Translations under genes and position numbers: made by a program | Assembly (NCBI GenBank): GCA_963730915.1 | Contig: CAVSTR010000004.1 | Coordinates: 609,114-673,113, forward strand | Direction: 5' to 3' | Length of the DNA stretch: 64,000 nt | DNA from: an uncultured Gemmatimonadales bacterium | GTDB taxonomy: Bacteria; Gemmatimonadota; Gemmatimonadetes; Gemmatimonadales; GWC2-71-9 | Notes under the pieces: generated by a model | The model's database searches: none | What the model saw: the letters and a program-made list of their open reading frames with translations, nothing else | What the model was told of the DNA's origin: nothing | Part shown: positions 1 to 64,000 of the stretch, in pieces | How the letters are laid out: the number at the start of each line of letters is the position of its first letter | Position numbering within the stretch: position 1 is the stretch's first letter

Positions 1-187
1 CGCTGACATCGCGCGAGATATCCTGCCCCAGGTCTCCGATCGAGTTGCTGGTCGGGACGTAGACGCCTGCCCATGGAGCCAGCTCGACTCCGCCCTGCGC
101 AGCCGCGGATGAAGGAATCACAGTGGCGAGCATTGCCGCCGCCGCGATCAGTGCCGACGTCTTTGCAGTGAGCGTATTGATAGACAT
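1..187 (-). CDS. outer-membrane beta-barrel protein paralog, N-terminal fragment (gene runs off the window start)
   Basis: Not in ORF track (partial). Own translation from ATG (complement of 185-187): MSINTLTAKTSALIAAAAMLATVIPSSAAAQGGVELAPWAGVYVPTSNSIGDLGQDISRDVS. The signal peptide ending AAAQG and the GVY[VI]PT motif mirror the N-terminus of the 435..1079 product. Confidence 0.6.
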   Translation of the reverse strand, partial: MSINTLTAKTSALIAAAAMLATVIPSSAAAQGGVELAPWAGVYVPTSNSIGDLGQDISRDVS

Positions 188-375
188 ACACACTCTCCCT
201 TAGTGACAGAACCTGTTTCGTGAACAGAACCTGGCGCAAGGTATGGTGCGCGCCGAGCGAGCCCCGGAAGCGAAATCCGGAACCCTAGAATGCTTCAAAG
301 TAGGAAGGATCGCTGTGACCTGGATGGCCGGAGGGTGTGAAGAGAGTCACCGCGAGCGCGTGACATGGTGCCGCC

Positions 376-414
376 AAAAAACCAACGGGGTGGCTCCCAA
401 GTGGAAGCCACCCC
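376..414 (-). terminator. Rho-independent terminator downstream of 435..1079
   Basis: Minus-strand RNA forms GGGGUGGCU / AGCCACCCC (387-395 pairs with 406-414), followed by GUUGGUUUUUUGG (A-run 376-381 on + strand). It lies about 20 nt after the stop codon. Confidence 0.6.
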
Positions 415-434
415 GCAAGTAAGCTCGATCCTTC

Positions 435-1079
435 TTACTTGCCCAACTGACCCAAGCCCAGAAGCGGAATCCCTACTCCAATGGAAAGGTGGATGTCGTT
501 CTGGGTCTTCTTCTCATCATTCGGCCCAAAGCCCGGAATTTCAGCCTTCGGCTTGTATATGTAATCCTCGGCGCTCAGCTGGAGGCGCAGCAGACTGCCC
601 AGGCGGAACCGCGCGGAGGCCCCCAGGGTACCGCCGATGTCGGTCTTGTTTGCGACATTCGAATAGAACTCGCCGCTCCGGTTGATGACGCCGACACCGC
701 CGGTGACGACAAATGCCACCGGACTGGTATATGGCACGAGTTGATAGCTGACACGGCCGCTTCCGGTAAACACGTTGGCATTCTGACTCTGATCGCCGAG
801 CCCTGAAGCGGTGATCTTGAGATCGCTCGGAGCGTACGCGCCAGTGAATTCCAATCCGAGGCGCTGGCTGAGTGCTACGCCGAGCCGTCCGCCGAGCGTC
901 AGGCTGATCTCTTGCTTGAACTCCTCGCCGCTGGCGGCCTTCACCAGCTCAGTCGTCGGAATGTACACTCCGATGTTCGGTGTAAAGCTGAGTCCCTGGG
1001 CCGCTGCCGAGCTCACCCGCAACCCGAGCAGGATGCTGCCATACGCCATGGCGCGAACCATCCACGCGCTGCTACGCAT
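435..1079 (-). CDS. outer-membrane beta-barrel protein (OmpW/porin-like family level only)
   Basis: ORF 435..1115 trimmed to ATG 1079, giving signal peptide MRSSAWMVRAMAYGSILLGLRVSSAAAQG. Gly/Tyr/Ser-rich alternating strand pattern. Paralog of 1..187. Confidence 0.65.
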   Translation of the reverse strand: MRSSAWMVRAMAYGSILLGLRVSSAAAQGLSFTPNIGVYIPTTELVKAASGEEFKQEISLTLGGRLGVALSQRLGLEFTGAYAPSDLKITASGLGDQSQNANVFTGSGRVSYQLVPYTSPVAFVVTGGVGVINRSGEFYSNVANKTDIGGTLGASARFRLGSLLRLQLSAEDYIYKPKAEIPGFGPNDEKKTQNDIHLSIGVGIPLLGLGQLGK

Positions 1080-1115
1080 TGTGCCTCCAGGTAGAAATGA
1101 GGGAAAGGGCGCCAA

Positions 1116-1469
1116 TTACAGCTTCAGCTTTACGTCGATGTCAACAAGAACCGACGGCTCGGCCTCCTCGAAGAACACGCGATCACGTACCGTCCGAATG
1201 ACCAGGCGTTGAAGCGGGCCCTTCCCTTTGCCGCGACCATTATTGCCTCGACGAAAGTAGATGACCCTATTCGGCCCCACTCGCTCGACTCTCACAACCT
1301 GAAATCCGCGCTCGACCAGCACGGTTCGGCTGACACTCACGGCCTTGTCACTGGATACCACGTAGTGCTTGGCTTTGCCTTTTCCTTGTGCCTGGGCTGG
1401 AGTTGACGCCGCGCCGATCAGTGCGACGAAAACCATTGCCGACCAGAGCAGCTGGCGAGCAGCGCGCAT
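1116..1469 (-). CDS. small secreted protein, unknown function
   Basis: 117 aa. N-terminal signal peptide MRAARQLLWSAMVFVALIGAASTPAQAQG. No motif recognised. Confidence 0.5.
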   Translation of the reverse strand: MRAARQLLWSAMVFVALIGAASTPAQAQGKGKAKHYVVSSDKAVSVSRTVLVERGFQVVRVERVGPNRVIYFRRGNNGRGKGKGPLQRLVIRTVRDRVFFEEAEPSVLVDIDVKLKL

Positions 1470-1648
1470 TCAGACCTCCATGCTTAGCTGTGTGCGGGGA
1501 AACTTTGGACGAGGTCCCCTGGGGCAAGAAGCGTGCAGAGCAGAACCGAGGTTTGATCGCTCGACGGCTGACTACTAAGTAGTTGCCGAGATGAAGCTTA
1601 CGGAGATGATTTCAGGCGGTGAACTGGGGGGAGTCTAGGAAAACGAGC

Positions 1649-1670
1649 GCCTCGCGGCGGTCTGCGAGGC
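1649..1670 (-). terminator. possible terminator hairpin abutting the ligase stop codon
   Basis: GCCTCGC (1649-1655) pairs with GCGAGGC (1664-1670) around an 8-nt loop. The minus-strand RNA continues GCUCGUUUUCC. The U-run is weak. Confidence 0.35.
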
Positions 1671-2671
1671 TAACTCTCCCGGCGTACCCCATGCGCGGGT
1701 TTGTCATCGCGCAGGCCGACAAACCGCGGATGACGCAGCAGCCCGGCCGAGGTCCATTCCGAGAACGCGATCTCAGCTACGAGCTTTGGATCTACCCACT
1801 GGACGTCGCCGGCGGGCTTGGGTCCTTGCACGAATGGCGACGTAGTGCGATGCAGCGGCAAGAGGCGCTGGTATAGCAGCTCGAGAGTCTTCCGGTCGTA
1901 CCCTGTACCAACCTTTCCGGCATACCGAAGCGACTTTCCGTCGTAGTGGCCGACCAGCAAAGCCCCAAGCCGCTCCCGGGATCCCTGAGGAGCGGTGTAA
2001 CCGCCAACCACAAGCTCCTGGCGGCGCAGGCATTTGATCTTGAGCCAATCCATCGTGCGCGCGCTCACGTACCTCGAGTCCGCCCGCTTGGCCATGATGC
2101 CTTCTTCTCCCCGACTGCAAGCCTTCCGCAACATCGCGGCAGCGCCCTTGGCCTGGGCCGTGGTCTGGTGCAGCACGTCGTTGACCGATACCACATCCTT
2201 GAGAACCGATTTGCGCTCCAGCAACTGAAGACCTGTGAGATCGATACCCTCGTAGTACATGCAGTCGAACAGATACAGGTGAACCGCGACCTGGCTCCGC
2301 AGCGCACGAACCGGATCCCGCAACTGCATTCGCTGCTGCAACCGCGAAAAACTCGAGACGCCGCGCACTTCATCGAATGCCACGACCTCACCATCCAGCA
2401 CAGCCTCACCATGTACTCCGCTACGCAAAGCTTCGACCAGCTCCGGATACGCGTCGTTGAGCGGCTTGCGATTGCGAGAATACATGCGAACCGAGCGGGC
2501 AGTGACGTAGATCAGCGCGCGCACTCCGTCCAGCTTGGGCTCGTAGACCCAATTATTGCCGACCGGCAGCTCTTCGCTGAGGGTGGCGAGCATCGGTGGA
2601 AGCCAGGTGGGCATCGGTCGGCGGCGGAGCCCTCCGGACGGGCGACGTGCTGCACTAGAGGTGCGGGTCAT
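1670..2671 (-). CDS. ligD: ATP-dependent DNA ligase (stand-alone LigD ligase domain)
   Basis: 333 aa. Adenylation motif I EPKLDGVRAL (KxDG), EGIMAKRADSRY, DWLKIKC. ATGA start/stop overlap with the upstream polymerase-domain gene. Confidence 0.9.
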   Translation of the reverse strand: MTRTSSAARRPSGGLRRRPMPTWLPPMLATLSEELPVGNNWVYEPKLDGVRALIYVTARSVRMYSRNRKPLNDAYPELVEALRSGVHGEAVLDGEVVAFDEVRGVSSFSRLQQRMQLRDPVRALRSQVAVHLYLFDCMYYEGIDLTGLQLLERKSVLKDVVSVNDVLHQTTAQAKGAAAMLRKACSRGEEGIMAKRADSRYVSARTMDWLKIKCLRRQELVVGGYTAPQGSRERLGALLVGHYDGKSLRYAGKVGTGYDRKTLELLYQRLLPLHRTTSPFVQGPKPAGDVQWVDPKLVAEIAFSEWTSAGLLRHPRFVGLRDDKPAHGVRRES

Positions 2672-3732
2672 GCCGTTCGTGCCTCCAACAGCTCCCCCAG
2701 ATCCTGTTTCGACGTCAATATTCCCGACCAGGGATCACCGTCCTGCTCGAGCAGGTCGGGAGCGGTGCGAAGGGTGAAATCGGTGGGATATATCGTCTCC
2801 AGCCGATCCCAGGTGACCGGCATCGAAACAGTTCCAAGAGGGTGCCGGCGCGGCGAAAATATTGCAGCCAGCGACTTGCCCCGGCTGTTCTGGTTGTAGT
2901 CGAAAAAGATCTTTCCGGTGCGGCGGTCGACCGACCACTCGAGCGTCACTTCACTCGGCCACAACTGCAGCGCGAACCGCCCAATGGTCTCGGCGATCCC
3001 CCGAGCGGCGTCGTAGTCGAACTTGCGGAGAATGGGAAGATAGAGGTGCAGGCCGGTTCGGCCGGACGTCTTTACGAAGATCTCGAGGCCCAGTCCCGCA
3101 AGAAGATCGCGCAAGCGAAGCGCAAGATCGCGGGTGCGGCTGAACGCCCGGCGGTGCAGCTCGGGCTCCTCTCCCTTGGCTTCACGACCCGAGTACTCGT
3201 ACGGGTCGAGATCGAAGACTACGAAGTCCGGAAAATTGAGGACCGACTTATCGAGAGTGGCGAGCGAGCCGGCGAACTTGCGGGTCTTCCCCCGGGTATC
3301 CGGCCCGGAATCGATACGCGAGAACCACGGGTGCAGCTCCAGCCCGGCCTGCTGCGACAGCCACAGCAGCGTTGCCAGGTTTTCACAGATGAGATAGTTG
3401 CCGTCGCCTTCGTTGTGGTTGGAGTAAATGGAGACGTTCCGCGCGAAGCCGGGTGGGTCTTCCCAGTGCTTCTGATAGAAGCTTTTTCCGGTCACGCCGT
3501 CAGGGTAGCGTGTAACGAACATTGGCCGTCCCGCAAGGTGCGGCAGCAGCCAGGGCGAAACCCGGGTGATGTACCGCAGCAGATCGCGCTTTGTCAGCGG
3601 GCGGTCGCGGCCATCACCGGGCCACAGCACTTTGTCCAGATTCGTCACCGAAAGGGCATAACCACCGACGCTCAGCTCGAACCGCGCCTTGCGCTGTTCC
3701 AGCTGGGCCAGCACTTCACCAACTTCGCTCAT
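2668..3732 (-). CDS. ligD: NHEJ polymerase/primase (stand-alone LigD polymerase domain, AEP family)
   Basis: 354 aa. VVFDLDP catalytic Asp motif, KTSGRTGLHLYLP, FFDYNQN. ATGA overlaps with ku (3729-3732) and ligase (2668-2671). Confidence 0.9.
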   Translation of the reverse strand: MSEVGEVLAQLEQRKARFELSVGGYALSVTNLDKVLWPGDGRDRPLTKRDLLRYITRVSPWLLPHLAGRPMFVTRYPDGVTGKSFYQKHWEDPPGFARNVSIYSNHNEGDGNYLICENLATLLWLSQQAGLELHPWFSRIDSGPDTRGKTRKFAGSLATLDKSVLNFPDFVVFDLDPYEYSGREAKGEEPELHRRAFSRTRDLALRLRDLLAGLGLEIFVKTSGRTGLHLYLPILRKFDYDAARGIAETIGRFALQLWPSEVTLEWSVDRRTGKIFFDYNQNSRGKSLAAIFSPRRHPLGTVSMPVTWDRLETIYPTDFTLRTAPDLLEQDGDPWSGILTSKQDLGELLEARTA

Positions 3733-4568
3733 CCAACCTTCCGGGTCCGCCGCCGTGCCGGACGGGTGCGAGCGCGGGCCGCCGGCTTGGGTTTGCTGCC
3801 CTTCTTCGCCGCTTCGACGCTGCGCTTCAGCGCCTCCGCCAGATCGATCACCCCCGACTCCCGTGCCGCGGCCGGTGCGCTCACCACCTGCTTCCCTTCG
3901 AGCTTGGCTTCGATCACCTGCGCCAGGGCCTCGCGGTAGGTGTCCCGGTATTCGGAAGGATCGAAGGGCTTCTTCAGCAGCTCGATCAGGGTGAATGCCA
4001 TATCGAGCTCCCGGTCGGACACCTTGACCTTGTCCAGATCTACGCCACGGTCCTGCCTGACCTCATCCGGGTAGTAGAGGGTCTCCAGCATGATCGTGCC
4101 CTGGTGAGGCCGCAGCACACAGAGCTGCTCCTTCTTTCGGATCGTGATGCTGGCGGTGGCGCTGAGCTTCTTTTCTTCGAGCGCTCTCAGCAGCAACGCG
4201 TACGGCTTCTCGGCTCGCTCAGCAGGCTCGAGGTAGTAGCTCTTTTCGTAGAAGACAGGATCGATCTCTTTCTCCTCGACAAAGGCGCTGAGCTCGATGG
4301 TGTGCTTGCTCGGCAGAGGCAGCTTTTCGAAGTCCTCCTCAGTCAGCATCACGTACTGACCCTTGGCGAACTCGTAGCCCCGGGCAGTCTCGTTCCAAGG
4401 CACTTCGACTTCATCGGTGGGACACCAGCGCTTCTGCTGCAGTTTCGACCCGCACGTCGCGTGGAGCAGGTTAAAGCTGATGTCGCGGCTCTCAGTCGCT
4501 CCGAACAGTTTTACCGGGATCGTTACCATCCCGAAGCTGATGGAACCGCTCCAGATCGCCCTCGGCAT
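3729..4568 (-). CDS. ku: Ku DNA end-binding protein
   Basis: 279 aa. N-terminus MPRAIWSGSISFGMVTIPVKLFGATE is the bacterial Ku signature. Basic Lys/Arg-rich C-terminal tail. Confidence 0.95.
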   Translation of the reverse strand: MPRAIWSGSISFGMVTIPVKLFGATESRDISFNLLHATCGSKLQQKRWCPTDEVEVPWNETARGYEFAKGQYVMLTEEDFEKLPLPSKHTIELSAFVEEKEIDPVFYEKSYYLEPAERAEKPYALLLRALEEKKLSATASITIRKKEQLCVLRPHQGTIMLETLYYPDEVRQDRGVDLDKVKVSDRELDMAFTLIELLKKPFDPSEYRDTYREALAQVIEAKLEGKQVVSAPAAARESGVIDLAEALKRSVEAAKKGSKPKPAARARTRPARRRTRKVG

Positions 4569-4615
4569 GCGTCAGTCCTCCGATATGGGTCCCACAGAGA
4601 TCGATTCCCCAGCAC

Positions 4616-4645
4616 TTATCCACAAAAGCGTTGGTATTATCCACA
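4616..4645 (+). promoter_or_regulatory. two perfect consensus DnaA boxes (TTATCCACA) in direct repeat, 21 bp start-to-start
   Basis: TTATCCACA at 4616-4624 and 4637-4645, inside the AT-richer 169-bp region upstream of ku. A TTGACA hexamer on the minus strand lies just upstream. Confidence 0.5.
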
Positions 4646-4680
4646 GACTTGTCAACATAAGTTGTTGATAAATAACAACT

Positions 4681-4707
4681 TACGAGGTCTGATAATCAGG
4701 CCTCGTA
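4681..4707. other. 27-bp near-perfect palindrome (possible terminator of 4738..5868 or an operator)
   Basis: TACGAGGTCTGAT A ATCAGGCCTCGTA with one T/G mismatch. It lies 31 bp downstream of the stop of the upstream minus-strand gene. No U-run. Confidence 0.35.
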
Positions 4708-4737
4708 GGAGACGTTGCTGTGGGATGAATCACACGA

Positions 4738-5868
4738 CTATGGCTTGGCCGGCTTCGCTGCGGGGGCGGGAGTGCCGCTGATGGTACGGAGCATTCGCTT
4801 GAAAGCGGTCTTTCCGGCAGAATCGACCGCCTGCGCACCCAGAGGAGCGGCAGTCGGCAGATCAGGGGCCAGGAGAGGAGCCGCATCGGGTGCGGCTTCG
4901 ATTTGAGGCGATGGGGTGGAGTCGACTACCACCGGTGCTGGGGCGGTGTTCACGATCGCCGCTCGCTTCGGGAAGCCGGAGGTTGTCACAGTCGATCTCC
5001 TGACCACAGGCGCGGGGATATCCGATGGCTTCAGGGTAGGCAACGGAATCGACTGCAGCACCGGCATTACGGCTGCGACCGTGCGTGGGGTGAGATCCTT
5101 GATCGCCTCGGCGGGAGCCTCGATGAGCTGCCTGGGGGTACGAGCCCGCGCGCTGACGGTGTCGTTCACCGATGACGCGCCGGATACAGCCAGGTGGGCG
5201 CATGCGATGAACACCGCAGCCGCGAGAGCGATGCGAAGCGTGCGTTGAGTCTTCCGGCGACGCGAACGCTTGCCAGGGGTAGGCTCCGGTGCGCGCGGTT
5301 CGACGAATCGCGGCTCTGGCGGACGCTGTGGTTGTACAGCTCGTATCGGCTCCGCAACGCGTCTGGGCTCGGCAACTGGCCGAGGCTCGACAACGTGGCG
5401 CGGCTCCGTGCGGCGGGCTTGCAGTGCGCTGCGTGGCTCGGGTGCCGGCGTCCCGAGCTGAATTGGCGCCATGGAAGGAGCAGTCTGCTTCGGGACATCC
5501 CTCACCGCCGCCGGCTTCACCGGCGGGGAGCTCGGCTTCGGTTCCGGCCATGCCGACAATGCCGCCTGAGTCGCGGCTTGTCTGTTGGACGGAGCCGGGA
5601 GCGGAGGAGCCGCCTGCGCTTGCTGGTCGCCCAGCTTCAGCGTGGAGAGCGGCGCCACGCGCGGGCCAGCGACGAGGTCGGCCTGCGTCAGCGGCATCGA
5701 GCACGCGATCTTGTAGTGGGGATGAAACTGAATCGGCAGCCACGTGCCGGTAGCGTTGTGGTATATGCGCGCGTGCGACGTCACCACCTTGCGGCGGATC
5801 GCCACGGCCAACTCTTCGATCGACCGGAATGCGGTCTCTTCGCCGGGGGACAGCTCGATACGGTACAT
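4738..5868 (-). CDS. membrane-anchored proline-rich protein, unknown function
   Basis: ORF 4738..5949 trimmed to ATG 5868 (MYRIELSPGEE...). The N-terminal ~60 aa is a globular module of GYF_2-like pattern (weak). The middle has EPR-type repeats (VEPRPVAEPRRVAEPIRAVQPQRPPEPRFVEPRAPEP). One TM helix, LRIALAAAVFIACAHLAV. Confidence 0.5.
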   Translation of the reverse strand: MYRIELSPGEETAFRSIEELAVAIRRKVVTSHARIYHNATGTWLPIQFHPHYKIACSMPLTQADLVAGPRVAPLSTLKLGDQQAQAAPPLPAPSNRQAATQAALSAWPEPKPSSPPVKPAAVRDVPKQTAPSMAPIQLGTPAPEPRSALQARRTEPRHVVEPRPVAEPRRVAEPIRAVQPQRPPEPRFVEPRAPEPTPGKRSRRRKTQRTLRIALAAAVFIACAHLAVSGASSVNDTVSARARTPRQLIEAPAEAIKDLTPRTVAAVMPVLQSIPLPTLKPSDIPAPVVRRSTVTTSGFPKRAAIVNTAPAPVVVDSTPSPQIEAAPDAAPLLAPDLPTAAPLGAQAVDSAGKTAFKRMLRTISGTPAPAAKPAKP

Positions 5869-6058
5869 ACACACCTCAGGGGCGTTGAGGGTCGCGAGAG
5901 GTGCAGAGACGGAAAACTGATGCGAAATTCGTGCACGAGAGAGATGCACTTTGCTTCATGCCGCACTGACACGCGAACTGGCTTATGCAAGGTTTGTAAG
6001 TCGGTGACGATGATGTTCGGGTTGCAGAAGAAACCGGCGAGCAGGAAGCAGTTGCGAC

Positions 6059-6958
6059 ATGCTCGCGATCGGCAACTCGCACTGCCCTTTTCTGCAGCTT
6101 GCCGCTTCGGCAGAGCGGCTGAATCTTGCAAGGTGCTTCGCTGGTCAATCCCACTCTGGTGGATTGCGAGGAAAACTGCCCGGAACGAGACCCGTTGCCG
6201 AGTTTTCAAAGCGGCTGGATGAGGCTGACACCCTCAATGCAGAACATGTCACCAAACGCTTTGGGGGACTTACCGCACTGGACGGAGTGTCCATCAGTGT
6301 GCGGGAGGACGAGTGTGTGGCGCTCATCGGCGAAAGTGGTTCCGGCAAGACCACGCTACTGCGGTGCTTCAACCGTCTGGTCGTCCCGGACCAGGGCCGC
6401 GTCTTCGTCAATGGCAAGAATACGCTGGAGCTGGACCCGATTTCCCTGCGACGACAGGTCGGCTACGTCCCGCAGGACGGCGGCCTGCTGCCGCACTGGC
6501 GAGTTGGCCGCAACGTGGAATTGGTGCCGCAGCTTCGCGGGATGGCCGACCGCGCCCTGCTGGCCGACCGTGCCCTCGGGCTGGTTGGTCTGGATCCGGC
6601 GACATTCCGAGCGCGGTGGCCGGGAGAGCTTTCGGGGGGACAGCGCCAGCGAGTAGCCGTAGCGCGCGCACTCGCCGCGGAGCCGGGCGTCATTCTGCTG
6701 GACGAGCCATTCGGCGCGCTGGACGCGATTACGCGGTCCGATCTTCAGAGTGCGTTTGCCGACATCCGCCGCACGCTGCACACCTCGGCCTTGCTGGTCA
6801 CCCATGATCTCAACGAGGCATTTCTGCTCGCGGATCGCGTCGTGGTGCTACGACAGGGGCAAGTGGAGCAGGCCGCTACGCCTGACGAGCTGCGCCGCGC
6901 TCCGGCAACGGAGTACGTCCACCGGCTGCTGCAGCGTGCACGGGTAACGCCCGCATGA
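6059..6958 (+). CDS. ABC transporter ATP-binding protein (osmoprotectant/glycine-betaine type)
   Basis: Walker A GESGSGKTT, signature LSGGQRQRV, Walker B ILLDEPFGALD. ATGA overlap with the downstream gene. The conserved part starts near 6230 (LNAEHVTKRFGG), so the start codon (ATG 6059 or a later non-ATG) is uncertain. Confidence 0.85.
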   Translation: MLAIGNSHCPFLQLAASAERLNLARCFAGQSHSGGLRGKLPGTRPVAEFSKRLDEADTLNAEHVTKRFGGLTALDGVSISVREDECVALIGESGSGKTTLLRCFNRLVVPDQGRVFVNGKNTLELDPISLRRQVGYVPQDGGLLPHWRVGRNVELVPQLRGMADRALLADRALGLVGLDPATFRARWPGELSGGQRQRVAVARALAAEPGVILLDEPFGALDAITRSDLQSAFADIRRTLHTSALLVTHDLNEAFLLADRVVVLRQGQVEQAATPDELRRAPATEYVHRLLQRARVTPA

Positions 6959-8520
6959 GGTGCCAACCGTTCACGCGAGCCGGCGCCGTTCTGCTGATGG
7001 GGGTGATGTTTGCGAAGCAGTCACAGGCTCAGATGGCTCGGCCTGTGATCATCGCCTCTAAACCCTTCGGCGAGTCGTTTCTCCTGGCCGAGATGTTTGC
7101 GCAACTGCTCGAAGCCCGGGGGTTCCGAGTGGACAGGCGCATGGGCCTGGGTGCTACCGAAATCGCATTCACTGCCTTGAGACGCAATGCGATTGACGTC
7201 TATCCGGAATACACCGGTACCGGGCTTCTCGCCATTCTAGGGGAACGCCCCAGCTCCGACCCGGGGCAAGTGTATCAGCAGGTATCCCGCGAGTTCAGGC
7301 GACGCTACGGCGTACGGTGGCTGCCTCCGCTCGGCTTCCAGAACACCTATGCCATAGCGGTCCGCCGTGAAACCGCACAAAAGCTGGGACTCGCCAGCCT
7401 CAGCGATCTCGCGCGAGTCGGTACCACCCTGACAGCCGGCTTGACTGCAGACTTCATCGGCCGGCCCGACGGTCTGCCCGGGTTGCAGAAGGCATATGGG
7501 CTTCACTTTCACGCGGTCCGCGCTCTGTTGCCGGCGGTGAAGTATCGCGCGCTTGCCAGCGGAGACGTGGATGTGATCGATGGCTACTCTACCGATGGAT
7601 TCATCTCCCGATACGACCTTGTCGTCCTGAAGGACGATAAACGCTTCTTCCCGCCGTATGAGGCGGCAGCGATGATGAGCCCGGCGCTCCAGCGCGATCT
7701 TCCCGCCGTCGCCGGTGTACTGACCGAGTTGAGCGGGCTGCTGACGGAAGAGGGCATGCGCAGGTTGAATCAGCGTATCGAAGTCGATGGCATACCGATC
7801 AGCCGGGTCGCCGCCGGCCAGCTGATGACTCTCGGTCTTGTACGGCAGCCTACCGGTGGAACCGAGACAACTCCCGCCGACAGTCACAGCCCGGGTCTAT
7901 TGTCCTACCTCTGGGGTCAGCGCGGCACGATCGTCAGCCTGACTCTTCGGCATCTGCTGCTGGTAGGCGTCTCCTTACTTGCAGCCATCGCAGTTGCGCT
8001 GCCGCTGGGACTCGCGCTAGAACGCGGGCGGCGAGCCGCCGAGACAGTCATTCGTGGGGTTGGTGTGCTGCAGACCCTGCCGAGCATAGCCCTGCTCGCA
8101 TTCATGATTCCGCTGCTCGGGATCGGTGTGATTCCGGCGCTGGTCGCCCTCTTCCTGTACTCTCTGTATCCCATTCTGCGGAATACGTATACTGGCGTGC
8201 GAGACGCCGCCCCGGCAGCCGTGAGTGCGGCGGCCGCTGTGGGGATGACCCCGCGGCAGGTACTGGGTTACGTTCGACTGCCGCTGGCGGCGCCCACCAT
8301 TATGGCCGGCATCCGCACCGCGGCCGTCATCAACGTCGGCACAGCCACTTTGGCCGCCTTCATCGGAGCGGGTGGCCTGGGAGATCCCATTGCAGCGGGC
8401 CTTGCCCTGTCCGATACCAGAATGATTCTGTCCGGGGCGTTGCCTGCCGCGGTACTCGCGCTGCTGGTTGACGGCGTGCTCGGTGTATGCGAGCGCGTGG
8501 TCACCCCGGGCCGGCGGTAG
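6955..8520 (+). CDS. fused osmoprotectant ABC substrate-binding domain + permease
   Basis: 521 aa. Signal peptide, then a betaine/choline-type binding domain (VYPEYTGTGL, IDGYSTDG), then a ~200-aa ABC permease with 5-6 TM helices and loop AAAAVGMTPRQVLGYVRLPLA. Confidence 0.8.
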   Translation: MRCQPFTRAGAVLLMGVMFAKQSQAQMARPVIIASKPFGESFLLAEMFAQLLEARGFRVDRRMGLGATEIAFTALRRNAIDVYPEYTGTGLLAILGERPSSDPGQVYQQVSREFRRRYGVRWLPPLGFQNTYAIAVRRETAQKLGLASLSDLARVGTTLTAGLTADFIGRPDGLPGLQKAYGLHFHAVRALLPAVKYRALASGDVDVIDGYSTDGFISRYDLVVLKDDKRFFPPYEAAAMMSPALQRDLPAVAGVLTELSGLLTEEGMRRLNQRIEVDGIPISRVAAGQLMTLGLVRQPTGGTETTPADSHSPGLLSYLWGQRGTIVSLTLRHLLLVGVSLLAAIAVALPLGLALERGRRAAETVIRGVGVLQTLPSIALLAFMIPLLGIGVIPALVALFLYSLYPILRNTYTGVRDAAPAAVSAAAAVGMTPRQVLGYVRLPLAAPTIMAGIRTAAVINVGTATLAAFIGAGGLGDPIAAGLALSDTRMILSGALPAAVLALLVDGVLGVCERVVTPGRR

Positions 8521-8527
8521 ATCTCAC

Positions 8528-9751
8528 GTGCGCCTTCATCCTTTCGACGCTCTTCGACCGGTTCCCGAGCTGGCCGCCCGCGTGGCCGCCGTTCCGTACG
8601 ATGTCGTGAGCCGTGACGAGGCGGCCCATCTCGCTCGGGGAAATCCTGACAGCTTCCTGCATGTGGGACGCTCCGACATCGACCTTCCAAGCGACGTGGA
8701 TCCCCATGATTCCCGCATCTACCAGCAGGCGCGCGATGCACTCGATGCACTCGTCGCCCGCGGCATTCTCATTCGTGACGGCTCGCCGGCCCTGTACGTG
8801 TATCGCCAGATAATGGACGGCAGGGCACAGACCGGATTGGTCGGCTGCGTACATGTAGACGAATACGAGCGCGATATCATCCGCAAGCACGAAAAGACCA
8901 GACAGGACAAGGAGGACGACCGTACGCGTCATGTGCTCACCCTCGGAGCTCACGCCGAGCCGGTGTTCCTGACATACCGCGCTGACGCAACAATCGAAGG
9001 GCTAACGGCGGAGGTGCAACGCGGGCCTGCGCTCTACGATTTCACCGCGGTTGACGGTGTGCAGCATACCGTCTGGCGCATCCCGCGGCCGGCAGCGTGG
9101 GTGGCGGCGTTTCGGGAAGTTCCCCACGCGTACGTGGCCGACGGTCATCACCGCTCCGCCAGTGCCTGGCGCGCCGGCAAGGAACGGAGAGCCGCGAATC
9201 CCCGGCACAACGGCGATGAGGAATACAATTGGTTTCTGGCGGTCCTATTCCCGAGCGACCAGCTCAAGATCCTGCCCTACAACCGTCTGGTCCGCGACCT
9301 CGGCGGCATGTCGCCCGCACAAGTCCTGGGTGCAATCGGCCGGGTCGGACGGGTGTCGGCGTGTGATGATCCCCAACCTGCCCGGCCCGGAACCTTTTGT
9401 GTCTACCTCCAGGGCTCGTGGCACCGGGTCGAGCTGCACGCCGACACCATCCCTCGCTACGATCCGATCGGCTCGCTGGACGTCTCGTTGTTGCAGGACC
9501 GTGTGCTGGGGCCCATTCTCGGGATCGGAGATCCGCGGACCGACAAGCGGATCGACTTCGTGGGAGGAATTCGTGGCCCTGTCGAGCTGAAGCGGCGAGT
9601 TGATTCGGGCGAGATGGCTATCGCCTTCTCACTCTATCCCACCACGCTGGATCAGCTGATGTCGGTGAGCGATGCGGGTGCCATCATGCCTCCGAAGAGC
9701 ACCTGGTTCGAGCCGAAGCTGCGGAGCGGGCTCTTTGTGCATACGTTTTAG
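8528..9751 (+). CDS. DUF1015 family protein
   Basis: ORF 8468..9751 trimmed to in-frame GTG 8528 (VRLHPFDALRPVPELAARVAAVPYDVVSRDEA), which removes the overlap with the permease. The ADGHHRSAS motif fits DUF1015 as I recall it. Confidence 0.7.
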   Translation: MRLHPFDALRPVPELAARVAAVPYDVVSRDEAAHLARGNPDSFLHVGRSDIDLPSDVDPHDSRIYQQARDALDALVARGILIRDGSPALYVYRQIMDGRAQTGLVGCVHVDEYERDIIRKHEKTRQDKEDDRTRHVLTLGAHAEPVFLTYRADATIEGLTAEVQRGPALYDFTAVDGVQHTVWRIPRPAAWVAAFREVPHAYVADGHHRSASAWRAGKERRAANPRHNGDEEYNWFLAVLFPSDQLKILPYNRLVRDLGGMSPAQVLGAIGRVGRVSACDDPQPARPGTFCVYLQGSWHRVELHADTIPRYDPIGSLDVSLLQDRVLGPILGIGDPRTDKRIDFVGGIRGPVELKRRVDSGEMAIAFSLYPTTLDQLMSVSDAGAIMPPKSTWFEPKLRSGLFVHTF

Positions 9752-9790
9752 AAGTGGATAGTCTAGACTCTTGTCCTCGGTGGAGCAGCA

Positions 9791-11023
9791 ATGAAGGTTT
9801 TGATCGCTGACAAGTTCGAAAAGGTTGGAATCGACGGGCTCAAGGATCTCGGATGCACGGTAACCTCCGAGCCCGACGTCAAAGCGGACGCGCTTCCGGG
9901 CCTGATCCGGGAGATCGATCCCCATATTCTGATCGTTCGAAGCAAGAAGGTGAACGCCGACGCGCTTCGCGCCGGCACGGCGTTGACGCTGGTCATCCGG
10001 GCCGGCGCCGGCATCGACACGATCGATGTGGCCTCAGCGTCCGAGTTGGGCGTGTTCGTCTCCAACTGTCCCGCCAAGAATTCCATCGCTGTGGCGGAGC
10101 TGGTGCTCGGCCTACTGCTGGCGTGCGATCGCCGCATCCCGGATCAGGTGGCGGACTTGCGGCAGGGGAAATGGAACAAGGGCGACTACTCCAAGGCCCG
10201 CGGCCTGTATGGGCGCACACTCGGCATCGTGGGTCTGGGTCAGATCGGCCGGGAAGTATCCGCACGCGCGCGTGCGTTCGGTATGCGGGTGATCGCCTGG
10301 TCCCGCAGTCTGACCCACGATGAGGCGGACCGACTCGGGATCGCATACGCTCAGACGCCGCTCGAGGTGGCGCGCGAGGCCGATGCAGTCACGATCAACG
10401 TTGCCGCAAACGCCGAGACCAAGAACCTGGTGAATGCCGAGTTCCTGGCCGCAATGAAGCCCGGTGCGTACCTCATCAACACGGCCCGGGGGTCGGTGGT
10501 GGACGAAGCGGCCCTCCAGCAGGCTGTGCGTGAGAAGGGGATCAGAGCCGGCCTCGACGTCTTCCAGAACGAGCCTGCAGGCTCAACCGGTGAGTTCTCG
10601 AACCCCGTAGTTCAGACAGCGGGTGTTTACGGGACTCACCATGTGGGTGCGTCCACCGACCAGGCACAGGTCGCGATCGCGCATGAGGTGATCCGGATCG
10701 TGCAGTCGTTTCAGTCCAGCGGCGAGGTTCCCAATGCGGTGAACCGGCTCGCCAGAAGCTCTGCGACGCATGTGCTCACCATCCGCCATCGCAACCGTCC
10801 TGGGGTTCTGGCACACGTCTTCGGCGTCCTGGCTGGCGCGTCGATCAACGTCGAAGAGGTCGAGAACATCATCTATCACGGCGCTCAGGCAACCCTGGCT
10901 CGCATCCACCTGGACGGGCAGCCCGAATCGGCGGCACTCAATCAGATCCGAACGGGTAACCCCGACATCATCAGCGCCGATCTCAGCGCTCTCGATGGCC
11001 GCGAAATGCGCAACGGCAAGTAG
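9791..11023 (+). CDS. serA: D-3-phosphoglycerate dehydrogenase with C-terminal ACT domain
   Basis: 410 aa. NAD site GLGQIGREV, 2-hydroxyacid dehydrogenase catalytic region, ACT-like C-terminus ([30 protein letters not shown]). Confidence 0.85.
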
Positions 11024-11043
11024 CCCTCATCCCCGAAAAGCAT

Positions 11044-12150
11044 ATGACCGATCGAATTCACAATTTCAGTGCCGGCCCCGCCGTTCTGCCGGAGCCGGTG
11101 CTCCGCAAGGCTCAGGAAGCGGTCTGGAACGTTAACGGAAGCGGCATCGGCATCATCGAGCATAGTCACCGGGGCAAGGTCTTCGACCGCATCATCGATG
11201 ACGCGGAGCAGGCCTGCCGGGCGCTTGCCGGAATTCCGGACAACTATCGGGTCCTGTTTCTTCAGGGCGGTGCCTCGCTTCAGTTTTCCATGATCCCGAT
11301 GAACCTGCTGCCACCCGATCGAACGGCAGACTATCTCCTCACTGGGGTATGGTCGCAGAAGGCGATCAAGGAGGCCAAGCAGCTCGGAAAGGTGCATGTG
11401 GCGGCTACGAGTGAGGCCACCAATTTCGACCGCATCCCGAAGCCGGACGAGATCCGCTATTCAGCCAACCCGGTCTACGTCCATTTCACAACCAACAACA
11501 CCATCTATGGAACGCAGTGGCGCTCCGAGCCTGCTGCTCCAGCCGACTCTCCTCTGATTGCGGACACGTCCAGCGACATGTACAGCCGCCCGCTCGATGT
11601 CCGAAAGTATGGGCTGATCTATGCGGGGGCCCAGAAAAACCTTGGGCCTGCCGGTCTCGTATTGGTGATAATCAGGGACGACCTGATCGAGCGTGGGCCG
11701 AAGACGTTGCCCACCATGCTGCAGTATCGAACGCACTCAGCCGAGAAGTCGCTCTACAACACCGCACCCACCTTTGCGATCTACGTGATGGGAGAGGTGT
11801 TCAAATGGATCCAGGGGCAGGGCGGGCTTGCGGCCATGGCCGAGCACAACGAGCAGAAGGCCCGAAAGCTGTACGACTATCTGGACTCCAGTGAGTTCTT
11901 CCGGGGTACTGCCCAACCGGACAGCCGCTCGCGTATGAACGTGTGCTTCCGCGCTCCAACCGAGGAGCTGGAAGAGAAGTTCGTCAAAGAAGCCGCCAAG
12001 AGGGGACTGGACGGACTGAAGGGACATCGTCTGGTGGGAGGAATGCGGGCCAGCATCTACAACGCGTGCCCTCCTGCAGCGGTGGACGCGCTGGTGTCGT
12101 TCATGAAGGAGTTCGAGCGAGCCAACCGCCCGGCAGCGGCGCGGAGCTGA
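11044..12150 (+). CDS. serC: phosphoserine aminotransferase
   Basis: 368 aa. N-terminus [16 protein letters not shown] and PLP-lysine context [12 protein letters not shown] are typical of SerC. Confidence 0.9.
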
Positions 12151-12154
12151 TGGC

Positions 12155-13504
12155 GTGTTATACCTGAGCCTTGCAGCGCTACTCGCCGGTGCAGCGCCCG
12201 CGACACGTCCCGATACGACTGTCGCCTTCGTGGACGTGACCGTCATACCGATGGATCGGCAGCAGGAGCTTGCTCTTCAGACCGTGGTGGTGCAGGGAGG
12301 CCGGATCTCGGCCCTGGGTCCCAGCAACCGGGTTACGGTACCGGCGGGCAGCAGCCGTATAGATGGGCGCGGCAAGTTCCTCATGCCCGGTCTCGCCGAA
12401 ATGCACGCCCACATTCCGAGTGGCGAGCAGCCTGACAGCATCATCGAGCGTACGCTCTTCATGTACGTGGCACGCGGAATCACCACAGTCCGCGGCATGC
12501 TCGGCCACCCCAAGCATCTCGAGCTTCGGACGCGAGCCGCTCGGGGTGAGCTGCTGAGCCCCACGATTTACACTTCGGGCCCCTCTTTCAACGGCAACAG
12601 TGTTCCGACAGCTGAAGTTGCTGCCCGAATGGTCAGTGAACAGAAGTCAGCGGGCTATGACTTCCTGAAGATCCATCCAGGCATTCGAAGTGAGGTATTC
12701 GATACACTCGCCGCGGCGGCGCGGCGTGCCGGCATCCGTCTCGCTGGGCATGTTCCTGCGGAGGTGGGTCTTCAGCGAGCGTTGGCTGCCGGATACATAA
12801 GCATCGACCACCTGGATGGGTACGTCGAAGCTATGGCGCGCACTGGACCCTCCGAGGAATCGGCATTTTTCGGACTGAACCTGGGTGAGCGGCTCGACGA
12901 ATCCAGGATGCCGGCGCTGGTGCGAGCAACCAAGGAAGCCGGCGTGTGGAACGTTCCTACCCAGGTGCTCATGGAGAACCTGGTGCCCGCCGTGAGCCTC
13001 GAGGTGCTGCAGCGACGACCGGAGATGCGCTACGTCTCCCGGGAAACTCAGTCCAAGTGGGCCGAGGTAAAGCGGTCGATGCTGGAGGAGACGGGCTCGA
13101 CTCCAGGTTCCATGGCAAAGACCATGGACGTTCGGCGCAAGCTGATCAAGGCTTTGCACCAGGCGGGTGCCGGTCTGCTGCTTGGCTCGGATGCCCCCCA
13201 GATCTACAATGTGCCGGGCTTTTCAACCCACCGGGAACTGGAATCACTGGTAGGTGCAGGCCTCACGCCATACGAGGCGCTGGAAACCGGAACCCGCAAT
13301 GTCGCCGCCTTTTTCGGGACGATGGCAACCACCGGCACTATCGGGGTCGGCAAACGGGCGGATCTGATCCTGCTGGATGCCAATCCGCTGACGGACATAC
13401 GCAACACAACAAGGCAATCCGGTGTGATGGTGCGGGGCAGGTGGCTGTCAAAAACGGAGATCGAGGCGAGGTTGTCGACCATCGCCAAGGGGCTCGGAAA
13501 CTGA
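12155..13504 (+). CDS. secreted amidohydrolase-family metal hydrolase
   Basis: 449 aa, GTG start 4 nt after the serC stop. Signal-like N-terminus, HxH metal motif AEMHAHIP, LLGSDAP. Family-level call only. Confidence 0.7.
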   Translation: MLYLSLAALLAGAAPATRPDTTVAFVDVTVIPMDRQQELALQTVVVQGGRISALGPSNRVTVPAGSSRIDGRGKFLMPGLAEMHAHIPSGEQPDSIIERTLFMYVARGITTVRGMLGHPKHLELRTRAARGELLSPTIYTSGPSFNGNSVPTAEVAARMVSEQKSAGYDFLKIHPGIRSEVFDTLAAAARRAGIRLAGHVPAEVGLQRALAAGYISIDHLDGYVEAMARTGPSEESAFFGLNLGERLDESRMPALVRATKEAGVWNVPTQVLMENLVPAVSLEVLQRRPEMRYVSRETQSKWAEVKRSMLEETGSTPGSMAKTMDVRRKLIKALHQAGAGLLLGSDAPQIYNVPGFSTHRELESLVGAGLTPYEALETGTRNVAAFFGTMATTGTIGVGKRADLILLDANPLTDIRNTTRQSGVMVRGRWLSKTEIEARLSTIAKGLGN

Positions 13505-14623
13505 TCAGCGTTGATTCAGTGCTCGAATCAGTTGCTCGTTCGTGGGATGTCGCTTGAGCTCGATCAGCAGATCGTTCATCGCATTGATAGGAGTCATACC
13601 CGCAATCCTCTGACGAAGCACCCGGCTGGCAGCCAGTGCCTCCTCACTCAACAACAGCTCCTCCCGGCGAGTGGCGCTCGCTACGAGATCAATGGCCGGG
13701 AAGATGCGCCGCTCGGCCAGCTCCCGGCTCAGCACCAGCTCGCTATTGCCGGTTCCCTTGAACTCCTCGAAAATCACTTGATCCATCTTGCTGCCGGTAT
13801 CCACCAGTGCCGTGGCTATGATGGTCAGGGATCCTTCGCTCTGCGAAGGGTCGATCCTGCGCGCACTTCCAAGAAACCGTTTCGGCTTTTCAAGGGACTG
13901 CGCGTCTAGGCCGCCCGAGAGAGTCCGGCCGGTGCCTTTCTCGACCGTATTGTAGGCCCGGGCAAGCCGCGTCAGGGAATCCACAATCAACACCACATCA
14001 CCGCCCATCTCGACCCGCCGCCGGGCTCGCTCCAGCGTCAGCTCGGCGATAGAAACGTGCTGTTGCGCCGGATTGTCGAAGCTGGAAGCGATGACTTCGC
14101 CCACACCCGCCGCCTCCATCTCGAACACCTCCTCTGGCCGCTCGTCTACCAGCAGGATGAACAGGTCGGATGCGGGATAATTGGCGTTCACCCCCTGGGC
14201 GATCGCCTGCAGCACCATGGTCTTACCGGCTTTTGCCGGGGCGACGATGAGTGCCCGCTGGCCTTTGCCCAAAGGACACAGCAGATCGATTACCCGATTG
14301 GTAGGATCTGAGGGTGCGGCCCCCGCCGAGGCCTCGAGTCGGAGCGGTTCATTGGGGTGTACGGCGCCTAAACGGCTGAATTCGGGCCGCTGACCCAGAA
14401 TTTCAGGAGATTTGCCTAGGACGGCAGACACTGTTTCGAGTGACGCGCTCTTGCCTTTGCTCGGCGCCCTGACTGATCCGGCGATCTCGTCGCCCGTTCG
14501 AAGGCCATACTGACGAATGAGCCGCTCCCCGACGTGCACGTCACCCTGGGAAGGTAGATAGCTGGTCTCGCGTCGCCGAAGAAAGCCACTGCCGCGTCCG
14601 GCCAGCTCGAGCACGCCGAGCAT
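13505..14623 (-). CDS. rho: transcription termination factor Rho, short form lacking the N-terminal helix bundle
   Basis: 372 aa. Begins at the CSD-like RNA-binding domain (LELAGRGSGFLR, compare E. coli LEILQDGFGFLR near residue 52). Walker A APAKAGKT, Walker B LLVDERPEEV, RLARAYN, ATALVDTGSKMDQVIFEEFKGTGNSEL. Confidence 0.9.
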   Translation of the reverse strand: MLGVLELAGRGSGFLRRRETSYLPSQGDVHVGERLIRQYGLRTGDEIAGSVRAPSKGKSASLETVSAVLGKSPEILGQRPEFSRLGAVHPNEPLRLEASAGAAPSDPTNRVIDLLCPLGKGQRALIVAPAKAGKTMVLQAIAQGVNANYPASDLFILLVDERPEEVFEMEAAGVGEVIASSFDNPAQQHVSIAELTLERARRRVEMGGDVVLIVDSLTRLARAYNTVEKGTGRTLSGGLDAQSLEKPKRFLGSARRIDPSQSEGSLTIIATALVDTGSKMDQVIFEEFKGTGNSELVLSRELAERRIFPAIDLVASATRREELLLSEEALAASRVLRQRIAGMTPINAMNDLLIELKRHPTNEQLIRALNQR

Positions 14624-15042
14624 CAGGCGGCCGCCGCAGCCACAGAACGCTTGATGCGGTGCAGGATGGCTGTGAGGCCCTGGGTGCGGGTCATGCCGAG
14701 GGTTTCGCTGAGGCCGAGCTGGTCGAGCAGATCGTCGGGGATTCGGGCCACCGCGTCAGGGGTTTGGCCCTCGAGACTGCGGGCCAGCAAAGAGATGAAT
14801 CCGCGTACCGTCGGGGATTCTCTGGGGACATCAGCGTGAATGTGGACTCGGCCATCATCAACCTCAACCCACATGAACACTGGAGTTTGACACTCGTGCA
14901 CCCGGTTGTGGCCCAGCTGCTTTTCGGCTTCGTATCGCTCCGGCAGCGGTGGCAGCTTCTTGGAGTAATCGAGGAGCGTCTCGAGCCGGGTATTGCGGTC
15001 GGCAGCCTTAAAGCGGGGGATCAGGGTTTCCAGCGTCGGCAT
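14623..15042 (-). CDS. sufE: SufE-family cysteine desulfuration (sulfur acceptor) protein
   Basis: ORF 14623..15192 trimmed to ATG 15042 (MPTLETLIPRFKAADRNTRLETLLDYSKKLP). Active-site region HECQTPVFMW. Its stop TGA shares one base with the rho ATG (TGATG). Confidence 0.8.
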   Translation of the reverse strand: MPTLETLIPRFKAADRNTRLETLLDYSKKLPPLPERYEAEKQLGHNRVHECQTPVFMWVEVDDGRVHIHADVPRESPTVRGFISLLARSLEGQTPDAVARIPDDLLDQLGLSETLGMTRTQGLTAILHRIKRSVAAAAA

Positions 15043-15239
15043 GAACACTCGGCTTCGGTTCTGATAGCAAGGTGGCACAAAGAAGGTCTGGTAGCTATAC
15101 CCGCCTTGCCTGGAACCCACAGACCAAGCCGGACGTTCCCGCTGTAGCCTGTCATTGTGCCCTGCATCTCGCGGTGTAGCAGAATCAAACATATGATATC
15201 AAAGAGACTCTGTAGCATGCCCAGTTTCGGAGAGATGTC

Positions 15240-16553
15240 ATGACGACGGTTGCCACACCGAGGGGAGTAGATCGGGAAGCCTTAGCATCTCAGCTGGCCG
15301 AAGCTCGAGCCAGGACTCTTATGCTGGTTCGTCCGCTTACCGATGCCGAGCTGCGGTTGCAGCACGATCCACTCATGAGCCCGATCCTCTGGGACTTGGG
15401 CCACATCGCGCACTTCGAGGAACTCTGGCTGACCCGGAACCTCGATGGTCCGGTCGAGTTCGTCGAAATGCCGGGGTTGTTCAATCCATTCGAGCATCCC
15501 AGAAGCGAACGCGGGTCACTGCGGCTGCCGACTTTTACAGAATGTCGCGAGGTGATGGACGAAATTCGTTCGCGCGTTCTGGAGCGGCTCGACGACACCG
15601 AGCCTGATGACACCAATCCGCTGCTGCGACAGGGATATGTCTATAGGATGGTCCTGCAGCACGAGTATCAGCACAACGAAACGATCCTGCAGACGCTTCA
15701 GCTCAAACAGGGGAATCCGTACACACCCATCGATCGATTCGCTCCTCCGAAGGAACACGCAGAGATCCCGCGTGACATGGTCCGCTTTCCCGGCGGAGAG
15801 CTGGACATGGGAACCGATGATCGTTCGGCTGCCTATGACAATGAACGGCCGCGGCACCGAATCGAGCTGGCGCCCTTCTGGATCGATCGCGCGCCCGTGA
15901 CCAACGGCGAGTTCGCTGGTTTCATCGAGGCGGGGGGATACTCCACCCGAGCGTACTGGTCCGACGCGGGTTGGGGTTGGGTGAAAACATCAGGGGCGCG
16001 GTCGCCGATGTACTGGACCAGAGCCGGCGATGGTTGGCACAGCCGCTCGATGGATCAGGCCGGTGCGATCGAGCCCGACCATCCGGTCTGCCACGTGTGT
16101 TTCTATGAAGCCGAGGCGTTTGCCCGCTATGCGGGCAAGCGGCTTCCCACCGAGTTCGAGTGGGAAGCGGCTGCCTCCTGGAGTCCCTCCGGATCCAAGC
16201 TCACTTATCCCTGGGGCGAGCAGTTGCCGACCAAGGATCTCGCCAACCTGGATCAGCTGGCGTTTGGTACCCGAGCGATCGGGAGCTACCGGGAGAACGT
16301 CTCACCGCTGGGCTGCTACGGCATGATCGGAGACGTGTGGGAGTGGACCTCGAGCGACTTTCACGGCTATCCCGGGTTCCAAAGCTTTCCATATCCGGAG
16401 TACTCGGAGGCGTTCTTTGGAAGCGACTACAAGGTTCTCCGCGGTGGATCATGGGCCACCAGGCCAGGAGCGATTCGCAACACATTCCGCAACTGGGATT
16501 ACCCGATCAGGCGGCAGATTTTCAGCGGCTTCCGGTGCGCTCGAGATGACTGA
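15240..16553 (+). CDS. egtB: ergothioneine biosynthesis sulfoxide synthase EgtB (DinB_2 + FGE-sulfatase domains)
   Basis: 437 aa. DinB-type His ligands (WDLGHIAHFEE, LQHEYQHNET). C-terminal FGE-like domain (GNVSPLGCYGMIGDVWEWT, PYPEYSEAFFG, RGGSWAT). Confidence 0.85.
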   Translation: MTTVATPRGVDREALASQLAEARARTLMLVRPLTDAELRLQHDPLMSPILWDLGHIAHFEELWLTRNLDGPVEFVEMPGLFNPFEHPRSERGSLRLPTFTECREVMDEIRSRVLERLDDTEPDDTNPLLRQGYVYRMVLQHEYQHNETILQTLQLKQGNPYTPIDRFAPPKEHAEIPRDMVRFPGGELDMGTDDRSAAYDNERPRHRIELAPFWIDRAPVTNGEFAGFIEAGGYSTRAYWSDAGWGWVKTSGARSPMYWTRAGDGWHSRSMDQAGAIEPDHPVCHVCFYEAEAFARYAGKRLPTEFEWEAAASWSPSGSKLTYPWGEQLPTKDLANLDQLAFGTRAIGSYRENVSPLGCYGMIGDVWEWTSSDFHGYPGFQSFPYPEYSEAFFGSDYKVLRGGSWATRPGAIRNTFRNWDYPIRRQIFSGFRCARDD

Positions 16554-17556
16554 AATTCCTTCGAGCCGCTGGTCACGGACGACTCGGGGCGACAGGAGCG
16601 ACCTCGCAGCGCGTGCCTACAAGCAGCCGAATTCGCGCATGCTCGCCGAGGTTGCCGCCGGTCTGGCCGCACCCCAGAAGGAGCTGTCGCCCAAGTATTT
16701 CTATGACCATCGCGGCTCCGAGATCTTCGAGGAGATCACCAGGCTGCCCGAGTATTACCAGACGCGAACCGAGCGGGCGATCCTCGATGCCTGGATGCCG
16801 TCTCTGATCGCCGGGCTGGGTACGAGAGCCCTGGTCGAGCTCGGTGCCGGCAGTGCGGAAAAGAGCCGGCTCATCATCAGCGCCATGCGCGCCGCTGGAA
16901 CCGCCGAGCTCTACGTGCCGATCGACGTCAGCGCCAGCTTTCTCAATCAAACCGCGGCGCAGCTGCGGCGTGAGTACCCGGGTCTCTCCGTCGAGCCGGT
17001 CGTGGCCGACATTGCCGAGGAGCTGGGCCGGCCCGCCGGCTTACCTCATCCCGCGATATATGCGTTCCTCGGCGGCACCATCGGCAATTTCTATCCGCCT
17101 GCAGCCATCCGACTCCTGAGCCGGGTCCGGGCGGCCATGAATGCTGAAGACCGACTTTTGCTCGGCGTCGACTTGCGGAAGGACACAGCTCGGATCGAGC
17201 TGGCCTACAACGATTCGCAGGGGGTAACCGCCGCGTTCAACCGGAACATGCTCTTGGTTTTGAATCACGAGTTGGGCGCCGATTTCGACCCGGAATTATT
17301 CGGACACCGTGCGTTCTATGAGCCGGTCACTCACCGGATCGAGATGCACCTTGTGTCACAGCTGGAGCAGGAAGTGAGAATTCCAGGCATTGGCCAGATC
17401 TGCTTTGCACCGGGCGAATCGATCCGTACCGAGATCAGCTGCAAGTACGATCGTCAGAGTGTGGCCGAGCTTTTCGAGCCTGCGGGATTTCAGATCGAGA
17501 CGTGGAGATCCGATCCTGACAACCTGTTTGCTCTCGTCGTGGGGTCACCCACGTGA
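16546..17556 (+). CDS. egtD: L-histidine N-alpha-methyltransferase EgtD
   Basis: ORF 16417..17556 trimmed to ATG 16546 (8-nt overlap with egtB). YFYDHRGSEIFEEITRLPEYYQTRTERAIL and LVELGAGSAEKS are EgtD hallmarks. Confidence 0.85.
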   Translation: MTEIPSSRWSRTTRGDRSDLAARAYKQPNSRMLAEVAAGLAAPQKELSPKYFYDHRGSEIFEEITRLPEYYQTRTERAILDAWMPSLIAGLGTRALVELGAGSAEKSRLIISAMRAAGTAELYVPIDVSASFLNQTAAQLRREYPGLSVEPVVADIAEELGRPAGLPHPAIYAFLGGTIGNFYPPAAIRLLSRVRAAMNAEDRLLLGVDLRKDTARIELAYNDSQGVTAAFNRNMLLVLNHELGADFDPELFGHRAFYEPVTHRIEMHLVSQLEQEVRIPGIGQICFAPGESIRTEISCKYDRQSVAELFEPAGFQIETWRSDPDNLFALVVGSPT

Positions 17557-18809
17557 CCACGCTGACCCGCGGGATGCTGGAGGTAGACCTGGAGGAGCGG
17601 GTCTTCGGCGGCGCGCCGGCCGCTTCACTCGCACCGCGCAGGCTTGGCGCCGAGGTAGAGCTCATTCCCGTCGAGGCAGGAACCGGCCGGCGCTGCTGCA
17701 TCGACTCGGAAGGTGCTCTCAGCACGCTTCCCTTCCTTCGCAGATACGGCAGCAGGCAGTCCTGGAGAGAGAGTCTCACCGGGAAAGGAACTCCCTGTTT
17801 CACGCTGCCAACAGGCGGCACGCTGACGTTCGAGCCGGGAGGGCAGCTCGAGTACAGCTCTCCGCCGCTTCGTTCCGCTTCCGCGCTGCTGGCAATTCTG
17901 CGCGCGGTGATTGTTCCGTTGCGCGCCGCTGCGGCCGATGAAGGAATCGATCTGCTGGCCGTAGGACTCGATCCTTACAACTCGGAAGAGCGAGCGCCGA
18001 TGCTCATCCAGGCCCGGCGCTACGAGCGAATGGCGGAGTATCTCGCGCGCCGAGGTCCGGCGGGGGCGCGCATGATGCGCCAGACGGCGGCTTTTCAAAT
18101 CGGCGTCGATTTCGATGATGAACCGTGGCTGCGGTGGAGAGTGCTCAATGCGGCGGCACCGTTCTTTGTGGCGATCTTCGCCAACTCTCCGATGTACGCC
18201 GGCGAGCGCACCGGGCATCAGAGCTCCCGAGCCGACGTATGGCGCACCTTGGATCCCACTCGGACGGGATTGCCATATGACGAGGATGCCCCGGTACCGG
18301 CCTATCTCGATTTTGCGCTGGATGCCCCGGCCATTCTCCTTCCTACCATCGAGGGCGAGCACAGGCCCTTCGGCGAGTGGCTGGTGCGTGCCGATCCGAC
18401 CCCGGAGGAATGGCAGGATCACCTGAGCACGCTCTTCCCTGAGGTGCGTCCGCGGGGTCATCTGGAGGTCCGTTCGGCCGACGCGGTTGCACCCGAGTGG
18501 TATGCGGCTCCGCTCGCTCTCGCCGCAGGCATCCTCTACGACTCGCGGGCATTGAGAGCTGCCGCCGATCTGCTGCCGTCGCCGGATCTCGCACTCTTGA
18601 AACGCGCTGGAGAGCTCGGGGTGCACGATGCCGATATTGCCCGCACTTCTTCCGATCTCTTCGAGCTGGCGTTGGCGGGCTGCGCTGGTTTAGGCGCCGC
18701 CTATTTTCATTCTTCGGATCTGGAGGAGGCCCGGGCCTTCTTCGACCGGTACACCCGCCGGGGGAGAGCGCCCGCTGACGACCTTCTCCGGAACGCCATC
18801 GCCGCTTAG
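17553..18809 (+). CDS. egtA: glutamate-cysteine ligase family 2 protein (EgtA-like)
   Basis: 418 aa, GTG start in a GTGA overlap with egtD. GCS2-type sequence (GAEVELIPV, TFEPGGQLEYSSPP, FPEVRPRGHLEVRSAD). Confidence 0.7.
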   Translation: MTTLTRGMLEVDLEERVFGGAPAASLAPRRLGAEVELIPVEAGTGRRCCIDSEGALSTLPFLRRYGSRQSWRESLTGKGTPCFTLPTGGTLTFEPGGQLEYSSPPLRSASALLAILRAVIVPLRAAAADEGIDLLAVGLDPYNSEERAPMLIQARRYERMAEYLARRGPAGARMMRQTAAFQIGVDFDDEPWLRWRVLNAAAPFFVAIFANSPMYAGERTGHQSSRADVWRTLDPTRTGLPYDEDAPVPAYLDFALDAPAILLPTIEGEHRPFGEWLVRADPTPEEWQDHLSTLFPEVRPRGHLEVRSADAVAPEWYAAPLALAAGILYDSRALRAAADLLPSPDLALLKRAGELGVHDADIARTSSDLFELALAGCAGLGAAYFHSSDLEEARAFFDRYTRRGRAPADDLLRNAIAA

Positions 18810-18889
18810 CATCGTTGTAGCCGTCAACCGAGCCAAGCGCTCTTGGCTGGGGCCGTCTAGTCGGGTCTGATTCAACCTCCAGGTATCAC

Positions 18890-19858
18890 ATGCAAGCCAT
18901 CCGCGTTCACAAAACTGGTGGGCCGGAGGTTTTGCGCTACGAACCGGTGGACCAGCCGGTGCCCGGTCCGGGCGAGGTGCTGGTCCAAATCCATGCGGCT
19001 GGATTGAACTTCATAGAGGTCTACCAGCGCTGCGGCCTCTACAAGGTGGCGCTTCCGTTTACTCCCGGGACCGAAGGCGGCGGACGGGTCGTGGAGATCG
19101 GTCCCGGCGTCACCGAAGTGAAGGTTGGAGACCAGGTGGCGTCGTTGAACTTCGCTGGATCGTACGCGGAGTTCTCGCTCACGCGAGCGGACAGACTGAT
19201 CCGGCTGCCGGCCGGAGTGTCTCCCCAGGCTGCCGCGGCAGTCATGCTCCAGGGAATCACCGCGCAGTATCTGGCCTGCTCCACATTCCCACTCACGTCC
19301 TCCCATACCTGCCTGGTCCACGCTGCTGCCGGCGGGGTGGGACAGCTCCTGTGCCAGATCGCGCGTCTGCGCGGAGCACGTGTGATCGGTACCGTGTCGA
19401 CCGAGGCAAAAGCCACATTGGCGCGAGCGGCAGGGGCGCACGAAGTAATCCTCTATACCGAGCAGGATTTCGAAAGCGAGACCAGACGGTTGACGGGCGG
19501 TACTGGGGTGCACGTCGTGTACGACTCCGTAGGACAGACCACGTTCGCCAAGAGTCTGGGATGCCTGGCCCCGCGTGGAATGCTCGTTCTCTTTGGGCAG
19601 TCGAGTGGTCCCGTTGCCCCCGTCGATCCCCAGGTGCTCAACCAGAAGGGATCACTCTTCCTCACGCGCCCTGCCATCGGGCACTATGCAGCAACCCGGA
19701 GTGAGCTTGTCGAGCGCGCCTCGGCGGTTCTCGGATGGGTGGCAGATGGATCGCTGAAGGTCAGCATTGGCCGCGAATTTCCCTTGGCCGCCGCGGCGGA
19801 AGCACACACCGAGCTCGAGGCTCGAAGGACCACGGGTAAGGTGCTCCTCATCCCTTGA
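18890..19858 (+). CDS. qor: NADPH:quinone oxidoreductase (zeta-crystallin/MDR family)
   Basis: 322 aa. [15 protein letters not shown], cofactor loop [12 protein letters not shown]-terminal GKVLLIP. Confidence 0.8.
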
Positions 19859-20721
19859 GCGATCCGCTACCGGCGGCGGTGTCGACGGACTGGCTGGCTG
19901 CGCGGCTGGGTACGCCCGGTATTCGGGTTGTGGATGCATCCTGGTACCTGCCCGGCACCGCCCGTGATGCTGCCGCGGAGTACAGGACGGGGCACATTCC
20001 GGGTGCCGTTTTCTTCGATCTCGATGAAATAAGCGACCAGCAATCCTCGCTCCCTCACATGCTGCCCTCGCCAGCTGACTTTGCCTCAGATATGGCTCGG
20101 CTCGGCCTGAGCGATTCGGACACGCTGGTGGTCTATGATGGGTCGGGTGCGAATCTCAGTGCCGGTCGCGTGTGGTGGACATTCCGTACCTTCGGCCACG
20201 AGCGGGTAACCGTGCTGGACGGCGGGATGGGGAAGTGGCGTGCCGAGCAGCGCCCGATCGAGGAAGGCAGTGTGTCCCTGCCACCGGGAAGATTCACCGC
20301 GACCCTGAACGCTGGTGCGGTTCGAGACCTCGCTGCCGTTCGCGCCAATATCGTGGACAGATCAGAGCAGCTCGTGGATGTGAGATCGCGCGGCCGATTC
20401 GCGGGCGTCGAGCCGGAGCCCCGCCCGGGGCTTCGTGCGGGTCACGTGCCTGGAAGCATCAACCTGCCTTTTACCGAGCTCGTCAGTCGGGACGGCACCC
20501 TGCTAACACCCGAAGCCCTGCGCCGCCGGCTGCTTGAAGCCGGAGTTGACCTCAGCCGTCCCGTGGTCGCAACCTGTGGGTCGGGCACCAGCGCCGGTGC
20601 TCTTGTGCTGGCTCTGCGCTCGATCGGCCACACTCAGACCGCAGTCTATGACGGGGCATGGTCCGAGTGGGGAGCACGAGCTGATACTCCGGTGGAACCA
20701 CACACCCCCGACCACCACTGA
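19855..20721 (+). CDS. sseA: 3-mercaptopyruvate/thiosulfate sulfurtransferase (tandem rhodanese)
   Basis: 288 aa, TTG start overlapping the qor stop. Two rhodanese domains with active-site loop [18 protein letters not shown] and [10 protein letters not shown] motifs. Confidence 0.85.
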
Positions 20722-20729
20722 GATCCCGC

Positions 20730-22202
20730 GTGAGCTCCGGCAGACCTTCGGCCAGGAATGTCGACCTGAGCATTGGTTGCGTTACGCTCTTCCTCCTGCC
20801 GTTCGCTGGAGTTGGGCTCTTCACCGCGGCGATGGCGGTGCAGCGGCTCGCCGCCCACAACTGGACTGAAGCGCTCTTCTTCGCGCTGTTCGCCCTGACA
20901 TTCGGTGGTGTCGGAATTGGCGGCATAATCGCAGCGCTGGCTGGTCGCCGGACGCTGAAAGCGCAGGAACTGCTTCAGGCGAGCCACCCCGATACACCCT
21001 GGCTGTGGCGGCAGGATTGGGCCTCCGGGCACATTACCGATTCCAGCCGCAGCACCATGATCGGCACATGGCTGTTCGCCACCCTGTGGAACCTGATCGG
21101 CTTTCCTACAGGGTTTCTTTCGGTTCGCGCTGCCCTGAGAGAAGGCAGACCGGCCGCGTTCCTCGGGCTGCTATTTCCCATCGTAGGCGTTGGGCTGGTG
21201 GTCTGGGCCATCAGAACAACTCTCCGTCACTGGACATACGGTGTCTCCCGCCTCGAGCTTGCCACCGTGCCTGGCGTGGTTGGCAGGAGCCTCATCGGCA
21301 CGGTCCGCGCGCCTTCCATGATTCAGGCGGAGCAGGGGTTCGACCTGAGTTTGACATGTGTTCGCCGGATGACCCATGGAGGCGGGAAGCAGAGATCCAC
21401 ATCCGAAAGCATCCTGTGGCAGGACGTGCAGCGGGTTCCAGGCCGACCGTTCCGGGCGCCCGCCCGAATGGAAACGCACATCCCGGTAGCCTTCCGCATC
21501 TCGGCAGACGCGCCCTCCTCCGACGCCAATAACCCGGCAAATCGGGTAGTCTGGCAGCTCCAGGTCTCGGCCGACGTGCCCGGGGTGAACTACGAGTCAC
21601 GTTTCGACGTCCCCGTCTTTCGAACCCCAGCCAGCGAACAGCCGCTTTCACCCGAGGAGACTCGGCTCACTCAGGTTGCCGATATCACTGTATATCAGCA
21701 GCCCGCCGATTCTCGCATTCTGGTGAGTGCGACACGCCGGGGCACCGAGATTCTGTTTCCCGCCGCTCGCAACCTGGGCGTGGCGGTGAGCCTGACGGTG
21801 TTTCTCCTGATATGGCTGGCAGGGGTGGGTCTTCAGATCTACTTCGGCGCGCCGCTGATTTTTCCGATCGTCACCGGACTCTTCGCGCTGCTTCTTGTGG
21901 TCGTGGTATTGGACTTATGGCTCCAGGTATCACGCATCAGAGTGACTGCGGGGTCGGTTTCGTGGGCCACGGGATACATCGTCCCCGGGCGCGAGCACAT
22001 GATCCCAGCCTCGGAGATCGCCGAAGTCAGCGCCACAACCGGCATGCAGGCAGGCAACAGGGTGTACTACGATGTCGTGATCGTTCGGAAATTCGGAAAG
22101 AAGATCAAGGTGGGTCACTCGGTTCGCGACAAGCGCGAGGCCGATTGGCTGGCAGGTACGATTAAGAAGGCGTTAGGCCAGGAGCCGGGAGTTAGGAGCT
22201 AG
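20730..22202 (+). CDS. polytopic membrane protein, unknown function
   Basis: 490 aa. About 4 N-terminal TM helices, a ~170-aa soluble middle, 2 more TM helices (LGVAVSLTVFLLIWLAGVGL, LIFPIVTGLFALLLVVVVLDLWL), and a ~90-aa C-terminal domain. The last codons and the TAG stop lie inside the heptamer repeat arm. Confidence 0.6.
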   Translation: MSSGRPSARNVDLSIGCVTLFLLPFAGVGLFTAAMAVQRLAAHNWTEALFFALFALTFGGVGIGGIIAALAGRRTLKAQELLQASHPDTPWLWRQDWASGHITDSSRSTMIGTWLFATLWNLIGFPTGFLSVRAALREGRPAAFLGLLFPIVGVGLVVWAIRTTLRHWTYGVSRLELATVPGVVGRSLIGTVRAPSMIQAEQGFDLSLTCVRRMTHGGGKQRSTSESILWQDVQRVPGRPFRAPARMETHIPVAFRISADAPSSDANNPANRVVWQLQVSADVPGVNYESRFDVPVFRTPASEQPLSPEETRLTQVADITVYQQPADSRILVSATRRGTEILFPAARNLGVAVSLTVFLLIWLAGVGLQIYFGAPLIFPIVTGLFALLLVVVVLDLWLQVSRIRVTAGSVSWATGYIVPGREHMIPASEIAEVSATTGMQAGNRVYYDVVIVRKFGKKIKVGHSVRDKREADWLAGTIKKALGQEPGVRS

Positions 22203-22267
22203 GAGCTGGCAACTATTCAGCGCGTGCGGCTTGCACCTCCCAGCTCCCAGCTCCTGGCTCCTGACTC
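22178..22267. repeat. inverted arrays of heptamer [AG]GGAGC[TC] forming a hairpin between convergent genes
   Basis: Left arm 22178-22209 (CCAGGAGCCGGGAGTTAGGAGCTAGGAGCTGG). Right arm 22236-22267 (CCTCCCAGCTCCCAGCTCCTGGCTCCTGACTC) is its imperfect reverse complement. 26-nt spacer. Confidence 0.85.
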
Positions 22268-22745
22268 AACGCGCTGGAGGAGCGAGATTCCCGCAGGCAA
22301 TAATGGTTGACATGTTCTGCCTGGAAGCGTGCACGTTGATGAAGAACTCGCCTGTCCTTGGCGTCGCAACTCCGAGCTCTGCCTTGGAGGTTGCACGCCC
22401 GTCGTTGTTCACTTCGAGCGGTTTGTAGGCATCGGCCGGCCCGAAGATCCCCTGGTCGGCGCCGCACCGTCCCCGATGCACATGCCAGGGATGCTTGCCG
22501 CCCGGCACCGCGTTCGACACGTTAACCTCTGCGTCAGTGCGGTCGGCATTCTTTTCCTGCGGCCCCATCCAACCTGATCCACGAATCGATGAGACCCCGG
22601 CGAGCTCGGGTGGGCTGGAGAGCGACCCATTCCATCGGTTCTGCACCGGCGCAGTGTTGGGATCGATCTCGACTGCCCGCCGGCCGCCGCAGGAACTACC
22701 GGCGAGTGCCAGGACGATCAGGCTGGCAGTGATGGTGGCCTTCAT
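22266..22745 (-). CDS. lipoprotein with Cu/Zn-superoxide-dismutase-like motif
   Basis: ORF 22266..22832 trimmed to ATG 22745. Lipobox LALAGSSC. HPWHVHRGRCG resembles the SodC H-x-H-x-G-x-C copper-site motif. Family assignment is tentative. Confidence 0.5.
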   Translation of the reverse strand: MKATITASLIVLALAGSSCGGRRAVEIDPNTAPVQNRWNGSLSSPPELAGVSSIRGSGWMGPQEKNADRTDAEVNVSNAVPGGKHPWHVHRGRCGADQGIFGPADAYKPLEVNNDGRATSKAELGVATPRTGEFFINVHASRQNMSTIIACGNLAPPAR

Positions 22746-22828
22746 GGGGTTCCTCCGAAGATGGGGTGAATAGCCGAGGGTTATATGCCGATGAATGCAG
22801 TTGCAACGCCGTGACGAGCGACACACGG

Positions 22829-24079
22829 TCACTCCGTGCCATGGAACAGCCGAGCGTAGCGAAGTGGCTGCCCGGTCTGCCAGGGACGGTAGCGATTGGC
22901 AAAGGCAACCCGCTCAGCAAGCGTCGGGTGACTGCTCCGCCATAGAACGTACAGCCGAGACGGGCTCGGCACCGCCAGGTTCTCCTGTTGGAGAACGACG
23001 AACGCAGACGCAGCGGCATGGTTGTCTCGCGTAATCTCCAGCCCGAAGCGATCGGCCTCGTGCTCCTGGTGGCGGCTGAACCCCAGCACCAGCGGTGCCA
23101 GCAGGAAGGATGCGGCGTTGCCGAGCAGCAGAAGCAGCGGAAAGGACGCCACATCGGTAAGGTCCTGGAAGCCGAGCCGCCCTGAAAAACGCCGGATCAA
23201 TCCGCCGGCCGTCCGGTGGACGGCATAGAGCGACAGTGTAACGAGGATGGCGGCGGCGATGATGATGGCGAGAGTGTGGCGCAGCACGAAGTGACCCATC
23301 TCATGTGCTGTCACGAAGAGGATTTGATCGTCCTTGAGCTTCTCCAAAAGCGTATCCCAAAGTACGATCCGCTTCGAGGCTCCCACCCCGGTGACATACG
23401 CGTTTACCAGCTTCGTATCCGAGCTCTTGTCGACCTGAAACACACGGCTGCCGCTGATCCCCGCCCTTTCTGCCAGCGCCAGAATCCTGGATTCCAGCAG
23501 CTTGTTTTCCATCGGCTCGTAATCGTTGAAGAGGGGATCCACCCAGACCGGGGTGATCACCAGCAGTAACGCAGTGAGGGGGAGACTGGCGAGTCCGGCG
23601 TACAGCCACCAGCGACGAGGGCTCCGCCGGAGCAGGAGATAGGGTATCCAGAGGACCGCCGCGAGACCGGCTCCGCTCAATGCCACGCCCTTGGCCCAGT
23701 CGCCGGCCCAGGCTCCGGGGGTCTGGTTGGAGAGGCCGTACTGATGCTGCCGGATGTACCCGGCATAGTAGGAGAGCGGGAAGGTGAGTACGGCCACCAG
23801 CACTGTGAACAGCACGGCATACAGCAGGAGGGTGAGGAACCAGCGGCGGCCCACTCGGTGTGACAAGGAGCGCATGCGGGCGGATATCCCCGAGAACAGA
23901 AGCACCGCTGGTATGATCATGCCCAGGGTGGTCTCGACTGACCAAAGCACGTTGCCACTTCGGTGATACTGGATCGCCAGCGCGCTGGGCTGGGGAACCA
24001 CCACGGTATCAGGCGGGGCAATGTGAAGCTGCTGAGTCCTGCCGCCGCCACCGAACCCCGGACCGGCGAGTATCACCAT
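22829..24079 (-). CDS. M48-family zinc metalloprotease (Ste24/HtpX-like, polytopic)
   Basis: 416 aa. Several TM helices. Zinc motif HEMGHFVLRH plus downstream EHEADRFG. Confidence 0.8.
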   Translation of the reverse strand: MVILAGPGFGGGGRTQQLHIAPPDTVVVPQPSALAIQYHRSGNVLWSVETTLGMIIPAVLLFSGISARMRSLSHRVGRRWFLTLLLYAVLFTVLVAVLTFPLSYYAGYIRQHQYGLSNQTPGAWAGDWAKGVALSGAGLAAVLWIPYLLLRRSPRRWWLYAGLASLPLTALLLVITPVWVDPLFNDYEPMENKLLESRILALAERAGISGSRVFQVDKSSDTKLVNAYVTGVGASKRIVLWDTLLEKLKDDQILFVTAHEMGHFVLRHTLAIIIAAAILVTLSLYAVHRTAGGLIRRFSGRLGFQDLTDVASFPLLLLLGNAASFLLAPLVLGFSRHQEHEADRFGLEITRDNHAAASAFVVLQQENLAVPSPSRLYVLWRSSHPTLAERVAFANRYRPWQTGQPLRYARLFHGTE

Positions 24080-24180
24080 GGAAGCCCCTCCCGATGGAGC
24101 CTGATGTCTGCTACACTAACCTCGCGGAGCTGGTGGAAGAAACTCGCGTTCGGCTCTGCCACTCACTTCACGAGGCAAAC

Positions 24181-24402
24181 ATGCGTGCGCTCTTCGGGCT
24201 CCTTGCCCTGCTCGGACTGGCTGGGATCGTCTTTGGTGTGATCATCATCTTCCAGGGCGGCCACGCGGAGCCGTTCAGCTTCGAGAACTATGGCGGGCCG
24301 GGCCCGATCATCGGTGGCCTGCTCCTGACGGCCGTGAGTTTGTACTTGTTCATCAACTGGCCCAGGATCGAATCCTCATCCCGGGATGTGCACCGCAGGT
24401 AG
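24181..24402 (+). CDS. small two-TM membrane protein
   Basis: ORF 24094..24402 trimmed to ATG 24181. MRALFGLLALLGLAGIVFGVIIIF and IIGGLLLTAVSLYLFI helices. Confidence 0.45.
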   Translation: MRALFGLLALLGLAGIVFGVIIIFQGGHAEPFSFENYGGPGPIIGGLLLTAVSLYLFINWPRIESSSRDVHRR

Positions 24403-24437
24403 CTCGCGTAGGCCCACTCAAAAGGATCGGAGCGATC

Positions 24438-24653
24438 ATGCGACCGCAAGCGTTGATTGGCATAGTCCTGTTGGTTCTTGGCGCGTTCATCGTGTTCAGA
24501 GGCATGAGCTACTCGGACCGTGACGAGGTCCTGAGAGTGGGAGATGTGAAGGCGTCAGTAGAATCGAAGAAAGCGGTTCCCACCTGGGTTGGTGGTGTGG
24601 CCATCGTAGCCGGCATCGCCCTCCTCGCCGCGGGGATGAAGCGGAGGGCCTGA
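24438..24653 (+). CDS. small two-TM membrane protein (DUF3185-like pattern)
   Basis: 71 aa. IGIVLLVLGAFIVF ... WVGGVAIVAGIALLAAG. Confidence 0.5.
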   Translation: MRPQALIGIVLLVLGAFIVFRGMSYSDRDEVLRVGDVKASVESKKAVPTWVGGVAIVAGIALLAAGMKRRA

Positions 24654-24662
24654 TCTCGATCC

Positions 24663-24983
24663 GTGAGTTATCAACTGATCTATAGTGTTGTCCGGAGAAT
24701 TCCGAGAGGCCGGGTTGCCACCTACGGGCAGGTAGCATCCCTCGCCGGACTCTCGGGCCACGCCCGTCAGGTCGGGTACGCGCTGAACGCCCTGCCAGAC
24801 GGGACCGTGGTTCCCTGGCACCGGGTTGTGAATGCCGCGGGGCGGATCAGCGCGCGGGCGACTCCCGGCGGTGAGCTGGTGCAGCAGCTTCTGCTCGAAA
24901 AGGAAGGGGTGCGCCTCGACGCGCGTGGCCGCATTCCCCTCGATCGTCTTCGGTGGCAGCCGCGAGTCCGGCCCACCGAATGA
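24663..24983 (+). CDS. alkyltransferase-like (ATL) protein, MGMT DNA-binding domain without the catalytic Cys
   Basis: 106 aa. RIPRGRVATYGQVA helix-turn-helix region. PWHRVV replaces the PCHRVV of active O6-alkylguanine transferases, as in E. coli YbaZ/Atl. Confidence 0.8.
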   Translation: MSYQLIYSVVRRIPRGRVATYGQVASLAGLSGHARQVGYALNALPDGTVVPWHRVVNAAGRISARATPGGELVQQLLLEKEGVRLDARGRIPLDRLRWQPRVRPTE

Positions 24984-25885
24984 TTGTCCACGTTCTTGGC
25001 GTCCCCATGGACCTCGGTTCAGGACGGCGAGGTGTGGACATGGGACCGTCCGCCATCAGAATCGCCGGTGTCGCCGAGCGCTTGAGGGAGCTGGGTCACA
25101 AGGTGGTGGATGACGGGGATCTCGTCATCAAGAACATGGAAGAGTTGAAGGTCGGCAATGAACGGGCGCGATATCTCGGAGAGATTGCGCGCGTCTCCGC
25201 CATCCTGGCACGCAAGGTCGAGCACATTACGGAGCGGCAGCACTTTCCGCTCGTGCTCGGTGGAGACCACTCCATCGCCGTGGGCACCGTCTCAGGGATC
25301 GCGGCACTCTGCGAGAAGCAGGGAAAAAAGTTGGGGCTCCTCTGGATCGACGCGCACGGCGACATCAACACACCCGAGACGTCTCCCTCCGGAAATATTC
25401 ATGGTATGCCGCTGGCGACGTTGCTCGGGTTCGGCGTGAAGGAGCTGACCGAGGTGGCAGGAGGGTTCCCCAAAGTCCGCGCGGAAAACATCGCCCTTGT
25501 GGGAATACGCAGCCTGGACGCGGGTGAAAAGAACCGGCTGAAGGAGAATGGCGTCCAGGTCCACACCATGGCCGATATCGATCGCCATGGCGTACATCGG
25601 ATCATGAAGAAGGCGCTGGCGCAGGTAACCGATGGAACCGACTTCGTCCACGTGAGCTTCGATCTCGACGCCGTCGACCCGACAGTCGCGCCCGGAGTGG
25701 GGACGCCGGTCAAAGGGGGTCTGGATTACCGGGAGGCTCACCTGATCATGGAGGTGATTGCGGATGCCGGTGTGATGACCTCGCTCGAAATGGTCGAGGT
25801 CAACCCGATTCTGGATCAGGGAAACGCCTCCGCCATCTTCGCGGTGGAGCTGGTCCAGTCGGCCTTCGGCAAGAAAATCCTCTGA
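24980..25885 (+). CDS. rocF: arginase
   Basis: ORF 24953..25885 trimmed to ATG 24980 (ATGA overlap with the ATL gene). [47 protein letters not shown] and [12 protein letters not shown] closely parallel Bacillus RocF. Confidence 0.9.
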
Positions 25886-25987
25886 CCCACATCCCGGCCA
25901 ATTGCCAATCTCCCCCGACGATGGGTAGAATAGTTCTCGGCGCGGCTTTCCCATTGGCCGTGGCCCCTACCTCAGACACGTCGGGGG

Positions 25988-26272
25988 ATGCAGATGCTCG
26001 ATTCGAACCACAGTCCCCAGCGTATCCAACTCGTTCTCCGCGGCATCCGCTCAGCAGGAACCGCCAACCGAGGCAGCCAACCGCTCGAGGCCAGAGTCAA
26101 ACCCCAGTTCGTGCACTTGTACCCTGGCGTAGATCCGCAGACCTGGTATCGGGTCATCCAGGACGGTGAGTACAAGGACGAAATGGAAGGATTGTGGATT
26201 CAGGTCACGGACTGGGTGACTTACGTGCTCGCCAAGCACTTCGATCTACAGGCGCGTCCCGACGTACACTGA
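25988..26272 (+). CDS. hypothetical protein
   Basis: 94-aa ORF in an otherwise empty interval. No motif recognised, so it may be non-coding. Confidence 0.3.
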   Translation: MQMLDSNHSPQRIQLVLRGIRSAGTANRGSQPLEARVKPQFVHLYPGVDPQTWYRVIQDGEYKDEMEGLWIQVTDWVTYVLAKHFDLQARPDVH

Positions 26273-26277
26273 AGTCG

Positions 26278-26646
26278 CTACTGGTCCGTCGGCATGGCGA
26301 GAACTTCTTTCACTTTTCGTGTCAGCTGATCGCGCGTGAACGGCTTCTGAAGGAAGGGAGATGCGGGATCGAGAGCGCCTTCATCGAGGATCCGGTGCGC
26401 CGGAAATCCCGACATGAACAGCACTCGAACCCAGGGCCAGCAGCGAAATATCGTGTCGCCTAACTGACGACCGCCGAGGCCCGGCATCGCAACGTCAGTG
26501 ACCACCAGATCCACACGTCGTGATCCCCGTTGCAACATCCGGATGGCTTCTTCTCCGCCGCCCGCCTCCAACACATGGTAGCCCTCTCCCAGCAGGATCC
26601 TGGCAGCGAGGCGCCGTACCATTTCCTCATCATCTACGACAAGCAT
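26278..26646 (-). CDS. stand-alone response-regulator receiver (CheY-like)
   Basis: ORF 26278..26769 trimmed to ATG 26646 (MLVVDDEEMV). Phosphoacceptor context DLVVTDVAMPGLGG, then LFMSGF and FLQKPF. Confidence 0.8.
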   Translation of the reverse strand: MLVVDDEEMVRRLAARILLGEGYHVLEAGGGEEAIRMLQRGSRRVDLVVTDVAMPGLGGRQLGDTIFRCWPWVRVLFMSGFPAHRILDEGALDPASPFLQKPFTRDQLTRKVKEVLAMPTDQ

Positions 26647-26899
26647 GGTCTCGCGGCCCGGTGAAGTCACTTCGCACCTCTCCGTTGTCGCGAGTATATC
26701 GAGGCCCACCGCCAGCGTCAGGTACGATCTGGCGATCAGAACCCAGGGGCTCGTGTGTGAGCACAGCATGATCGCAGGATGCCGTCATAGCGACGGCAGG
26801 CCCGGAAGCGATCATCATGGGCCGCCCAAACGGCGCTAATTATGGTCGGTCGAAAGAACGGAAGCGGTGCCGAGTGTCACAGGCTGGAATGCCCATCGC

Positions 26900-27220
26900 T
26901 CACGCATCATCTGACGGAGCGCCCTGCTCGAGCCAGCTTCGAAACACCGCGGATGATTGGGCCAGCTGCCACTCCGAGAGCAGGTCGAGCGCCATAGCCC
27001 GCATCGGGCCGCTGGGCGTGTTCTGAGTGACACAACGGCTCAGTAGCCAGTCCTCGTACGTATCCGGATCCGGGTCGTGCTGCACTGTGTCTTCGAGCAG
27101 AGTACGCTTCAAGGACAACCCGATCGCGTCGGGAGTCGTGTTTCGTTTGCGTCTTCGTCGCCGTCCTTCAGACGCGTCGAGAGCCTTGAGAAGCTGGCTA
27201 CAGAGTTGGGCGGGACGCAC
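26900..27220 (-). CDS. hypothetical protein distal to fdhE
   Basis: 106 aa, GTG start overlapping the fdhE 3' end by 23 nt. Codon third positions are mostly G/C. Basic N-terminus (RRRRRKR), then an acidic helical part. Confidence 0.4.
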   Translation of the reverse strand: MRPAQLCSQLLKALDASEGRRRRRKRNTTPDAIGLSLKRTLLEDTVQHDPDPDTYEDWLLSRCVTQNTPSGPMRAMALDLLSEWQLAQSSAVFRSWLEQGAPSDDA

Positions 27221-28103
27221 GATCGATGATCTGGAGCTCCAGCACGAAGCCGCGGTTTCGAGGGCGGGTGAATCCCCGGTCCAACGCGATCAAATCGAAC
27301 TCCACTGTCTCGAGATCCTGGAGCAACAACTCGAAAGCAGGAAAGCCCTGCAGCGTTGCGATAGACTTGAGATAACCTTTACAGCTGGCACACGTCTCTA
27401 CCTTCAGCAGTTCCCCCTGCCCCTCGGCTTCCAGTGCTCCGAGGCGCTCGTGATTCCGTTCTCCGCAGTAAATGCAAAACAGCCACGGGACCTCCCACTC
27501 TGTCGAGCAGCGCCCGCACCGAAGCCGCCGGCTTCGATCCAGCCCGCGCCGCTCCGCCAAAGTCGGCCACGCCGCGCACACCGGGCAGTACCCGCGTTGC
27601 CACGAGGGCGAAATCCGACTCTCCAGTTGCCTGCCACACGATCGAAGTAGAGGGTACGCCGCGAGGTGAGCCACCGTAGCCAGTGCGCCGGCATCGAGGC
27701 TGCGCTCATCCGCGAGCGCCTGAAGCTCATCATTGTCCTGCACTACCGCAGCCGAGACGAGGTTCAGCGCCTCAGCCTCCGACGGCCGGTAATGTTGCAG
27801 AGACGTACCGCCTTCGACAGGTCCACTGGCCGCGGTGTCAGCGAGCCTTCCAACGAGTCGATGAATTTCAGAAAGATCGGCATGCAGAGAGCGCCTGTGC
27901 AGCAGCGGGGCATCGTCCTGCGAGCCAGAGGATCCCGTGGCGAGATCCGGATCGTTCAGCGCGGTGCTCGAGTCGTCGGCCTGAGCAGCCTGCTCCGCTA
28001 TGGCGAGCAGGCGGATCCAGGCCTGCCACTCAGGGCGTTGCTGCTGTAGCTGGCTTAGTCGGGAGGTGCTGTCGGTCCGAAGACCGCCGGCGGTCCGTGG
28101 CAT
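27198..28103 (-). CDS. fdhE: formate dehydrogenase accessory protein FdhE
   Basis: 301 aa with four CxxC pairs (CPVCAAWP, CGRCSTEW, CIYCGE, CASCKGYLK), characteristic of FdhE. Confidence 0.85.
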   Translation of the reverse strand: MPRTAGGLRTDSTSRLSQLQQQRPEWQAWIRLLAIAEQAAQADDSSTALNDPDLATGSSGSQDDAPLLHRRSLHADLSEIHRLVGRLADTAASGPVEGGTSLQHYRPSEAEALNLVSAAVVQDNDELQALADERSLDAGALATVAHLAAYPLLRSCGRQLESRISPSWQRGYCPVCAAWPTLAERRGLDRSRRLRCGRCSTEWEVPWLFCIYCGERNHERLGALEAEGQGELLKVETCASCKGYLKSIATLQGFPAFELLLQDLETVEFDLIALDRGFTRPRNRGFVLELQIIDRASRPTL

Positions 28104-28264
28104 TCCACGCGCTCCGTGACGCAGGGTGTCTCGTGATACGGCTGGGCTCCGGCGTGGATTTCCATTGGTCGGCCCCAGTTCTTGACGTCGGCACCAGGAT
28201 GCCCGGGCGAACGGCCGGCTTCGGGGCTGGCGCAGGCTGCCAGAAGGAGAAGTCCGACGAGTGG

Positions 28265-28357
28265 TGTCATCCTGAGCGAAGCGAAGAGCCTGCCCTGAGC
28301 CTGCCGAAGGGAGCCAAGCTCCCTCGGTATGGTCCCTTCGCTGCTTTCAGGGTGGCA
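28265..28357. repeat. REP-like palindromic element (TGTCATCCTGAGCGAAGCGAAG box pair)
   Basis: IR-L TGTCATCCTGAGCGAAGCGAAGAGCC (28265-28290). IR-R GGTCCCTTCGCTGCTTTCAGGGTGGCA (28331-28357) is its imperfect reverse complement. An inner palindrome GGGAGCCAAGCTCCC is also present. Located between the NrfD-like gene and fdhE. Confidence 0.8.
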
Positions 28358-28365
28358 AATGTTGA

Positions 28366-29334
28366 TCATCGTCCCGTCACTCCCGAGCCGATCACATGAA
28401 TCTGCTCCGACGAGAACAGAACTACCATCCGGAGCAGGAACCCTCCGAGCAGGATCAGCGATGCACTCTGCATCAGCTGCCGCGGAGCGTGGGTTTCTCC
28501 TCGTTCCTTGAACAGAGGCCACAGTATCCCGAGCCCGACCACACCGATGAGCAGGAGCGCGCCCCATGGGCTCAGGTACACCCGGGCTACCGAGCCGAGT
28601 GAGATCAGGAACGCGATCAGCACCAGCAGCTCGAGGATCAGCGCGTTGCGGTCGAACCAGACCAGCCAGCTCAGCGTCCCCATATCAGCTCGCCGGCGGA
28701 GCGCCAGGAGAATCAAGGTGGCTGCGCCGGTGGACGCACCGGAAACGAGAAACAGCAGACCGAGCAGATGGGAATCGGCCCACACTGGCCGGTTGGTCAC
28801 CGCCAGCAGTACTCCCGTATACCCCGCGATAAAGAGTCCCGCGACGCTCCCGAGCACCGCGATGATCGTTCGAGGAACGGGCCGCCGGAGGGAGCGGACG
28901 GCGGGAGATTGGAGCAACCTCAGCCTGGGCCAGTCTTCACCCAGGACGGAGAGCATCGCCAGAAATGTGAACAGCCCGAAAACCGTCAGCCCCCAGGAGC
29001 CTACCGACATCGGCACCCATGCCTTGAACATCGGCTGGCCGGTGTGATTCTCGACCAGCATGTGCCAGAATCGCAGCGGACGGTTGAGGTCGACGGTCAG
29101 GAGCAACCCGCTGATGAGGACGCCGATGAACGACAGGTAGTAGCCCAGTCGCACGATCGGTCGGGCAGGCAACCGGCGGCTGCCCGTCGCCGACCAGTCG
29201 AGCAACGAGACCAGCATGAACGCGGTGCCGGCAATCCCGCCGATGAAGAAGTACAGCAGAATCCACCAGGTCCAATGCGGTGCCGCCGTGAAGAAGGTGT
29301 CAGACATGCTCGTCCCCTTCGCTCGCTCTTTCAT
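28366..29334 (-). CDS. NrfD/PsrC-family integral membrane subunit of the formate dehydrogenase
   Basis: 322 aa, about 8-9 TM helices. No obvious bis-His haem b pattern. Overlaps the fdhB 3' end by 35 nt. Confidence 0.7.
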   Translation of the reverse strand: MKERAKGTSMSDTFFTAAPHWTWWILLYFFIGGIAGTAFMLVSLLDWSATGSRRLPARPIVRLGYYLSFIGVLISGLLLTVDLNRPLRFWHMLVENHTGQPMFKAWVPMSVGSWGLTVFGLFTFLAMLSVLGEDWPRLRLLQSPAVRSLRRPVPRTIIAVLGSVAGLFIAGYTGVLLAVTNRPVWADSHLLGLLFLVSGASTGAATLILLALRRRADMGTLSWLVWFDRNALILELLVLIAFLISLGSVARVYLSPWGALLLIGVVGLGILWPLFKERGETHAPRQLMQSASLILLGGFLLRMVVLFSSEQIHVIGSGVTGR

Positions 29335-30094
29335 CCATCCGGCGCTTGCGAAGCCCCACCATACCCAGGAACGCGAGCACCACCGCGCCTGCGGTGGAGA
29401 AGAGCGACGTGGGAATCAGGTTCCGGGTCGGCATCGAGGGTGACACCGGCAGCCCGTATACCTCCGGCTGATCCACCAACAGATAGAACGAGTTGAGCCC
29501 GCCGAGGAACTTGTCATCCGCGCCGTAGAGATAGGCGCGCTTCTCGCCCGCGTCGTGGAGCTGCTCGACTCTCGCCTGCGCAGTCTCCTTCAACTCGCGG
29601 ATGGTGCCGAAACGTATCGAATCGGTGGGGCACGCCTGCGAACAGGCCGGCTCCATTCCCGCTTGGAGCCGGTCGTAACACAGCGTGCACTTCTGGGCGA
29701 CGTTGGAAACGTCATTGATCCCGATCACGCCGAACGGACACGCGGCGATGCAGGCGCGGCAGCCGTTGCAGGTATCCGACTGGATCACGACGGTATCGAA
29801 CTCGGTCCGGATGATGGCGCCGGTCGGACAGACCTCGAGGCAGGGCGCGTTGACGCAGTGCTTGCAGACGTCGCTCATCATGAGCCAGCGGCCGTCAACA
29901 CGGTCCGCACTGAACTGCTCCACGAACTTCACGTGGCGCCAGTGGATCCCATCGAGCCGGCGGGTGTTGTCGTAACTGTCGCCGCTCATCTCGTGTTTGC
30001 CGCCGCCGGTAGCGGGGAGCTGATTCCACTCCTTGCAGGCCACCTCGCACGCCTTGCAGCCGATGCAAACCGTCGTGTCGGTGTAGAAGCCCAT
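29300..30094 (-). CDS. fdhB: formate dehydrogenase iron-sulfur (beta) subunit with C-terminal TM anchor
   Basis: ORF 29300..30229 trimmed to ATG 30094 (MGFYTDTTVCIGCKACEVACKEWN). Four Cys clusters (CKHCVNAPCLEVCP, CNGCRACIAACPFG, CTLCYDR). C-terminal helix LFSTAGAVVLAFLGMVGL. Confidence 0.85.
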   Translation of the reverse strand: MGFYTDTTVCIGCKACEVACKEWNQLPATGGGKHEMSGDSYDNTRRLDGIHWRHVKFVEQFSADRVDGRWLMMSDVCKHCVNAPCLEVCPTGAIIRTEFDTVVIQSDTCNGCRACIAACPFGVIGINDVSNVAQKCTLCYDRLQAGMEPACSQACPTDSIRFGTIRELKETAQARVEQLHDAGEKRAYLYGADDKFLGGLNSFYLLVDQPEVYGLPVSPSMPTRNLIPTSLFSTAGAVVLAFLGMVGLRKRRMDERASEGDEHV

Positions 30095-30101
30095 GGGTTC
30101 C

Positions 30102-30203
30102 TGGCGGGGCAGCGGGGCAGCGGGGCTGCTAGTCAGCAACGGGTCACGACGGGCAGCGCTGGCGTCGACTGTCCCGCCGCCCCGCTGCCCCGCTGCCCCG
30201 CTG
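30102..30203. repeat. inverted octamer arrays (CAGCGGGG)3 / (CCCCGCTG)3 filling the fdhA-fdhB intercistronic region
   Basis: Left arm 30102-30125 TGGCGGGGCAGCGGGGCAGCGGGG. Right arm 30180-30203 CCCCGCTGCCCCGCTGCCCCGCTG. 54-nt spacer. By eye the arms pair at 22 of 24 positions. Confidence 0.85.
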
Positions 30204-30207
30204 ACCA

Positions 30208-33200
30208 TCACGCCTTCTCCACGTTGCATACGAACGCCTTTCCCTCGTGAATCGTCACGTTCGGATCGCCCACCAGTGCCGACAGACTATTCACCACATC
30301 ACCGGTCGCAACGCCCTCCCAGCCCCAGTGCCACGGCATTCCGACCTGGTGCACCACCTGATCGCCCAGCCGGAACGGGCGGAGCCGGCGAGTCACCAGC
30401 GCCTTCGCCCGAATCTGCGACCTCGGCGTGCTGATCCGGACCCAGTCGGTGTTCTTGATTCCCTTCTCGCTCGCGAGCTCGGGCGACAGCTCGATGAACA
30501 GCTCCGGCATCAGCTCGGTGAGCCACGGGTTCCAGCGGCTCATCACCCCGGACAGGTAGTGCTCGGTCAGCCGGTAGGTGGTGATCACATAGGGATAGCG
30601 CGGGTCGGCGACTCCCGACAGCAGGTTGTCGTCTCGTTTCCAATACTTGAACACGGGACTGCTCTGCTGCCGGTACAGCGCGTTTCGCACGGGGGATTCC
30701 GCCGGCTCGTAGTGGGTCGGCAGCGGGCCATCGAGGAGTCCCGAGGGGTTATAAAGCCAGCCCCGGCCGTCGGGGATCATGATGAACGGCTCGGTTCCCG
30801 AGAGCGCGTCGAGACCGACCTTCTTCACGTTGCCGGGCGCGCTGGGTGCCTTCGTCTTGGCGAAGTCGGGCGTGTCGTACCCGGTCCACTCCTTCCCGTC
30901 CCACCAGACCCACTTCTTGCGTTCGCTCCAGGGCTTCCCATTCAGATCGGCCGATGCGCGGTTGTAGAGCACACGGCGGTTGGCGGGCCAGGCCCAGCCC
31001 CAATTGCGCTCACTGTTCATCACCCCGGCCGGGTCGGCTTGCTTGTTGGCCGCCAGGTTCTGATCCGGTGCCGGATAGACGCCGCAGTAAATCCAGGAGG
31101 CGCAGGTGGTCGAGCCATCATCCTTCAGCTTGTCGAAACCATCCAGGTGCTGGGTGGGATTGCCGGTGACGTACCCGTTGATCTCGCGGAGTACCTTGTG
31201 GGCGTCCGGCTCACCCGCAGGAGTGATGACGTGTCCCGGATCAGGATCGAAATCCCATGTCAGGTTGTTGATTCCCTGATCCCGCGGAAGCTCGCTGTCG
31301 GCGTACATCTTCTTGAGCCGGAGGGCGAGCTGATGAGTGAACCACAGATCCGATCGGCAGTCGCCCGGTGCCTCCGCTGCCTTGAAGTGCCACTGCAGCA
31401 TCCGCTGGGTGTTGGTAAAGCTCCCGTCGATCTCCGCGGCCTGGGCGGCAGGCATGAAGAACACCTCGGTGTCGATGTCCGCTGCCTTCACCTCCCCCGC
31501 TTCGATCTCCGGCGCGCGCTGCCAGAAGGTGGCCGTCTCGGTGAGGAAGATGTCGCGCACCACCAGCCACTGCAGCCGCCGGAGCCCCTTCCGCTCCAGG
31601 ACGGCGTTGAGTGAGGTGGCCGGGTTCTGCCCGATGCAGAGCATTCCCTTCACCTTGCCGTCGGCCATGGCGACGAACATCGGCATGTGGGAATGGTCGC
31701 CGGTGATCTTGGGGTGCCAGTCGTAGCCGAAGTCATTCTGCGGCGTCGCGGCCTCGCCGTACATCGACTTGAGGTATGAGACGAGGAACTTGGGATAATT
31801 GGCCCAATAGCTGGTGGCATTCGCCTCGGTGGCGATGTAGTCGCGCAGAGTCTCGTGGGTCTTGAGCGCGGAGAACGCCGGCATGTAGCCATGAATACTG
31901 TGGTAGAGCGTCGGGATGTCGGTCGATCCCTGAATCGAAGCGTGGCCCCGAAGCGCCATGATCCCGCCGCCCGGCCGCCCCATGTTGCCCAGCAGCAACT
32001 GAAGCAGGGCGCAGCACCCGATCATCTGGGGACCATTGGTGTGCTGGGTCCAGGCGACAGCGTAGGCGAACGAGGTGGTCCGGTCGCGGCCCGAGTTTTC
32101 CAGGATGGTCTCGGCGACTTTGGTGAATGTCTCCGGCGGGCAGCCGGTCACTCGCTGAACCATCTCGGGGGTGTAGCGGCTGAAATGCCGCTTGACCAGC
32201 TGGAAGACGCAGGAGGGGTGCTTCAGCGTTGGATCGTGTTTCGTCGGGGGCGTGATCAGCTTCTTGATCACCTGGTCGAACGGCTCGCCTGGATAAGTCC
32301 TGGCCTGCTTCTCCTTGCGGCCCGGAGCCGAGTTCTCCTCGCCACCCCGGGGCTGGCCCATCTCGTCGCCCTGGCCGGCGTACTGCCAGGAGTCGGTCTG
32401 ATACTGGCCCAGGAAACCGTCGTACTCCCAGCCCGGCTTGTCCCGCTTGTACTCCATCAATCCGGAGAAGACTCCGTCCAATTCTTCGGTGCCCTTGAAA
32501 TCCGACCGGATGATGGCCGAGGCATTGGTGTAGTGGAGCAAGTACTCCTGGAAGAACGAGTCGGTCTTCCACCGCTCGTTGTTGATCACGTAGTTGATCA
32601 GGCCGCCGAGAAACGCGATGTCGCTCCCTGCTCGAATGGGGGCGTAGATGTCACACATCGCGCTGGTGCGGGTAAAACGGGGATCGACATGGATGAGTTT
32701 GGCCCCGTGTTCCGTCTTCGCCTTCATGGGCCAGCGGAACGCCACCGGGTGACACTCCGCCATGTTGGAGCCTTCGAACACGATGCAGTCCGACTGCTCC
32801 ATGTTGCGCGGGTAGGTGGACGCCGCGCCGCGTCCGAGCCTGGTCCCCAGACCGGGGACGCTAGAGGAGTGTCATATTCGAGCCTGATTTTCGATGGCGA
32901 CCACGCCGAGGCCACGGAGGAGCTTCTGCTGCATGTGGTTCCACTCGTTGTCGAGCGTCGCTCCTCCCAGCGAGAAAATTGCGGTGGTCTGGTTGATCAG
33001 AGTGCCATCGTCCAGCCGTTCGACGAACGTCTCGTCTCTGGTCTGCTTCACCAGTTGCGCAATCCGGTCCATCGCCCAGTCCAGCTCCACTTCCTCCCAA
33101 TCGCCGGCACCGGGTTTCCGATGGAGCACTCGGGTGGCGCGGTTGGGGTTTCTGAGCAGCTGATAGGTGGCGGCGCCCTTGGGGCAGAGGCAGCCCTCAT

Positions 33201-33447
33201 TGTGAGGACTGCGCTTATCGCCCTCGATGTTGACGATCTCATTGCCGATCGTGTGCACGACGATCGCGCAGCCGACGGAGCAGTAGGGGCAGACGCTGGG
33301 AGTAGCCTTTGCCGTTCGGATCCGAAGTTCCTGGGCCCGGGCAGTGGCGGGTGCCAGCGTGGCCCCGAGACCAACCAGCGATCCGAGGGCGGTGGGGGCT
33401 AGCCCGGCAGCGGAGGCCTTGAGGAATTCGCGACGGGAAAACGCCAT
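30208..33447 (-). CDS. fdhA: formate dehydrogenase catalytic (alpha) subunit, Tat-exported molybdopterin selenoprotein
   Basis: Joins ORFs 32872..33600 (trimmed to ATG 33447, Tat signal MAFSRREFLKASAAG) and 30208..32802 across an in-frame TGA at 32872-32874. Context ENQARI-U-HSSSVPGLGTRLGRGA matches E. coli FdnG ENQARV-U-HGPTVASLAPTFGRGA. FeS motif CPYCSVGCAIV. Confidence 0.9.
32843..32859 (-). ncRNA. SECIS-like hairpin downstream of the fdhA UGA
   Basis: mRNA reads UGA CACUCCUCUAGC GUCCCC GGUCU GGGGAC. The GGUCU loop occupies nt 19-23 after the UGA, the same spacing and loop sequence as I recall for E. coli fdhF (UGACAC...GCAGGUCUGCAC). Confidence 0.7.
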
Positions 33448-33470
33448 GCCTTCCAAATGCGGCGTAACTC

Positions 33471-33734
33471 TCACTTCCGCCGTGACGGGGAACACGTTTT
33501 CAGGAAGCGGAGCATTTCCGACGTGCGCTGGAAAACCCGAACGTCCGGCAGCGCCAGAGCCCGCTCCCGTGGCAACAGCTTCAGATCCAGGTGAGGCCAC
33601 CTGCCAAGGTGAAGTGCCGCCGCCGGCGCCCCCACCCGGATCGCGAACGCCTGGAGCTCCGCCACGTCATTGGTGGTGGAGAGTACGTGGGACCAGCCCC
33701 GGGCATAAATGTTTTCCTGATCCATCACGATCAC
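33471..33734 (-). CDS. DUF4031-like protein
   Basis: 87 aa. ARGWSHVLSTTNDVAELQAFAIRVG ... WPHLDL fits the GRxWxHLxSD..ELHxFAxxLG..HYD pattern of DUF4031 as I recall it. ATGA overlap with the upstream hydrolase gene. Confidence 0.55.
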   Translation of the reverse strand: MIVMDQENIYARGWSHVLSTTNDVAELQAFAIRVGAPAAALHLGRWPHLDLKLLPRERALALPDVRVFQRTSEMLRFLKTCSPSRRK

Positions 33735-34624
33735 CGGCGCCGCCCCTCGCCCAGGAACGCAACGGTTCGGCGGATCACTTCCGGGTCGCGTACCACCGCT
33801 CGGTGCCCGAGCCCACTCGTCGTGAGAAGCTCTGCGCCGGGCCAGGCTCGAGCGATCTCCTCGCCGTGAGAGTAGGGCACATCGGGGTCGTCACGGTCAT
33901 GCACGATCAGAGCCGGTGCCGTCATTCGCCGGGCCAGCGTCGGTATGTGCAGCTCCTCCCATCGAATCTGGAGCCTGGCTTCCAGGTTCCGGCGCATGGC
34001 ATCGTGGGCCCGGAGAGGGATCCGCAGATGCTCGGCGAAGGCATGAGAAAAGAGCACGACATCCGCCGGTGGAGCGAGCAGCACGGCACGATCCGCCTCG
34101 AGGCCATTCCCCATGGCGAGCGATACGGCGGCGCCACCGAGTGAGTGACCCACCAGGCCATAGGGCGATCCGACGGCATCGGCGACAGCCTTGAGCGCGC
34201 GCGAGAACTGCGGGAGCGAAGCCTGGTGGCCCTTCGAGGCGCCGTGTGCCGGCGCATCGAACAGCACAACCTTGAAGCCGCTATCCACGAGCGCCCGCGC
34301 CAGGCTGCTGAACCGCCCTGCTCGGCTGCCCCAGCCGTGAGCCAGAATCACGACCGGTCCATCGCCCCAGACCCACACGGCCAGATCCTGGTTTTCACTC
34401 TGAACGAGCTGCGTTGTTCCAGTCGCAAGGAACGCCTCCTCGGCGGGACGCGCCTCGTAGCGCGGCGGCCGGCAGAAGATGGATTCCGCCCAGCGGGCGG
34501 CGACGCCAGGCGCTACCGTGCCGACTGTTCGAAAGGCGGTGCGAAGCATCCAGAGGGGGGCGCGGTTCTCATCACCGGAGTATGTGGACGGCCGCCGGGT
34601 GGGCCAAGCCCAAAAGCTCCGCAC
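33731..34624 (-). CDS. alpha/beta-fold hydrolase
   Basis: 297 aa, GTG start. Nucleophile elbow GHSLGG, oxyanion-region ILAHGWGS, and C-terminal His region GLGHRAV. Confidence 0.75.
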   Translation of the reverse strand: MRSFWAWPTRRPSTYSGDENRAPLWMLRTAFRTVGTVAPGVAARWAESIFCRPPRYEARPAEEAFLATGTTQLVQSENQDLAVWVWGDGPVVILAHGWGSRAGRFSSLARALVDSGFKVVLFDAPAHGASKGHQASLPQFSRALKAVADAVGSPYGLVGHSLGGAAVSLAMGNGLEADRAVLLAPPADVVLFSHAFAEHLRIPLRAHDAMRRNLEARLQIRWEELHIPTLARRMTAPALIVHDRDDPDVPYSHGEEIARAWPGAELLTTSGLGHRAVVRDPEVIRRTVAFLGEGRRR

Positions 34625-34631
34625 TGAATGC

Positions 34632-34689
34632 CTACCGCCGTGCCGCCCATACCGCCTTACCGCCTTACCGCCCTAGTGACGAACGTCAC
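34632..34689. repeat. octamer array (TTACCGCC-type, 5 units) followed by palindrome GTGACGAACGTCAC
   Basis: CTACCGCC GTGCCGCC CATACCGCC TTACCGCC TTACCGCC (34632-34672), then GTGACGAACGTCAC (34676-34689). Located in a divergent promoter region. The unit matches the right arm of the 49.97 kb element. Confidence 0.8.
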
Positions 34690-34758
34690 CCGGGGCGGGC
34701 CGCCGACCCAATACAATGAACGGGGTTCCCGCTTCACATTCACTCGAGGAGGTCTTGC

Positions 34759-35127
34759 ATGTCAGATCCGAACGCCTTCGATCGGGTCTCGCCCGCGGAA
34801 GATTCCGGCTGGAAAGCTGCCTGGGAGACCGAGGACAACTACTGGTTCGAAAACTTCACCAGCCGTCCCTACGCGCTCGGTCCTGACTACTACGAACGCT
34901 TCCGGCCCGGCTATCGCTATGGCTTTGAATCGGCCCGGCACCACGTGGGTCGCGAGTGGGAAGATGCTGAAGCCGACCTCCAGGCCGGCTGGGAGCGGTA
35001 TCCTCACCGGGGCGAGAACCCGACCGCCTGGGACGAGATCAAGGCCGCGGTGAAGGATGCCTGGGACCGTGTGGTGGGGACCTCGACCGCTCGCTCCGAG
35101 GAGCGGAGCCCGAAGCCGCGCGAATAG
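34759..35127 (+). CDS. small Trp/Glu/Arg-rich cytosolic protein, unknown function
   Basis: 122 aa. No signal peptide or TM helix. W/Y-rich (WKAAWETEDNYWFENF, YRYGFESARHH). 15 bp upstream of the AAA+ gene. Confidence 0.55.
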   Translation: MSDPNAFDRVSPAEDSGWKAAWETEDNYWFENFTSRPYALGPDYYERFRPGYRYGFESARHHVGREWEDAEADLQAGWERYPHRGENPTAWDEIKAAVKDAWDRVVGTSTARSEERSPKPRE

Positions 35128-35142
35128 CTCTATAATCCGTGC

Positions 35143-36300
35143 ATGGCTGAATCCATCCGTGATCTTCTCTTTGGCGGCGTCTCGGGCGACCGTGACCTGG
35201 TCGAGGCCATCGAGCCGCGACGGTCGTTCGATGACGTCGTCCTTCCCGCCACCACGCTGAGGGCACTTAATCACGCCCTGGCGCTGGTGCGGAAGCACGA
35301 TCTGATCTTTGACAAATGGGGCCTGGCCGAGCGGCACTCCAGCGGCCTGGGTCTCGCCTTTCACTTCGCGGGACCGCCGGGAACCGGTAAGACGATCTGC
35401 GCCGAGGCGTTGGCGTACGCGATGGACAAGAAGCTGCTGGTTGTGCGCTACGCCGAGCTGGAATCGCGCTGGGTGGGACAGACCTCGAAACATGTGGCCG
35501 CCGTCTTCCGGGCGGCCGCCCGCCAGGATGCCGTCCTGTTCTTCGACGAGGCCGATGCAATCGCCGGCCGGCGCTTCACCTCGATCGGCGCCGCCTACGA
35601 GCGCGAGGCCAACGCCATCGTCAACGTCCTGCTCCACGAGCTCGAGAGCTTTCCCGGCGTAGTCATCTTCGCCACCAACCTCGCTGCCAACATCGATCCC
35701 GCGTTCGAGCGGCGGATCCGGACCCACATCCTCTTCGAGATGCCGGACGTCGAGGAGCGCGAGCGCATCTGGCGGGTGCAGCTGCACGCCCGCAAGACCC
35801 CACTCGCGAAGGACGTGGATTTCCGTGCTCTGGCCGAGGCATATCCTCGAAGCGGCGGTGACATCAAGAACGCGGTGCTGAAGGCGGCCCAGATCGCCAC
35901 GGTCGAGCCCGGGCCAGACTCGGAGAAGCGGATCCACCAGCGGCACTTCATCCAGGGAATGGCCGAGGTGATGTCCGCCGAAAACGTGATGTCGCAATCG
36001 CTCTTCGACGACCCGGGCGCAGGACCGATCGGTGGGGTGATGGAGCGTTTGGCTGAAGGCCAGGAGGAGCTGCGAGGTGAGCTCGGCGTACTCGTCGAGC
36101 GGCTCGACAGTCTGGATCAGAAGCTGCGTGCGCTGTCGAAGGACCATTCTACCGCCCGCGGAGAGCTGGAGCGCAGCCAGACGCAAATGGTCGAAACCTT
36201 CGCCTCCACTCGACAGCGAAGGGACCGCATGCTGGGCTATCTCACTGCCGCTGCGGTGCTGCTGTCGATGGGTGCTTTGGCGATATCACTGTTGATGTAG
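35143..36300 (+). CDS. AAA+ ATPase with C-terminal coiled coil and tail-anchor TM helix
   Basis: 385 aa. Walker A GPPGTGKT, Walker B VLFFDEAD, second region of homology FATNLAANIDPAFERR. Coiled-coil tail and terminal helix YLTAAAVLLSMGALAISLLM. Confidence 0.85.
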   Translation: MAESIRDLLFGGVSGDRDLVEAIEPRRSFDDVVLPATTLRALNHALALVRKHDLIFDKWGLAERHSSGLGLAFHFAGPPGTGKTICAEALAYAMDKKLLVVRYAELESRWVGQTSKHVAAVFRAAARQDAVLFFDEADAIAGRRFTSIGAAYEREANAIVNVLLHELESFPGVVIFATNLAANIDPAFERRIRTHILFEMPDVEERERIWRVQLHARKTPLAKDVDFRALAEAYPRSGGDIKNAVLKAAQIATVEPGPDSEKRIHQRHFIQGMAEVMSAENVMSQSLFDDPGAGPIGGVMERLAEGQEELRGELGVLVERLDSLDQKLRALSKDHSTARGELERSQTQMVETFASTRQRRDRMLGYLTAAAVLLSMGALAISLLM

Positions 36301-36327
36301 CCTCTCGCCTCAAGGACCTCAGGTCGT

Positions 36328-37266
36328 ATGCGCCTCCTTCCCCCTGTTCTCGTTACTCTCACTTCCGTGGCAGCAGCACAGTCTCCGCCGGCAAAGCTTC
36401 AGCCGGCGATGATGGAAGGTGTCCTTTCTACCGTCGATGACGAGTTGAACTCGGCTTTCACCCCCGATGGGCAAACCGTCTACTTCTCCAAGAATATCGG
36501 CGACCGAATCGGCGTGATCGTGGTGTCCAAGCGGGTGAACGGCGTCTGGGCGGAGCCGGAGGTTGCACCGTTTTCAGGACAGTACAGCGACTACGACCCG
36601 TTTGTCTCGCCCGACGGATCACGTCTGTTCTGGATTTCGAATCGGCCGGTAGACGGGAAGGAGAAGGAAGACTACGACATCTGGATGGTGGAGAAGCGGG
36701 GTGACATGTGGGGCTCGCCGGTTCATCTGCCAGCTCCCATCAACACCGACGCCGAGGAGTTCTACCCATCGGTGACGGCGAAGGGCACACTGTACTTCAG
36801 CTCTACCCGTCCCGGAGGGATGGGTCGTGGAGGAGACATCTACCGAGCGGCGGTGCAGGGGGGCGGCTACGGTGCGCCGCAGACAGTGGGCGACTCCGTG
36901 AACTCCGCCACCCACGACGCCGATCCCTACATCGCACCGGACGAGAGTTTCATCGTCTTTGCCAGCTACGGGCGTCCCGGGTCGGTTGGTGACGGCGATC
37001 TGTATGTGAGCTATCACAGGAACGGAACCTGGACTGCGGCGCGTCCCCTCCAGCATGGGATCAATTCCAAGGCCCGGGAGTATTGCCCGATCGTGTCGCC
37101 CGATGGCAAGTGGCTCTACTTCACCAGCTTTCGGGCTCCCCTCGATACGCCATCGAAGAAGCCGATGACGTTCCCGGAGCTGACCGGCAAGCTTCGGACG
37201 CCATTGAACGGATACGGAAATATCTATCGCATTCCTGCCGCCGCGCTCGACCTATCGTCTCCGTAG
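36328..37266 (+). CDS. secreted PD40/TolB-like beta-propeller repeat protein
   Basis: 312 aa. Signal peptide. Repeated xSPDGxxLxFxS blades (FTPDGQTVYFSKN, VSPDGSRLFWISNRP, IAPDESFIVFASYGRP, VSPDGKWLYFTS). Confidence 0.7.
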   Translation: MRLLPPVLVTLTSVAAAQSPPAKLQPAMMEGVLSTVDDELNSAFTPDGQTVYFSKNIGDRIGVIVVSKRVNGVWAEPEVAPFSGQYSDYDPFVSPDGSRLFWISNRPVDGKEKEDYDIWMVEKRGDMWGSPVHLPAPINTDAEEFYPSVTAKGTLYFSSTRPGGMGRGGDIYRAAVQGGGYGAPQTVGDSVNSATHDADPYIAPDESFIVFASYGRPGSVGDGDLYVSYHRNGTWTAARPLQHGINSKAREYCPIVSPDGKWLYFTSFRAPLDTPSKKPMTFPELTGKLRTPLNGYGNIYRIPAAALDLSSP

Positions 37267-38067
37267 GTGCACGTCCTCGCTCCTGTTCGGGCCGATGACG
37301 AGTACCAGGAGTCGGGACTCGTAACCCGCGGCCGTGACTCTCACGTACTGAGTACGGCAGTTGCCCACCAGCGACAGATCGAACCGGAACCGATACTCAC
37401 CGCTGCCATCGGTGAACGCGACGTACGGCGTGCCCAGCATCTGAAGGTGCGCACCGGCTAGCGGCCGTCCGTTGTCCTGCCGGAAAATCTTCCCTTCGAC
37501 TGTGCCGAGCTCCTGGGACCGTGCTGAATCACTCGCTATGGGTTGTGTGGGAATGCACCGATCGGTGCGCTCGGGCATCCACGCTTCCATTGGCCGGACT
37601 GCCTGCGGTCCCGCGCCCGCTCGAGTGGCGAGCCTCGGCCGGCCGAAGATTCGCCGCGCCTCGGATTCCATGGTGGCGGCCTCCTTCCTTGCTGCCGGTG
37701 CGGCCGCACTTGCTGCTCTAGGCTCCCGCGGTGGATTATCGTTATCCGACTCCGTACCGACGGCCGGCTTTGTTTCCGGAGGGGCATTCGGCTCCGGCTC
37801 GGGAGGCCGGCGGACTGCCGGTGGCGGCGCGCTCGGTCTCGGCGGCTGCGCCGTCGGAGGAGGTGCCGGGGGGGTAAGTGGCGGAACGTAGATCATGTCC
37901 ACCCGGCGCGAGGCAGACTCCTCCCTCTCGTGTTCGTCTTCCGCCACCGCCGCCCGATGCCGGGTGAGGCCGGCGGCAGTCAGCATGATGAGCACGTGTG
38001 CCGCCGCACTTATTGCGAACGGACTCCATGCGCGCTTGTGGGTAGCAGGAGGCGAGAGCTTCAACAA
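37252..38067 (-). CDS. TonB-like N-terminal anchor + Pro-rich spacer with carboxypeptidase-regulatory-like C-terminal domain
   Basis: 271 aa. TM FAISAAAHVLIMLTAAGL. PPLTPPAPPPTAQPPRPSAPPPAVRRPPEPEP spacer. C-terminal GKIFRQDNGRPLAGAHLQMLGTPYVAFTDGSGEYRF. Family-level guess only. Confidence 0.5.
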   Translation of the reverse strand: MLKLSPPATHKRAWSPFAISAAAHVLIMLTAAGLTRHRAAVAEDEHEREESASRRVDMIYVPPLTPPAPPPTAQPPRPSAPPPAVRRPPEPEPNAPPETKPAVGTESDNDNPPREPRAASAAAPAARKEAATMESEARRIFGRPRLATRAGAGPQAVRPMEAWMPERTDRCIPTQPIASDSARSQELGTVEGKIFRQDNGRPLAGAHLQMLGTPYVAFTDGSGEYRFRFDLSLVGNCRTQYVRVTAAGYESRLLVLVIGPNRSEDVHLRRR

Positions 38068-38114
38068 ACGAGGCGTTCCTTGGATGGTGACCGGTCCCCG
38101 ATGAAGATAACCGC

Positions 38115-38834
38115 GTGGATTTGAACGCCTGGAATCCTCATGCTGCCGCGATGGAAGCGTTCCATCGTGGAAAGCAGGATGCGACTATCGTGGTCTATGA
38201 CGACTTCGAGCGCGACGAAGCGCCCATAGCCTACTTCTTCCGCAGCCCCGCCGAGTTTCCTCCCATGGAGCAGCTGGCCCTGGAGCTCTGTCGGGGGAGA
38301 GTTCTCGACGTCGGCGCCGGCTCCGGCTGCCACTCGCTGGCCCTCCAGGAGCGCGGGCTTGAAGTCACGGCGATCGAGATCCTTCCATCCCTGGTTCGCG
38401 TGCTCCAGGAACGCGGAGTTCGGGATGCACAGTTGGCCACATGGATGGACATCGAGGCGCCGCCCTTCGACACCGTTTTGATGATGATGAATGGACTCGG
38501 ACTGACGGAGACCCTCGATGGCCTCCGCGAATTCTTTCGCGAGGGCCGACGTCTGGTGGCGCGGGGCGGGCAGGTGCTGGCGGACTCGACCGACGTGCGC
38601 GCGCGTCTAGACCCGGAGTCGGGGCGAACCGGCGCGCTCGAGCGCGCGGACGGGCGCTATATAGGAGAGCTGCACTTCCAGCTGGAGTATGAAGGGCGCA
38701 AGGGCGACCCGTTTCCGCAGCTCTACGTCGACGCCAACACGCTCAAACGCATTGCCCGGGAAGAGGAGTGGAGCTGTGATATCGTGATGGACCCCGACGA
38801 GTACGGACATTACCTGGCGCGGCTGACCCCGTAG
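38115..38834 (+). CDS. class I SAM-dependent methyltransferase
   Basis: 239 aa. SAM motif I VLDVGAGSGCHS and post-I acidic residue (VTAIEI). Confidence 0.75.
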   Translation: MDLNAWNPHAAAMEAFHRGKQDATIVVYDDFERDEAPIAYFFRSPAEFPPMEQLALELCRGRVLDVGAGSGCHSLALQERGLEVTAIEILPSLVRVLQERGVRDAQLATWMDIEAPPFDTVLMMMNGLGLTETLDGLREFFREGRRLVARGGQVLADSTDVRARLDPESGRTGALERADGRYIGELHFQLEYEGRKGDPFPQLYVDANTLKRIAREEEWSCDIVMDPDEYGHYLARLTP

Positions 38835-38840
38835 CGCACG

Positions 38841-40559
38841 TCAGTCAGGAAGCGGCTCACCCACTTTCCACCCGGCGCGATCCAGCCGATCGAACAATCC
38901 GAGAACCTGCGGGCGGTCCTGGTGAACCGATAGCACCAGCAGATCGCCGGGGCGAGCCCAGGTGAGCGCTTCGCGCACGCCCTGCAGCTCGCTCGGAGCG
39001 CAGGTTATGGACGAAGCCGGTGTTCCCAGGCGGGTGAACTCATCCGCCAGTAGCGCCGGCAGCTCGCCCATGGTGCGGCCGCGGAGGTACTGATCCGTAT
39101 CCTTGACGATGATGTGGTCGGGTTGAAGGTTCGACGCTACTCTCGCCATCTCACGGATGGCATCGTCCGGGCGGTCTCCCGCCCCTCCCACCATGACCAG
39201 CCGCCGATCGGCGGGAATCCCCTTCGCCAGCCCCACGAGGGCGGACATGCCGTGGGCATTATGCGCGTAATCCACCAGGATCCGCGCCCCGCCTACCTCA
39301 TACATGTTTCCCCGGCCTAGGTTGTCCTCCGGTCTGCTTCCGAATGACCGCAGTGCTTCGGTGATCGCGGACGACGGAATGCCCAGCTCGGTTGCGACGG
39401 CCACCGCCGCCAGCGCGTTCGACACGTTGTGCCGCGCCGTTCCGCCGAACGTAAATGGCACATCCGTGATTCGGATCATGGGGGTACGGGATGCCCCGCG
39501 TATCAGAACGATGTGCTCACCATCCGCGATCACGGCGGCCCCGCCGCGGGCGACATGCGTTCTCACGAGGGCCGACGTCCCAGCCAGCGAAAACCAGATG
39601 ATCGGTGTCTTCACTCTGCTGCTGGCCCGGACCAGCTCGGCATCATCCGCATTCAAGACCAGCGGCCCACCCCCCGAAAGTGCGCGGGCCACCAGCAGCT
39701 TCGTCTCGGCCAGCTGCGCCAGGCTTTCGACGCCGAACTCGCCCAGGTGATCCTCCGCGATGTTCGTCACTGCCGCAACATTCGCCCGCGACGTGGCCAG
39801 GCCTCGCCGGAGAATTCCTCCCCGTGCCGTCTCCAGAACCGCGATCTCCACGGCAGGGTGACGCAAGGCAAGGCGGGCTCCGCCCGGTCCGGAGAAATCT
39901 CCTTCCCCGATCGTCTCACCATTCACCAGGACTCCCTCGGTCGAGGTCACGCCGGGGACTCTTCCTGCTGATCGGATCATGGCCGACAGGAGCCGCACGA
40001 CCGTCGTCTTGCCGTTGGAGCCGGTGATGAGCGCGATCGGCACGTCGTGGACCTTGCTCCACTCGATGGCGGTTGCCTCGGGTATGGAACGCACCGGCCA
40101 GACCAGGGCGCCGGTGCCGGACCCTACCGAAGCCAGATCTTCATCGCTCAGGAAGGTCAACCCGCGCGACTCGGCGGCTTCCTTGAGCGCCACCAGCCTC
40201 GGGTTTCCCTCTTCCTCGATGATTCCACGCAGGCGGAGGATGACCGGGGAGAGATCGGGTCGGCTCCTGTTCTCGAGCTCGGATGCTGCTACCTCCCACG
40301 CCTCCTCGACGAGCTCGGTGGCCGAGTACAGTCCGTCCACCGGCGCGCTGACCGCGAGACTCACCCCGCCGCGGAACGGTCGGCTCACGATGCGCTCACC
40401 CTTCCAGCCGACGGCATCCAGAAGGCTCCGTGCCGCCTTCTCCCACGCCGCGGCCGCCTGGGCAACAGGCTGGGCTTCCAGTGCTATCTCGAGCACCGCG
40501 CCGGGTCTGTCGAGCAAGAGGCCCGGTCCGGTGAGACGACGTGAGTCGAGAACGCGCAT
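38841..40559 (-). CDS. cyanophycin-synthetase-derived N-domain + Mur-ligase (M) domain protein lacking the ATP-grasp domain
   Basis: ORF 38841..40616. The likely start is ATG 40559 (MRVLDSRRLTGPG..., parallel to the CphA N-termini). Mur-ligase P-loop IALITGSNGKTT, VLETARGGILRRG, NIAEDHLG, ILVDYAHN. No ATP-grasp motifs between the N domain and the P-loop. Confidence 0.75.
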   Translation of the reverse strand: MRVLDSRRLTGPGLLLDRPGAVLEIALEAQPVAQAAAAWEKAARSLLDAVGWKGERIVSRPFRGGVSLAVSAPVDGLYSATELVEEAWEVAASELENRSRPDLSPVILRLRGIIEEEGNPRLVALKEAAESRGLTFLSDEDLASVGSGTGALVWPVRSIPEATAIEWSKVHDVPIALITGSNGKTTVVRLLSAMIRSAGRVPGVTSTEGVLVNGETIGEGDFSGPGGARLALRHPAVEIAVLETARGGILRRGLATSRANVAAVTNIAEDHLGEFGVESLAQLAETKLLVARALSGGGPLVLNADDAELVRASSRVKTPIIWFSLAGTSALVRTHVARGGAAVIADGEHIVLIRGASRTPMIRITDVPFTFGGTARHNVSNALAAVAVATELGIPSSAITEALRSFGSRPEDNLGRGNMYEVGGARILVDYAHNAHGMSALVGLAKGIPADRRLVMVGGAGDRPDDAIREMARVASNLQPDHIIVKDTDQYLRGRTMGELPALLADEFTRLGTPASSITCAPSELQGVREALTWARPGDLLVLSVHQDRPQVLGLFDRLDRAGWKVGEPLPD

Positions 40560-40715
40560 GGCCCAATAGTATCCTGGGAGAGGGAGAGAGCCAGTCAGGA
40601 AAGTGCGATGGGTCACTGACGCTATTATCCGGTACCGCCACCCTCATAGGCACGGAACCGCTCGGATGACGCGGCACGAGGATACGCACTCTCATTGTTA
40701 GATAGATCACCCGCC

Positions 40716-43376
40716 ATGTCTCAACCCGCGATCACCGCGGAATTGCCTTCGCTCGATCCCACCGAGCTGGAGATCACCCGGATCCGTGCCCTTCGGGGCC
40801 CCAACTATTGGCGCCTTGCGCCGGTGGTTGCGTGTGATGTTCGGCTCGGTGGACTCGAGTCGCTCAGCACCGCCGATGTGCCGGGTTTTACCGAGCGCCT
40901 GCTCCATGCCATTCCGAGTCTTCGTGAGCACCCCTGCTCGCGGGGGCATCCGGGAGGATTCGTCGAACGCCTCACCGAAGGCACCGGCTGGCCTCATGTC
41001 CTGGAGCATGTAGCTCTCGAGCTTCAGAGCCTCGCCGGCACGGACGTCGATTTCGGCCGCGCCACCGAATCCGGTTCCCCCGGGCTGTGGTGGGTCATCG
41101 TGGAATACGATGAGGAGGAGCTCGGCGTCGCCAGTATTCGGCAGGGCACTACGCTGATGCGCGCCTGCCTGACCGGCGAGAGCATAGACGCCGCCGCCTT
41201 GATTCAGAGCCTTCGTGACCTGTGGCACGACGTACGACTCGGTCCGTCAACGGGAGTGATCGTAGAGGAAGCTCGTCGCCGTGGCATTCCGGTGCGCCGG
41301 CTCGGCACCGGCTCGATGGTCCAATTGGGACTCGGCCGCCACCTTCGCCGGATTCAGGCGACCACAACGGATACCACCAGTGTGATCGCCGCCGACATCG
41401 CGCAGAACAAGGATCTCACCAAGCGCATGCTCGAAGGCATCGGCCTCGCCGTTCCGGGTGGCGCTGTCGCTCGCGACGTCGAGCGGGCCGTGGAGATCGC
41501 CGGGGAAATCGGCTTTCCTGTCATTCTGAAGCCGCTGGCCGGCAATCAGGGCAGGGGGATCTCACCGCGACTCGACGACGAGCAGGCCGTTCGTGATGCC
41601 TGGACCCGCACCGCCGACGCATTTCCGGACATGGTGGTCGAACGGCATAGCGTAGGACGGGATCACCGGGTCCTGATCGTGAATGGCAAAGTGGTGGCGG
41701 TAGCCGAGCGGATTCCGGCTCATGTGATCGGGGATGGGCGGAACACCATTCACGAGCTCATTGCGGAAGCGAATGCCGATCCGCGCCGAGGCCGGGGGCA
41801 CGCGCGCATACTCACCGAAATTCCGGCCGATGATGCCACGAGCGAGTATCTGGCGCAGTCGGGGTTGACGCTCGACAGCGTGCCCGATGCAGGAGAGCGC
41901 GTGCTGCTCCGTTCCACCGCCAACCTCTCCACCGGCGGCACCTCCATCGATCGTACCGACGAGATCCATCCCGACAACGTGACTGCGTGCGAGATGGCGG
42001 CCGGGGTCATCGGCCTGGACATCGCCGGCCTCGACGTGCTCACCCCCGACATCTCACGGCCGTTCCATGAGAACGGAGCGGTGATCATCGAGGTGAATTC
42101 CGGGCCCGGCATCCGGATGCACACCCATCCGGCAGAAGGAAAGCCCCGGAACGTCGGCGGGGCCATTCTCGACATGCTGTATCCGCCCGGCGCGCGCGCA
42201 ACCATTCCGATCATCGCGGTCACCGGCACCAACGGCAAGACAACCACCACCCGGCTCGTCGCCCACTTGTTTCGGGCGACCGGTCTCACCGTCGGGTTCA
42301 CCACGACGGACGGCGTGTATCTCCAGAACCGCATGGTGGTGCAGGGAGACATGACCGGTCCCTTCGCGGCCAACGTCGTATTGTCCAATCCGACCGTGGA
42401 TCTCGCTGTACTCGAAACGGCTCGTGGCGGGCTGCTTCGGTCCGGGCTCGGCTTCATGGAGTGCGACGTCGGCATCGTCCTCAATGTCGCGGCCGATCAT
42501 CTCGGCATCGGCGGCATCGACACCATCGAGCAGCTTGCAAACGTGAAGAGCGTCATTCCTCAGGTGGTGAAGCGTCGCGGCCACGCGGTGCTCAACGCCG
42601 ATGATCCCCTGGTGTACGGAATGGCCGAGCGCACCCGGGGTGACGTCGTTCTGTTTTCGGCGCAGCCCGGGCGGTCGAACCCGCTGGTGGAGCAGCATGT
42701 CGAGGACGGCGGGACCGCGGCTACTATCGAAGAGGATGAGACCTTCGTGGTTCGGCGGGGTCGACTGTGTATCCCGATCGCTTCTGCTCGCGATGTGCCG
42801 CTCACGCTCGGCGGGGCGGCCCGCTTTCAGTATGGAAACATCCTGGCCGCCGTGGCCGCGGCCTACGTGCAGGGCATGCGCTACGAGGACATCCGCTCCG
42901 GCCTTCTCTCCTTCTTCCCTTCGCCGTCACTCACACCGGGTCGCCTGAATCTCCTTCGGGTGGGCAGGGGCCGGGTGCTGGTGGACTACGCCCACAATCC
43001 TGCCGCTGTCGAAGGCCTCATGGATATGGTCCGTCGCATGCCCGCGCGCCGGCGGATCGGTGTGGTCACCGCGCCGGGAGACCGCCGGGACGAGGACCTC
43101 CGGGCCGTGGGCCGCCGCTGCGCCGGGCTCGATCATGTGATCCTGAAAGAAGATGAGAACCGCAGGGGCAGGTCTCCCGGAGAGATCGCGCAGGTCATCC
43201 GTGAAGGGCTGCTGGAGTCGGGAATCTCAGCCGATCAGGTGACCACCGTCTACAGCGAGATGGATGCGGTCGAGCATGCGGTGAGGGAATTAGGCGATCA
43301 GGACCTGGTAGTGATTCTGGTCGACGATGTTCCCGCGGTGCTGGAGCAGCTCCGGCTGCATCGGGCGACGCCATAG
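40716..43376 (+). CDS. cphA: cyanophycin synthetase (full-length N-G-M)
   Basis: ORF 40695..43376 (TTG). ATG 40716 is preferred. ATP-grasp region (ILKPLAGNQGRGIS, ANLSTGGTSID, EVNSGPGIRMH). M domain (AVTGTNGKTTTTRL, VLVDYAHNPAA). Confidence 0.9.
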   Translation: MSQPAITAELPSLDPTELEITRIRALRGPNYWRLAPVVACDVRLGGLESLSTADVPGFTERLLHAIPSLREHPCSRGHPGGFVERLTEGTGWPHVLEHVALELQSLAGTDVDFGRATESGSPGLWWVIVEYDEEELGVASIRQGTTLMRACLTGESIDAAALIQSLRDLWHDVRLGPSTGVIVEEARRRGIPVRRLGTGSMVQLGLGRHLRRIQATTTDTTSVIAADIAQNKDLTKRMLEGIGLAVPGGAVARDVERAVEIAGEIGFPVILKPLAGNQGRGISPRLDDEQAVRDAWTRTADAFPDMVVERHSVGRDHRVLIVNGKVVAVAERIPAHVIGDGRNTIHELIAEANADPRRGRGHARILTEIPADDATSEYLAQSGLTLDSVPDAGERVLLRSTANLSTGGTSIDRTDEIHPDNVTACEMAAGVIGLDIAGLDVLTPDISRPFHENGAVIIEVNSGPGIRMHTHPAEGKPRNVGGAILDMLYPPGARATIPIIAVTGTNGKTTTTRLVAHLFRATGLTVGFTTTDGVYLQNRMVVQGDMTGPFAANVVLSNPTVDLAVLETARGGLLRSGLGFMECDVGIVLNVAADHLGIGGIDTIEQLANVKSVIPQVVKRRGHAVLNADDPLVYGMAERTRGDVVLFSAQPGRSNPLVEQHVEDGGTAATIEEDETFVVRRGRLCIPIASARDVPLTLGGAARFQYGNILAAVAAAYVQGMRYEDIRSGLLSFFPSPSLTPGRLNLLRVGRGRVLVDYAHNPAAVEGLMDMVRRMPARRRIGVVTAPGDRRDEDLRAVGRRCAGLDHVILKEDENRRGRSPGEIAQVIREGLLESGISADQVTTVYSEMDAVEHAVRELGDQDLVVILVDDVPAVLEQLRLHRATP

Positions 43377-43387
43377 CTGCCGGCGCT

Positions 43388-46180
43388 CTAGTCGTCCGTC
43401 TCCCCCCGAGCGATTCGGACGCCGCGAGTATCCCGCACGAACTCCCGTCGCTTGTCGTCCATCATCGTCGCAACTCCCGCCATCGATATCTCAGGCTCGG
43501 ATATTCTGGTACGCTCGGATGGCAGCGCGGCTGCGTCGGGCCGGAACTGAATGACCTGCTTCCAGCTCCGGGTTATGGCGTCCGCGAAAATGAGGACGAG
43601 GTCACCCGGCCGGCCTTCTCTGAGCGCGGCATCCACCGCCAGCGCCTCTTCTGGAATGATCGAGATACGCTCCGCTTCCACTCCATTCTCCAGCAGCGCC
43701 TTCTGCAGCAGCTTCGGCACCTCGTCCCCGCCCCGGCCCCGGAGCTGATCGTCTCGCCGGCAGATGAAGTAGTCGAAGTGTCCCGCCGCAATCCTTCCCA
43801 GCTCCGCGATATCCTCGTCCCGCCGGTCGCCTGGTGCCGACAATACGCAGACTCGCCGGCCGGTTATCTCCAGCCGGTCTACCAGCACGCACATCGCTTC
43901 GATCGCGGCCGGATTGTGCGCGTAGTCGAGGATGACCTGGAACGGATGCTCGTCGTAGATGTTCATCCGGCCCGGCGCCTGAAAGAACGTCGTATCGAAG
44001 GTCCGGAGCCCGTGCCGGATGTCTTCCAGCTTGAGCCCCATGCTGAACGCCATTGCCGCGGCGAACATCGCGTTCTGAACGTTGTGGAGCGCGCGGCCTT
44101 CCAGCGTAGCGGGTATGAGGTGGGTCCAGAGGAGGGGAATGTGGGCGCCGTGATCGTAGATGGTGATCATGTGCCCCTTGATTCCACTCTCCAGCACCAC
44201 GCCGCGTCCGCCCGCCTTGATGTGCTCGCCCACCAGCTCGTGAGTCGGGTCCATCGTGACATAGCAGAGATGGGTGGCTTCGGTATAGTCGGCCATCTTG
44301 AGACAGAGCGGATCGTCGGCGTTGAGAATCGCGGTATCCCGGGCGACCTCGATCACAATGCGCTTGACTTCGGCCAGCTGGTCCAGCGTCCCGATGCCGC
44401 GGAGGCCGAGGTGATCGGACTTGACGTTGAGCACCGCGCCAACATCGCAGTGGCGCACGCCCATGCCGGCGCGGAGTAGTCCGCCCCGGGCAATCTCGAG
44501 CACCGCCACATCCACCGACGGATCGCTGAGCACCATCCGGGTGGCGACCGGCCCCGTCATGTCGCCAGCCACCGTGCGCTGACCGTTGATGTACACGCCG
44601 TCGGTCGAGGTGAGGCCCACGTGGCGCCCTGCAAGCTTCTGAATGTGCGCCAGCATCCTGGCGGTGGTCGTCTTCCCGTTCGTTCCCGTCACCGCCGCGA
44701 TCGGTATCCGGCTCGGCGAGCCCGGTGGAAACAGCATGTCCATCACCGGCCCACCCACATCGCGCGGCCGGCCCTCGCTCGGGGCCATGTGCATGCGGAA
44801 TCCGGGCGCGGCATTCACCTCGCAGATGGCGCCTCCGACCTCCTTGTACGACTCGGTGACGTCGGTCGTCAGGAAGTCCACGCCGCCCACATCGAGGCCG
44901 ATCGCCTTCACCGCACGCACCGCCATCTCGATATTGTCGGGATGCACGTGATCCGTCATGTCGGTCGCGGTTCCGCCGGTCGAGAGATTGCCGGTGGACC
45001 GAAGGAAGACGCGCTCACCATCATCCGGAACGGTATCCCTGGTATATCCCTTCTTCGCCAGCATGGTCTCGGCCTGGTGATCGAACAGCAGGCGGGTCAG
45101 CACCTTCTCGTGCCCGACACCTCGGCGCGGATCCTGGTTCACCATGTCGACCAGCTGCTCGATCGTATGAATGCCGTCGCCCATCACGTGCCCCGGAAGC
45201 CGCAGTGCCACCGCCACCAGCTCGCCGTTGATCACCAGCATTCGGTGGTCCTCGCCGGTGATGAAGCTCTCGACGATGACGCTGCGGCTGTGCTCCCGCG
45301 CCACCTCGAAGGCCTCCGCCACCTGCTCCCCGCCCGTGAGATGGATCGAGATGCCCCGTCCATGGTTCGCGTTGTATGGCTTCACCACCACCGGATAGCC
45401 GATCCGCTCAGCCGCGGCGACGGCGTCCTGCGCCGTCTGAACCAGGCGCTGCTGCGGTACCGGCAGACCCAGGTTGCCCAGGATCCGGTTGGTCTCCTCC
45501 TTGTCGGAGGCAAGCTCGACGGCAATGTGGGAGGTCCGGCTGGTGACGGTGGCCTGGATCCGCTGCTGGTAGCGGCCATGGCCAAACTGGATCAGGCTCT
45601 GATCGTTGAGACGTATCCAGGGAATTCGCCGCTCCTCCGCGGCGCGCACCAGGGCCATGGTGCTCGGGCCAATCGCTCGGCGCTGCGCGAACCGGATGAA
45701 CTCGTCGCGCTCGGCGGCAAAGTCGAATCCCTGCGGAACCGAGCCCTCCGGCCGGAGCTCGGGCGGCAGCAACGAGTGAAGCAGGACCAGCGCCAGCCGG
45801 CCCGCCTCGACTCCCACCTCTTCCTGTTCGTATTGATAGACCACGTAGTAGTGGCCCCGCGGTCCGTGAGAGCGGGTCTTGCCGAAGGTGACCTTCTCTC
45901 CCGCCACGTTCTGAAGCTCGAGCGCCATGTGCTCCAGGATGTGGCCCATCCACGTCCCATCGCCTTCCGTGAGGCGGCGGATGAATCCACCCGGCTTGCC
46001 ATAGGAGCAGCCGTGATCCTTCAGGCCGGGCAGGGCCGCGATCAGGGGGTCGGTGAACCTCGGCCCCAGCTTCCCCGACGGCCAGTCTTCCAGTGGCCCG
46101 AGGTCGATGTGGAGCCGGATGACGGGAAAGTGAGCGTAGAGGCTGGGTCCGACGAATACGGCCTTGTCGAGTATGAGCAT
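43388..46180 (-). CDS. cphA: cyanophycin synthetase paralog (full-length N-G-M)
   Basis: 930 aa. VVKPYNANHGRGIS, GNLSTGGTATD, EVNAAPGFRMH, AVTGTNGKTTTARM, VILDYAHNPAA. Convergent with the other cphA, with an 11-bp gap between stops. Confidence 0.9.
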   Translation of the reverse strand: MLILDKAVFVGPSLYAHFPVIRLHIDLGPLEDWPSGKLGPRFTDPLIAALPGLKDHGCSYGKPGGFIRRLTEGDGTWMGHILEHMALELQNVAGEKVTFGKTRSHGPRGHYYVVYQYEQEEVGVEAGRLALVLLHSLLPPELRPEGSVPQGFDFAAERDEFIRFAQRRAIGPSTMALVRAAEERRIPWIRLNDQSLIQFGHGRYQQRIQATVTSRTSHIAVELASDKEETNRILGNLGLPVPQQRLVQTAQDAVAAAERIGYPVVVKPYNANHGRGISIHLTGGEQVAEAFEVAREHSRSVIVESFITGEDHRMLVINGELVAVALRLPGHVMGDGIHTIEQLVDMVNQDPRRGVGHEKVLTRLLFDHQAETMLAKKGYTRDTVPDDGERVFLRSTGNLSTGGTATDMTDHVHPDNIEMAVRAVKAIGLDVGGVDFLTTDVTESYKEVGGAICEVNAAPGFRMHMAPSEGRPRDVGGPVMDMLFPPGSPSRIPIAAVTGTNGKTTTARMLAHIQKLAGRHVGLTSTDGVYINGQRTVAGDMTGPVATRMVLSDPSVDVAVLEIARGGLLRAGMGVRHCDVGAVLNVKSDHLGLRGIGTLDQLAEVKRIVIEVARDTAILNADDPLCLKMADYTEATHLCYVTMDPTHELVGEHIKAGGRGVVLESGIKGHMITIYDHGAHIPLLWTHLIPATLEGRALHNVQNAMFAAAMAFSMGLKLEDIRHGLRTFDTTFFQAPGRMNIYDEHPFQVILDYAHNPAAIEAMCVLVDRLEITGRRVCVLSAPGDRRDEDIAELGRIAAGHFDYFICRRDDQLRGRGGDEVPKLLQKALLENGVEAERISIIPEEALAVDAALREGRPGDLVLIFADAITRSWKQVIQFRPDAAALPSERTRISEPEISMAGVATMMDDKRREFVRDTRGVRIARGETDD

Positions 46181-46226
46181 TGATGGTTCTTCCGAGGATC
46201 AGATTACCGAGCATTGTCATCCTGCA

Positions 46227-46338
46227 GCGCCGCTGCCCCGCTGCCCCGCTGCCCCGCTGCCCCGCTGCCCCGCTGCCCCGCTGCCCCGCTTACCCGCTGC
46301 CCCGCTGCCCCGCTGCCCCGCTTACCTGCTCGCCCGCT
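46227..46338. repeat. tandem octamer array (GCCCCGCT, about 14 units, 10 perfect) between cphB and the cphA paralog
   Basis: Perfect units start at 46235, 46243, 46251, 46259, 46267, 46275, 46283, 46299, 46307 and 46315. Variants are GCGCCGCT, TACCCGCT, TACCTGCT and CGCCCGCT. Preceded by a TGTCATCCTG box at 46215. The minus-strand transcript would carry (AGCGGGGC)n. Confidence 0.9.
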
Positions 46339-47185
46339 TCGCCGTCTTGTCCCCTGTTTCGGTGCCTGCCCGAATGGCCAAAGCGGGCGCCGCCGCGGCT
46401 ACCCGGGTGTGGAGATTGAAGGTTGAGCCGTGATCCAGGATGTGCAACTTCAGCCCGATCAGACATATGGCGTCGTTCTTCCGCACCCGCGCCATGGACG
46501 AGAACTCGATGCCCGACGGGTCGACGATCGTGAGCGCTCCACTGCCGACCACTTCGAGAGTCTCATCGGGTGCAATGAACGCCGCCGTGTTCTCGTCCAG
46601 TCCGATCCCGATGGCGAACGGGTTGTAGGCCAGTGCCGTGAGCAGCCGGCCGAGGCGGTCGCGCTGGCGGAAGTGCTGGTCGATGATGACCCGGTTCGTG
46701 AGCCCCAGCCCCGGTGCCAGCGTGACGATCCTTGCTCGCGGGGACGCGCCTTCCTTTCCGAAGGCGATCATGTGCTCGCACAGGAACGCCGCTCCGGCCG
46801 ATGTCCCCGCGATGTGCATCCCCTCGACGTTTCGCTGACGCATCGCCTTGGCCACCGCCGTCCCACCGATCATGGTGCTCAGCCGAAGCTGGTTGCCGCC
46901 GGTGAGAAACACGCCGTCCACCTTGTGCAGGACCTCGAGCCACTCGGGCCGTTCGCAGTCGGCGCGGCTGGCGATGGGCAGGGCCTTCGCGTCGCCGACA
47001 CCGAGGCTCTTGAACAGCTCCTCATAGCGCCCGCCGGTATCGGTGAGCATGGACGCGGTCGGGATGATGGCGATGCGGCCTTTCGCACCCCCACAGAGCG
47101 TGGCGAAGCGTCGCAGAATGTGGATGTCTCCGATTTTCTCCTCGGCGCCGCCCACGGGGATGATGTAGCCTCTGGATTTCGCCAC
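46322..47185 (-). CDS. cphB: cyanophycinase (S51 peptidase)
   Basis: 287 aa. YIIPVGGAEEK, nucleophile context IAGTSAGAAFL, VIIDQHFRQRDRLGRL. The last codons overlap the octamer array. Confidence 0.9.
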   Translation of the reverse strand: MAKSRGYIIPVGGAEEKIGDIHILRRFATLCGGAKGRIAIIPTASMLTDTGGRYEELFKSLGVGDAKALPIASRADCERPEWLEVLHKVDGVFLTGGNQLRLSTMIGGTAVAKAMRQRNVEGMHIAGTSAGAAFLCEHMIAFGKEGASPRARIVTLAPGLGLTNRVIIDQHFRQRDRLGRLLTALAYNPFAIGIGLDENTAAFIAPDETLEVVGSGALTIVDPSGIEFSSMARVRKNDAICLIGLKLHILDHGSTFNLHTRVAAAAPALAIRAGTETGDKTAKRASR

Positions 47186-47212
47186 CCTGCTCCTCCGAGT
47201 TTCTGCCTTAAA

Positions 47213-48388
47213 CTATGCCCGTTTGACTTGTTCGAAGCCGCCCGTAATAACCGCACGACCATCTCGCACGTGCCACCGGCCGCGTGCCATTACATCCTCG
47301 ACTGCACCATCAGACCCCAGCACCACCAGATCGGCATCTGCCCCCGTCTCGAGGTGCCCTTTGCGCGGCAGGAGCAGAAGCCGAGCCGGATTGGAGGTAA
47401 AGGCGGGTAGCACTCGCTCCAGCGGCTGACCGCGGGCCAGCAGCTCCTTCAACGTCTCGGCCATCGAAGAGGGCCGGCCCACGTCCAGCGCAACCACCCG
47501 CCCGTCGTCGTCGAACTCCGGGAAACACCCGCCGCCGTCCGAGCTCACCGTCACTCGAGTTGGAGGCAGACCCTTGTCGTAGTAGCGAAGGAGCGCGTCC
47601 GCCGCCGACCATGCGTCTTCGCCGTCCTCGACGGGAAACGCCGTGATGTCGATGGTACAGCCCTCCTGCGTGAGCTCCATCGCTTCCTCGAACAGCCGCT
47701 TCTTCCGGTTGACGTGCGTCGGGTTGAACACGGCCGCCGGCACCTCGGTCCGCTCGATCGCCTCCCGGACCAGCTCCAGGCCGCGCTCTCCATCTCCGAC
47801 GTGCAGGTGCACGATACCGGCCTTGCCCGCCATCAGTCCGCCCACATGCGCGTCGCCCGCCACGCGGACCAGCTCATCGAACGTCGGCTGTGACGATCGA
47901 TGGTCGCTGATCGCCAGCTCGCCCACACCGAGGATGAGATCGATCAGCACGATGTCCCCCCGCACGCTGCCGGTGACCGTCACGGGAGGCACGTGATAGC
48001 CGCCGGTATAGCAGTAGGCGCTGAGACCTTCCGCTATCAGGCCGCGCGCGGTCGTCACCAGTTCGGCCGTCGTGCGCACCGTGTCGTCGGTGCCGAGCAG
48101 ACCGATCACCGTCGTAACTCCGCCGGTGGTGAGACGGCTCAGACCCAGCGGTGGAACCCGCGTCTCCGGTCCGGCTTCCCCTCCGCCACCAGTCAGGTGG
48201 ACGTGACAGTCTACCAGCCCCGGAATGACTCGGCGTCCCCCGAGATCGTACTCCTCGACACCGTGTGCCGCGGTGAAGGACGGGGCGGTCTCACCCACCC
48301 AGACGATCGTCTCGCCTGCCACGAGCAGGTGTCTGTGACCCTGTGATTGCGGAGCATACAGGTCGGCGTTCCGCAGAAGCTGAAGCAA
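47213..48388 (-). CDS. iadA: isoaspartyl (beta-aspartyl) dipeptidase
   Basis: Long ORF 47213..49003 trimmed to in-frame TTG 48388 (LQLLRNADLYAP...). GLVDCHVHLTGGGGEAGPETR parallels the E. coli IadA HVHLIGGGGEAG motif. The upstream part of the ORF is a translation of the heptamer array. Confidence 0.8.
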   Translation of the reverse strand: MLQLLRNADLYAPQSQGHRHLLVAGETIVWVGETAPSFTAAHGVEEYDLGGRRVIPGLVDCHVHLTGGGGEAGPETRVPPLGLSRLTTGGVTTVIGLLGTDDTVRTTAELVTTARGLIAEGLSAYCYTGGYHVPPVTVTGSVRGDIVLIDLILGVGELAISDHRSSQPTFDELVRVAGDAHVGGLMAGKAGIVHLHVGDGERGLELVREAIERTEVPAAVFNPTHVNRKKRLFEEAMELTQEGCTIDITAFPVEDGEDAWSAADALLRYYDKGLPPTRVTVSSDGGGCFPEFDDDGRVVALDVGRPSSMAETLKELLARGQPLERVLPAFTSNPARLLLLPRKGHLETGADADLVVLGSDGAVEDVMARGRWHVRDGRAVITGGFEQVKRA

Positions 48389-48407
48389 GAGTATCCGGGG
48401 GTTATTA

Positions 48408-48500
48408 GTCTGGCGTCTAGTCGTCTGGCGTCTGGCGTCTAGCGTCTGGCGTCTCGGCGTCTGGCGTCTGGCGTCTGGCGTCTGGCGTCTGGCGTCTGGC
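48408..48500. repeat. tandem heptamer array (GTCTGGC, 13 units) in the iadA / egtB-like divergent region
   Basis: 10 perfect GTCTGGC units plus variants GTCTAGTC, GTCTAGC and GTCTCGGC. The last six are perfect and contiguous (48459-48500). A TGTCACCCCGAGC box follows at 48559-48571. Confidence 0.9.
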
Positions 48501-48590
48501 CACCAACTTACCCCGGCGCGGTGCCCGCTGCTATCGTAGAGGATGGCCGGGTGATCCCTGTCACCCCGAGCTACCAGAACCGGCGGAAGA

Positions 48591-49804
48591 TTGAGCACAC
48601 ATCCCGACCAAGGCCGCATGCCCACCCTGCAATCGAGCACTCTCTCGCGTAAACGGCTGGCCGAATTGCTGGCCGAGGCACGAGCGCGCACCGTTCTCCT
48701 GGTGAGCCCCGTGTCCGAAGTGGGCTTGCACGCTCGGCCCGACGAGGCTGTTGGGTCGGTGTTGCAGGAGCTGGGGCAGATCCTCCGATTCGAGCTCGAG
48801 TGGCTGGCACAGGAGCCCGAGGGCGGCGGCGCCGAGTCGCTGCCGAGCTTCGAGTCGTACGACGAGTGGTTCGACGCCATGCTGGAGATTCGGGAGCGAT
48901 CCCTGGAGCAGCTCGAGTCGCTCCACGACCTGAGCTCCTCTCCGAGTATGGAAGATCGCTGCCGGCTGGTTCTGGACCACGAGTACCGTCGCGACGAGGC
49001 CATTCTCGAGACGCTGCAGCTCCAGCCGGATTATCGCGCGCCTCGGCGTGTCCTCCTGCCTCGCGGCCGCCGTCTCGCCGATCCCGGCATCATGGCGCGC
49101 TTTCCCGGCGGAACCGATCTCGATCGGAGCGAGCTGCCGAGTCACGGGTGTGGCCGGACGAGGCGCCGGTCGACAAGGTCCACCTGGAGCCGTTCTGGAT
49201 CGATGTCATGCCGGTGACGAACGGCGACTTCGTCACCTTCATGGCCGCCGGCGGATACGTGAGCGCCGACTACTGGTCCGATGAAGGATGGGAGTGGGTC
49301 CGCAGCAATGGGGTGCAGACCCCGCGGCACTGGTTCTGGGATGAAGGAGCGTGGTGGACCCGCTGGATGGACAGACCCATGCTGCTCGACCTCACCTGCC
49401 CGGTGAGCTGCGTGTCGCGCTACGAGGCCGAAGCCTTCGCCAGGTTCGTGGGGAAGAGACTGCCGACCGAGCTCGAGTGGGAAGCGGCCGCGACATGGGA
49501 TCCCGAGAGTCAGGACCGGCGGCACTATCCCTGGGGCAGCATGGCGCCATCGCTCAACGTCGCCAATCTCGATCAGCTCGCGTTCGAGACCGCCGAGGTC
49601 GGTGCCTTTCCCGGCAACCTCTCGCCGGTCGGCTGTTATGGAATGATCGGTGATCTCTGGGAATGGACCGCGAGCCCGACGGGTGTCCTCCGTGGCGGCT
49701 CCTGGGCGACCCGTCCCGGCGCCGCGCGAGTCACGGCCACGAAGTGCGCGTCACCATCTGCTCGCCACGTCTTCAGTGGGTTTCGTTGTGCGCATGATGG
49801 GTGA
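48591..49804 (+). pseudogene. degenerate EgtB/FGE-sulfatase paralog (frameshifted, Fe ligands lost, internal deletion)
   Basis: The N-terminal DinB-like part is in ORF 48591..49217 and the FGE-like part in ORF 48800..49804. The frames switch near 49117-49130. LGQILRFEL and HEYRRDE replace LGHIAHFEE and HEYQHNE of egtB. About 26 aa (DFHGYPGFQSFPYPEYSEAFFGSDYK) are missing between WEWT and LRGGSW. Confidence 0.7.
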
Positions 49805-49991
49805 AGGCGGTAGGGCGGTATGGCGGTAGGTAGTGCGGCTGGGAATGGTTGAGTGATTGTCATCCCGAACGTAGTGAGGGATCGCTCCATCTGACGTCCG
49901 CACGACCATGGCCGCTCAGACGCCTCGTTAAGCGATCCCTCGCTTTGCTCGGGATGACATCCTTTTCCTAGCTTACCGCCTTCCCGCCTAC
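49804..49991. repeat. composite palindromic element: octamer arms + inverted TGTCATCCCGA REP boxes, spanning a whole convergent intergenic region
   Basis: Left arm 49804-49838 (AAGGCGGT AGGGCGGT ATGGCGGT AGG...). IR-L 49858-49886 TGTCATCCCGAACGTAGTGAGGGATCGCT. IR-R 49931-49959 AGCGATCCCTCGCTTTGCTCGGGATGACA. Right arm 49972-49991 (CTTACCGCC TTCCCGCC TAC). The arms touch the stop codons of both flanking genes. Confidence 0.85.
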
Positions 49992-50797
49992 TTCTCCAAT
50001 CCCGCAGGCACTCCACCCGGAAACTGCTTCTTTATCGCATCCTCGATCCGGGCGACTCGATTCTCCGGATTCGGATGGGTGCTGAAGAACTCCGGCGGCC
50101 GTCCTCCCTGCGAGCTCTCGTCCAGGATCTTCATCAGCCCGATCATCGAACGCGGATCGTAGCCCGCTTCGGAGGCGAGCCGCACGCCGAGCTGATCCGA
50201 TTGCAGCTCGTCCTGTCGGCCGAACCGCATCGTGACCAGTTGACCGATCAGTGCTGCGACTGCAGCCGAGCCCTGGGTCGATGGATTGTTGGGATCGTAG
50301 GTGGCGAGTACCGCCGCGCCGGTGAGTCCTTCGGTGAGCTGCTGCTTGGCGATGTGCTCGGCGCCGTGACGCGCCAGCACGTGCCCGATCTCGTGGCCCA
50401 GCACTCCGGCCAGCTGTCCTTCGGACTCGAGCCGGCGAACCAGTCCCTCGGTGATCGCGACCTGCCCACCCGGCAGAGCGAACGCGTTGATCGTCTCGGG
50501 ATCGTCGAGCAGGTGGAACTCGAACTTGTACGGGCTCTGCGCCGCGGCGGTGCGCGACACCAGCCGCTCGCCCACGCGGTCCACCAGTGCCTGCGCCTCG
50601 GGGCTCGGATCCAGCCCGCCGAACTGCTGCATCATCTCCGGTGCCGCCTGGAGACCGAGCGCTACTTCCTGTTCGGGAGTGATCCCGGCGACGTGCTGCT
50701 TTTCTTCGGTGATCGGATTGAACGCGCTCTTACTGAAGTATCCGATGACGGAGATGACCGCTACGATGAGGGCCATGACGAGCCGGCTGCGTGACAC
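49988..50797 (-). CDS. M48-family metallopeptidase (periplasmic BepA/YcaL-like)
   Basis: 269 aa. N-terminal anchor LVMALIVAVISVIGYF. Zinc motif HEIGHVLARH with downstream ELQSDQLG. Confidence 0.8.
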   Translation of the reverse strand: MSRSRLVMALIVAVISVIGYFSKSAFNPITEEKQHVAGITPEQEVALGLQAAPEMMQQFGGLDPSPEAQALVDRVGERLVSRTAAAQSPYKFEFHLLDDPETINAFALPGGQVAITEGLVRRLESEGQLAGVLGHEIGHVLARHGAEHIAKQQLTEGLTGAAVLATYDPNNPSTQGSAAVAALIGQLVTMRFGRQDELQSDQLGVRLASEAGYDPRSMIGLMKILDESSQGGRPPEFFSTHPNPENRVARIEDAIKKQFPGGVPAGLEK

Positions 50798-51153
50798 GGG
50801 TGCCTCCTGAGAGGAAGCTCAGAAGTTGCTGCTACCGGCGGGAGTTATCGGTGACATTCCTCACTGGGGGTGTCTGTGCGCCAGCGGCTCCGCTGAGCCC
50901 GGACCGCAGCGGCGGAGCCACGAACCCTTCCGGGCGCCCCCGTGCGCTGCGAAATAGGAGAAATTGCGCTCGATACAGTGCGCACTGACGCGCCCTTCAG
51001 GGTCCATGACTCCGCCGCTGCTCCCCGCGTCGCCGAGCGTGGCCAGCGGAACTGGGCTGAGCCCCGGAGGCTTGGGCGTAACCGGGAGGGGTGGGGGGTT
51101 GTCAGGCGCTCAAGCTGGAGGGGCTCGGTCCAGGGCCGCTGGCCACACGCACC

Positions 51154-52512
51154 CTACTGGAGTTGCAGCGGCGGAGTCGCGGCTCCGTGGCTCTGCCGCT
51201 GCGCTCTCGGGCTGTGGGGCACGTAGGTGAAGACGTCCGGAACCCTCCGACCGCAGCCGGTCAACCGTTCGGCGGCACCCGCCAGGTGGCCGGCGGAAGC
51301 GGAGATCTCCTCGGTCGAAGCATTGAGCTCCTGCGCGGCGGCGGCGATCTGCTGAGCTGCCGCGGCATACTCCTCGGTTCCGGCCGACACCTCACGCATG
51401 CGTCCGGCGATCCCCTCGATCAGCCCGCGCACCTCGCCGGCCGACGCCGAAATGCGCCTGGTCCACACGTCGTTCGCCTCGGCGTCTGCCGCCACGTTCA
51501 TCAGACCTTCGGCGGCTGCGTGCGCGGCATCGCGTGCGGCGGCGCCGCCCTGGCCCAGGCGAATCAGCCGGTCGCGCGCGGTCTGTACCTGCAGCACCAC
51601 CGTCTGAACCGTCTCGCTCGTCGTGGTCGCGGATCGCGCCGCCTGGCCGGCCAGCTTTCGCACCTCTTCGGCCACCACGCTGAAGCCGCGGCCCTCTTCG
51701 CCCGCGCGCGCGGCTTCGATGGACGCATTCAGCGCCAGCATGTGGGTCTGCTTCGCGATCAGCTTCGCCTGGGTGATGAACTTCTCGATCTGGCTCGATG
51801 CGGTCGCGAGCGCCTCGGCCTCGGTTGCGCCGAGCTCGATCTCTTCCGCCAGCCTCGACAGCTCGGCCGTGCTCTGATCGAGCCGCGTCCGGTGTGAGCG
51901 CGCCAGCTTTGCCAGTGCCGCGTTGCGTTCGGCCGCCTGGATCGCTCCAGCCGCCAGCTCCTGCGCGATCTCGAGGATCTTGCTCGCGTCTTCCGCCGCG
52001 GCCCGCACCACGGCGGCCTGCTGATTGGCCCGCTGCGTCAGGTCGCCGGTCGTTCCGGCCACTTCCTCGGTGGACGCGGTCATCTGCTCGGTGGACGCGG
52101 CGATCTGCTGCGCCATCGCCGCGGCGTCGTGCGAGTAGCGGTGAATCGTGCCGACCAGCTCCTGCAGCCGGGTCACCATGCTGATCATCGCTGCGGAGAG
52201 GCCGTCGAGGTTCGGCCGTCCGGCCCAGTCCGGCAGCGTCAGGTCTCCCTGCGACACCTGCATCGCCACCATAGCGACCTTGCCGGTGGGCTTCAGCACC
52301 CGGCTCAGCAGCAGTTTGACCACGATCCAATCCAGCACGAGTCCCACGGCAAGGACCGTCAGGCTGCCCCAGACGACTGGATCTGCCAGTACGCTGGATT
52401 CCGCAGGCGGACAGACGGCGAGCAGGATGCCGGCCGTAACCGCGGCAAGCGTCGCGGCGCAGGCGGCGCCGATCAGGTGCAGGTTGATGATGAAGCGGTT
52501 GCGGGAGGCCAT
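51154..52512 (-). CDS. methyl-accepting chemotaxis protein (two TM, minimal periplasmic loop, HAMP)
   Basis: 452 aa. Signalling-domain core [29 protein letters not shown]. No che genes in the window. Confidence 0.85.
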
Positions 52513-52561
52513 GGGACTGCAACACCTTGCAAGACAAAGGCCCAGGCGGGTTCTTTCTGCT

Positions 52562-52598
52562 CTCCGCCCGTCCGCCTCTCCGCCTGTCCGCCTGTCCG
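52562..52598. repeat. octamer array ([CG]TCCGCC[CT], about 4.5 units) upstream of leuS
   Basis: CTCCGCCC GTCCGCCT CTCCGCCT GTCCGCCT GTCCG, in the MCP/leuS divergent region. Confidence 0.8.
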
Positions 52599-53444
52599 TA
52601 GCAGTAACACCGCAGTGCCAATAGATTTACGCTTCCTTGAAACCACGAATATCTCCGGAACGACCCCGGCCGCCGGCGGGACGAACCAGCACCATGAAGA
52701 CGACCGAGACGCGAGTGAAGCAGAATCCCATATCTACCGACGTGGTGCCCTACCGCCCGGAGACCATCGAGCCCAAGTGGCAGGCGCGATGGGCCGAGCG
52801 GCACACCAACGAGCCCGACCTCGATCGCGCGGTCCAGCCCTTCTACAACCTCATGATGTTCCCCTACCCCTCGGCCGAGGGGCTGCACGTGGGGAACATG
52901 TTCGCCTTCACCGGCAGCGACGTGTATGGCCGGTTCAAGCGGCTCCAGGGCTATCGACGTGTTCGAGCCGATCGGCTACGACGCGTTCGGCATCCACAGT
53001 GAGAACTACGCCATCAAGGTGGGCATCAATCCCGCCGAGCTGATTCCGCGGAACATCACCAACTTCCGGCGCCAGCTCAAAAGCATCGGCGGCATGTTCG
53101 ACTGGCGTCACGAGCTCTCGACCACGGATCCGAAGTATTACAAGTGGACCCAGTGGATCTTTCTGCAGCTGCTGAAGGCGGGCAAGGCGTACAAGAAGGC
53201 GGCCGCGGTCAACTGGTGTCCCAAGGACCAGACCGTGCTGGCGAACGAGCAGGTCATCGACGGCCGCTGCGAGCGCTGCGGCACCACCGTCGAGCAGCGG
53301 ACGCTGGAGCAGTGGTTCTTCCGCATCACTGAGTATGCCGACCGCCTGTTGGCGAATCTGGACGACAAGTCGAAGATGGACTGGTCCGAGAGCACCACCC
53401 TGGCGCAGCGGAATTGGTTGGGGCGTTCGAGGCGCGGAGTATTT

Positions 53445-53567
53445 GGAGGGTCGGAGGGTCGGAGGGACGGAGGGACGGAGGATGTCACCCTCGGCGTAGC
53501 GAAGAGGCAGCGGGGCAGCGTAGGAGAAGATGTCACCCTGACCCCTCGCGAAGCGAGGGGGAGGGGC
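53445..53567. repeat. octamer array GGAGGG[TA]C (4.5 units) plus two TGTCACCC REP-like boxes, inside leuS
   Basis: Array 53445-53482. Boxes start at 53483 (TGTCACCCTCGGCGTAGCGAAGAGGC) and 53531 (TGTCACCCTGACCCCTCGCGAAGCGAGGGG). AGCGGGGCAGCG lies between them. It translates as GGSEGRRDGGCHPRRSEEAAGQRRRRCHPDPSRSEGEG. Confidence 0.85.
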
Positions 53568-53950
53568 CGAAACCCCGCGCGCCAGAGATCAAAGTCTTTA
53601 CGACGAGGCCCGACACCGTCTTCGGCGCCACCTTCATGGTCCTCGCTCCCGAGCACCCGCTGGTCGACTCGTTCACCACTCCGAAGCAGAAGGCGGAAGT
53701 GAACGCGTATCGCCAGGCGGCGACGTCGAAGGACCTGGTCTCCCGCAAGGTGGGCGACCGGGAGAAGACCGGCGTCTTCACCGGCGGCCACGCGATCAAT
53801 CCGGCCACCGGCAAGCCGATCCCGGTCTGGATCGCCGACTACGTGCTGATGGAGTACGGCACCGGTGCCATCATGGCGGTGCCCGGCCACGACCAGCGCG
53901 ACTTCGAGTTCGCTCAGAACGCTTCGAGTCTGCCGATTCTCAGAGTAGTC

Positions 53951-53995
53951 TGTCACCCTGAGCGGAGCGAAGGAGCCGAAGCTCCGCTTGAAGCC
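53951..53995. repeat. REP-like box inside leuS (TGTCACCCTGAGCGGAGCGAAGGAGCCGAAGCTCCGC)
   Basis: Hairpin GCGGAGC / GCTCCGC. Translated in frame as VCHPERSEGAEAPL, in the variable linker after HDQRDFEFA. Confidence 0.75.
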
Positions 53996-54807
53996 GCATA
54001 CGTAGACAACGACGACGGAGTCCTCTGCAACTCCGGCCAGTTCGACGGCCTGAAAGTCCCCGAAGCCAAGCGCGCCATCACCGCCTGGCTCGCCGAGCGC
54101 GGGGCGGGGAAGGCCGTGGTCAACTACCGCCTGCACGACTGGTGCATCAGCCGCCAGCGGTACTGGGGCCCGCCGATCCCCATCATCTACTGCGACGAGC
54201 ACGGCGCCGTCCCGGTACCCGAGAAGGATCTCCCGGTCGAGCTGCCGGTGATCGACGACTTCCAGCCGGACGACAGCGGCATCTCGCCGCTGGCCCGGCA
54301 CGAGAGCTGGTACCACGTCCCATGTCCCGTCTGCGGCAAGCGCAGCCGGCGCGAGACCGACGTCAGCGACACCTTCCTCGACTCGGCCTGGTACTACCTG
54401 CGCTATCCCAGCACCGACTTCGACGACCGTCCCTTCGATCAGGGGCGGACCCGGCGGTGGCTGCCGGTCACCACCTACATCGGCGGCAACGAGCACGCGG
54501 TGCTGCACCTGCTCTATTCGCGCTTCATCGCGATGGTGCTGCAGGAGCTCGGCATGGTCCACTTCGACGAGCCGTTCCGGAAGTTCCGGGCGCACGGGCA
54601 CATCGTGAAGGATGGGTCCAAGATGTCGAAGAGCCACGGCAACGTGGTCGTGCCCGACGAGTACATCGCGCGCTGGGGCGCCGACACCTTCCGGATGTAT
54701 CTCATGTTCCTGGGCCCGTTCCAGGAGGGCGGCGACTTCCGTGACGAGGGCATCGCCGGCCCGCGCCGGTTCCTGGAGAAGGTCTGGAATCTCGTGAGCG
54801 ACGCCCA

Positions 54808-54935
54808 GCAGTCATTGCGAGAGCCTGCCCCGAGCAATCAAACGAGGGGCCGCGAAGCGACCGAAGCAATTCCGCGGGCTGGCACGGAGCCGCAGTCATT
54901 GCGAGCCCCCGACGCGGGCGCGGCAATCCCCCGGC
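54808..54935. repeat. pair of GCAGTCATTGCGAG...GCAATC REP-like boxes inside leuS
   Basis: GCAGTCATTGCGAG at 54808 and 54892, each followed by ...GCAATC. In frame they add about 30 aa (QQSLREPAPSNQTRGREATEAIPRAGTEPQSLRAPDAGAAIP) relative to Thermus-type LeuRS. Confidence 0.75.
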
Positions 54936-55421
54936 AGCCGCAGGTCGACCTCTCGCACGCCGTCCAGACCAAGCGCCATCAGACGGTGAAGAAGGTGACA
55001 GAAGGTCTCGAAGACCTGCGCTACAACACCTCCATCGCGGCGCTGATGGAACTGGTGAACACCCTTCGGGCGGAGAACAGCTGGAATCAGCAGCTGATCG
55101 AGGAGCTGATCGTCATGCTCGCTCCCTTCGCCCCCCACTTCGCCGAGGAGAACTGGGAGCGGCTGGGGCACGACGGCTCGATCTTCGATGCGCGCTGGCC
55201 GGGCTGGGACGAGCGGCTGACGGTGGAGGACTCGGTCGAGATCGCGGTGCAGGTGAACGGGAAGACCCGGTCGAAGGTGTCGGTGCCGCGCGATGCAGAG
55301 CAGGGTGCTGTGGTGGCAGCCGCGCAGGAGGATGCGGCGGTGCGCCGGTTTACCGAGGGCAAGGAGGTTGGGAAAGTGGTGTACGTGCCGAATCGGCTGC
55401 TGAATTTGGTGGTCGGCTAGG

Positions 55422-55455
55422 GCAGAGGAACAAGCGCACTCGGAACATCCTCTGC
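55422..55455. terminator. hairpin between convergent leuS and the receiver gene
   Basis: GCAGAGGA (55422-55429) pairs with TCCTCTGC (55448-55455) around an 18-nt loop. No U-run. Confidence 0.35.
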
Positions 55456-55492
55456 ATCAACTGCCGGCCGCTAGATTGGTGGGACCAGGAGT

Positions 55493-55852
55493 TCAGGCGG
55501 CGAGTAAACTTCGAACAGAGGGGACCAACTGTGGCAAGTCGAACGGCTTGAAGAGGGTACGGACGTCACTCGGAAGGTCGTAGATAGTGTTGACGTGGCT
55601 GCCAGAGATGTGAATGATCGGCAACGTGGGATTGTGCTCTCGCAGGCGTTGGATGAACTCGATGCCGCTCATGCCGGGCATCCGACTGTCTGTCACCACT
55701 AGATCAAAGGATTCAGAAGCGATCCCGACGAGTTCCCAGCCAGCTTGACCGTCGCAAGCCTTCACTACCTCATATCCTTCGTGGCGGAGCATTCGGGCCA
55801 CCAGCTCACAGAGCGCTGGCTCATCGTCCACGACCAGAATGCGTGGAGACAT
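55493..55852 (-). CDS. stand-alone response-regulator receiver (CheY-like)
   Basis: ORF 55493..55888 trimmed to ATG 55852 (MSPRILVVDDEPAL). FDLVVTDSRMPGMSG, IIHISGS, LFKPFD. Confidence 0.8.
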   Translation of the reverse strand: MSPRILVVDDEPALCELVARMLRHEGYEVVKACDGQAGWELVGIASESFDLVVTDSRMPGMSGIEFIQRLREHNPTLPIIHISGSHVNTIYDLPSDVRTLFKPFDLPQLVPSVRSLLAA

Positions 55853-55938
55853 CAGCGTTCTCGAGGCAAGAGGGTCCGGACGGCCCACACCACTGCCTCG
55901 GGCGTGAACGGTTCCCGTAATACGATCGTTTGCGTGCG

Positions 55939-56460
55939 CTAATCCTCAGACGACGGGACGGGCGGTGTCGGCAGCTCATCGAGCGTTGCCACACGTCGCG
56001 GGCCAGTGTCGTCCCGCCGCCGACCATTGGGATAGTTCAGGACTACGGGCTTGGGCTCGGATGAGGTGTCGCCCGCCCTCATTAGTCGTGGCTCAACCAG
56101 AGCCCGCACGGTCAACAACAGACTCTCCGCGGTAAAACCCTCAGGCAGCGTCGGCACATCGTCTGGAAGGCCGTCCGGGATGGTTGAGCCGATATGTAGG
56201 ATTGGGAGTTCTGGTTTGTGGGCTCGCACATTGTTGCAAAGTTCCCCCACGTCAATCCCCGTCCTATACGTGTTCAGCACCAGCAGCTCGATCTTCGGCA
56301 GCAGGGTGCAGAGCTCTTGTGCCGCCCAGCCATCGTGGGCCTGGAACACGTCGTAGTCGCTCATCCGCAGGAGACCCGTAACCGAGAGCAGTAACGCGTT
56401 ATAGTCGCAAATGACAATGCGCCGCCCCTTGGTGGAGGGGACGAGGCGATCCGTTACCAT
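55939..56460 (-). CDS. pseudo-receiver domain protein with Pro/Asp-rich C-terminal extension
   Basis: ORF 55939..56499 trimmed to ATG 56460. Receiver-like fold pattern, but the acidic pocket is IVICDYN (not DD) and the phosphoacceptor position reads ELLVLNT (Asn in place of Asp). Confidence 0.6.
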   Translation of the reverse strand: MVTDRLVPSTKGRRIVICDYNALLLSVTGLLRMSDYDVFQAHDGWAAQELCTLLPKIELLVLNTYRTGIDVGELCNNVRAHKPELPILHIGSTIPDGLPDDVPTLPEGFTAESLLLTVRALVEPRLMRAGDTSSEPKPVVLNYPNGRRRDDTGPRRVATLDELPTPPVPSSED

Positions 56461-56788
56461 GTGGGACCTTAGGTCCGGCGACGACGGCCGGCTTGGCAAG
56501 AAGTACTTCGGTGGGGCATCCGGAACCTACCCTGCCGTACTCCTAATAGATATGGACACTTACCTCGGCTTCCGCTTAGGGTGCCCAGAGCGACATCAAG
56601 TTGGGTGGGCGTTAAACGGCCCGACTTAATTGCTGACTCTCTGGGCCGGTTCGGACATTTTTCAGAATTATCTCTATCCCCTAATATCTTGAAGGTTGGT
56701 TGAAGGCACACCGCCGCTGACAGTCCGGACTATCGGCGGCGGTTCCCCTCGCCTCGATGGCTCGGGACAGGCTCTGACGACGTCCACT

Positions 56789-57481
56789 TCATGCGGCAGG
56801 CCTCACGTCTCCTTCCGCCGGCAGTCCTTCCTCCGGCTCCGTGCCCGCTCGCGGCACACCGAGTACCGTGCTCGCGCTGATCCACGAGCCCAGCAGCTGC
56901 CCGTTCCCGGCAAACCGCTGCCGGTTCCGCGCATCCATCACCCGCACGGTTCGCGCGATCTCGCCGGCCACGCCCCGAAGCTCCCGGGTGGCGCCGACGT
57001 GCGCCGAGCGGCCCTCGTTCCCCAGCGCGATCGCCGCGTCGTACTGATCCAGCATCTGAACGAACTCGTCCAGCACCGGCTGCGACAGCCCGTGCTTCAG
57101 CAGCACCTCCTTGTGCGTCTTGGCGGCGGCGGCCATGCTGCGTGCCGCGGTCTTGAACGACAGGACGGTGTTCTTGCCCGGCTTGAACCGGAAGGTGTTC
57201 CCCAGCTCGTGCTCCTCCCGCGCGGCCGCTCGTCCGACCTCGGCCAGATGCGGGATGGGACCGTTCCGCATGGCGCGGCGGAGCTCCCGCTTCCGCTCCA
57301 CGCCTGCATGGACCTGGAGCAGCCCGTTCCGCTGCGCGGCCGCGGTGTCCTCCGCGCGCGCCACCAGTTGCTCCAGCCGAGTCACTACCGTCGCCGTTCC
57401 CGGGTCGGTGTCGGGGTGCGAGACGCAGAACTCCAGCGCCCGCCGGCCCATCTCGATTTTCCTGCGCGACTCTCCATTCAT
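56789..57481 (-). CDS. hypothetical all-helical protein
   Basis: ORF 56789..57889. ATG 57481 (MNGESRRKIEMGRRALEF...) is preferred because the upstream 136 codons look non-coding. No motif recognised. Confidence 0.45.
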   Translation of the reverse strand: MNGESRRKIEMGRRALEFCVSHPDTDPGTATVVTRLEQLVARAEDTAAAQRNGLLQVHAGVERKRELRRAMRNGPIPHLAEVGRAAAREEHELGNTFRFKPGKNTVLSFKTAARSMAAAAKTHKEVLLKHGLSQPVLDEFVQMLDQYDAAIALGNEGRSAHVGATRELRGVAGEIARTVRVMDARNRQRFAGNGQLLGSWISASTVLGVPRAGTEPEEGLPAEGDVRPAA

Positions 57482-58243
57482 ACATACCTCGTTGCTGCGC
57501 GCTCGTGCGTGGCCGGTCACGCCGGCACTCGTGATGATGCCGATGTGCGAGAGAACCGTCACGCATCCGGCGCGTGCCGGTCGCGCGGATGGTAGAAGCA
57601 TCGAGTGTGCCACCGATTGCATTCGCCGAGAAACTCGTTGCGATGTAGGGAAATCTTGTTGCGACGAGGCGCGATCGTGTTCCACGGAGAGATATTCTGT
57701 TGTGAATGCGGGAAGTGGTGACACGACTGCGGCCGATGCCGTCACGCAGGAGTCAGGCGCTGACACGAACCAGCTGATGGATGAAACGCCGGCATTGTCG
57801 AACGACGCGAACCACTGCCGCGTTGTCGCGATGGGATCGGTTAACAGTGCAAAGGAGTCGCGCGGGACCCCGATCCCGTCGCGCGACAACGCTATAGGAT
57901 GTGAAGCGCGTCAATCACTCGGAACGTAGTCACGATGCATTTCGCCCGGCTCGCGCAGCGCTTGCGCGTGCTTCTATCGGCCTGTGCGATGCACCGTCGG
58001 CACGAAACGCGGACACGACGGCCTGGAACATTTCCTCGTTTGTCTCTCGCACGCACGCGCATGGCCGGGATGAAGGCGCGAATCGAGCGGATGAACGCGC
58101 AATGGAACCTGCCGCGCTCGCTCAGAACACGATGCGAAGACGTCGGACTGTCCCTTTGTCAGGACAGCTTGCTAGTCCTCTAGGTACCCACGGACCCGCC
58201 ACGAAGGTTGACTACCAAACTTGGACGGCGACTAAGTTGCGTC

Positions 58244-59121
58244 ATGCGGATCGCCACCTGGAACGTCAACTCCCTCAAGGCCCGCCTGGAGAAGGTCTCC
58301 TGGTGGCTCGATCGCGCCGGCCCGACGTGCTGCTGATGCAGGAGACCAAGCTGGCGGATGCAGCCGCGCCCGGTCGCCGAGTTCCGCGCTGCCGGCTACG
58401 AGCTGGCTCATCACGGCGAAGGGCAGTGGAACGGAGTCGCGATCGCGAGCCGCGTCGGGATCGCCGACGTCGTGACCAACTTCGGCGAGCCGCTCCGTCC
58501 GGCCCGCACACCCGATGTCGCGGACGACGAGCCGCTGGCCGAGGCGCGGATGATGGCCGCCGACCTGCGGCGGCGTGCGCGTCGTGTCGCTCTACGCTCC
58601 CAACGGCAGGGCCGTCGGCTCGATCTTCTACGAGGCCAAGCTGGCCTGGTACGACCGTCTCGCACGCTGGCTCGAGCAATCGGCCGATCCCGCGGAGCCG
58701 CTCGTGCTCGGCGGCGACTTCAATCTCGCTCCCGAAGACACGGACGTGTGGGACCCCGCGGCCTGCCATGGCGGAACCCACGTGTCACCCCGGGAGCGGG
58801 ACGCCTTCTTCCGGCTGTGTCGCTGGGGTCTGGTGGACGCCTATCGTCTCCGTCGCGCCGAGACCGGATCGCTACACCTGGTACGATTACCGCGCGGGGA
58901 TGTTCCACAAGAACTTCGGCATGCGCATCGATCACCTGCTGGTCACTCGGCCCCTGGCGGAGCGCACCGTGTGGGCCGAGATCGATCGCGAGGCGCGGAA
59001 AGGAAAGCCGATTCCGTCCGACCACGCGCCGCTCGTGATCGATATCGACCAGCCGGGCCACCCCTTCGATGCCGGGTGGCAGGCCGCCCTGGGGAGGATC
59101 GCCGCCCGGGTCCACAGCTAG
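58244..59121 (+). pseudogene. xthA: exodeoxyribonuclease III, four frame disruptions as sequenced
   Basis: MRIATWNVNSLKARLEKVSWWLDRAG (frame of 58244), PDVLLMQETKLADAA, PVAEFRAAGYELAHHGEGQWNGVAI, CGGVRVVSLYAPNG...LVLGGDFNLAPED, PDRYTWYDYRAG...SDHAPLVIDI. Frames change near 58321-58324, 58369-58371, 58564-58565 and 58861-58866. Confidence 0.85.
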
Positions 59122-59189
59122 CGCTTACCGGTAAAAAAATCCTCGGCCGAGGATTGGTTGACTACAAAAGCAAATCGCGACGAGGAGCG

Positions 59190-59489
59190 CTAACGGTGCC
59201 CAACCACCGTGAGCGGAAGTGCTCCCGGGCAGCTCGCCCGCCAGACGAGCTCAGGCCAGCGCCAACGTGCCTCGACGGAGTCACGGGGAAACGCCGGGGA
59301 AGGGTATCGCGCGGCAGAGGGGCATAGAGGCTGCCGCGTGGTGGAGGATGGAGCGACCGACTTTGCCATCACCGGAATAGGAAGATGCGGAGCACTGGCA
59401 GAGACCGACGATTGGACCGGAGCGCAGCCCGCGCCCAGCACTGTCAGTGCAGAAGAGAGCAGCAGAGTCAAACGATCGGCGTGATTCAC
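59190..59489 (-). CDS. possible small lipoprotein (or remnant)
   Basis: GTG start. Signal and lipobox MNHADRLTLLLSSALTVLGAGC. The remainder is low-complexity Pro/Ser/Ala and may be a decayed gene. Confidence 0.3.
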   Translation of the reverse strand: MNHADRLTLLLSSALTVLGAGCAPVQSSVSASAPHLPIPVMAKSVAPSSTTRQPLCPSAARYPSPAFPRDSVEARWRWPELVWRASCPGALPLTVVGHR

Positions 59490-59521
59490 GAGCGCTCTCC
59501 GGAACCTGTCATAACCAGCCT

Positions 59522-59692
59522 ATGGCTCGCCACCGCATCCGTCAAGCACCGCTGGCAGATGCGGTAACCCGGTGGTCACAGTTTTACTCCCCGCTGGTGA
59601 TCGACCTGGATCACCCGGGCCCCCCCTTTGACGCCAGATGGGAGGCGGCTCTGGGGCGCATCGCCGCCCGACTGCCGTCCTTTCGTCGCTGA
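59522..59692 (+). pseudogene. remnant of a second exonuclease III gene (3' end only)
   Basis: HRIRQAPLADAVTRW...SPLVIDLDHPGPPFDARWEAALGRIAARL parallels xthA MRIDHLLVTRPLAERTVW...APLVIDIDQPGHPFDAGWQAALGRIAARV. There are internal deletions and no N-terminal part. Confidence 0.6.
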
Positions 59693-59853
59693 CGCTCCTC
59701 AAGGCATGCTCCGACCGAAGTGAAGGAGACAGAGTCCGGTGCTCGTGCTGGCCCGATTCCGGTTTTGGCTGCATCTTCTCCCGGTCCCATTCAATCAACT
59801 GAACGCCTCATTCGCGTCGTACCTCGCCGTCAACCCGGACAAGGGAGAGTGTC

Positions 59854-60324
59854 ATGCGTGCCGTAACGAGCTGCTGTCTCGCAGTGCTGCTGATGGGGTG
59901 TGGGAAGTCCGCCGAGAAGCCGGCGGACGCCGAGGTTGGCGCTGCCGATGCGATGGACGAGGCGCCGGCCGGGATCTCGTTGGCGGACATGGCCGGAACC
60001 TGGAACATCAAGAGTAAGCTCGACGGATCCGACAAGGTGATCACGTACGACCTGGTGGCGAGCGGCGACGGCTCCTCCTGGACCATCAAGTTCCCCGGTC
60101 GCGAGCCCGTCCCGGCGCGGGTAGTGGCGACCGGCGGCGACAGCGTGGTGTGGGAGGCTGGCCCATTCGAGAGCGTGATCCGGAAGGGCGTGACAGTGAA
60201 GAAGTCGCGGGTCACCGCCCGCCTGCAGGACGGCAAGCTGACCGGCAAGACGACCGCGGTGTACGACGCGAAGGGCGCGGACACTGTGGCGCACCTGACC
60301 ATCGAGGGTACCCGGGCGCAGTAA
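59854..60324 (+). CDS. lipoprotein, unknown function
   Basis: 156 aa. Lipobox LLMGCGKS. Beta-rich remainder. Confidence 0.6.
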   Translation: MRAVTSCCLAVLLMGCGKSAEKPADAEVGAADAMDEAPAGISLADMAGTWNIKSKLDGSDKVITYDLVASGDGSSWTIKFPGREPVPARVVATGGDSVVWEAGPFESVIRKGVTVKKSRVTARLQDGKLTGKTTAVYDAKGADTVAHLTIEGTRAQ

Positions 60325-60356
60325 CCGTGCGGCCCGCGTGCATGAGGCGCGCGGGC

Positions 60357-63525
<3,169 letters not shown>

Positions 63526-63585
63526 TCCTGCCTCTGTTCGTGGAATGGGCGGAATATGCCGGTGAGCGCGGGGGTTAGCCAGTAT

Positions 63586-63813
63586 GAGCTGGGAGCTGGG
63601 AGCTAGGAGCTAGGAGCAACGTTGTCATCCTGAGCCCTTCGACTTGCTCAGGGTAAACTCCGCGAAGGTCTCTCCGAGAGGTAGATCCGGGCTCGGACTT
63701 GGACGAGAGGTACCGGTGGGTTCTGCGGAGGCACTGCGATCCCAATCACAGAACCAGATTCCCGCGTTTCGAGCTCCCAGCTCCCAGCTCCCGGCTCCTA
63801 GCTCCCAGCTCCC
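63586..63813. repeat. composite palindromic element: heptamer GGAGCT[GA] arms flanking a TGTCATCCTGAGC-containing core
   Basis: Left arm 63586-63617 (GAGCTGG GAGCTGG GAGCTAG GAGCTAG GAGC). Box TGTCATCCTGAGC at 63623. Right arm 63771-63813 (GAGCTCC CAGCTCC CAGCTCC CGGCTCC TAGCTCC CAGCTCC C) is the reverse complement of the same heptamer family used at 22.2 kb. Confidence 0.85.
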
Positions 63814-63896
63814 ACGCGGGTGATCCATACCACGGTCCTTCCTACTGGTGCGCACAACCATTCGAGTGCACCGGCGCTTACACACCAGGAGGATCT

Positions 63897-64000
63897 ATGC
63901 CGGAGAAAGAGACGATCGAGCGCGCGCGCAAGGACGCCCGCGAGGGAAAGTCGCCGTCCACCCAGGCCGGCGAGTTCGTGCGGGAGGAGATCCATCACAT
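63897..64000 (+). CDS. small basic protein, N-terminal part (DUF6496-like; runs off the window end)
   Basis: Not in ORF track. ATG at 63897 preceded by AGGAGGA. MPEKETIERARKDAREGKSPSTQAGEFVREEIHH matches a small conserved stress-associated family as I recall it. Confidence 0.5.
   Translation, partial: MPEKETIERARKDAREGKSPSTQAGEFVREEIHH

Follow-up and report, generated by a model that had tools for sequence, protein, structure and literature searches.

A G-rich octamer array at the cphB stop codon and a class of 7-8-nt post-stop repeats in Gemmatimonadales

The DNA analysed here (the window, 64,000 nucleotides from an uncultured Gemmatimonadales bacterium) carries a cphB-cphA gene pair, encoding a cyanophycin-degrading and a cyanophycin-synthesising enzyme, with a tandem array of octamers between the two genes. 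The features of this locus, in window coordinates, are the following.

43388-46180, minus strand: cphA, cyanophycin synthetase (Cyanophycin_syn N-terminal, ATP-grasp and Mur-ligase domains), downstream of the array
46181-46226, minus strand: unique spacer 3′ of the array, with GGAAG (46189-46193) 8 nt before the cphA ATG
46227-46338, minus strand: whole octamer array, (GCGGGGCA)n on the sense strand, from register reading, Tandem Repeats Finder and a 16-mer search
46235-46290, minus strand: seven perfect units, read in the sense direction as seven GGGG runs joined by CAGC loops
46291-46298, minus strand: internal variant unit TACCCGCT, of GCGGGTAA type on the sense strand, carrying a second TAA
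46299-46322, minus strand: three perfect units directly 3′ of the cphB stop
46322-46324, minus strand: cphB stop codon TAA, in register within the variant unit TACCTGCT (46323-46330)
46322-47185, minus strand: cphB, cyanophycinase (Peptidase_S51 by domain match), its last five codons overlapping the variant units at 46323-46338
47213-48388, minus strand: amidohydrolase (isoaspartyl-dipeptidase-like), upstream of cphB on the same strand
48408-48500, minus strand: second long array, reading (GCCAGAC)x13 in the sense direction, shortly before the amidohydrolase start and not G-quadruplex (G4)-capable

Reading the array in one 8-nt register gives 14 octamers, ten of them perfect copies of GCCCCGCT and four of them variants, as had been counted in an earlier note made from the letters alone. 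From position 46227 the plus strand reads GCGCCGCT, seven copies of GCCCCGCT, TACCCGCT (at 46291), three further copies of GCCCCGCT, TACCTGCT (at 46323) and CGCCCGCT (at 46331), while Tandem Repeats Finder delimits the array at 46230-46322, with a period of 8, 11.6 copies, 95% matches and a score of 172. The ten C4 runs of this strand correspond to ten G4 runs on the minus strand, where at least ten had been claimed; they form blocks of seven and three, with one unit holding only GGG between them. When the 16-mer (GCCCCGCT)2 is searched with up to two mismatches, 16 matches are found in the window against 0.24 expected from shuffles, and the array is therefore real and far beyond chance; all 16 lie either in the cphB array or at 30103-30202. 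The internal unit TACCCGCT is the unit type found in a relative (L006, see below), and its second TAA suggests that the unit with the stop was probably duplicated as part of a block.

Open reading frames and domain matches agree with the earlier statement that both genes have the minus strand as their sense strand. In this direction the message reads ...AAG CGG GCG AGC AGG TAA, followed by (GCGGGGCA)x3, GCGGGTAA, (GCGGGGCA)x7 and GCGGCGCT, and then by 46 unique nucleotides with GGAAG up to the cphA ATG. The array starts in the last codons and the stop of cphB, and of the 141 nt between cphB and cphA it takes up about 95, the first two thirds. The proposal that it supplies the last codons and the stop of cphB holds only in part: the TAA and the last five codons do lie within two variant units, but the C-terminal tail of CphB is conserved as protein in relatives without an array. 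The unique spacer also holds ‘gcaggatgac’, a remnant of a dispersed palindromic element, and its cphA-proximal part is conserved with L006. An exact-protein lookup found no record of the CphB of the window.

Several familiar types of element can be set aside at this point. An intrinsic (Rho-independent) terminator was rejected, as the terminator scan found no terminator-like site in the cphB-cphA spacer, the array RNA has less Watson-Crick structure than shuffled sequences and no T run follows the array. A known structured RNA was also rejected, with no Rfam covariance-model match at gathering scores in the whole window and none at E<=1 in 46100-46450. The array is not a CRISPR, which consists of repeats of 24-48 nt with unique spacers, whereas here 8-nt units stand head to tail with no spacers. 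Nor is it a phase-variable contingency locus, given that the perfect units lie 3′ of the stop and only two variant units overlap the cphB tail. For a phase-variable promoter, the sigma-70 consensus scan of 43000-49400 is weak for this phylum: it found no promoter-like site anywhere in that interval, and the consensus is therefore uninformative here. The number of units may nevertheless have an effect on cphA.

The best relatives of CphB (82-88% identity) all come from Gemmatimonadales metagenome-assembled genomes in which the gene order, cphB then cphA, is conserved, and at the orthologous stop codon the copy number turns over from 0 to at least 14 units. Against the 14 units of the window there are 6 units of GCGGGGCA in L172, at least 8 in L003 (a lower bound, the contig ending within the array), about 4 variant units in L015, 2.4 units of GCGGGTAA in L006, 1.6 in the closest relative, L001, and none in L002 and L004; relatives with a CphB 85-88% identical to that of the window have 0-1.6 units. 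In L002, cphB ends in ...AAGCGGGTAA and is followed by a spacer of 4 nt, so this site can be read as a single stop-containing proto-unit. On the simplest reading, an octamer that overlapped the stop would have expanded by slippage, units being rapidly gained and lost. Because close relatives have no array, its function, if any, is dispensable. A metagenome scan with the window-specific flank and array boundary, aimed at strain-level length variants, gave 0 matches. The distance from the array to the cphA ATG is only 31 nt in L172 and 46 nt in the window, and mainly from these two gaps it appears probable that cphB and cphA are co-transcribed through the array.

In more distant Gemmatimonadales the same spacer carries, directly 3′ of the stop, arrays of quite different units: GGCGGTCG, GGGACGGC (x10.8), GCGGGCAG (x6.9), GGCGGAAC (x10), AGGACGGAA, CACAGAGG, CTGAAGG (x11), CGATAGGG and, once, CCCCTTT. 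Many of these spacers have a reverse-complement array 30-100 nt further downstream, such that a long hairpin can be drawn between the two.

The octamer of the cphB array had been described as reused across loci, with inverted arms in a second spacer and 1.5 copies in an insertion of leuS. Both sites are present in the window.

30095-30207, minus strand: two-armed GCCCCGCT/GCGGGGCA form in the 113-nt spacer between the genes for a molybdopterin oxidoreductase and its 4Fe-4S subunit
53509-53520, plus strand: isolated 1.5-unit copy AGCGGGGCAGCG within the repeat-rich leuS insertion, with 0 expected from shuffles

At the first site the order is stop codon, (GCGGGGCA)x3, a loop of about 44 nt, (GCCCCGCT)x3, AGGAA and ATG; the inverted arms are located at 30103-30126 and 30171-30202, and the RNA hairpin folds to -83 kcal/mol. 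An array in leuS is also exactly one unit off an open reading frame, and one array unit, TCGGAGGG, clearly derives locally from S-E-G codons of this gene. Beyond the window, a metagenome scan for four units found GCGGGGCA arrays in at least 120 contigs with a GC content of 0.43-0.75 (most of them 0.56-0.75), which bears out the reuse of the unit on a far wider scale. Among the matches listed there are 125 GCGGGGCA arrays of 3-14 units. Those of at least four units in these listed matches abut a stop codon with a G-rich sense strand in 46 cases and with a C-rich sense strand in 5, and a C-rich partner arm lies downstream in 11 of the listed arrays and upstream in 0. Their downstream flanks are diverse and often contain a REP-like hairpin, or a terminator-like hairpin with a T run, which places the array between the stop codon and the usual 3′ hairpin.

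Identical units at unrelated loci and in unrelated genomes could also be explained by a dispersed palindromic element (REPIN- or MITE-like) with octamer arms that an element-specific enzyme spreads, the array being its remnant or solo arm. The invariable order of the two-armed copies among the matches listed, G-rich arm first, would fit such an element, as would the frequent ending of the arms in TAG...CTA and the presence of other small palindromic repeats in the loops. The loops between the arms of two-armed GCGGGGCA/GCCCCGCT copies are, however, unrelated in sequence, so the copies do not stem from one and the same element, a point against a single mobile element. With the diverse downstream flanks, this rules out a MITE or REPIN as the main explanation; about 90% of the GCGGGGCA arrays among the matches listed are one-armed, as is the cphB array itself, and the local derivation of the leuS unit also speaks against spread by an enzyme. 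We consider this origin improbable, and membership of the array in the REP, REPIN or MITE families was rejected on the same features. A strict link to the GTCAYCCYGAGCG palindromic element was rejected as well, as this element lies within 200 nt of only 13 of the 96 arrays.

A wider survey, which combined a codon-model gene caller trained on these loci with Tandem Repeats Finder and covered about 709 kb of Gemmatimonadales DNA and 162 kb from other phyla, places the cphB array in a lineage-wide class. The Gemmatimonadales sample holds 119 arrays with short periods (62 of period 7 and 57 of period 8), compared with 4 such arrays in the DNA of the other phyla, and 91 of the 119 are intergenic, though non-coding sequence makes up only about 10% of this DNA; most arrays of period 6 and 9 lie in coding sequence. 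An array is present in 46 of the 169 spacers of at least 40 nt in the close clade but in only 1 of 50 outside the order. The class is also tied to one end of the gene: 39 of 95 intergenic arrays begin within 12 nt of the stop of the gene that reads into them, whereas only 3 of the 95 lie within 12 nt of a start codon. Three further members in the window show the same arrangement.

22180-22254, plus strand: AGGAGCT array straddling the stop of the open reading frame 20730-22202, with an inverted partner (CTCCCAG) at 22237-22254
49806-49830, plus strand: (GGCGGTAG)x3, starting 2 nt 3′ of the stop of a plus-strand gene, with a degenerate inverted arm at about 49960-49987, adjoining the stop of the convergent gene
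63586-63617, plus strand: GAGCTGG/GAGCTAG array straddling the stop of the open reading frame 63016-63606, with a partner, (AGCTCCC)x6, at 63772-63814

The class therefore exists by direct observation, with a rule that covers position and strand: arrays begin at the stop codon or in register with it, and the strand rich in G or purines is the sense strand of that gene. The sense strand has more G than C in 37 of the 39 stop-abutting arrays and averages 50% G, 16% C and 72% purine. Over the 30 nt that follow the stop, spacers lacking an array contain 33% G and 36% C, so the strand bias is a property of the arrays and not of the background, and the idea that G-richness merely reflects local composition after stop codons was rejected. 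The stop often stands in register within the first, variant unit, for example GGCGGTAA before (GGCGGTCG)n, CAGGTGA, TAGGGGT or, at window position 63586, GAGCTGG GAGCTGG GAGCTAG. Before arrays TAG and TAA together are over-represented (27/45, against 37% of all genes). A gradual fading of the periodicity into the coding region was looked for and rejected, with units upstream of the Tandem Repeats Finder boundary at a background identity of about 0.3. Taken together, the pronounced strand bias and the stop adjacency suggest selection or a directed mechanism. Moreover, pairs of identical units across unrelated sites number 25, against 2.8 in composition-preserving shuffles, and local slippage alone is thus insufficient as an explanation.

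As arrays of this kind break short-read assemblies, it has to be asked whether a short repeat has been expanded or mis-joined in the assembly. L003 ends in its array and 18 of the 125 metagenome arrays among the matches listed lie at contig ends, the leuS array is off its reading frame by exactly one unit, and L001, the closest relative, has only 1.6 units at the cphB site. Nevertheless, unique flanks anchor the cphB array and variant units occur inside it, at this site independent assemblies give 6 units and at least 8 units, and contigs of 0.5-3.7 Mb carry arrays of 8-22 units. An artefact is, in our judgement, very improbable.

The (G4-N4)n pattern of the sense strand had been singled out as ideal for G4 formation, and on the level of the motif this is well founded. 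With a canonical motif defined as at least four runs of G3 or longer on one strand, separated by loops of 1-7 nt, there are only 7 such motifs in the window, and the longest is the minus-strand match at 46236-46319. The G4 prediction that the earlier note had proposed as a check was run with ViennaRNA. The sense RNA folds to only -56 kcal/mol when G4s are excluded, weaker than shuffled sequences (-69.8 +/- 5.5), and is predicted to reach -81 kcal/mol with two G4s, a gain of about 25 kcal/mol; the antisense RNA gains nothing when G4s are allowed. Because the motif is the longest in the window, the Watson-Crick fold is weak, the predicted energy falls from -56 to -81 kcal/mol and the antisense strand shows no such gain, G4 formation by the sense RNA is credible and, as far as the folding model goes, physically plausible.

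The step from a plausible fold to the reason for the element is another matter. The repeat could be a dedicated regulator in which (G4N4)10 folds either within the cphBA transcript (an RNA G4) or on the non-template strand (a DNA or hybrid G4), is selected for this structure and controls the ratio of cyanophycinase to synthetase. The perfect motif, its place on the sense strand, the hairpin-poor RNA with its predicted energy gain and the K+-dependent G4s that similar heptamer repeats form in vitro (PMC4692102) would all suit such a regulator. Yet at the cphB site itself the units differ by species (GGCGGTCG, GGGACGGC, CACAGAGG, CTGAAGG, AGGACGGAA, CCCCTTT) and include, in other species, units that cannot form G4s, and in the window the same octamer GCCCCGCT forms an ordinary hairpin at 30095-30207. 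In the class as a whole only 12 of 45 stop-abutting arrays have canonical G4 motifs (29 of the 45 have four G2 runs), and 17 have neither a G4 motif nor a hairpin partner arm. The possibility that G4-capable arrays need no hairpin partner was rejected as well, the two properties showing no association in a two-by-two table (4/8 against 16/17). Since close relatives have 0 to 2 units, this specific G4 is not required for expression of cphBA. The G4 reading thus stands for the motif, the strand and the predicted gain in energy; G4 capacity as a definition or explanation of an element whose class members are mostly non-G4 is not supported, and a dedicated regulator of this kind appears unlikely to us.

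Alternatively, the purine-rich motifs that recur every 7-8 nt 3′ of the stop might form a periodic binding platform on the RNA, with the anti-Shine-Dalgarno tail or a protein of the S1, Csp or CsrA type as candidate binders, and in this way affect ribosome recycling, re-initiation or the fate of the message. The composition of the sense strand and the position tied to the stop codon agree with this, many units (GGAGGGAC, AGGAGCT, AAGGTGA, CAGGTGA) resemble Shine-Dalgarno sequences, and a protein-binding role has been proposed for the TAACTGA heptamer repeats (PMC4679880). As the unit sequences are too diverse for one binder, and arrays also occur 3′ of the last gene in convergent pairs, a platform of this type is distinctly improbable.

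Among known systems, the closest are the G-rich heptamer simple sequence repeats (SSRs) described by Rehm et al. 2015, PLoS One (PMC4692102), with the unit GGGAATC in Xanthomonas and GGGGAYT in Nostoc. They comprise 70-75 inverted pairs per Xanthomonas genome and a 26-unit array between pecE and pecF in Nostoc, with a reported preference for four units, vary in copy number and sequence between orthologous sites, form K+-dependent G4s in vitro and are mostly transcribed, but no function was found for them (PMC4692102). The Gemmatimonadales arrays resemble these repeats in their tandem G-rich units with one G-tract each, their strongly intergenic distribution and position at stop codons, their frequent inverted pairs able to form stem-loops, their intercistronic examples and their variation in copy number. 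In the window, 14 units stand head to tail, every one of them contributing a GGGG or GGG run to the sense strand, which is the G-rich strand, and the cphB TAA falls within the array. The unit is dispersed, as inverted arms at 30103-30202, as a 12-mer at 53509 and in at least 120 metagenome contigs (the array's own genome having been searched over 64 kb), and orthologous sites vary from 0 to at least 14 units. There are also differences: the unit has 8 nt instead of 7 and another sequence, the host belongs to the phylum Gemmatimonadota, many unit families coexist per genome, most of them not G4-capable, where one family dominates in the published cases, and G4 formation and transcription, shown for the heptamers, are predicted for the array in the window. 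Because it matches every sequence-level feature except unit length, unit sequence and phylum, the array is, judged by its sequence and leaving G4 formation and transcription aside, a member of the G-rich stop-proximal repeats of this type.

Other repeat families share fewer features with the array. The short tandemly repeated repetitive (STRR) sequences of Calothrix and Nostoc are heptanucleotides and are restricted to cyanobacteria; to our knowledge, neither stop-codon adjacency nor strand bias was part of their original description. Short arrays, a unit length that is not a multiple of three, many intergenic sites and lineage-specific unit families are common to both, but the 8-nt unit, the other sequences and the Gemmatimonadales host set the present arrays apart from the heptamers of heterocystous cyanobacteria. 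REPs are imperfect palindromes of 20-40 nt, and REP/BIME elements and intercistronic stem-loops, of the E. coli malE-malF type, stabilise upstream segments of mRNA. The post-stop position within an operon, the long hairpins of two-armed class members and a proposed role as a barrier to 3′-exonucleases recall these elements, which differ from the tandem 7-8-mers described here and from a cphB array that has no partner arm. The long SSRs of Mrazek et al. 2007, as summarised in PMC4692102, have units of 5-11 nt with an excess of heptamers and occur in large high-GC genomes of non-pathogens. High-GC free-living hosts, an excess of 7-8-nt units and a proposed origin by polymerase slippage are points in common; as represented in that summary, the work is a statistical census with no stop-codon rule, strand rule or Gemmatimonadota data. 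Finally, the TAACTGA direct repeats of Beggiatoaceae, Cyanobacteria and Bacteroidetes (MacGregor 2015; PMC4679880) are likewise dispersed, intergenic and of heptamer type, and probably act, if at all, on the transcript, but they lie just upstream of start codons, are AT-rich and consist of a single unit in 2-6 copies, whereas arrays of the type in the window lie at stops and are G-rich. Our literature search found no paper on the repeat sequence itself and no report of such repeats for Gemmatimonadota.

The explanation that we favour, and consider probable though by no means secure, combines three parts: the array is a long SSR with 8-nt units that belongs to the Gemmatimonadales-wide class of 7-8-nt arrays, it arose by slippage and it may have an effect after the stop codon. 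Replication slippage would have started from an octamer overlapping the cphB stop, and the relatives can be arranged in a putative series from the proto-unit GCGGGTAA (L002) through 2.4 copies of it (L006) to 6, at least 8 and 14 copies of GCGGGGCA. The arrays would persist where their site and orientation are tolerated or mildly useful. Presumably transcribed within the cphB-cphA intercistronic RNA, the G-rich sequence, with little Watson-Crick structure, could fold into G4s and so form a structured block just 3′ of the stop, in a role comparable to that of the hairpin-forming class members. Such a block, structured or resistant to Rho, could (i) shield the upstream message from 3′-exonucleases or, alternatively, (ii) reduce read-through or coupling into cphA, and in either case the effect would be as strong as the number of repeats makes it. 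That the repeat is purely neutral and simply tolerated is nearly as probable as an effect of this kind.

Two comparisons bear on a role at the level of the RNA. Seven orthologous spacers with CACAGAGG-type arrays keep a stem of 28 pairs, with two compensatory pairs, many G-U pairs and fewer A-C mismatches, which concerns the hairpin-forming members only. Of 31 cphB-cphA spacers, 21 have a sense RNA that is more stable than its antisense counterpart (p=0.013), a difference confounded by G-U pairing in G-rich strands, and the preference for sense-strand folding is therefore weakly suggestive of such a role.

The function of bacterial 7-8-nt repeats, such as the STRR sequences and the heptamers of Xanthomonas and Nostoc, has been unknown since they were described. 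The window adds a third, unrelated phylum in which the same rules are seen (position at the stop, a G-rich sense strand and optional inverted partners), and the class as a whole adds many coexisting unit families, mostly not G4-capable, with a very tight link to the stop codon. Because these families occur side by side, explanations based on structure (G4 or hairpin) can be separated from those based on position. We can give only a small probability to the broader proposal that the arrays work as a post-stop signal across the whole Gemmatimonadales lineage, a proposal that would extend to Xanthomonas and Nostoc, and that selection both keeps their sense strand G-rich and determines their position at the stop. 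If it were true, G-rich or folded RNA (G4 or hairpin) behind the terminating ribosome would block the loading of Rho or 3′-exonucleases, or would set how much transcription and translation pass into the next gene, and the identical units at unrelated genes would reflect a putative sequence-specific factor. The number of repeats would then be a fast-evolving dial. In the organism studied here, the hypervariable element lies between the genes for cyanophycin breakdown (cphB) and synthesis (cphA) in what appears from the gene layout to be one operon, and it is the ratio of these two activities that it could tune.

In metagenome contigs, a hairpin often follows the array (GCGGGGCA)n within 10-20 nt, either one that resembles a terminator and has a T run or a REP-like one, GTCAYCCCGGCGAAAGCCGGGRTCC (contigs L091, L097, L099, L195 and others; L093, L110, L137, L163), so that the order in these contigs is stop codon, array and then the usual 3′ hairpin. 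Other arrays of the window include:

34633-34672: octamer array (TACCGCCT)x4.9, between apparently divergent genes
48408-48500: (GCCAGAC)x13 on the sense strand, directly 5′ of an amidohydrolase gene
52563-52598: octamer array (TCCGCCTG)x4.5, between apparently divergent genes

The two octamer arrays lie 5′ of start codons and not 3′ of stop codons, and are either exceptions to the rule that such arrays in Gemmatimonadales usually abut a stop codon, or a sign that the local gene calls are wrong. The amidohydrolase gene precedes cphB (cyanophycinase), which makes the (GCCAGAC)x13 tract, which is not G-rich, a second long array beside the cph gene cluster.

Besides the arrays, there is a dispersed palindromic element, GT[CG]AYCCYGA[GC]CG.AGCGARGG..., with 65 matches in the compared loci and the window together, 53 of them non-coding. 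A frequent site for it is the loop between two array arms, and a half-copy (46211-46226) adjoins the octamer array between cphB and cphA. Outside the window it was found in loci L006, L020, L021, L026, L027, L135, L147, L168 and L184, and within it at the following positions:

28266: palindromic element
48560: palindromic element
49948, minus strand: palindromic element
53532: palindromic element
53952: palindromic element, within the leuS coding region
63624: palindromic element

The leuS gene itself (52926-55420) is split into two ORFs that overlap and differ in frame. Its conserved motifs NWLGRS and EIKVFTTRPDT are separated by some 190 nt of inserted sequence (approximately 53395-53590), which consists of a (TCGGAGGG/GGAGGGAC)x4.6 array and palindromic elements of the GTCACCC type, the array unit being the S-E-G codons of leuS itself. 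Removal of exactly one 8-nt unit yields a single LeuRS ORF of 829 aa. The split could mean that the repeat was miscounted, that leuS is a pseudogene here, or that an essential gene carries a repeat which switches its frame.

Contig ends often coincide with arrays, as in locus L003 (3279-3344) and, among the matches listed for metagenome contigs L081-L200, in 18 of 125 arrays. Arrays break short-read assemblies, and copy numbers in metagenome-assembled genomes are therefore lower bounds. The cphB genes of two genomes, L020 (labelled Actinomycetota) and L037 (labelled Bacillota), are 79-84% identical to the Gemmatimonadales genes, and L020 additionally carries Gemmatimonadales-type arrays. These genomes may be wrongly labelled, or their contigs mis-binned.

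Finally, CphB of the window ends in a C-terminal extension of 15 residues, EGGGEGNKAAKRGSR-like (46325-46369), which is confined to the window's closest clade (tails in L001, L002, L004, L006 and L172). Its G-rich codons are similar to the GGAAGGCG-type array found 3′ of the stop codon in the L008 spacer, and the extension may be an old array that was taken into the coding sequence via a shift of the stop codon.

Follow-up and report, generated by a model that had tools for sequence, protein, structure and literature searches.

The 188-bp spacer that separates the convergent genes for an FGE-sulfatase-domain protein and an M48 peptidase is filled from end to end by a nested palindrome, which consists of two already-described types of repeat, one inside the other, and is not a new mobile element. 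According to the initial annotation the structure fits no described class, but the outer layer matches the tandem arrays of Rehm 2015 (PMC4692102) and the inner layer matches both CGTC-tagged REPs (Di Nocera 2013, PMC3733652) and Ssn-related motifs (SRMs; Chenal et al. 2025, PMC11893778). What appears to be undescribed in the literature that we searched is the nesting of the two. Our preferred reading, to which we assign a probability of about 60%, is that the spacer holds two superposed repeat systems, which evolve independently of each other and are both common in Gemmatimonadales genomes, and that together they give a bidirectional hairpin at the ends of transcripts. The features of the spacer, and of the rest of the 64-kb stretch of DNA that was analyzed (the window), are listed in Table 1.

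Table 1. Features of the nested spacer and of the remainder of the window
Feature	Position	Strand	Remarks
FGE-sulfatase-domain gene	49148..49804	+	Pfam PF03781, E = 2e-42
TGA stop of the FGE-sulfatase gene	49802-49804	+	1 nt before left array
Outer layer, left array (G-rich octamers GGCGGTAG / GGCGGTAT / GGCGGTAG + degenerate GTAGTGCGG)	49806..49838	+	TRF period 8, 3.1 copies
Left spacer, 19 nt	49839..49857	.	Last 7 nt GAGTGAT (49851-49857)
Left box TGTCATCCCGAACGTAGTGAGGGATCGCT, TGTC-tagged REP / SRM-like hairpin	49858..49886	+	
Dimer center, 44 nt	49887..49930	.	Two unit tails, tail to tail
Right box AGCGATCCCTCGCTTTGCTCGGGATGACA	49931..49959	-	TGTCATCCCGAGCAAAGCGAGGGATCGCT on - strand
Right spacer TCCTTTTCCTAG, 12 nt	49960..49971	.	
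Outer layer, right array CTTACCGCCTTCCCGCCTAC	49972..49991	-	GTAGGCGGGAAGGCGGTAAG on - strand; reverse complement of left units
M48 peptidase gene	49988..50797	-	Pfam PF01435, E = 3.8e-38; convergent with FGE-sulfatase gene
Second nested composite: (GAGCTGG/GAGCTAG) x4.6, 5 nt, long-variant box, ~100 nt, (AGCTCCC) x6.1	63586..63814	.	
Long-variant box TGTCATCCTGAGCCC...CGCGAAGG of second composite	63623-63668		
Array-only hairpin, no box: AGGAGCT x4, 29-nt loop, inverted CTCCCAG/CTCCTGG array	22180..22267	.	Between convergent genes
Array-only hairpin: GCGGGGCA x2.9, 42-nt loop, CTGCCCCG x4.4	30104..30203	.	Between two co-directional - strand genes
Single array, GCGGGGCA on - strand, 11.6 copies	46230..46339	-	Directly after TAA of Peptidase_S51 gene
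Single array, GGCGGTAA on - strand, 4.9 copies	34633..34672	-	Divergent intergenic region; unit shared with studied locus
egtB (DinB_2 + FGE-sulfatase), egtD, egtA	15321-18809		
Ku and LigD primase-polymerase genes	1670-4568		
Rho gene	13505-14623		

The initial annotation had described a nested palindrome in which one inverted repeat encloses a second, REP-like one of a different kind about a common center, and in this it was accurate to the base: every feature that it described is present, with a pair of arrays on the outside and a pair of TGTC/CGTC-tagged hairpins (here called boxes) on the inside. The outer-layer unit at the locus is GGCGGTAN. The left array is G-rich in the sense direction of the FGE-sulfatase gene and the right array in that of the M48 gene, whose TAG stop codon (CTA at 49988-49990) fills one unit slot of the right array. 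Within the inner layer, the left box is composed of the head TGTC (49858-49861), the stem-loop ATCCC-GA-AC-GTA-GT-GA-GGGAT (49862-49882), and a conserved C at 49883. The right box is complementary to it at 25 of 29 positions, and the two boxes show a compensated difference in an inner pair, A-T versus G-C. Together they form a head-to-head dimer of about 100 nt, with the heads facing outward and 44 nt between the boxes. The layout of the spacer exceeds chance: the 29-mer of the box occurs once in the window, where no occurrence is expected, and GGCGGTANGGCGGTA, allowing at most two mismatches, occurs six times against 0.48 expected, a count reached in none of 100 shuffles. One gene assignment had to be changed. 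The upstream gene had been called egtB-like, but its product is a bare FGE-sulfatase domain protein and, because it has no DinB_2 domain, is not EgtB; the real egtB lies elsewhere in the window.

The outer layer belongs to a large population of arrays. Arrays of period 7 or 8 numbered 113 in 533 kb of Gemmatimonad DNA and only 20 in 586 kb from other phyla, that is, about 212 versus 34 per Mb. Period 8 was dominant (78 arrays), followed by periods 7 (35), 6 (16), and 9 (9). The units fall into at least 15 families, mostly octamers (for example, GCGGACGG, GCGGGGCA, and GCGGTAAG), and 57% of them contain GCGG, as compared with 17% of random intergenic 8-mers. A strict inverted partner was found for 50 of 152 arrays, against 7 in the control, and so about two thirds are without a strict partner; where arrays are paired, the G-rich arm is the 5' one in 45 of 48 cases. 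Of 149 adjacencies between an array and the 3' end of a gene, 44 are no more than 10 nt from the stop codon, and at the array-stop junctions listed the sense strand is the G-rich one. Convergent intergenic regions carry arrays in 41% of cases, tandem ones in 26%, and divergent ones in 23%, values that are approximate because genes were called, with the arrays masked, by a crude codon-bias caller. Arrays also lie upstream of genes.

In many respects these arrays are like those of Xanthomonas (GGGAATC) and Nostoc (GGGGAYT) (Rehm 2015, PMC4692102). Both kinds are intergenic and are built of short tandem units, typically three to five, of a length not divisible by three; in both the coding strand is G-rich, and the array overlaps the stop codon or lies 0-50 nt from it; and in both convergent plus-then-minus pairs occur that could form stem-loops (70-75 per genome in the published case). 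The Gemmatimonadales arrays differ in that their period is mainly 8 rather than 7, in that a genome has many units and no single consensus, in that the unit differs between orthologous sites, and in that the arrays often host CGTC-REP dimers. Moreover, many units lack the four G3 tracts of a canonical quadruplex, among them GGCGGTAN, which carries GG tracts only. A wider class to which such arrays may be compared includes the long simple sequence repeats with 5-11-nt units (Mrazek 2007) and the cyanobacterial STRR. Literature searches for tandem repeats in Gemmatimonadetes returned nothing relevant. Two simple explanations for the arrays were rejected: that the units supply stop codons in all frames cannot be a general rule, in that a stop triplet is found in just 34 of the 152 units, and the arrays are not the footprints of a transposon that duplicates 8 bp, in that they are inverted, not direct, and their units differ between loci. 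We note that leuS of the window is interrupted by an array region.

Boxes like those of the inner layer were found 37 times in Gemmatimonad loci and not once in those of other phyla, and 10 dimers were present among 55 boxes. The stem consists of ATCCC/GGGAT, a tandem G.A, and two base pairs, closed by a 3-nt loop. Among 99 boxes, compensatory pair changes were seen at five stem positions: pair 2 is usually T-A (84 boxes, against 14 with C-G), pair 3 more often C-G (59) than T-A (37), pair 5 C-G or T-A in nearly equal numbers (49 and 48), and inner pair 1 mostly G-C (88, with A-T in 9). The palindrome is directly followed by C in 96 of the 99, including both boxes of the locus. At the first base of the head, T (74 boxes) outnumbers C (22) and A (3); this was the only base free to vary, as the search pattern required GTC and allowed every base of H before it. 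A box remnant (46215-46229) follows the single array of the Peptidase_S51 gene. A literature search for the box sequence found nothing relevant. Nor is there a target-site duplication: no direct repeat lies outside the box heads or outside the arrays, and such related flanks as exist are inverted.

The boxes share with the SRM, of which the Neisseria dRS3/NTS repeat CGTCATTCCCGCGMAVGCGGGAATCYRG is an example (Chenal et al. 2025, PMC11893778), an unpaired HGTC head, a palindrome that starts with A-T and then T-A, a C after the palindrome, a hairpin of about 21 nt, a copy number that is probably in the hundreds per genome, and inverted copies on either side of a GIY-YIG gene (~95 aa). They are distinguished by a stem that has a tandem G.A/A.G internal mismatch and a loop of 3 nt, by a conserved tail of about 20 nt (CGCYCAATGAGACGTCC), and by the nesting of dimers between tandem arrays. 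The published degenerate pattern, HGTCWYN(0-2)YYVSBRHN(0-5)WNVSBRGN(0-2)RNCYNB, has no match on either strand of the window, which we attribute to the mismatch, which occupies a stem position, and to the 3-nt loop. The main text of that paper does not mention Gemmatimonadales. As for the CGTC-tagged REPs (Di Nocera 2013, PMC3733652), these too have a terminal CGTC that is often TGTC or CCTC, stems of 8-9 positions that start with complementary A/T residues, and a mainly head-to-head dimeric arrangement downstream of genes, between unidirectional or convergent ORFs. They are mostly alphaproteobacterial, however, and have 4-5-nt loops as well as a CCA tail, and the same study found no dedicated enzyme for them and reported no association with tandem oligomer arrays. 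A third comparison is with REPIN/RAYT and BIMEs (Nunvar 2010, PMC2817692), which are similarly extragenic, lie downstream of genes, combine paired inverted hairpins into a longer hairpin, and occur as abundant non-autonomous copies alongside a rare protein-coding gene that has these repeats on either side. Here, in contrast, the GTAG head of those REPs is absent, both boxes of the locus being headed TGTC, and the gene involved is for a GIY-YIG protein, not a Y1 HUH transposase.

The initial annotation had suggested a search for a RAYT/IS200-like or other cognate enzyme. Among the 60 predicted proteins of the 64-kb window there is no RAYT (Y1_Tnp) or other transposase, and the boxes are more likely served by a small GIY-YIG nuclease than by a RAYT/IS200-like protein. 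The window itself contains no Ssn/GIY-YIG gene. In a relative, inverted boxes at 9298-9743 of locus L025 enclose a GIY-YIG gene (Pfam PF01541, E = 3.4e-12; 9344-9670, minus strand), and the flanking units are homologous to the boxes of our locus over about 45 nt. The left tail in the dimer center, CCATCTGACGTCC, is homologous to CAATGAGACGTCC, the tail of inverted repeats that flank GIY-YIG genes. The inner dimer, and it alone, also shows the terminal-repeat relationship of a MITE, in that the repeats on either side of GIY-YIG genes in L025 and L083 can be aligned with its arms. The box of the second nested composite is of the same subfamily as a 62-nt inverted repeat that borders a GIY-YIG gene in L136. 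More generally, flanking inverted repeats (score of at least 30) were detected at 48 of 77 metagenomic loci for GIY-YIG homologs, as compared with 0 of 77 shuffles, and most of them start with TGTCAT. The GIY-YIG protein has a weak match in the PDB, to the UPF0213 protein 1ZG2 (E = 0.0012), and NCBIfam has no family for it.

This association has a precedent in the work of Chenal et al. 2025 (PMC11893778), in which the SRM flanks genes for small single-domain GIY-YIG single-strand nucleases, the Ssn proteins (CDD family cd10448), and is cleaved as single-stranded DNA. SsnA acts on no DNA but single-stranded DNA, which it cuts upstream of the head, and its binding and cleavage depend critically on the HGTC head, the hairpin, and the C after the palindrome. 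CGTC REPs were defined by the same features (Di Nocera 2013, PMC3733652). By likeness to these substrates, each box in single-stranded DNA would form a hairpin of the type bound by Ssn nucleases, with a predicted cut just 5' of the head.

Is the nesting of boxes in arrays a peculiarity of one spacer? In Gemmatimonadales DNA an array lies within 60 nt of 9 of 10 box dimers, against an expectation of 9.4%, and the arrays beside dimers are G-rich on the left in 7 of 7 cases and C-rich on the right in 4 of 4. The nesting is thus non-random and recurs in the lineage. The initial annotation had proposed a search for a pattern of 7-8mers, a TGTCAYCC box, and the complementary 7-8mers, and this pattern does recur, with a second copy in the window itself (63586-63814).

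The site next to the M48 gene in relatives is informative about how the two layers are related. At the orthologous site, six relatives have an array pair without any box (L009, L017, L021, L022, L029, and L039), four have a box of another subfamily (L006, L014, L024, and L066), and one has the inner segment inverted (L004). We conclude from these three configurations, as part of our preferred reading, that the layers evolve independently. The sequence GAGTGAT accompanies the left box in L004 and L005. The array unit downstream of M48 varies among relatives (GGCGGTAN, GAGTCAC, TAGTCGT, GTGAACG, GTAAGCG, GGACGGTC, GACGGAAG, and others), and the inverted arms are mutually complementary in most of them despite the change of unit. 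In L004, the closest syntenic ortholog, the M48-side array is almost gone, and the pairing of the outer arms is therefore not strictly conserved. All 16 filled orthologous spacers fold better than their shuffles (z = -2.9 to -9.7). Among three empty-like spacers, those of L001 and L010 fold no better than shuffles (z = -0.4) and that of L007 only weakly so (z = -2.5).

These comparisons decide against the view, held in the initial annotation, of a single element with tandem-oligomer terminal inverted repeats. Two observations had been named there as bearing on this view: uniqueness of the pattern to the locus, which is not the case, as the nesting recurs, and the presence of the arms in relatives that lack the boxes, which is the case in the array-only orthologs. 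Because relatives have arrays without boxes, the one-element reading fails; the initial interpretation is thus partly supported, in its description and not in its view of the unit.

The spacer as a whole is predicted to fold as one long hairpin on either strand (-100.9 kcal/mol, z = -5.5, and -101.7 kcal/mol, z = -7.8), and the minimum-free-energy fold contains both the outer and the inner pairings. A comparison with Rfam gave only sub-threshold matches, to the plant microRNA families MIR1437 and MIR1858 (22-27 bits, with gathering thresholds of 137-168), which we treat as a generic resemblance among long hairpins. We take both families to be MITE-derived. Like intrinsic terminators and REPs that stabilize the 3' ends of mRNAs, the structure is a GC-rich hairpin immediately after convergent stop codons, and a hairpin is kept at the orthologous site despite the turnover of its sequence. 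Unlike intrinsic terminators, it is about 180 nt long and has no U/T tract, and arrays occur upstream of genes too; consensus scans revealed neither a T-tract after the hairpin or other terminator-like site nor a sigma-70 promoter-like site.

We propose the following scheme. In the outer layer, each G-rich array begins at the stop codon of the preceding gene, with its G-rich strand in the sense orientation; slipped-strand mispairing is the probable process by which such arrays form and are replaced. The inner layer, a TGTC/CGTC hairpin dimer, would be a non-coding partner of the Ssn nucleases and, to judge from the orthologs, was inserted secondarily into the loop of a hairpin formed by the arrays. 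The two layers together would create a very stable hairpin on either strand, so that transcription from either of the convergent genes would produce a bidirectional transcript-end structure without a U-tract, terminating the transcript, protecting its 3' end, or both. A role of this kind is probable. Counting against it are the lack of a T-tract and the occupancy by arrays of 23% of divergent regions, where no transcript should end. Also adverse to the preferred reading are the two thirds or so of arrays that lack a strict partner, the near loss of the M48-side array in L004, the failure of the published SRM pattern to match, and the absence of an Ssn gene from the window. The idea that the arrays are terminators and nothing else is weakened, because they also occur in divergent spacers and inside leuS.

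The foremost alternative accepts the same two layers and dispenses with any benefit to the host: replication slippage would extend neutral arrays wherever selection permits, up to stop codons, the box dimers would be selfish or domesticated, and the hairpin would be a by-product that plays no part in gene expression. The complete turnover of array units between orthologous sites is as expected on this account, as are the unequal copy numbers of the arms (10 versus 4 in L006 and 4 versus 9 in L039), the occurrence of arrays in every intergenic class and even within leuS, and the empty-like sites. We nonetheless regard it as unlikely, though worth keeping in view, for the 5'-G-rich/3'-C-rich polarity (45 of 48) and the threefold higher density in convergent than in divergent regions demand a directional cause, the arms keep their complementarity while the unit changes, and neither the narrow range of periods (8, then 7) nor the GCGG core is expected from unbiased slippage.

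A further possibility, which we consider improbable, is that array pairs and Ssn-type hairpin dimers constitute one functional system, either because the array hairpin is a landing pad for propagation of the dimers or because the arrays are built by repair and form a scar resembling a telomere fusion. The second version is the more explicit, and we find it quite doubtful. In it, the arrays would be scars of repeated Ssn cleavage: the nuclease would cut 5' of each head, freeing G-rich 3' ends on both sides of the head-to-head dimer, and slippage synthesis during repair, possibly by the Ku and LigD of the window, would add short G-rich units, as in telomere-to-telomere fusion. It correctly predicts that the G-rich strand should have its 3' end toward the box head (7 of 7 cases on the left and 4 of 4 on the right, with 45 of 48 pairs overall), and it draws further support from the arrays that adjoin 9 of 10 dimers, from the restriction of SsnA to single-stranded DNA and the position of its cut (Chenal et al. 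2025, PMC11893778), and from the Ku and LigD primase-polymerase genes. Against this, most arrays and pairs have no box nearby (152 arrays versus 55 boxes, and the array-only orthologs), and the units are most regular at the stop-codon end and degenerate at the box end, the opposite of what growth at the inner end would leave. Also adverse is the finding of different box subfamilies at one array site, as would be expected if boxes were inserted into an array hairpin that was already there.

It is very unlikely, in our judgment, that the arrays act as G-rich and C-rich single strands and not as hairpin arms, whether through G-quadruplexes or R-loops on the sense strand beyond the stop codon, as has been proposed for the GGGAATC repeats of Xanthomonas, through Rho loading at C-rich sites of antisense transcripts, or as Chi-like signals protecting the ends of genes. 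Many arrays are indeed unpartnered, with the G-rich strand in the sense orientation directly after a stop codon; GCGGGGCA, GGAGGGAC, and similar units have G3-4 tracts; the Xanthomonas and Nostoc units form G-quadruplexes in vitro (Rehm 2015, PMC4692102); and Rho is encoded in the window. But GGCGGTAN, with only GG tracts, stands opposite a complementary arm, and both pairings are present in the predicted fold, whereas TAGTCGT, GTGAACG, and AGGAGCT units cannot form quadruplexes. Chi-like and Rho-loading roles, which would accord with the polarity of the arrays, are speculation.

Hardly credible, finally, is a composite mobile element (MITE- or foldback-like) that moves as a unit with tandem-oligomer terminal inverted repeats: the architecture does recur, but each locus has an array unit of its own, whereas the boxes are conserved, arrays hold their orthologous position while boxes come, go, change subfamily, or invert, arrays without boxes are in large excess, and neither a target-site duplication at either layer nor a transposase in the window is to be found. 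Foldback elements of eukaryotes do have inverted termini made of tandem repeats. The REPIN/RAYT system, in which REP doublets form hairpins and are mobilized by HUH tyrosine transposases, was reportedly also set out by Bertels and Rainey in 2011.

Taken by itself, this locus is unremarkable in its lineage. The broader picture is that in the Gemmatimonadales, of a major and poorly studied soil phylum, short arrays of G-rich octamers occur roughly once every 5 kb, with stop codons as their anchor points and with a strict polarity. The puzzle posed by the Xanthomonas and Nostoc arrays is thereby extended to a new phylum, in which position and pairing persist while sequence turns over. On the practical side, such regions yield spurious ORFs and may break assemblies and gene calls, as the leuS of the window illustrates. 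Ssn-type hairpin repeats are abundant in the Gemmatimonadales as well, in a variant that the published pattern misses, and their nesting in arrays could help to explain how Ssn-associated repeats choose their sites. Should the arrays and the dimers after all prove to be a single functional system, this would offer the first mechanistic handle on how Ssn-associated repeats spread and a handle on why, in several phyla, short G-rich arrays point away from the ends of genes.

The nested palindrome fills the spacer between the gene for a bare FGE-sulfatase domain protein and a convergent gene for an M48 peptidase. Its layout, with tandem arrays outermost and two inverted boxes around a central loop, was found as the initial annotation had described it. 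The upstream gene had been called egtB-like and does contain an FGE-sulfatase domain, but because the genuine ergothioneine genes egtB, egtD and egtA lie elsewhere in the window (15321-18809), that label reflects domain resemblance only. As judged by TRF, the left array has a period of 8 and 3.1 copies. The 29-mer sequence of the box occurs once in the window (0 expected) and the double-octamer pattern six times (0.48 expected), and one long hairpin is predicted on both strands (-100.9 kcal/mol, z = -5.5; -101.7 kcal/mol, z = -7.8).

Features of the nested palindrome, further arrays in the window, and occupants of the orthologous M48 site (L numbers denote loci from other genomes, fetched through the M48 protein)
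Feature	Location	Sequence or unit	Remark
Upstream-gene stop	49802-49804 (+)	TGA	left boundary of spacer
Left array	49806-49838	GGCGGTAG GGCGGTAT GGCGGTAG GTAGTGCGG	
Left spacer	between left array and left box		19 nt
Left box	49858-49886	TGTCATCCCGAACGTAGTGAGGGATCGCT	
Dimer centre	between left and right box		44 nt
Right box	49931-49959	AGCGATCCCTCGCTTTGCTCGGGATGACA	
Right spacer	between right box and right array		12 nt
Right array	49972-49991	CTTACCGCCTTCCCGCCTAC	
M48 peptidase stop	49988-49990	TAG (CTA on + strand)	right boundary
Inverted array pair	22180/22237		
Inverted array pair	30104/30169		
Inverted array pair	63586/63772		
Unpaired array	34633-34672	GGCGGTA	unit as in the palindrome
M48-site unit	window, L004, L005, L006, L008, L066	GGCGGTAN	10 copies in L006
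M48-site unit	L009	GAGTCAC	
M48-site unit	L017	TAGTCGT	
M48-site unit	L014	GGCGGTCG	
M48-site unit	L018, L020	GCGGGGAA	
M48-site unit	L021	GTGAACG	
M48-site unit	L022	GTAAGCG	
M48-site unit	L029	GGACGGTC	
M48-site unit	L039	GACGGAAG	
M48 site, array-only hairpin	L009, L017, L021, L022, L029, L039		
M48 site, box dimer	window, L004, L005		subfamily of the palindrome
M48 site, other box	L006, L014, L024, L066		CCTC-headed subfamily
M48 site, other box	L008		long variant
M48 site, empty-like	L001, L007, L010		

The outer arms are one case of a lineage-wide class of tandem arrays, which we surveyed by TRF in the window, whose source is a Gemmatimonadales bacterium represented solely by metagenome-assembled genomes, and in 41 Gemmatimonad loci obtained via the M48 protein (533 kb in total). 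Within the window, about a dozen arrays with a period of 7 or 8 lie between genes. The whole sample yielded 113 arrays of these periods with at least three copies, as compared with just 20 in 586 kb from other phyla; by period, the Gemmatimonad arrays numbered 78 (period 8), 35 (7), 16 (6) and 9 (9). Genes were called by a crude codon-bias caller with arrays masked, which makes the figures for intergenic regions holding arrays approximate: 41% for convergent, 26% for tandem and 23% for divergent regions. A strict inverted partner lay within 450 nt of 50 of 152 arrays, against 7 in a composition-matched control, and the 5' arm was the G-rich arm in 45 of 48 inverted pairs. Arrays are anchored at stop codons: among 149 adjacencies of an array and a gene 3' end, the array started -1 to +3 nt from the stop codon in 25 and within 10 nt in 44, and the G-rich strand was the sense strand in the junctions listed (as in TAGgcggggcagcgggg and TGAggcggtaaggcgg). 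The distance from array to gene start varied broadly (median 82 nt). GCGG occurred in 57% of array units versus 17% of random intergenic 8-mers, and the recurrent units were GCGGACGG, GCGGGGCA, GCGGTAAG, GCGGGTAA and GCGGTCAG.

The window also holds 13 copies of a GTCTGGC heptamer (48408-48500), with neither an inverted partner nor a GCGG core, just upstream of the start of an amidohydrolase gene (47213-48388, - strand); the other neighbour is a gene at 48561-49145. The array phenomenon extends beyond Gemmatimonadales. A Pirellulales MAG (GAAGGCA x12 / TTCTGCC, L055 10793-11044) and a 'Cytophagia' MAG (CGTGTAA / CACGTTA, L035 10802-10911) each have an inverted heptamer pair directly behind the M48 stop codon; a second 'Cytophagia' MAG has one array, built from a related unit, CGTTACA (L045 2673-2695), and a betaproteobacterial MAG has nine period-7/8 arrays in 20 kb, GGGTGAT and CTCATCC among them (L076 12317-17221).

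At the orthologous M48 site the two layers come apart. In most Gemmatimonadales relatives (M48 69-90% identical) tandem arrays follow the M48 stop codon; they usually form an inverted pair beginning at that codon, and their unit varies by genome. The arms of one genome are usually mutually complementary (L024 is the exception), the stop codon forms part of the array unit in several genomes, and array sequence in L006 and L022 has changed the final codons or added to them. A hairpin persists: each of the 16 filled spacers is more stably folded than its dinucleotide shuffles (z from -2.9 to -9.7); among the empty-like ones, L001 and L010 are not (z = -0.4) and L007 is so only weakly (z = -2.5). 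The window and L005 are collinear over dimer and array. L004 aligns with the window only in inverted orientation (47 of 51 positions, a match that takes in 10 nt beyond the box), and thus the inner segment has been flipped between the two, plausibly by recombination between the inverted arrays. Hence the arms are not the termini of the box element, and the single new element class proposed at first has to be given up, since M48 orthologs keep arrays without boxes or with other box subfamilies. The arrays would predate the boxes at the site and occupy it more generally, with the boxes secondary and repeatedly gained.

The L001 site after the M48 stop codon (10811-10822) reads GGGCCGTACCGC and differs by one mismatch from the palindrome GGCGGTACCGCC, the remnant expected if two GGCGGTAC arrays collapsed; this empty site may be a deletion scar instead of a never-occupied site. 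Downstream of the M48 spacer, before a gene for an isoaspartyl-dipeptidase-like amidohydrolase, many relatives have a conserved leader of about 45 nt (CCAATGGCCCGAGTC..GGTGAGAGTAACTTCTC..GCATG; L001 10826-10870, also L005, L006, L007, L008, L013 and L058), which could be a promoter or a leader RNA element. A second case of unit turnover at a fixed position is the Peptidase_S51 spacer. In the window (46215-46339), 11.6 copies of GCGGGGCA (- strand) directly follow the Peptidase_S51 TAA, and the only box is a remnant; in the L004 ortholog (14452-14511), three copies of a different unit, GGGTAAGC, precede an intact box of the opposite orientation.

The pattern TCATCC[CT]GA[AG]CG.AG[CT]GA[AG]GGAT, which describes the boxes, matched 37 times in Gemmatimonad loci and never in 586 kb of other phyla, often as head-to-head dimers 50-75 nt apart. 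Among 99 box copies, the base before the GTC head (itself fixed by the search pattern) was T in 74, C in 22 and A in 3, and the base after the palindrome was C in 96. Compensatory changes affected five stem positions (pair 3, C-G 59 and T-A 37; pair 5, C-G 49 and T-A 48; inner pair 1, G-C 88 and A-T 9). Just such a compensated inner pair distinguishes the left box from the right, and each small hairpin is therefore maintained in its own right. Tandem partial box copies without arrays (GCTCGGGATGACAGATCGGC x3) occur at L016 13764-13830; the boxes themselves can undergo tandem amplification.

A RAYT, a REP-associated HUH transposase, had been suggested as a possible cognate enzyme; boxes flanking GIY-YIG genes instead point to a GIY-YIG nuclease as the likely one. 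In L025 two inverted units enclose a GIY-YIG gene (about 95 aa; PF01541, E = 3.4e-12), the only one in the 1.1 Mb of M48-derived sequence (window and L001-L082). The 45-nt units that flank it, and those flanking the GIY-YIG gene of L083, align with the arms of the palindrome, including the tail CAATGAGACGTCC. The resulting Ssn-type element (box, GIY-YIG gene, inverted box; 9298-9743) adjoins a box dimer (9779-9875), and both are nested, within L025 9175-9962, between degenerate inverted arrays after the stop codon of an MCP gene. A metagenome scan with the GIY-YIG protein returned 80 loci, 77 of them with usable flanks; a flanking inverted repeat (score at least 30) was present at 48 of the 77 and in none of 77 shuffles. 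Most of these repeats start with TGTCAT, over GC contents of 32 to 69%.

Such boxes have precedents. The CGTC-tagged REPs, whose head often changes to TGTC or CCTC, have stems of 8-9 bp with complementary A/T residues at the start, occur mostly as head-to-head dimers on the 3' side of genes and, in the words of that study, 'apparently lack a dedicated transposase' (Di Nocera et al. 2013, PMC3733652). NTS/SRM repeats of this kind flank genes (ssn) for single-domain GIY-YIG proteins; the hairpin is bound by SsnA as single-stranded DNA only and is cut immediately 5' of its head, and both the C that follows the palindrome and the three bases preceding it are critical (Chenal et al. 2025, PMC11893778). 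In sequence our boxes show all of these features, but the published degenerate SRM pattern has no literal match in the window. Arrays of a GGGAATC heptamer are known from Xanthomonas (Rehm et al. 2015, PMC4692102), and Mrazek 2007, according to PMC4679880, had observed an excess of 5-11-nt tandem units, especially heptamers. Each of the two layers is thus of an already described kind. The Gemmatimonadales arrays differ from those described in their period of 8, their many units per genome and their unit turnover at orthologous sites. The Xanthomonas GGGAATC is identical in sequence to the 3' stem arm of the Neisseria NTS hairpin (..GCGGGAATC..) together with its critical C, and the local boxes have a 3' arm (GAGGGATC) similar to the GGAGGGAC array at 53445 in the window. 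These likenesses may be chance, or they may point to an origin of some arrays in the arms of boxes.

What is novel here appears to be the nesting of box dimers with arrays. An array of period 7 or 8 lay within 60 nt outside 9 of 10 head-to-head dimers, compared with 9.4% of random 100-nt intergenic segments. Left-hand arrays at dimers were G-rich in 7 of 7 cases and right-hand arrays C-rich in 4 of 4. The initial annotation is partly supported, in that the structure is nested, REP-like and recurrent. It is more parsimonious to suppose that array hairpins would be preferred landing sites for boxes, because different box subfamilies share one array site and arrays far outnumber boxes. The reverse, that arrays are repair scars at Ssn cuts, would fit the observed polarity of the arrays, but neither the many box-free arrays nor the position of the most regular units, at the stop-codon end, fits it. 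The window encodes an NHEJ cluster (ATP-dependent ligase, LigD primase-polymerase and Ku; 1670-4568) and Rho factor (13505-14623), which provide a background for ideas of break repair or Rho-dependent termination at arrays and prove nothing.

The leucyl-tRNA synthetase gene of the window (52694-55420) is split into three frame pieces. An insert (53445-53566) sits within the ORF, in the variable loop that separates the conserved motifs NWLGRS and VFTTRPDT; it comprises an octamer array (GGAGGGTC/GGAGGGAC x4.6) and two TGTCACCCT box-like sequences, with two reading frames open throughout; another box-like sequence (TGTCACCCTGAGCGGAGCGAAGGAG) lies in the coding region at 53951-53975. A further frame shift of 1 nt, near 52955, suggests assembly indels. 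Either an essential gene has taken up a repeat insertion in frame, or the gene is broken.

The data establish the sequence families, the potential to form hairpins, the array polarity and stop-codon anchoring, the retention of a hairpin at orthologous M48 sites and the connection with GIY-YIG genes. A purely terminator role for the arrays and hairpin is counted against by the lack of a T tract at the hairpin of the palindrome, by arrays in divergent spacers, by the many unpaired arrays and by the one inside leuS. The composite hairpin would be a U-tract-less, bidirectional transcript-end structure for both convergent genes, and the boxes putative substrates of an Ssn nuclease whose gene would lie in another part of the genome.

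Follow-up and report, generated by a model that had tools for sequence, protein, structure and literature searches.

How does the essential gene leuS of an uncultured Gemmatimonadales bacterium come to hold small hairpin repeats at three of its sites, and are these repeats read as protein? The gene lies in a stretch of 64,000 nucleotides, referred to here as the window, which was analysed over its full length. An initial annotation had proposed that REP-like elements were inserted in frame at three sites of leuS, much as the Rickettsia palindromic elements are, in a different lineage and from a different element family. The comparison of the locus with orthologs, related loci, and environmental DNA makes it likely that leuS was colonised at three insertion-tolerant loops by a widespread, apparently undescribed superfamily of small hairpin repeats.

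Identification of leuS

The gene was mapped as follows.

52694-55420, forward strand: leuS, encoding a leucine--tRNA ligase of the Gemmatimonadales type; the sequence as given spreads it over frames 2, 0, and 2

Once the frames are joined, the product has 908 amino acids, is 85% identical to the ortholog P0001, and matches the LeuRS of T. thermophilus (1H3N) with E = 5e-223. The HVGN, KMSKS, and TTRPDT motifs are all found in it, and the 120 LeuRS orthologs that it matches carry PF00133, PF09334, PF13603, and PF08264. These motifs and homologs identify the joined product as a bacterial-type leucyl-tRNA synthetase.

Repeats at Three Sites of leuS

Site 1 corresponds to the beta-hairpin through which the chain enters the CP1 editing domain, site 2 to a loop in the late part of that domain, and site 3 to the junction ahead of the anticodon-binding helices. 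The repeats at these sites are of three kinds, called here arrays, A-boxes, and B-boxes.

53445-53481, forward strand: octamer tandem array GGAGGGWC, unit GGAGGGAC x4.6 (TRF score 60), first part of insert 1
53483-53506, forward strand: A-box 1, degenerate (TGTCACCCTCGGCGTAGCGAAGAG), a regex match to the A-box family with no stable fold
53505-53519, forward strand: short second array, GGCAGCGG x~2 (direct reading), with the same unit as the intergenic arrays at 30104 and 46230
53531-53572, forward strand: A-box 2, whose apical hairpin is extended (CCCCTCGC-GAA-GCGAGGGG); the CC at 53566-67 is a frame shift point
53951-53988, forward strand: A-box of site 2 (TGTCACCCTGAGCGGAGCGAAGGAGC), reading CHPERSEGA; the core of the box pairs with a downstream GCTCCGCT
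54808-54873, forward strand: B-box 1, GCAGTCATTGCGAG…GAGCAATC and then another 3' half (GGGGCCGCGAAGCGACCGAAGCAATTCC), partly decayed and with no stable fold
54892-54935, forward strand: B-box 2, GCAGTCATTGCGAG-CCCCCGACGCGGG-CGCGGCAATCC, orthologous to positions 12097-12131 of the related locus L081

Insert 1 (53445-53572) consists of the octamer array and two TGTCACCC boxes. The site had been described as about 53 amino acids long instead of about 15, and it is indeed long, with 55 amino acids in the window and 15-70 (median 27) in the 120 orthologs. A-box 2 folds as DNA at -14 kcal/mol (z = -2.3). About 45 nt of it are identical to L081 except for a missing C, while the whole gene is 88.5% identical. 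The TGTCACCC motif occurs at 53483, 53531, and 53951 and has 9 copies in the window versus 2.0±1.4 expected; no shuffle reached 9.

At site 2, which has a single box (53951-53976), the 23-mer TGTCACCCTGAGCGGAGCGAAGG at 53951 is matched at 20 of its 23 positions by an intergenic sequence at 28265, with 0 such matches expected by chance. The peptide CHPERSEGA is also found in the orthologs P0002, P0005, P0008, P0012, P0046, and P0047, and L081 has a box at this site too, in another frame (SSRAEREIA). The claimed insertion stands as far as the hairpin box is concerned; as added length it is slight, since the site is nearly length-neutral, with 2 amino acids more than in Thermus and 3-4 more than in the shortest orthologs (range 34-76 amino acids).

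Site 3 holds two to three GTCATTGCGAG…GCAATC boxes (54808-54935) and measures 62 amino acids in the window versus 22 in 89 of the 120 orthologs, for which the range given is 21-50. The extra residues that had been attributed here to two boxes were thus confirmed. The L081 counterpart of B-box 2 keeps its inner stem, CCCGC-GAA-GCGGG, intact. In the window alone, the count of GTCATTGCGAG (at 54811 and 54895) is not significant, with 2 copies found and 1.5 expected; its status as a repeat is convincing because of the copies in relatives, among them the intergenic B-boxes L081:5704 and L083:12691.

Two Families of Hairpin Boxes and Their Intergenic Copies

The A-box consensus is TGTCAYCCYGAGCGNAGCGARGGR, and that of the B-box is GTCATTGCGAG, a variable hairpin, and GAAGCAATC. 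They are two related hairpin-repeat families and are built alike: after a GTCAY tag comes an outer stem, whose two strands enclose an apical mini-hairpin of the GCGNAGC type with GA on either side of it. The tag is TGTCAY or GTCAT and not the GTAG or CGTC of REPs.

The stems behave as short palindromes that are maintained. In 94 metagenomic A-boxes, among the matches listed, the first variable stem pair is T-A in 83, C-G in 9, T-G in 2, and C-A in 0, and the second is T-A in 65, C-G in 28, T-G in 1, and C-A in 0; that is, 185 of 188 pairs are Watson-Crick, 3 are G-T, and none is C-A. The loop base N is free in the same boxes (A 41, C 33, T 15, and G 5). The apical stems of the B-boxes are diverse yet self-complementary and covarying, with CGNAGC as the 6-nt class. 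Environmental DNA holds both families in great abundance, on a scale of thousands, which is a lower bound from the matches listed, and the covariation of their stems is nearly perfect.

About 6 intergenic boxes are present in the window, and 5-6 are in leuS. The main intergenic features are the following.

28265-28361, forward strand: inverted A-box doublet, REPIN-like; DNA fold -23.2 kcal/mol, z = -3.7, a value that none of 200 shuffles reached
46215-46339, forward strand: composite of a truncated TGTCATCCT box and then CCGCTGCC x11.6 (TRF and regex)
49806-49959, forward strand: composite between convergent genes, the array GGCGGTAG x3.1 and then an inverted A-box doublet; fold -28.8 kcal/mol, z = -5.1
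52560-52598, forward strand: octamer array TCCGCCTG x4.5 (TRF), in the spacer that precedes leuS

Inverted doublets of the REPIN kind are therefore found in the window at 28265-28361 and, within the second composite, at 49858-49959, and an inverted partner lies 14-58 nt away in 25 of the 94 metagenomic A-boxes (among the matches listed). Measured against MITEs (terminal inverted repeats, target-site duplication, and 70-300 bp), the intergenic doublets measure about 100 nt and have inverted ends of TG…CA, the leuS copies are single boxes, and inspection of the flanks of the box copies revealed no target-site duplication.

Composites of array plus box are seen between genes at 46215, 48408/48559, 49806/49858, and 63586/63623, and insert 1 has the same architecture. 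Octamer-type arrays lie between genes at 46230, 48408, 52563, 30104/30169, and 63586/63772. The related loci L084 and L086 also have arrays within site 1 of leuS, and the spacer upstream of leuS holds arrays with different units in L081, L083, L084, and L086. The unit thus differs from locus to locus, and the arrays adjoin TGTCAY hairpin boxes.

No match to a RAYT was found by tblastn in the window or in the related loci with an approximate E. coli RAYT sequence as query, which makes for a weak negative. In L119 and L136, the genes enclosed by pairs of boxes have, from their translations judged by eye, an ordinary metabolic look, and no transposase was recognised among them. Rfam gave no match at gathering scores in the whole window, and the only match in the 46-56 kb region was a chance one to an miRNA (E = 0.85). 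A full-text literature search for the box sequences returned unrelated primers only. When a database of 5.8 billion proteins was screened for further hosts with a QSLR-type insert peptide, no candidate had three 5-residue words in common with it. The superfamily defined by the GTCAY tag and the GCGNAGC mini-hairpin is very widespread and apparently undescribed.

Distribution of the Repeats among LeuRS Orthologs

The three sites vary strongly in length among the 120 Gemmatimonadales LeuRS orthologs. Peptides derived from the repeats were matched 151 times inside the three sites and 0 times outside, always in frame and stop-free, and the boxes are read in three forward frames (VTLSAAKG, SSRAERE, and HPERSEG). 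Compared with its 88.5%-identical relative L081, the leuS of the window differs by whole elements. The segments are thus present, absent, or different among close orthologs and match intergenic copies at the nucleotide level, which bears out the proposal when it is put to an alignment of relatives. This conservation of frame in gene calls suggests that the inserts are translated.

The distribution has features that might indicate that the elements are kept in leuS for a role, either as DNA or RNA structure (regulation, mRNA stability, or a G-rich array) or as hypervariable patches on the LeuRS surface under diversifying selection. The orientation bias is strict: all leuS boxes lie on the coding strand, and no reverse-orientation box peptide was found in the 120 orthologs. 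Every genic box of six syntenic genomes is located in leuS, A-box 2 is 100% conserved (the missing C apart) over its ~45 nt against the 88.5% background, and in another phylum these sites hold a repeat unrelated to the boxes. However, many orthologs have no insert at one site or more (site 3 is minimal in 89 of 120), several of the window's copies show decay and have lost their folding, the content differs between close relatives, and elsewhere the same families lie near gene 3' ends like ordinary REPs. A retained role is therefore rather improbable.

We note that coding-strand-only boxes are no obvious prediction of a purely neutral model of insertion and filtering and that the confinement of genic boxes to leuS in the six genomes could point to a leuS-specific role. 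The repeat from the other phylum, 160 nt long, lies in a Dehalococcoidia leuS, where it is in frame both at site 1 and at site 2. It is conceivable, although unlikely, that the LeuRS loops through which the chain enters and leaves the editing domain, together with the one before the anticodon-binding domain, serve several unrelated repeat families as recurrent in-frame landing pads in two or more phyla (Gemmatimonadota and Chloroflexota). Either strand-specific insertion of single-stranded DNA or a selected role would then lie behind the coding-strand orientation and the apparent confinement to leuS. If so, a hypervariable enzyme surface or a nucleic-acid structure in an essential gene would be candidate roles, with simple tolerance as the alternative. 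The 7-8-nt arrays within the inserted material change the frame with each unit gained or lost.

Colonisation of tolerant loops by the hairpin repeats remains the reading that we favor. An AlphaFold2 model of the ORF at 53429-55417, built with 44 close homologs, has a mean pLDDT of 59.9 and a pTM of 0.39. The inserts appear in it as low-confidence coil, but so does much of the catalytic core, and the model is no evidence on surface exposure.

Frame Breaks in the Window Copy

The three inserts had been reported as stop-free in the LeuRS frame. This is true of the orthologs and false for the window, where leuS is not an uninterrupted ORF and the sequence as it stands encodes no intact LeuRS. Frame stop maps, DNA alignment, and tblastn, which returns the locus as three frame segments, agree that the gene runs in frame 2 up to 52954, continues in frame 0, and returns to frame 2 within insert 1. 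Two local defects accompany this pattern.

52955-52955, forward strand: one base too many (GGC TAT C GAC in the window versus GGG TAC GAC in L081), which shifts the frame and lies outside any repeat
53430-53444, forward strand: garbled copy of the invariant SEGAE motif (SEGAE, then I or L, any residue, and F), reading SRRGVF here in the alignment with L081

The second frame change falls within insert 1, where a base is missing at 53566-67 (CC in the window and CCC in L081), and the distance from NWLGRS to VFTTRPDT, 164 nt, is no multiple of 3. All orthologs listed have NWLGRSEGAE, in contrast to the SRRGVF of the window, and the garbled motif looks like the loss of several bases in G runs. The frame also bears on the peptide that had been quoted for insert 1 (…CHPRRSEE…CHPDPSRSEGEG…), which is a frame-2 reading. 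The box of ~45 nt that the window has in common with its closest ortholog is read there as DVTLTPREARGRGPK, which is frame 0 in the window, so that the frame chosen for the quoted peptide was probably wrong.

At least two net frameshifts and the garbled invariant motif, all within 52955-53567, could mean that this leuS copy is a decaying pseudogene that accumulated repeats after selection was lost. The rest of the evidence renders this very unlikely. The dN/dS of leuS versus L081 is 0.12 over 834 codons, and the C-terminal 660 codons are stop-free; outside the inserts, the gene is under purifying selection. The same repeats occupy the same sites in 120 intact orthologs, and one of the frameshifts is a lost C in a 45-nt stretch otherwise identical to the relative. 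In two unrelated neighbour genes, comparison with relatives reveals single-base indels of this kind as well (2 in the gene at 48618-49801 and 4 in that at 58244-59109), which points to consensus error. Because of these indels and the dN/dS of 0.12, the frame breaks are most likely assembly errors and not biology. Removal of one 8-nt unit would likewise restore the frame, and a programmed frameshift at the octamer array could be imagined, but sequencing error is the more parsimonious reading in view of the indels in the neighbouring genes.

The segments could also be native, fast-evolving, low-complexity linkers produced by local slippage and unrelated to mobile or repeated DNA. Although the 7-8-nt tandem arrays do resemble products of slippage, as do the duplicated QSLR units, and site 2 is nearly unchanged in length, this is highly improbable, as the boxes match intergenic copies in the window and in relatives as well as metagenome families of thousands of copies with covarying stems, and orthologs differ in the frame in which they read one and the same box. 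That repeat-containing reads were misjoined into the gene is scarcely credible despite the clear consensus errors and the difficulty of assembling tandem arrays, since the flanks are collinear with orthologs and independent assemblies from many projects, including L081 and L082 from two JGI samples, have elements at the same three sites with full-length gene calls.

An intein, an intron, and translational bypassing were considered and rejected. The units are 25-130 nt long and have no intein or intron features, and bypassing was dropped because it does not require inserts to be in frame and stop-free, as they always are in the orthologs.

Relation to Known Elements

In-frame intragenic REPs, including some in tRNA synthetase genes, have already been described (Di Nocera, De Gregorio, Rocco 2013, PMC3733652). 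In the "REP-decorated proteins" of the GTAG- and CGTC-tagged superfamilies, a minority of the REPs are in ORFs, where they are read through and encode 20-80 amino acids, and related species are reported to have different REPs at roughly one position of a gene (PMC3733652). The boxes resemble these REPs, which are mostly intergenic, as short tagged palindromes that often form inverted dimers. They differ in the (T)GTCAY tag and in the apical GCGNAGC mini-hairpin bracketed by GA, in the Gemmatimonadales host, in the turnover at three recurrent sites of one gene across more than 100 orthologs, and in that no RAYT was found by tblastn, with the approximate query, in the window or related loci. This last point may also set them apart from the REPIN/RAYT system, whose repeats flank a single-copy RAYT gene; the formation of one long hairpin by inverted doublets of short palindromes, with singlets as remnants, is common to both (Bertels and Rainey 2011, PMC3116915).

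Rickettsia palindromic elements are in-frame palindromic repeats found in unrelated genes, essential ones included, at positions compatible with the fold (Ogata et al. 2000, reviewed in PMC10969869). The leuS repeats are likewise in frame in an essential gene at fold-compatible positions, and the in-frame behaviour is all that is shared. The Rickettsia elements measure about 100-150 bp and are spread over many genes of one reduced genome, whereas here units of 25-45 nt and arrays are concentrated in one gene in the DNA examined. To our knowledge, the sequences of RPE-1 to RPE-10 of the genus Rickettsia, set apart here by their description, are unrelated to the boxes. The parallel drawn by the initial annotation thus holds for intergenic-type hairpins read in frame in orthologs and is weaker as to novelty, intragenic REPs having been published.

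The arrays recall the hepta- and octanucleotide elements of Geobacter metallireducens, which form inter- and intragenic arrays of about 4 copies of a 7-8-nt unit, sometimes paired on opposite strands (Aklujkar et al. 2009, PMC2700814). Units and lineage differ, and here the unit varies by locus and the arrays adjoin TGTCAY boxes. The apical core of both box families, GCGNAGC with a free N, is that of d(GCGNAGC), an extraordinarily stable DNA mini-hairpin (PMC13037366). That literature concerns a biophysical motif and not a genomic repeat family, and the motif may be relevant here through single-stranded DNA.

Proposed Origin and Meaning

We propose that the elements are mobile and spread as non-autonomous, REP- or REPIN-like DNA, probably by way of single-stranded DNA hairpins handled by an enzyme acting in trans, with contributions from slippage and recombination. 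In an essential gene such as leuS, the survivors would be those insertions that keep the frame, contain no stop, and encode hydrophilic loops rich in Gly, Ser, Arg, Glu, and Pro. The inserts would then be translated as passive surface decoration.

With more than 100 orthologs, leuS would be a well-documented case of selfish hairpin repeats written into an essential enzyme without destroying the gene that bears the function. Intragenic repeats combined with a noisy long-read consensus can give rise to false "pseudogenes" of essential genes. For the LeuRS family, the comparison points to three positions with room for 10-50 additional residues, a finding of use in protein engineering and in the reading of aminoacyl-tRNA synthetase alignments.

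LeuRS Varies in Length at Three Sites

The initial annotation had described repeat elements at three sites of the leucyl-tRNA synthetase gene (leuS, product LeuRS) and had proposed an ortholog alignment as a check. The frame-joined LeuRS of the window shares 85% identity with its best match in the database. Some 120 LeuRS of 823-908 aa, at least 70% identical and with Gemmatimonadales as the named members, were aligned, and nearly all of their length variation indeed fell in three sites, which we placed by alignment to T. thermophilus LeuRS (1H3N).

Length-variable sites of LeuRS
Site 1, NWLGRSEGAE…VFTTRPDT: orthologs 15-70 aa, window 55 aa; Thermus residues 229-242, turn of the beta-hairpin running into the editing domain
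Site 2, HDQRDFEFA…NSG: orthologs 34-76 aa, window 38 aa; loop at Thermus residues about 357-362
Site 3, FLEKVW…HQTVKKVT: orthologs 21-50 aa (22 in 89/120), window 62 aa; Thermus residues 711-723, preceding the first helices of the anticodon-binding domain

The extra length described for the window is real at sites 1 and 3, but site 2 is only 2 residues longer than in Thermus. From the published structure we take the three sites to be exposed linkers; the structure model of the window LeuRS was too poor to check their exposure. LeuRS of this Gemmatimonadales clade also lacks about 58 residues of Thermus (577-636, presumably roughly the leucine-specific domain), at residues 637-642 (window ~54600-54640).

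A few peptides recur in the variable sites (QSLRG…AEAIPQQAHG, DVTLSAAKGPKP or VTPSEARG, HPERSEG, SSRAERE or LSPRAQRGGG), together with 7-residue TPDSRLP and 8-residue GEAGKRGS periods. Written as regular expressions, the repeat peptides matched 151 times within the three sites (11,925 residues) and 0 times in the remaining 90,405 residues. The peptides VTLSAAKG, SSRAERE, and HPERSEG are one DNA motif read in its three forward frames; no reverse-strand version of it was found in the LeuRS orthologs, and the boxes in leuS are strictly coding-strand in orientation.

Repeats inside leuS

The repeats reported for the three sites of the window were all recovered.

Repeats in leuS of the window
53445-53481 (+), octamer array GGAGGGAC x4.6 (TRF)
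53483, 53531, and 53951, TGTCACCC
54811 and 54895, GTCATTGCGAG

They belong to tandem arrays of 7-8 nt and to two related families of short hairpin repeats, the A-box, with consensus (T)GTCAYCCYGAGCGNAGCGARGGR, and the B-box, which reads GTCATTGCGAG, stem-GNA-stem, GAAGCAATC. Both follow one plan: tag, outer stem, GA, apical GCGNAGC-type hairpin, GA, outer stem. GCGNAGC is known as an extraordinarily stable DNA mini-hairpin (PMC13037366). The whole window has 9 copies of TGTCACCC against 2.0±1.4 expected; GTCATTGCGAG, taken alone, is not significant there. The repeat block at site 1 (insert 1) is array-then-box twice in tandem, (GGAGGGWC) x4.6 plus box followed by (GGCAGCGG) x2 plus box, which is exactly the architecture of the arrays lying just 5' of TGTCAY boxes in the window. 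At site 2, the box core AGCGGAGC (53960-53988) is complementary to GCTCCGCT, codons of the conserved native APL just downstream, and the two pair as a hairpin of 8 bp (-9.3 kcal/mol, z = -1.9). The pairing may be fortuitous, or it may record how the box originated.

L081, the closest relative, shares 88.5% nucleotide identity with the window over leuS. Its site 1 has A-box 2 alone, about 45 nt identical in both except for CC in the window and CCC in L081; the window has in addition the array, A-box 1, and the short second array. Site 2 holds an A-box in both, in different reading frames, and the stems differ yet compensate (window CACCCT…AGG, L081 ATCTC…GAGAT). At site 3 both have B-boxes, with one additional, partly decayed unit in the window. 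Other syntenic relatives have in-frame arrays at site 1 (L084 CCGTCCGC x4.4, L086 GCGGGGAA x3.4) and in-frame heptamers at site 3 (L084 CCCGACT x8.1 and CGACTCG x9.4; L085 AGCTCTC x4.1).

Reading Frame of leuS

The inserts had been described as stop-free in the LeuRS frame. This is wrong for the window, where leuS is spread over frames 2, 0, and 2.

Parts of leuS in the window
52694-55420 (+), leuS, split over several frames, not a single ORF
up to 52954 (+), frame 2, first part, ends …FKRLQGY
from 52956 (+), frame 0 part, reads DVFEPIGYDAFG…NWLGRS
from within insert 1 to the stop (+), frame 2, second part

The closest ortholog splits the gene alike in tblastn (52694-52954, 52956-53567, 53543-55417). 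Position 52955 is one surplus base outside the repeats, the otherwise invariant SEGAE motif is garbled at 53430-53444, and nucleotide comparison with L081 identifies the frameshift within insert 1 as a C lost at 53566-67. The frame would equally be restored by removing one octamer unit, which makes the copy number of the array uncertain too. Two further genes are frameshifted against close relatives: the neighbouring FGE-sulfatase gene (48618-49801; net +2 at about 49100-49131) and the Exo_endo_phos gene (58244-59109; four single-base indels, near 58318, 58369, 58560, and 58864). These suggest that consensus quality is locally poor; the genes at 38.8-48.4 kb are intact. The dN/dS of leuS is 0.12 (834 codons). 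Judging from the sequence, these genes are most simply read as the product of a noisy, probably long-read, consensus and not as pseudogenes.

The intact stretch includes a cyanophycin cluster (38844-46180), syntenic in all close relatives, with cyanophycin synthetase paralogs at 40797-43388 (+) and 43391-46180 (-), a Mur-ligase-like gene, and a cyanophycinase-like S51 peptidase downstream.

Repeats between Genes

Arrays of 7-8 nt occur in nearly every intergenic spacer of the window, each locus with its own unit, often just 5' of a TGTCAY box. Several are inverted pairs, and one strand of many units is rich in G. Arrays are just as prevalent between the genes of the relatives, whose orthologous spacers have arrays with different units.

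Intergenic repeats of the window
46230-46339, array
48408-48500, array
52560-52598, array
30104-30203, array (30104/30169)
63586-63814, array (63586/63772)
22177-22267, array (22180/22237)
34633-34672, array
49806-49830, array
28265-28361, inverted A-box doublet, single long DNA hairpin, z = -3.7, 0/200 shuffles as stable
49858-49959, inverted A-box doublet, single long DNA hairpin, z = -5.1, 0/200 shuffles as stable

Similarity of the leuS boxes to intergenic copies was borne out: the 23-mer at 53951 matches 28265 at 20/23 positions (0 expected by chance), and the syntenic relatives, retrieved via their LeuRS, have boxes between genes (L081:5704, L082:212, L084:8497, L085:6280, L083:12691). 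Within leuS, the boxes of L081-L086 lie at the three sites, and genic copies appear to be confined to this gene. In L083, the last nucleotide of the leuS stop codon is also the first of the B-box (12689-12719; cTAGTCATTGCGAG…), which is reminiscent of REPs that adjoin stop codons or provide them. L086 (7994-8476) and L083 (8008-8520) have, between their M48 peptidase and MCP genes, a small PF05635 (23S_rRNA_IVP-like) gene bordered by inverted octamer arrays (GGCGGTAC… / …CGTACCGC) and missing from the corresponding spacer of the window, L081, L084, and L085. With its bordering arrays, this gene resembles an inserted cassette.

Boxes in Environmental DNA

Both box families abound in environmental DNA. 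A degenerate 26-nt A-box pattern was numerous among the metagenome-contig matches listed and was found in 101 IMG/VR stretches, and the B-box pattern was numerous among the IMG/VR matches listed. The A-box pattern left two stem pairs free to take any of the four combinations; in the 94 metagenomic A-boxes among the matches listed, the first pair was T-A in 83, C-G in 9, T-G in 2, and C-A in 0, and the second T-A in 65, C-G in 28, T-G in 1, and C-A in 0. The loop base was free to vary, and 25/94 had an inverted partner at 14-58 nt. The apical part of B-boxes is CGNAGC or one of a great diversity of longer self-complementary stems. These base-pair counts indicate that the hairpin structure is maintained. 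Both families occur often in IMG/VR contigs, so they may be carried or spread by phages or prophages. The boxes match no Rfam family, and a full-text literature search did not find their sequences. One 16-kb contig classed viral (L221, IMG/VR 3300010328_000003) has six B-boxes and one A-box.

Complete A-box doublets are also read through in frame in proteins of two other soil metagenome contigs: once in a TPR/FG-GAP/ASPIC protein (L144 7441-10992; …CHPERSEGP…LKASAQDD…) and twice in a 933-aa protein lacking Pfam matches (L128 1687-4485 (-); GVIPNPAP…QQIPRSARDDS). More distant Gemmatimonadota LeuRS have canonical short loops. In the Dehalococcoidia MAG L068 (leuS 549-3347), sites 1 and 2 each hold an in-frame copy of an unrelated ~160-nt repeat (1281-1440 and 1857-2016), and the two copies share 83% identity. 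The 54-nt hairpin core of this repeat is found again outside leuS at 174, 4820, 8374, and 11462, and the gene is followed downstream by five B-box-like copies.

In-frame intragenic REPs, tRNA synthetase genes among the cases, have already been published, and related species can carry different REPs where a shared gene has one and the same insertion site (PMC3733652). The Rickettsia palindromic elements are the classic case of in-frame repeats (PMC10969869), and Geobacter has hepta- and octanucleotide arrays within and between genes (PMC2700814). The boxes described here lack the GTAG/CGTC tag of known REPs. The initial observation largely holds and its interpretation holds in substance, but the frame claims for the window do not. 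By analogy, we would group the boxes, in the way they work, with intragenic REPs and REPINs. The phenomenon is not of a new kind and the novelty is modest; what is new is the family and the lineage.

Follow-up and report, generated by a model that had tools for sequence, protein, structure and literature searches.

The window analysed here is a 64-kb stretch of DNA (64,000 nucleotides) in which a 371-bp spacer separates two divergent genes, one for a Ser/Thr kinase and one for a small basic protein. The DNA is that of a soil bacterium, assigned to Gemmatimonadales by its best protein matches. The spacer contains two inverted arrays of tandem heptamers on either side of a core, arranged as follows.

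ATG at 63525-63523, minus strand: Ser/Thr kinase gene, the left neighbour
63526-63585, minus strand: conserved block upstream of the kinase start, presumed 5′ UTR and promoter
63586-63617, plus strand: left arm, the tandem heptamer array (GAGCTGG)2(GAGCTAG)2GAGC, that is, 4.6 GGAGCTR units
63618-63771: core, 154 nt between the arms
63618-63622, plus strand: AACGT linker that joins the left arm to the box
63623-63668, plus strand: box, a terminal module from a palindromic, REP-like repeat, TGTCATCCTGAGC..GCTCAGGGTAAACTCCGCGAAGG
63669-63697, plus strand: 29 nt whose counterpart is absent from all fetched loci
63698-63771, plus strand: ordinary orthologous intergenic spacer that carries a small hairpin, GGTTCTG..CAGAACC
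63772-63814, minus strand: right arm, six inverted heptamer units (AGCTCCC three times, GGCTCCT, AGCTCCC twice)
63815-63897, plus strand: leader of the plus-strand gene, with AGGAGG at about 63889
ATG at 63898, plus strand: small basic-protein gene, the right neighbour, with a product that begins MPEKETIERARKDAREGKSPSTQAGEF...

The homology of the kinase upstream block with relatives stops 2-3 nt short of the left arm, and we infer a promoter within 63526-63585, around which a simple promoter scan found no match to the sigma-70 consensus. The ATG of the plus-strand gene follows the right arm at a distance of 83 nt. No terminator-like site (a GC-rich hairpin followed by a T run) was found in 63400-64000, and rRNA and all other Rfam families are absent from the 64-kb window. 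The reading frame is broken in two genes of the window, those for the kinase and leuS; small assembly indels are therefore possible, and the exact unit counts of the arms are slightly uncertain.

The arms are as the initial annotation had described them, namely inverted arrays of the GGAGCT[GA] heptamer at 63586-63813. TRF assigned to the left arm a period of 7 with 4.6 copies and 96% matches, and to the right arm, which reads to its end as the units listed above followed by a single A, a period of 7 with 6.1 copies and 88% matches. Pairing between the two is perfect for 19 nt (63586-63604 with 63772-63790) and, when extended, amounts to 93% over 28 nt and 88% over 32 nt. With at most one mismatch, GGAGCTRGGAGCT has 14 matches in the window, all of them at 22188-22261 and 63585-63812, compared with 0.24 expected from shuffles, none of which (0/100) reached 14. 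The core is indeed flanked by the arms, and is 154 nt long instead of the 153 bp given initially; the box within it begins 5 nt after the arm, as had been stated, with TGTCATCCTGAGC at 63623 directly past AACGT.

The arm-core-arm element as a whole is predicted to fold more stably than its shuffled counterparts (z of −3.5 and −5.8), an excess that comes from the arms alone. The core by itself (63618-63771) folds no better than shuffles (z of +1.3 and +0.2), and on these values we rejected it as a structured RNA. Rfam yielded no meaningful match at either gathering or permissive thresholds; the best match, to a plant microRNA model, was discarded because it simply reflects a long hairpin. Also rejected was the possibility that the core is a decayed four-helix-bundle gene, because a profile built from four S23p-type proteins and searched with filters off had no match in the element (its best match in the window, with E = 8.6, lies elsewhere). 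Apart from a 13-nt box word, the 154-nt core has no repeat elsewhere in the window, and across the window and about 1 Mb of fetched loci it is unrepeated save for a 46-nt box module and one ortholog. The box and arm sequences, used verbatim in literature searches, matched nothing but unrelated primers.

The repetitive part of the core is thus confined to the 46 nt of the box (63623-63668), in which CCTGAGC pairs with GCTCAGG 10 nt further on. The reverse complement of this segment is almost exactly the 46-47-nt right-end box module of two metagenome contigs, L125 and L131 (alignment scores of 80 and 71, respectively, versus at most 27 for shuffles); the other 103 core nt have no counterpart in the box elements of these contigs. 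The strict box motif occurs 7 times in the 64-kb window versus 0.13 expected, and is also present in Gemmatimonadales and Acidobacteria loci. One box copy falls inside leuS. What defines REPs is a GT(A/G)G head that directly precedes the palindrome on its 5′ side (Nunvar et al. 2010, PMC2817692). The box (TGTCAYCCTGAGC...) resembles REP, REPIN and BIME elements in its short length, high copy number, mostly extragenic location, imperfect palindromic sequence and conserved 5′ head, and in occurring both as single copies and as inverted doublets about 100 nt long (49858-49959, 28265-28362, and in L120 and L165). It differs from them in its head, which is TGTCAY (TGTCA[CT]CC in the listed copies) and not GT(A/G)G, and in the flanking tandem arrays, which are no feature of REPs. 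Judging from these likenesses, the box behaves like a REP/REPIN-type repeat, although its head is a different one.

Arms and boxes are found together at other places as well, one of them in the window:

49806-49996, plus strand: (GGCGGTAG)3, the box palindrome TGTCATCCCGA..TCGGGATGACA (49858-49959) and a degenerate inverted arm

When metagenomes were scanned for junctions of an arm with a box, ten contigs were recovered. Among them, L125, L128 and L131 carry full composites in which a GGAGCTR arm is separated by 0-5 nt from a palindromic box element (85-112 nt, ends TGTCAYCCTGAG...CTCAGGATGACA), and this in turn by 15-20 nt from an inverted arm. The parts follow one another in the same order in several metagenome contigs, and arm and box may sometimes move together. 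At an array locus represented in two samples, contigs L122 and L127, the arrays that flank a box are non-complementary, and one array differs by a unit between the samples.

The origin of the arms could be examined at an orthologous locus on L127, a soil metagenome contig that came to light when the non-repeated part of the core was searched by BLAST in every fetched locus. The two loci share the kinase start and the right-hand gene, and their flanks are closely similar, with 91.7% identity between 63500-63583 and L127 7194-7111 and 90.8% identity across 63861-64000. Between the genes, 63698-63738 is collinear with L127 7010-6971 (92.7%) and 63737-63755 with L127 6941-6923 (94.7%), such that the L127 spacer retains about 75 nt of what is the core in the window; 29 extra nt in L127 extend the spacer hairpin to 16 bp. 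No heptamer array is present on either side of this spacer in L127. The left-arm site there is tcgggaaggacgggaacgccgggaagagcc, with three degenerate GGGAAGGAC-like units, and the right-arm site has a single AGCTC (cgttttcgAGCTCgcgtgatcc) versus six units in the window. The TGTCATCC box is kept in L127 but inverted, and the junction of GGAGC, AACGT and TGTCATCCTGAGC (63613-63635, GGAGCAACGTTGTCATCCTGAGC) is identical to the minus strand of L127 7022-7044 at 23/23 positions (100%). The arm boundaries in the window, with ...GCCAGTAT before the left arm and CGCGGGTG... after the right one, show no direct repeat that would represent a target-site duplication. Presence and absence at orthologous loci, a check proposed initially, do differ: the arms are missing from a locus whose flanks are approximately 91% identical.

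The kinase upstream block is shared, over the 60 nt upstream of the kinase ATG, with six additional kinase-homolog loci (L119, L120, L121, L165, L166 and L167), all of which lack arms; in L165, the box palindrome alone stands at the equivalent place. We did not accept these six loci as empty sites because the neighbouring gene differs (the kinases have 84-89% amino-acid identity).

Because L127 carries the spacer and the box without the arms, the arms appear to have been gained or lost locally, either as a lineage-specific gain in the lineage of the window or as a loss in L127. Parsimony would favour the gain, which is polarised with one locus that has the same gene pair. The alignment further shows that the box pre-existed the arms and can flip, and 63698-63771, about half of the core, is by its collinearity ordinary spacer and no mobile cargo. 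The flipped box, together with the unmatched 29 nt at 63669-63697, shows that the history of the element has been more complex than plain array growth.

A second hairpin with the same heptamers, 41 kb away, has a different genomic setting.

22180-22207, plus strand: left arm of the minimal hairpin, overlapping the last 8 codons of ORF 20730-22202
22237-22262, minus strand: right arm of this hairpin, immediately beyond the 3′ end of the convergent gene on the minus strand

The arms of this hairpin consist of GGAGCYR/GGAGTTA units, and its folding z is −5.9. That it belongs to the same heptamer family and has no box was correctly recognised in the initial annotation; the spacer, however, measures 29 nt and not 26. 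Orthologs of ORF 20730-22202 were found in L168, L169 and L170 (86%, 80% and 78% amino-acid identity, respectively), with the same gene order, and all three relatives have an inverted-array hairpin at the same convergent-gene junction. In L168, the arms are GGAGCYR arrays around a loop of about 5 nt (z −4.2); in L169, a different unit, GGCTAWT/AATAGCC, is used (z −4.6); and L170 has a short GGGAGCC hairpin (z −1.7). Thus, at this junction, position and pairing have been kept and the sequence has been replaced. The hairpin at 22180-22262 is probably a terminator-like or 3′-end-protecting stem-loop, to judge from its position and the conservation of pairing. Two readings of the junction are possible, namely selection for a stem-loop between convergent genes (a bidirectional terminator or 3′-end protector) and a mechanism that by itself keeps the arms complementary.

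The initial annotation had taken identical arm units as the mark of a family, and the value of this mark depends on the scale at which it is applied. In a scan for four-unit GGAGCTR stretches with one genome per species, at least 118 stretches were found, and those listed span Acidobacteriota, Gemmatimonadota, Planctomycetota, Verrucomicrobiota, Bacteroidota, Gammaproteobacteria, Thermomicrobiales, Streptomyces and others. Of the 118 stretches listed, 7 have an inverted array no more than 600 nt away; four of these seven belong to the set of 11 Gemmatimonadales loci, and their loops measure 15-29 nt. The viral collection contains 14 stretches of GGAGCTR units, compared with 3 and 35 for two permuted control units, and such comparable rates weaken the notion of GGAGCTR as a special, horizontally spreading unit. 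Because permuted units form arrays similarly, a unit shared across genomes is weak evidence of common descent, and the GGAGCTR arrays of other phyla are, from what their sequences suggest, probably not family relatives. Within the 64 kb, three unit families are each reused at two separate loci:

GGAGCTR: 22180 and 63586
CGGGGCAG: 30104/30169 and 46230
GGCGGTAR: 34633 and 49806

Such reuse within a genome is hard to obtain by chance given some 1,200 heptamer classes (a rough estimate). The assignment of the two GGAGCTR loci to the same family therefore holds inside this genome; across genomes it probably does not.

The arms are also found around different kinds of cargo. GGAGCTR arms enclose short loops in L002, L058, L076, L095 and L112, the box element in L125, L128 and L131, and a four-helix-bundle gene in L050 and L037. 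Conversely, boxes or four-helix-bundle genes are bracketed by other arm units at 49806-49996 in the window, in L109, in L105 and at 33 viral loci, which bears on the question, raised initially, of whether cores are interchangeable between arm families. The initial proposal of modularity is supported to this extent: arms and cores can be separated and are met with in numerous combinations. The four-helix-bundle genes belong to the TIGR02436 family, the S23p protein of 23S rRNA intervening sequences. In the GTDB loci, each of the four TIGR02436 genes is flanked left and right by heptamer arrays:

L050 and L037: GGAGCYR
L109: GAAGAGT
L105: GGTTCTA and TAGCTCC

The same pattern of flanking arrays was seen in an independent sample of 33 S23p-type genes from viral contigs. 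Among these 37 genes (4 GTDB and 33 viral), 22 lie between significantly complementary arrays of 20-48 nt; when near-duplicate genes were collapsed by eye, the proportion was roughly 18/29. Most of the remaining genes have at least one flanking array. The cassettes between the arrays span 360-520 nt, and the copy numbers of the arrays cluster at 3.4-5.7, with a unit that varies from cassette to cassette. A literature search on TIGR02436 and S23p found nothing beyond a paper on Coxiella (PMC4990558).

We consider it probable that the spacer, with its REP-like box, was there first and that the inverted GGAGCTR arrays originated or disappeared locally around it, no transposon-like unit being involved. 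On this view, the element is a fast-evolving hairpin and no mobile insertion. The initial annotation had instead taken 63586-63813 for a discrete full composite that spreads as a unit, a claim left unsupported by the finding of the spacer and box without arms in L127 and the restriction of repetitive sequence to 46 nt. In its most explicit form, this claim would make the element a MITE-like non-autonomous transposon in which the heptamer arrays serve as terminal inverted repeats and the whole arm-core-arm structure spreads. Like a MITE, the element is small, non-coding and bounded by inverted repeats, and its presence differs between relatives; the identical order of parts in the independent metagenome contigs L125, L128 and L131, the use of one unit at two loci of the window, and the variable presence among distant relatives (in L002, a hairpin separates two genes that stand 20 nt apart in the window) would all follow. 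However, the comparison with L127 counts against insertion of the whole element as a unit, since most of the core and the box are kept there without either arm, and the site that should be empty under transposition still holds the spacer sequence. Moreover, the supposed inverted repeats are microsatellite arrays of variable unit and number, the interior is orthologous spacer with no repeated element and is unique outside the 46-nt box module, no target-site duplication is visible at the arm boundaries, arm units differ among otherwise similar cassettes, and the arrays beside a box in L122/L127 are non-complementary. Transposition of this kind accordingly seems unlikely to us. An assembly artefact, with repeats collapsed or chimerically joined, is suggested by the frame breaks in two genes of the window, which point to some indel errors; given that the same architecture is seen in many independent assemblies, including the short-read contigs L076, L095, L125, L128 and L131, and that the flanks are collinear with L127, such an artefact is hardly credible.

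Functional explanations face the difficulty that the arms at 63586 are lineage-specific and lie upstream of both genes, which makes a conserved function unlikely. The arms could form a 28-32-bp RNA duplex that is cleaved by RNase III, or the CUCC units of the right arm could pair with AGGAGG and tune translation. Stem length and heptamer composition agree with those of intervening-sequence stems, inverted heptamer arrays surround S23p-type genes in 22/37 cases, the right arm places six CUCC-containing units in the leader 83 nt upstream of the ATG, and an RNase III-targeted 5′ UTR takes part in the heptamer repeat system of H. influenzae (PMC12721329). Nevertheless, such a function has not been conserved, the arms being missing from the approximately 91%-identical ortholog; the left arm abuts the kinase block, so that a transcript spanning both arms would need a promoter inside this block, and neither a promoter nor a terminator consensus was found; and the core has neither excess structure nor an Rfam match. 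We therefore give a functional RNA a small but appreciable chance. A somewhat smaller one attaches to the more far-reaching proposal that inverted heptamer-array stem-loops are the cis-elements of a widespread, undescribed S23p/four-helix-bundle (Avd-like) system. In this scheme, the pentameric protein would recognise the arms, about five heptamers or 28-35 nt in length, or make them. Cassettes with the gene would represent the autonomous form, with 23S rRNA intervening sequences as a special case, and the ORF-less 63586-63814 and 22180-22262 would be non-autonomous derivatives that depend on the protein in trans for their formation or upkeep. The complementarity of arms within a cassette, and their difference between cassettes, would thereby be accounted for. 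We similarly doubt, and to the same degree as we doubt transposition, that the element acts through DNA structure at divergent promoters, with a cruciform or a right-arm G-quadruplex (GGGAGCT repeats) that affects transcription or supercoiling. The minus strand of the right arm has five GGG runs, mostly AGCT-spaced, the element lies between divergent genes, and the G-rich heptamers of Xanthomonas, for which a DNA-structure effect on transcription or supercoiling has been proposed (PMC4692102), share the GGGNNNN type and are frequently arranged as inverted pairs. Against this, the left arm contains a mere two such GGG runs, G-richness is lacking in many arrays of this class both within the window and around S23p genes, and the arms are not conserved in L127.

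Comparison with known systems places the element within a broader architecture. The Coxiella intervening sequence has a 28-bp stem of terminal inverted repeats with tandem heptamers, the number of which varies by strain; RNase III cuts in the stem, and the sequence is conserved in all strains (PMC4990558). The window element shares with the 23S rRNA intervening sequences of Coxiella, Leptospira and Xanthomonas a stem of about 28-32 bp built from terminal inverted repeats of tandem heptamers, with a heptamer copy number that varies between strains and a loop of about 150 to several hundred nt, and S23p-type genes outside rRNA likewise lie between inverted heptamer arrays, two of them with GGAGCYR arms. 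In contrast to these intervening sequences, the window element is located outside rRNA, between kinase and small basic-protein genes, it has neither an ORF nor an S23p remnant, and a close ortholog of it has no arms; the Coxiella sequence, by comparison, is conserved in all strains. Common to the element, to the S23p/four-helix-bundle cassettes and to these intervening sequences is a duplex of about 30 bp composed of 4-6 heptamers. Judged by its sequence, the window element is an ORF-less, non-rRNA case of the inverted-heptamer-arm architecture, with a REP-like box in the loop.

In each Xanthomonas genome, GGGAATC heptamer arrays form 70-75 convergent inverted pairs, with length variation between close species (Rehm et al. 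2015, PMC4692102); the same study credits the over-representation of heptamer SSRs to a 2007 survey. The Xanthomonas arrays and the heptameric SSRs of Nostoc resemble those described here in being intergenic tandem heptamers of the GGGNNNN type, mostly of about four units, with frequent nearby pairs on opposite strands and with turnover of both length and sequence among close relatives. The pair studied here, too, consists of at least two tandem 7-nt units, is intergenic and has an opposite-strand array nearby, and the corresponding variation is seen in the armless L127, in the unit difference between L122 and L127 and in the changes of unit and length at 22180. The differences are that the window comes from another phylum, Gemmatimonadota, and has another unit, that octamer arrays are here approximately as common as heptamers, that the arrays are tightly associated with a palindromic box repeat, and that the orthologous comparison reveals arrays bracketing a pre-existing spacer. 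The TAACTGA and STRR repeats of Beggiatoaceae and cyanobacteria are nearly always direct and oriented to a downstream start codon, with inverted pairs in 1/170 sets (PMC4679880). They likewise form genome-specific intergenic heptamer vocabularies of 2-6 units mixed with other heptamers, and show an unexplained sharing of units across phyla; in contrast to the inverted pair here, their arrays are direct and inverted pairs are exceptional.

Under the preferred reading, in which the arms were assembled in place, the route of gain was probably slippage combined with template switching, as the make-up of the arms and their sites suggests. Arrays would grow by replication slippage, in support of which L122 and L127 differ by one unit, and strand or template switching at short homology would create a second, inverted array or preserve its complementarity. 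Such homology could be offered by the AGCTC seed at the right-arm site of the ortholog together with the AGCT palindrome within the unit. Template switching would yield complementary arms without selection and around arbitrary cargo. Once formed, the arms, if both were on one transcript, are predicted to produce a duplex of about 30 bp, a substrate of the RNase III type, and the DNA form could extrude as a cruciform between the divergent genes. At a convergent junction, such a stem may be useful and hence be kept.

The locus offers a before-and-after view, with the same spacer seen with and without arms, and implies that inverted heptamer arms can appear around existing DNA without having arrived by insertion. 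To our knowledge, no accepted explanation is at hand for the over-representation of heptamer microsatellites in bacterial intergenic DNA, and we know of none, over decades, for the origin of 23S rRNA intervening sequences. The present survey ties together intergenic inverted heptamer arrays, REP-like boxes and the stems around S23p/four-helix-bundle genes; should this link prove genome-wide, intervening sequences would represent one instance of a general process that builds hairpins. The positionally conserved hairpin at 22180, with its swapped units, would provide a natural test case for distinguishing structure-driven selection from self-maintaining complementarity of the arms.

The kinase gene left of the arm-flanked box, carrying a TPR-rich C-terminal part, is read in two overlapping frames:

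60357-63525, minus strand: Ser/Thr kinase with TPR-rich C-terminal part, the two frames overlapping near 62780

The same division of the frame is present in related assemblies, including short-read ones (L119, L120, L121, L165 and L166); in L120 and L121, a reading frame of 317-318 amino acids shares 4 nt with one of 738 amino acids, and the arrangement in L165 and L166 is similar. Because these assemblies share the split, the sequences suggest that it may be genuine rather than an error, reflecting a programmed frameshift or a pair of coupled genes. At the reading frame 20730-22202, which adjoins the small hairpin, the product is 100% identical to P0121 (490 aa) across 299 C-terminal residues, the only residues queried.

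Repeats also lie within the leucyl-tRNA synthetase reading frame:

53445-53580: octamer array, GGAGGGAC repeated 4.6 times, followed by two boxes, that is, REP-like palindromic repeats
53952-53985: additional box GTCACCCTGAGCGGAGCGAAGGAGCC, in frame farther along the same gene, translated as CHPERSEGAEAP

The first stretch sits between the peptide segments NWLGRS... and ...KVFTTRPDT, and the reading frame changes across it. These repeats represent one of three things: a repeat insertion that is translated as part of an essential gene, a pseudogene, or an assembly indel.

Elsewhere in the window, octamer unit families recur at separate loci, and a long heptamer array stands singly:

30104-30203: CGGGGCAG octamer arrays (at 30104 and 30169), forming a hairpin between two minus-strand genes
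46230-46339: single CGGGGCAG array of 12 units, directly 3' of TGTCATCCTGCAGCG
34633-34672 and 49806-49830: GGCGGTAR arrays, one unit at two loci
48408-48500: long single array (GTCTGGC)13, followed after 60 nt by the box-like GTCACCCCGAGC

No inverted partner of the (GTCTGGC)13 array at 48408-48500 was found.

In the viral collection, arrays of GCGAGTR, a permuted unit that served as a control for GGAGCTR, occur at no fewer than seven sites within one 40-kb contig, IMGVR_UViG_3300032160_000019 (loci L191, L196, L217, L219, L221 and L189), and are a further case of a genome-specific heptamer vocabulary. Genes of the S23p/four-helix-bundle family (TIGR02436), the protein family of 23S rRNA intervening sequences (IVS), are usually located between inverted tandem arrays of approximately 4-5 units (viral contigs L132-L164 and loci L037, L050, L105 and L109). 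The units are heptamers, sometimes octamers, with a sequence that varies by cassette. Beyond the Coxiella IVS case, no general description of heptamer-bracketed S23p genes was found in the searchable literature.

Comparison loci show further variation in the arrays and nesting of the arms:

L122 4548-4720 and L127 1320-1150: one locus in two soil samples, L127 being the contig that elsewhere carries the orthologue of the 63586-63814 spacer
L062 1-800, Stieleria mannarensis: very long mixed heptamer arms (GGGAGTT, GGGAGTG and GGAGCTG; more than 35 units), with inverted mirrored arms opposite
L032 3597-3850, Gemmatimonadales: nested arrays, with GGAGCTR-like arms outermost and, inside them, GGGCATC, CAATCGG and GACTCAG arrays and the box palindrome TTGTCATTCCGAGCGCAGCGTGGAATGACA

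At the soil locus, a box is flanked by two arrays that are not complementary, one of GGAGCTR and one of the 9-mer CCCGTCCTT; the two samples differ by one unit in the length of the 9-mer array. The Stieleria mannarensis arms enclose approximately 370 nt and lie immediately upstream of a parA-like gene.
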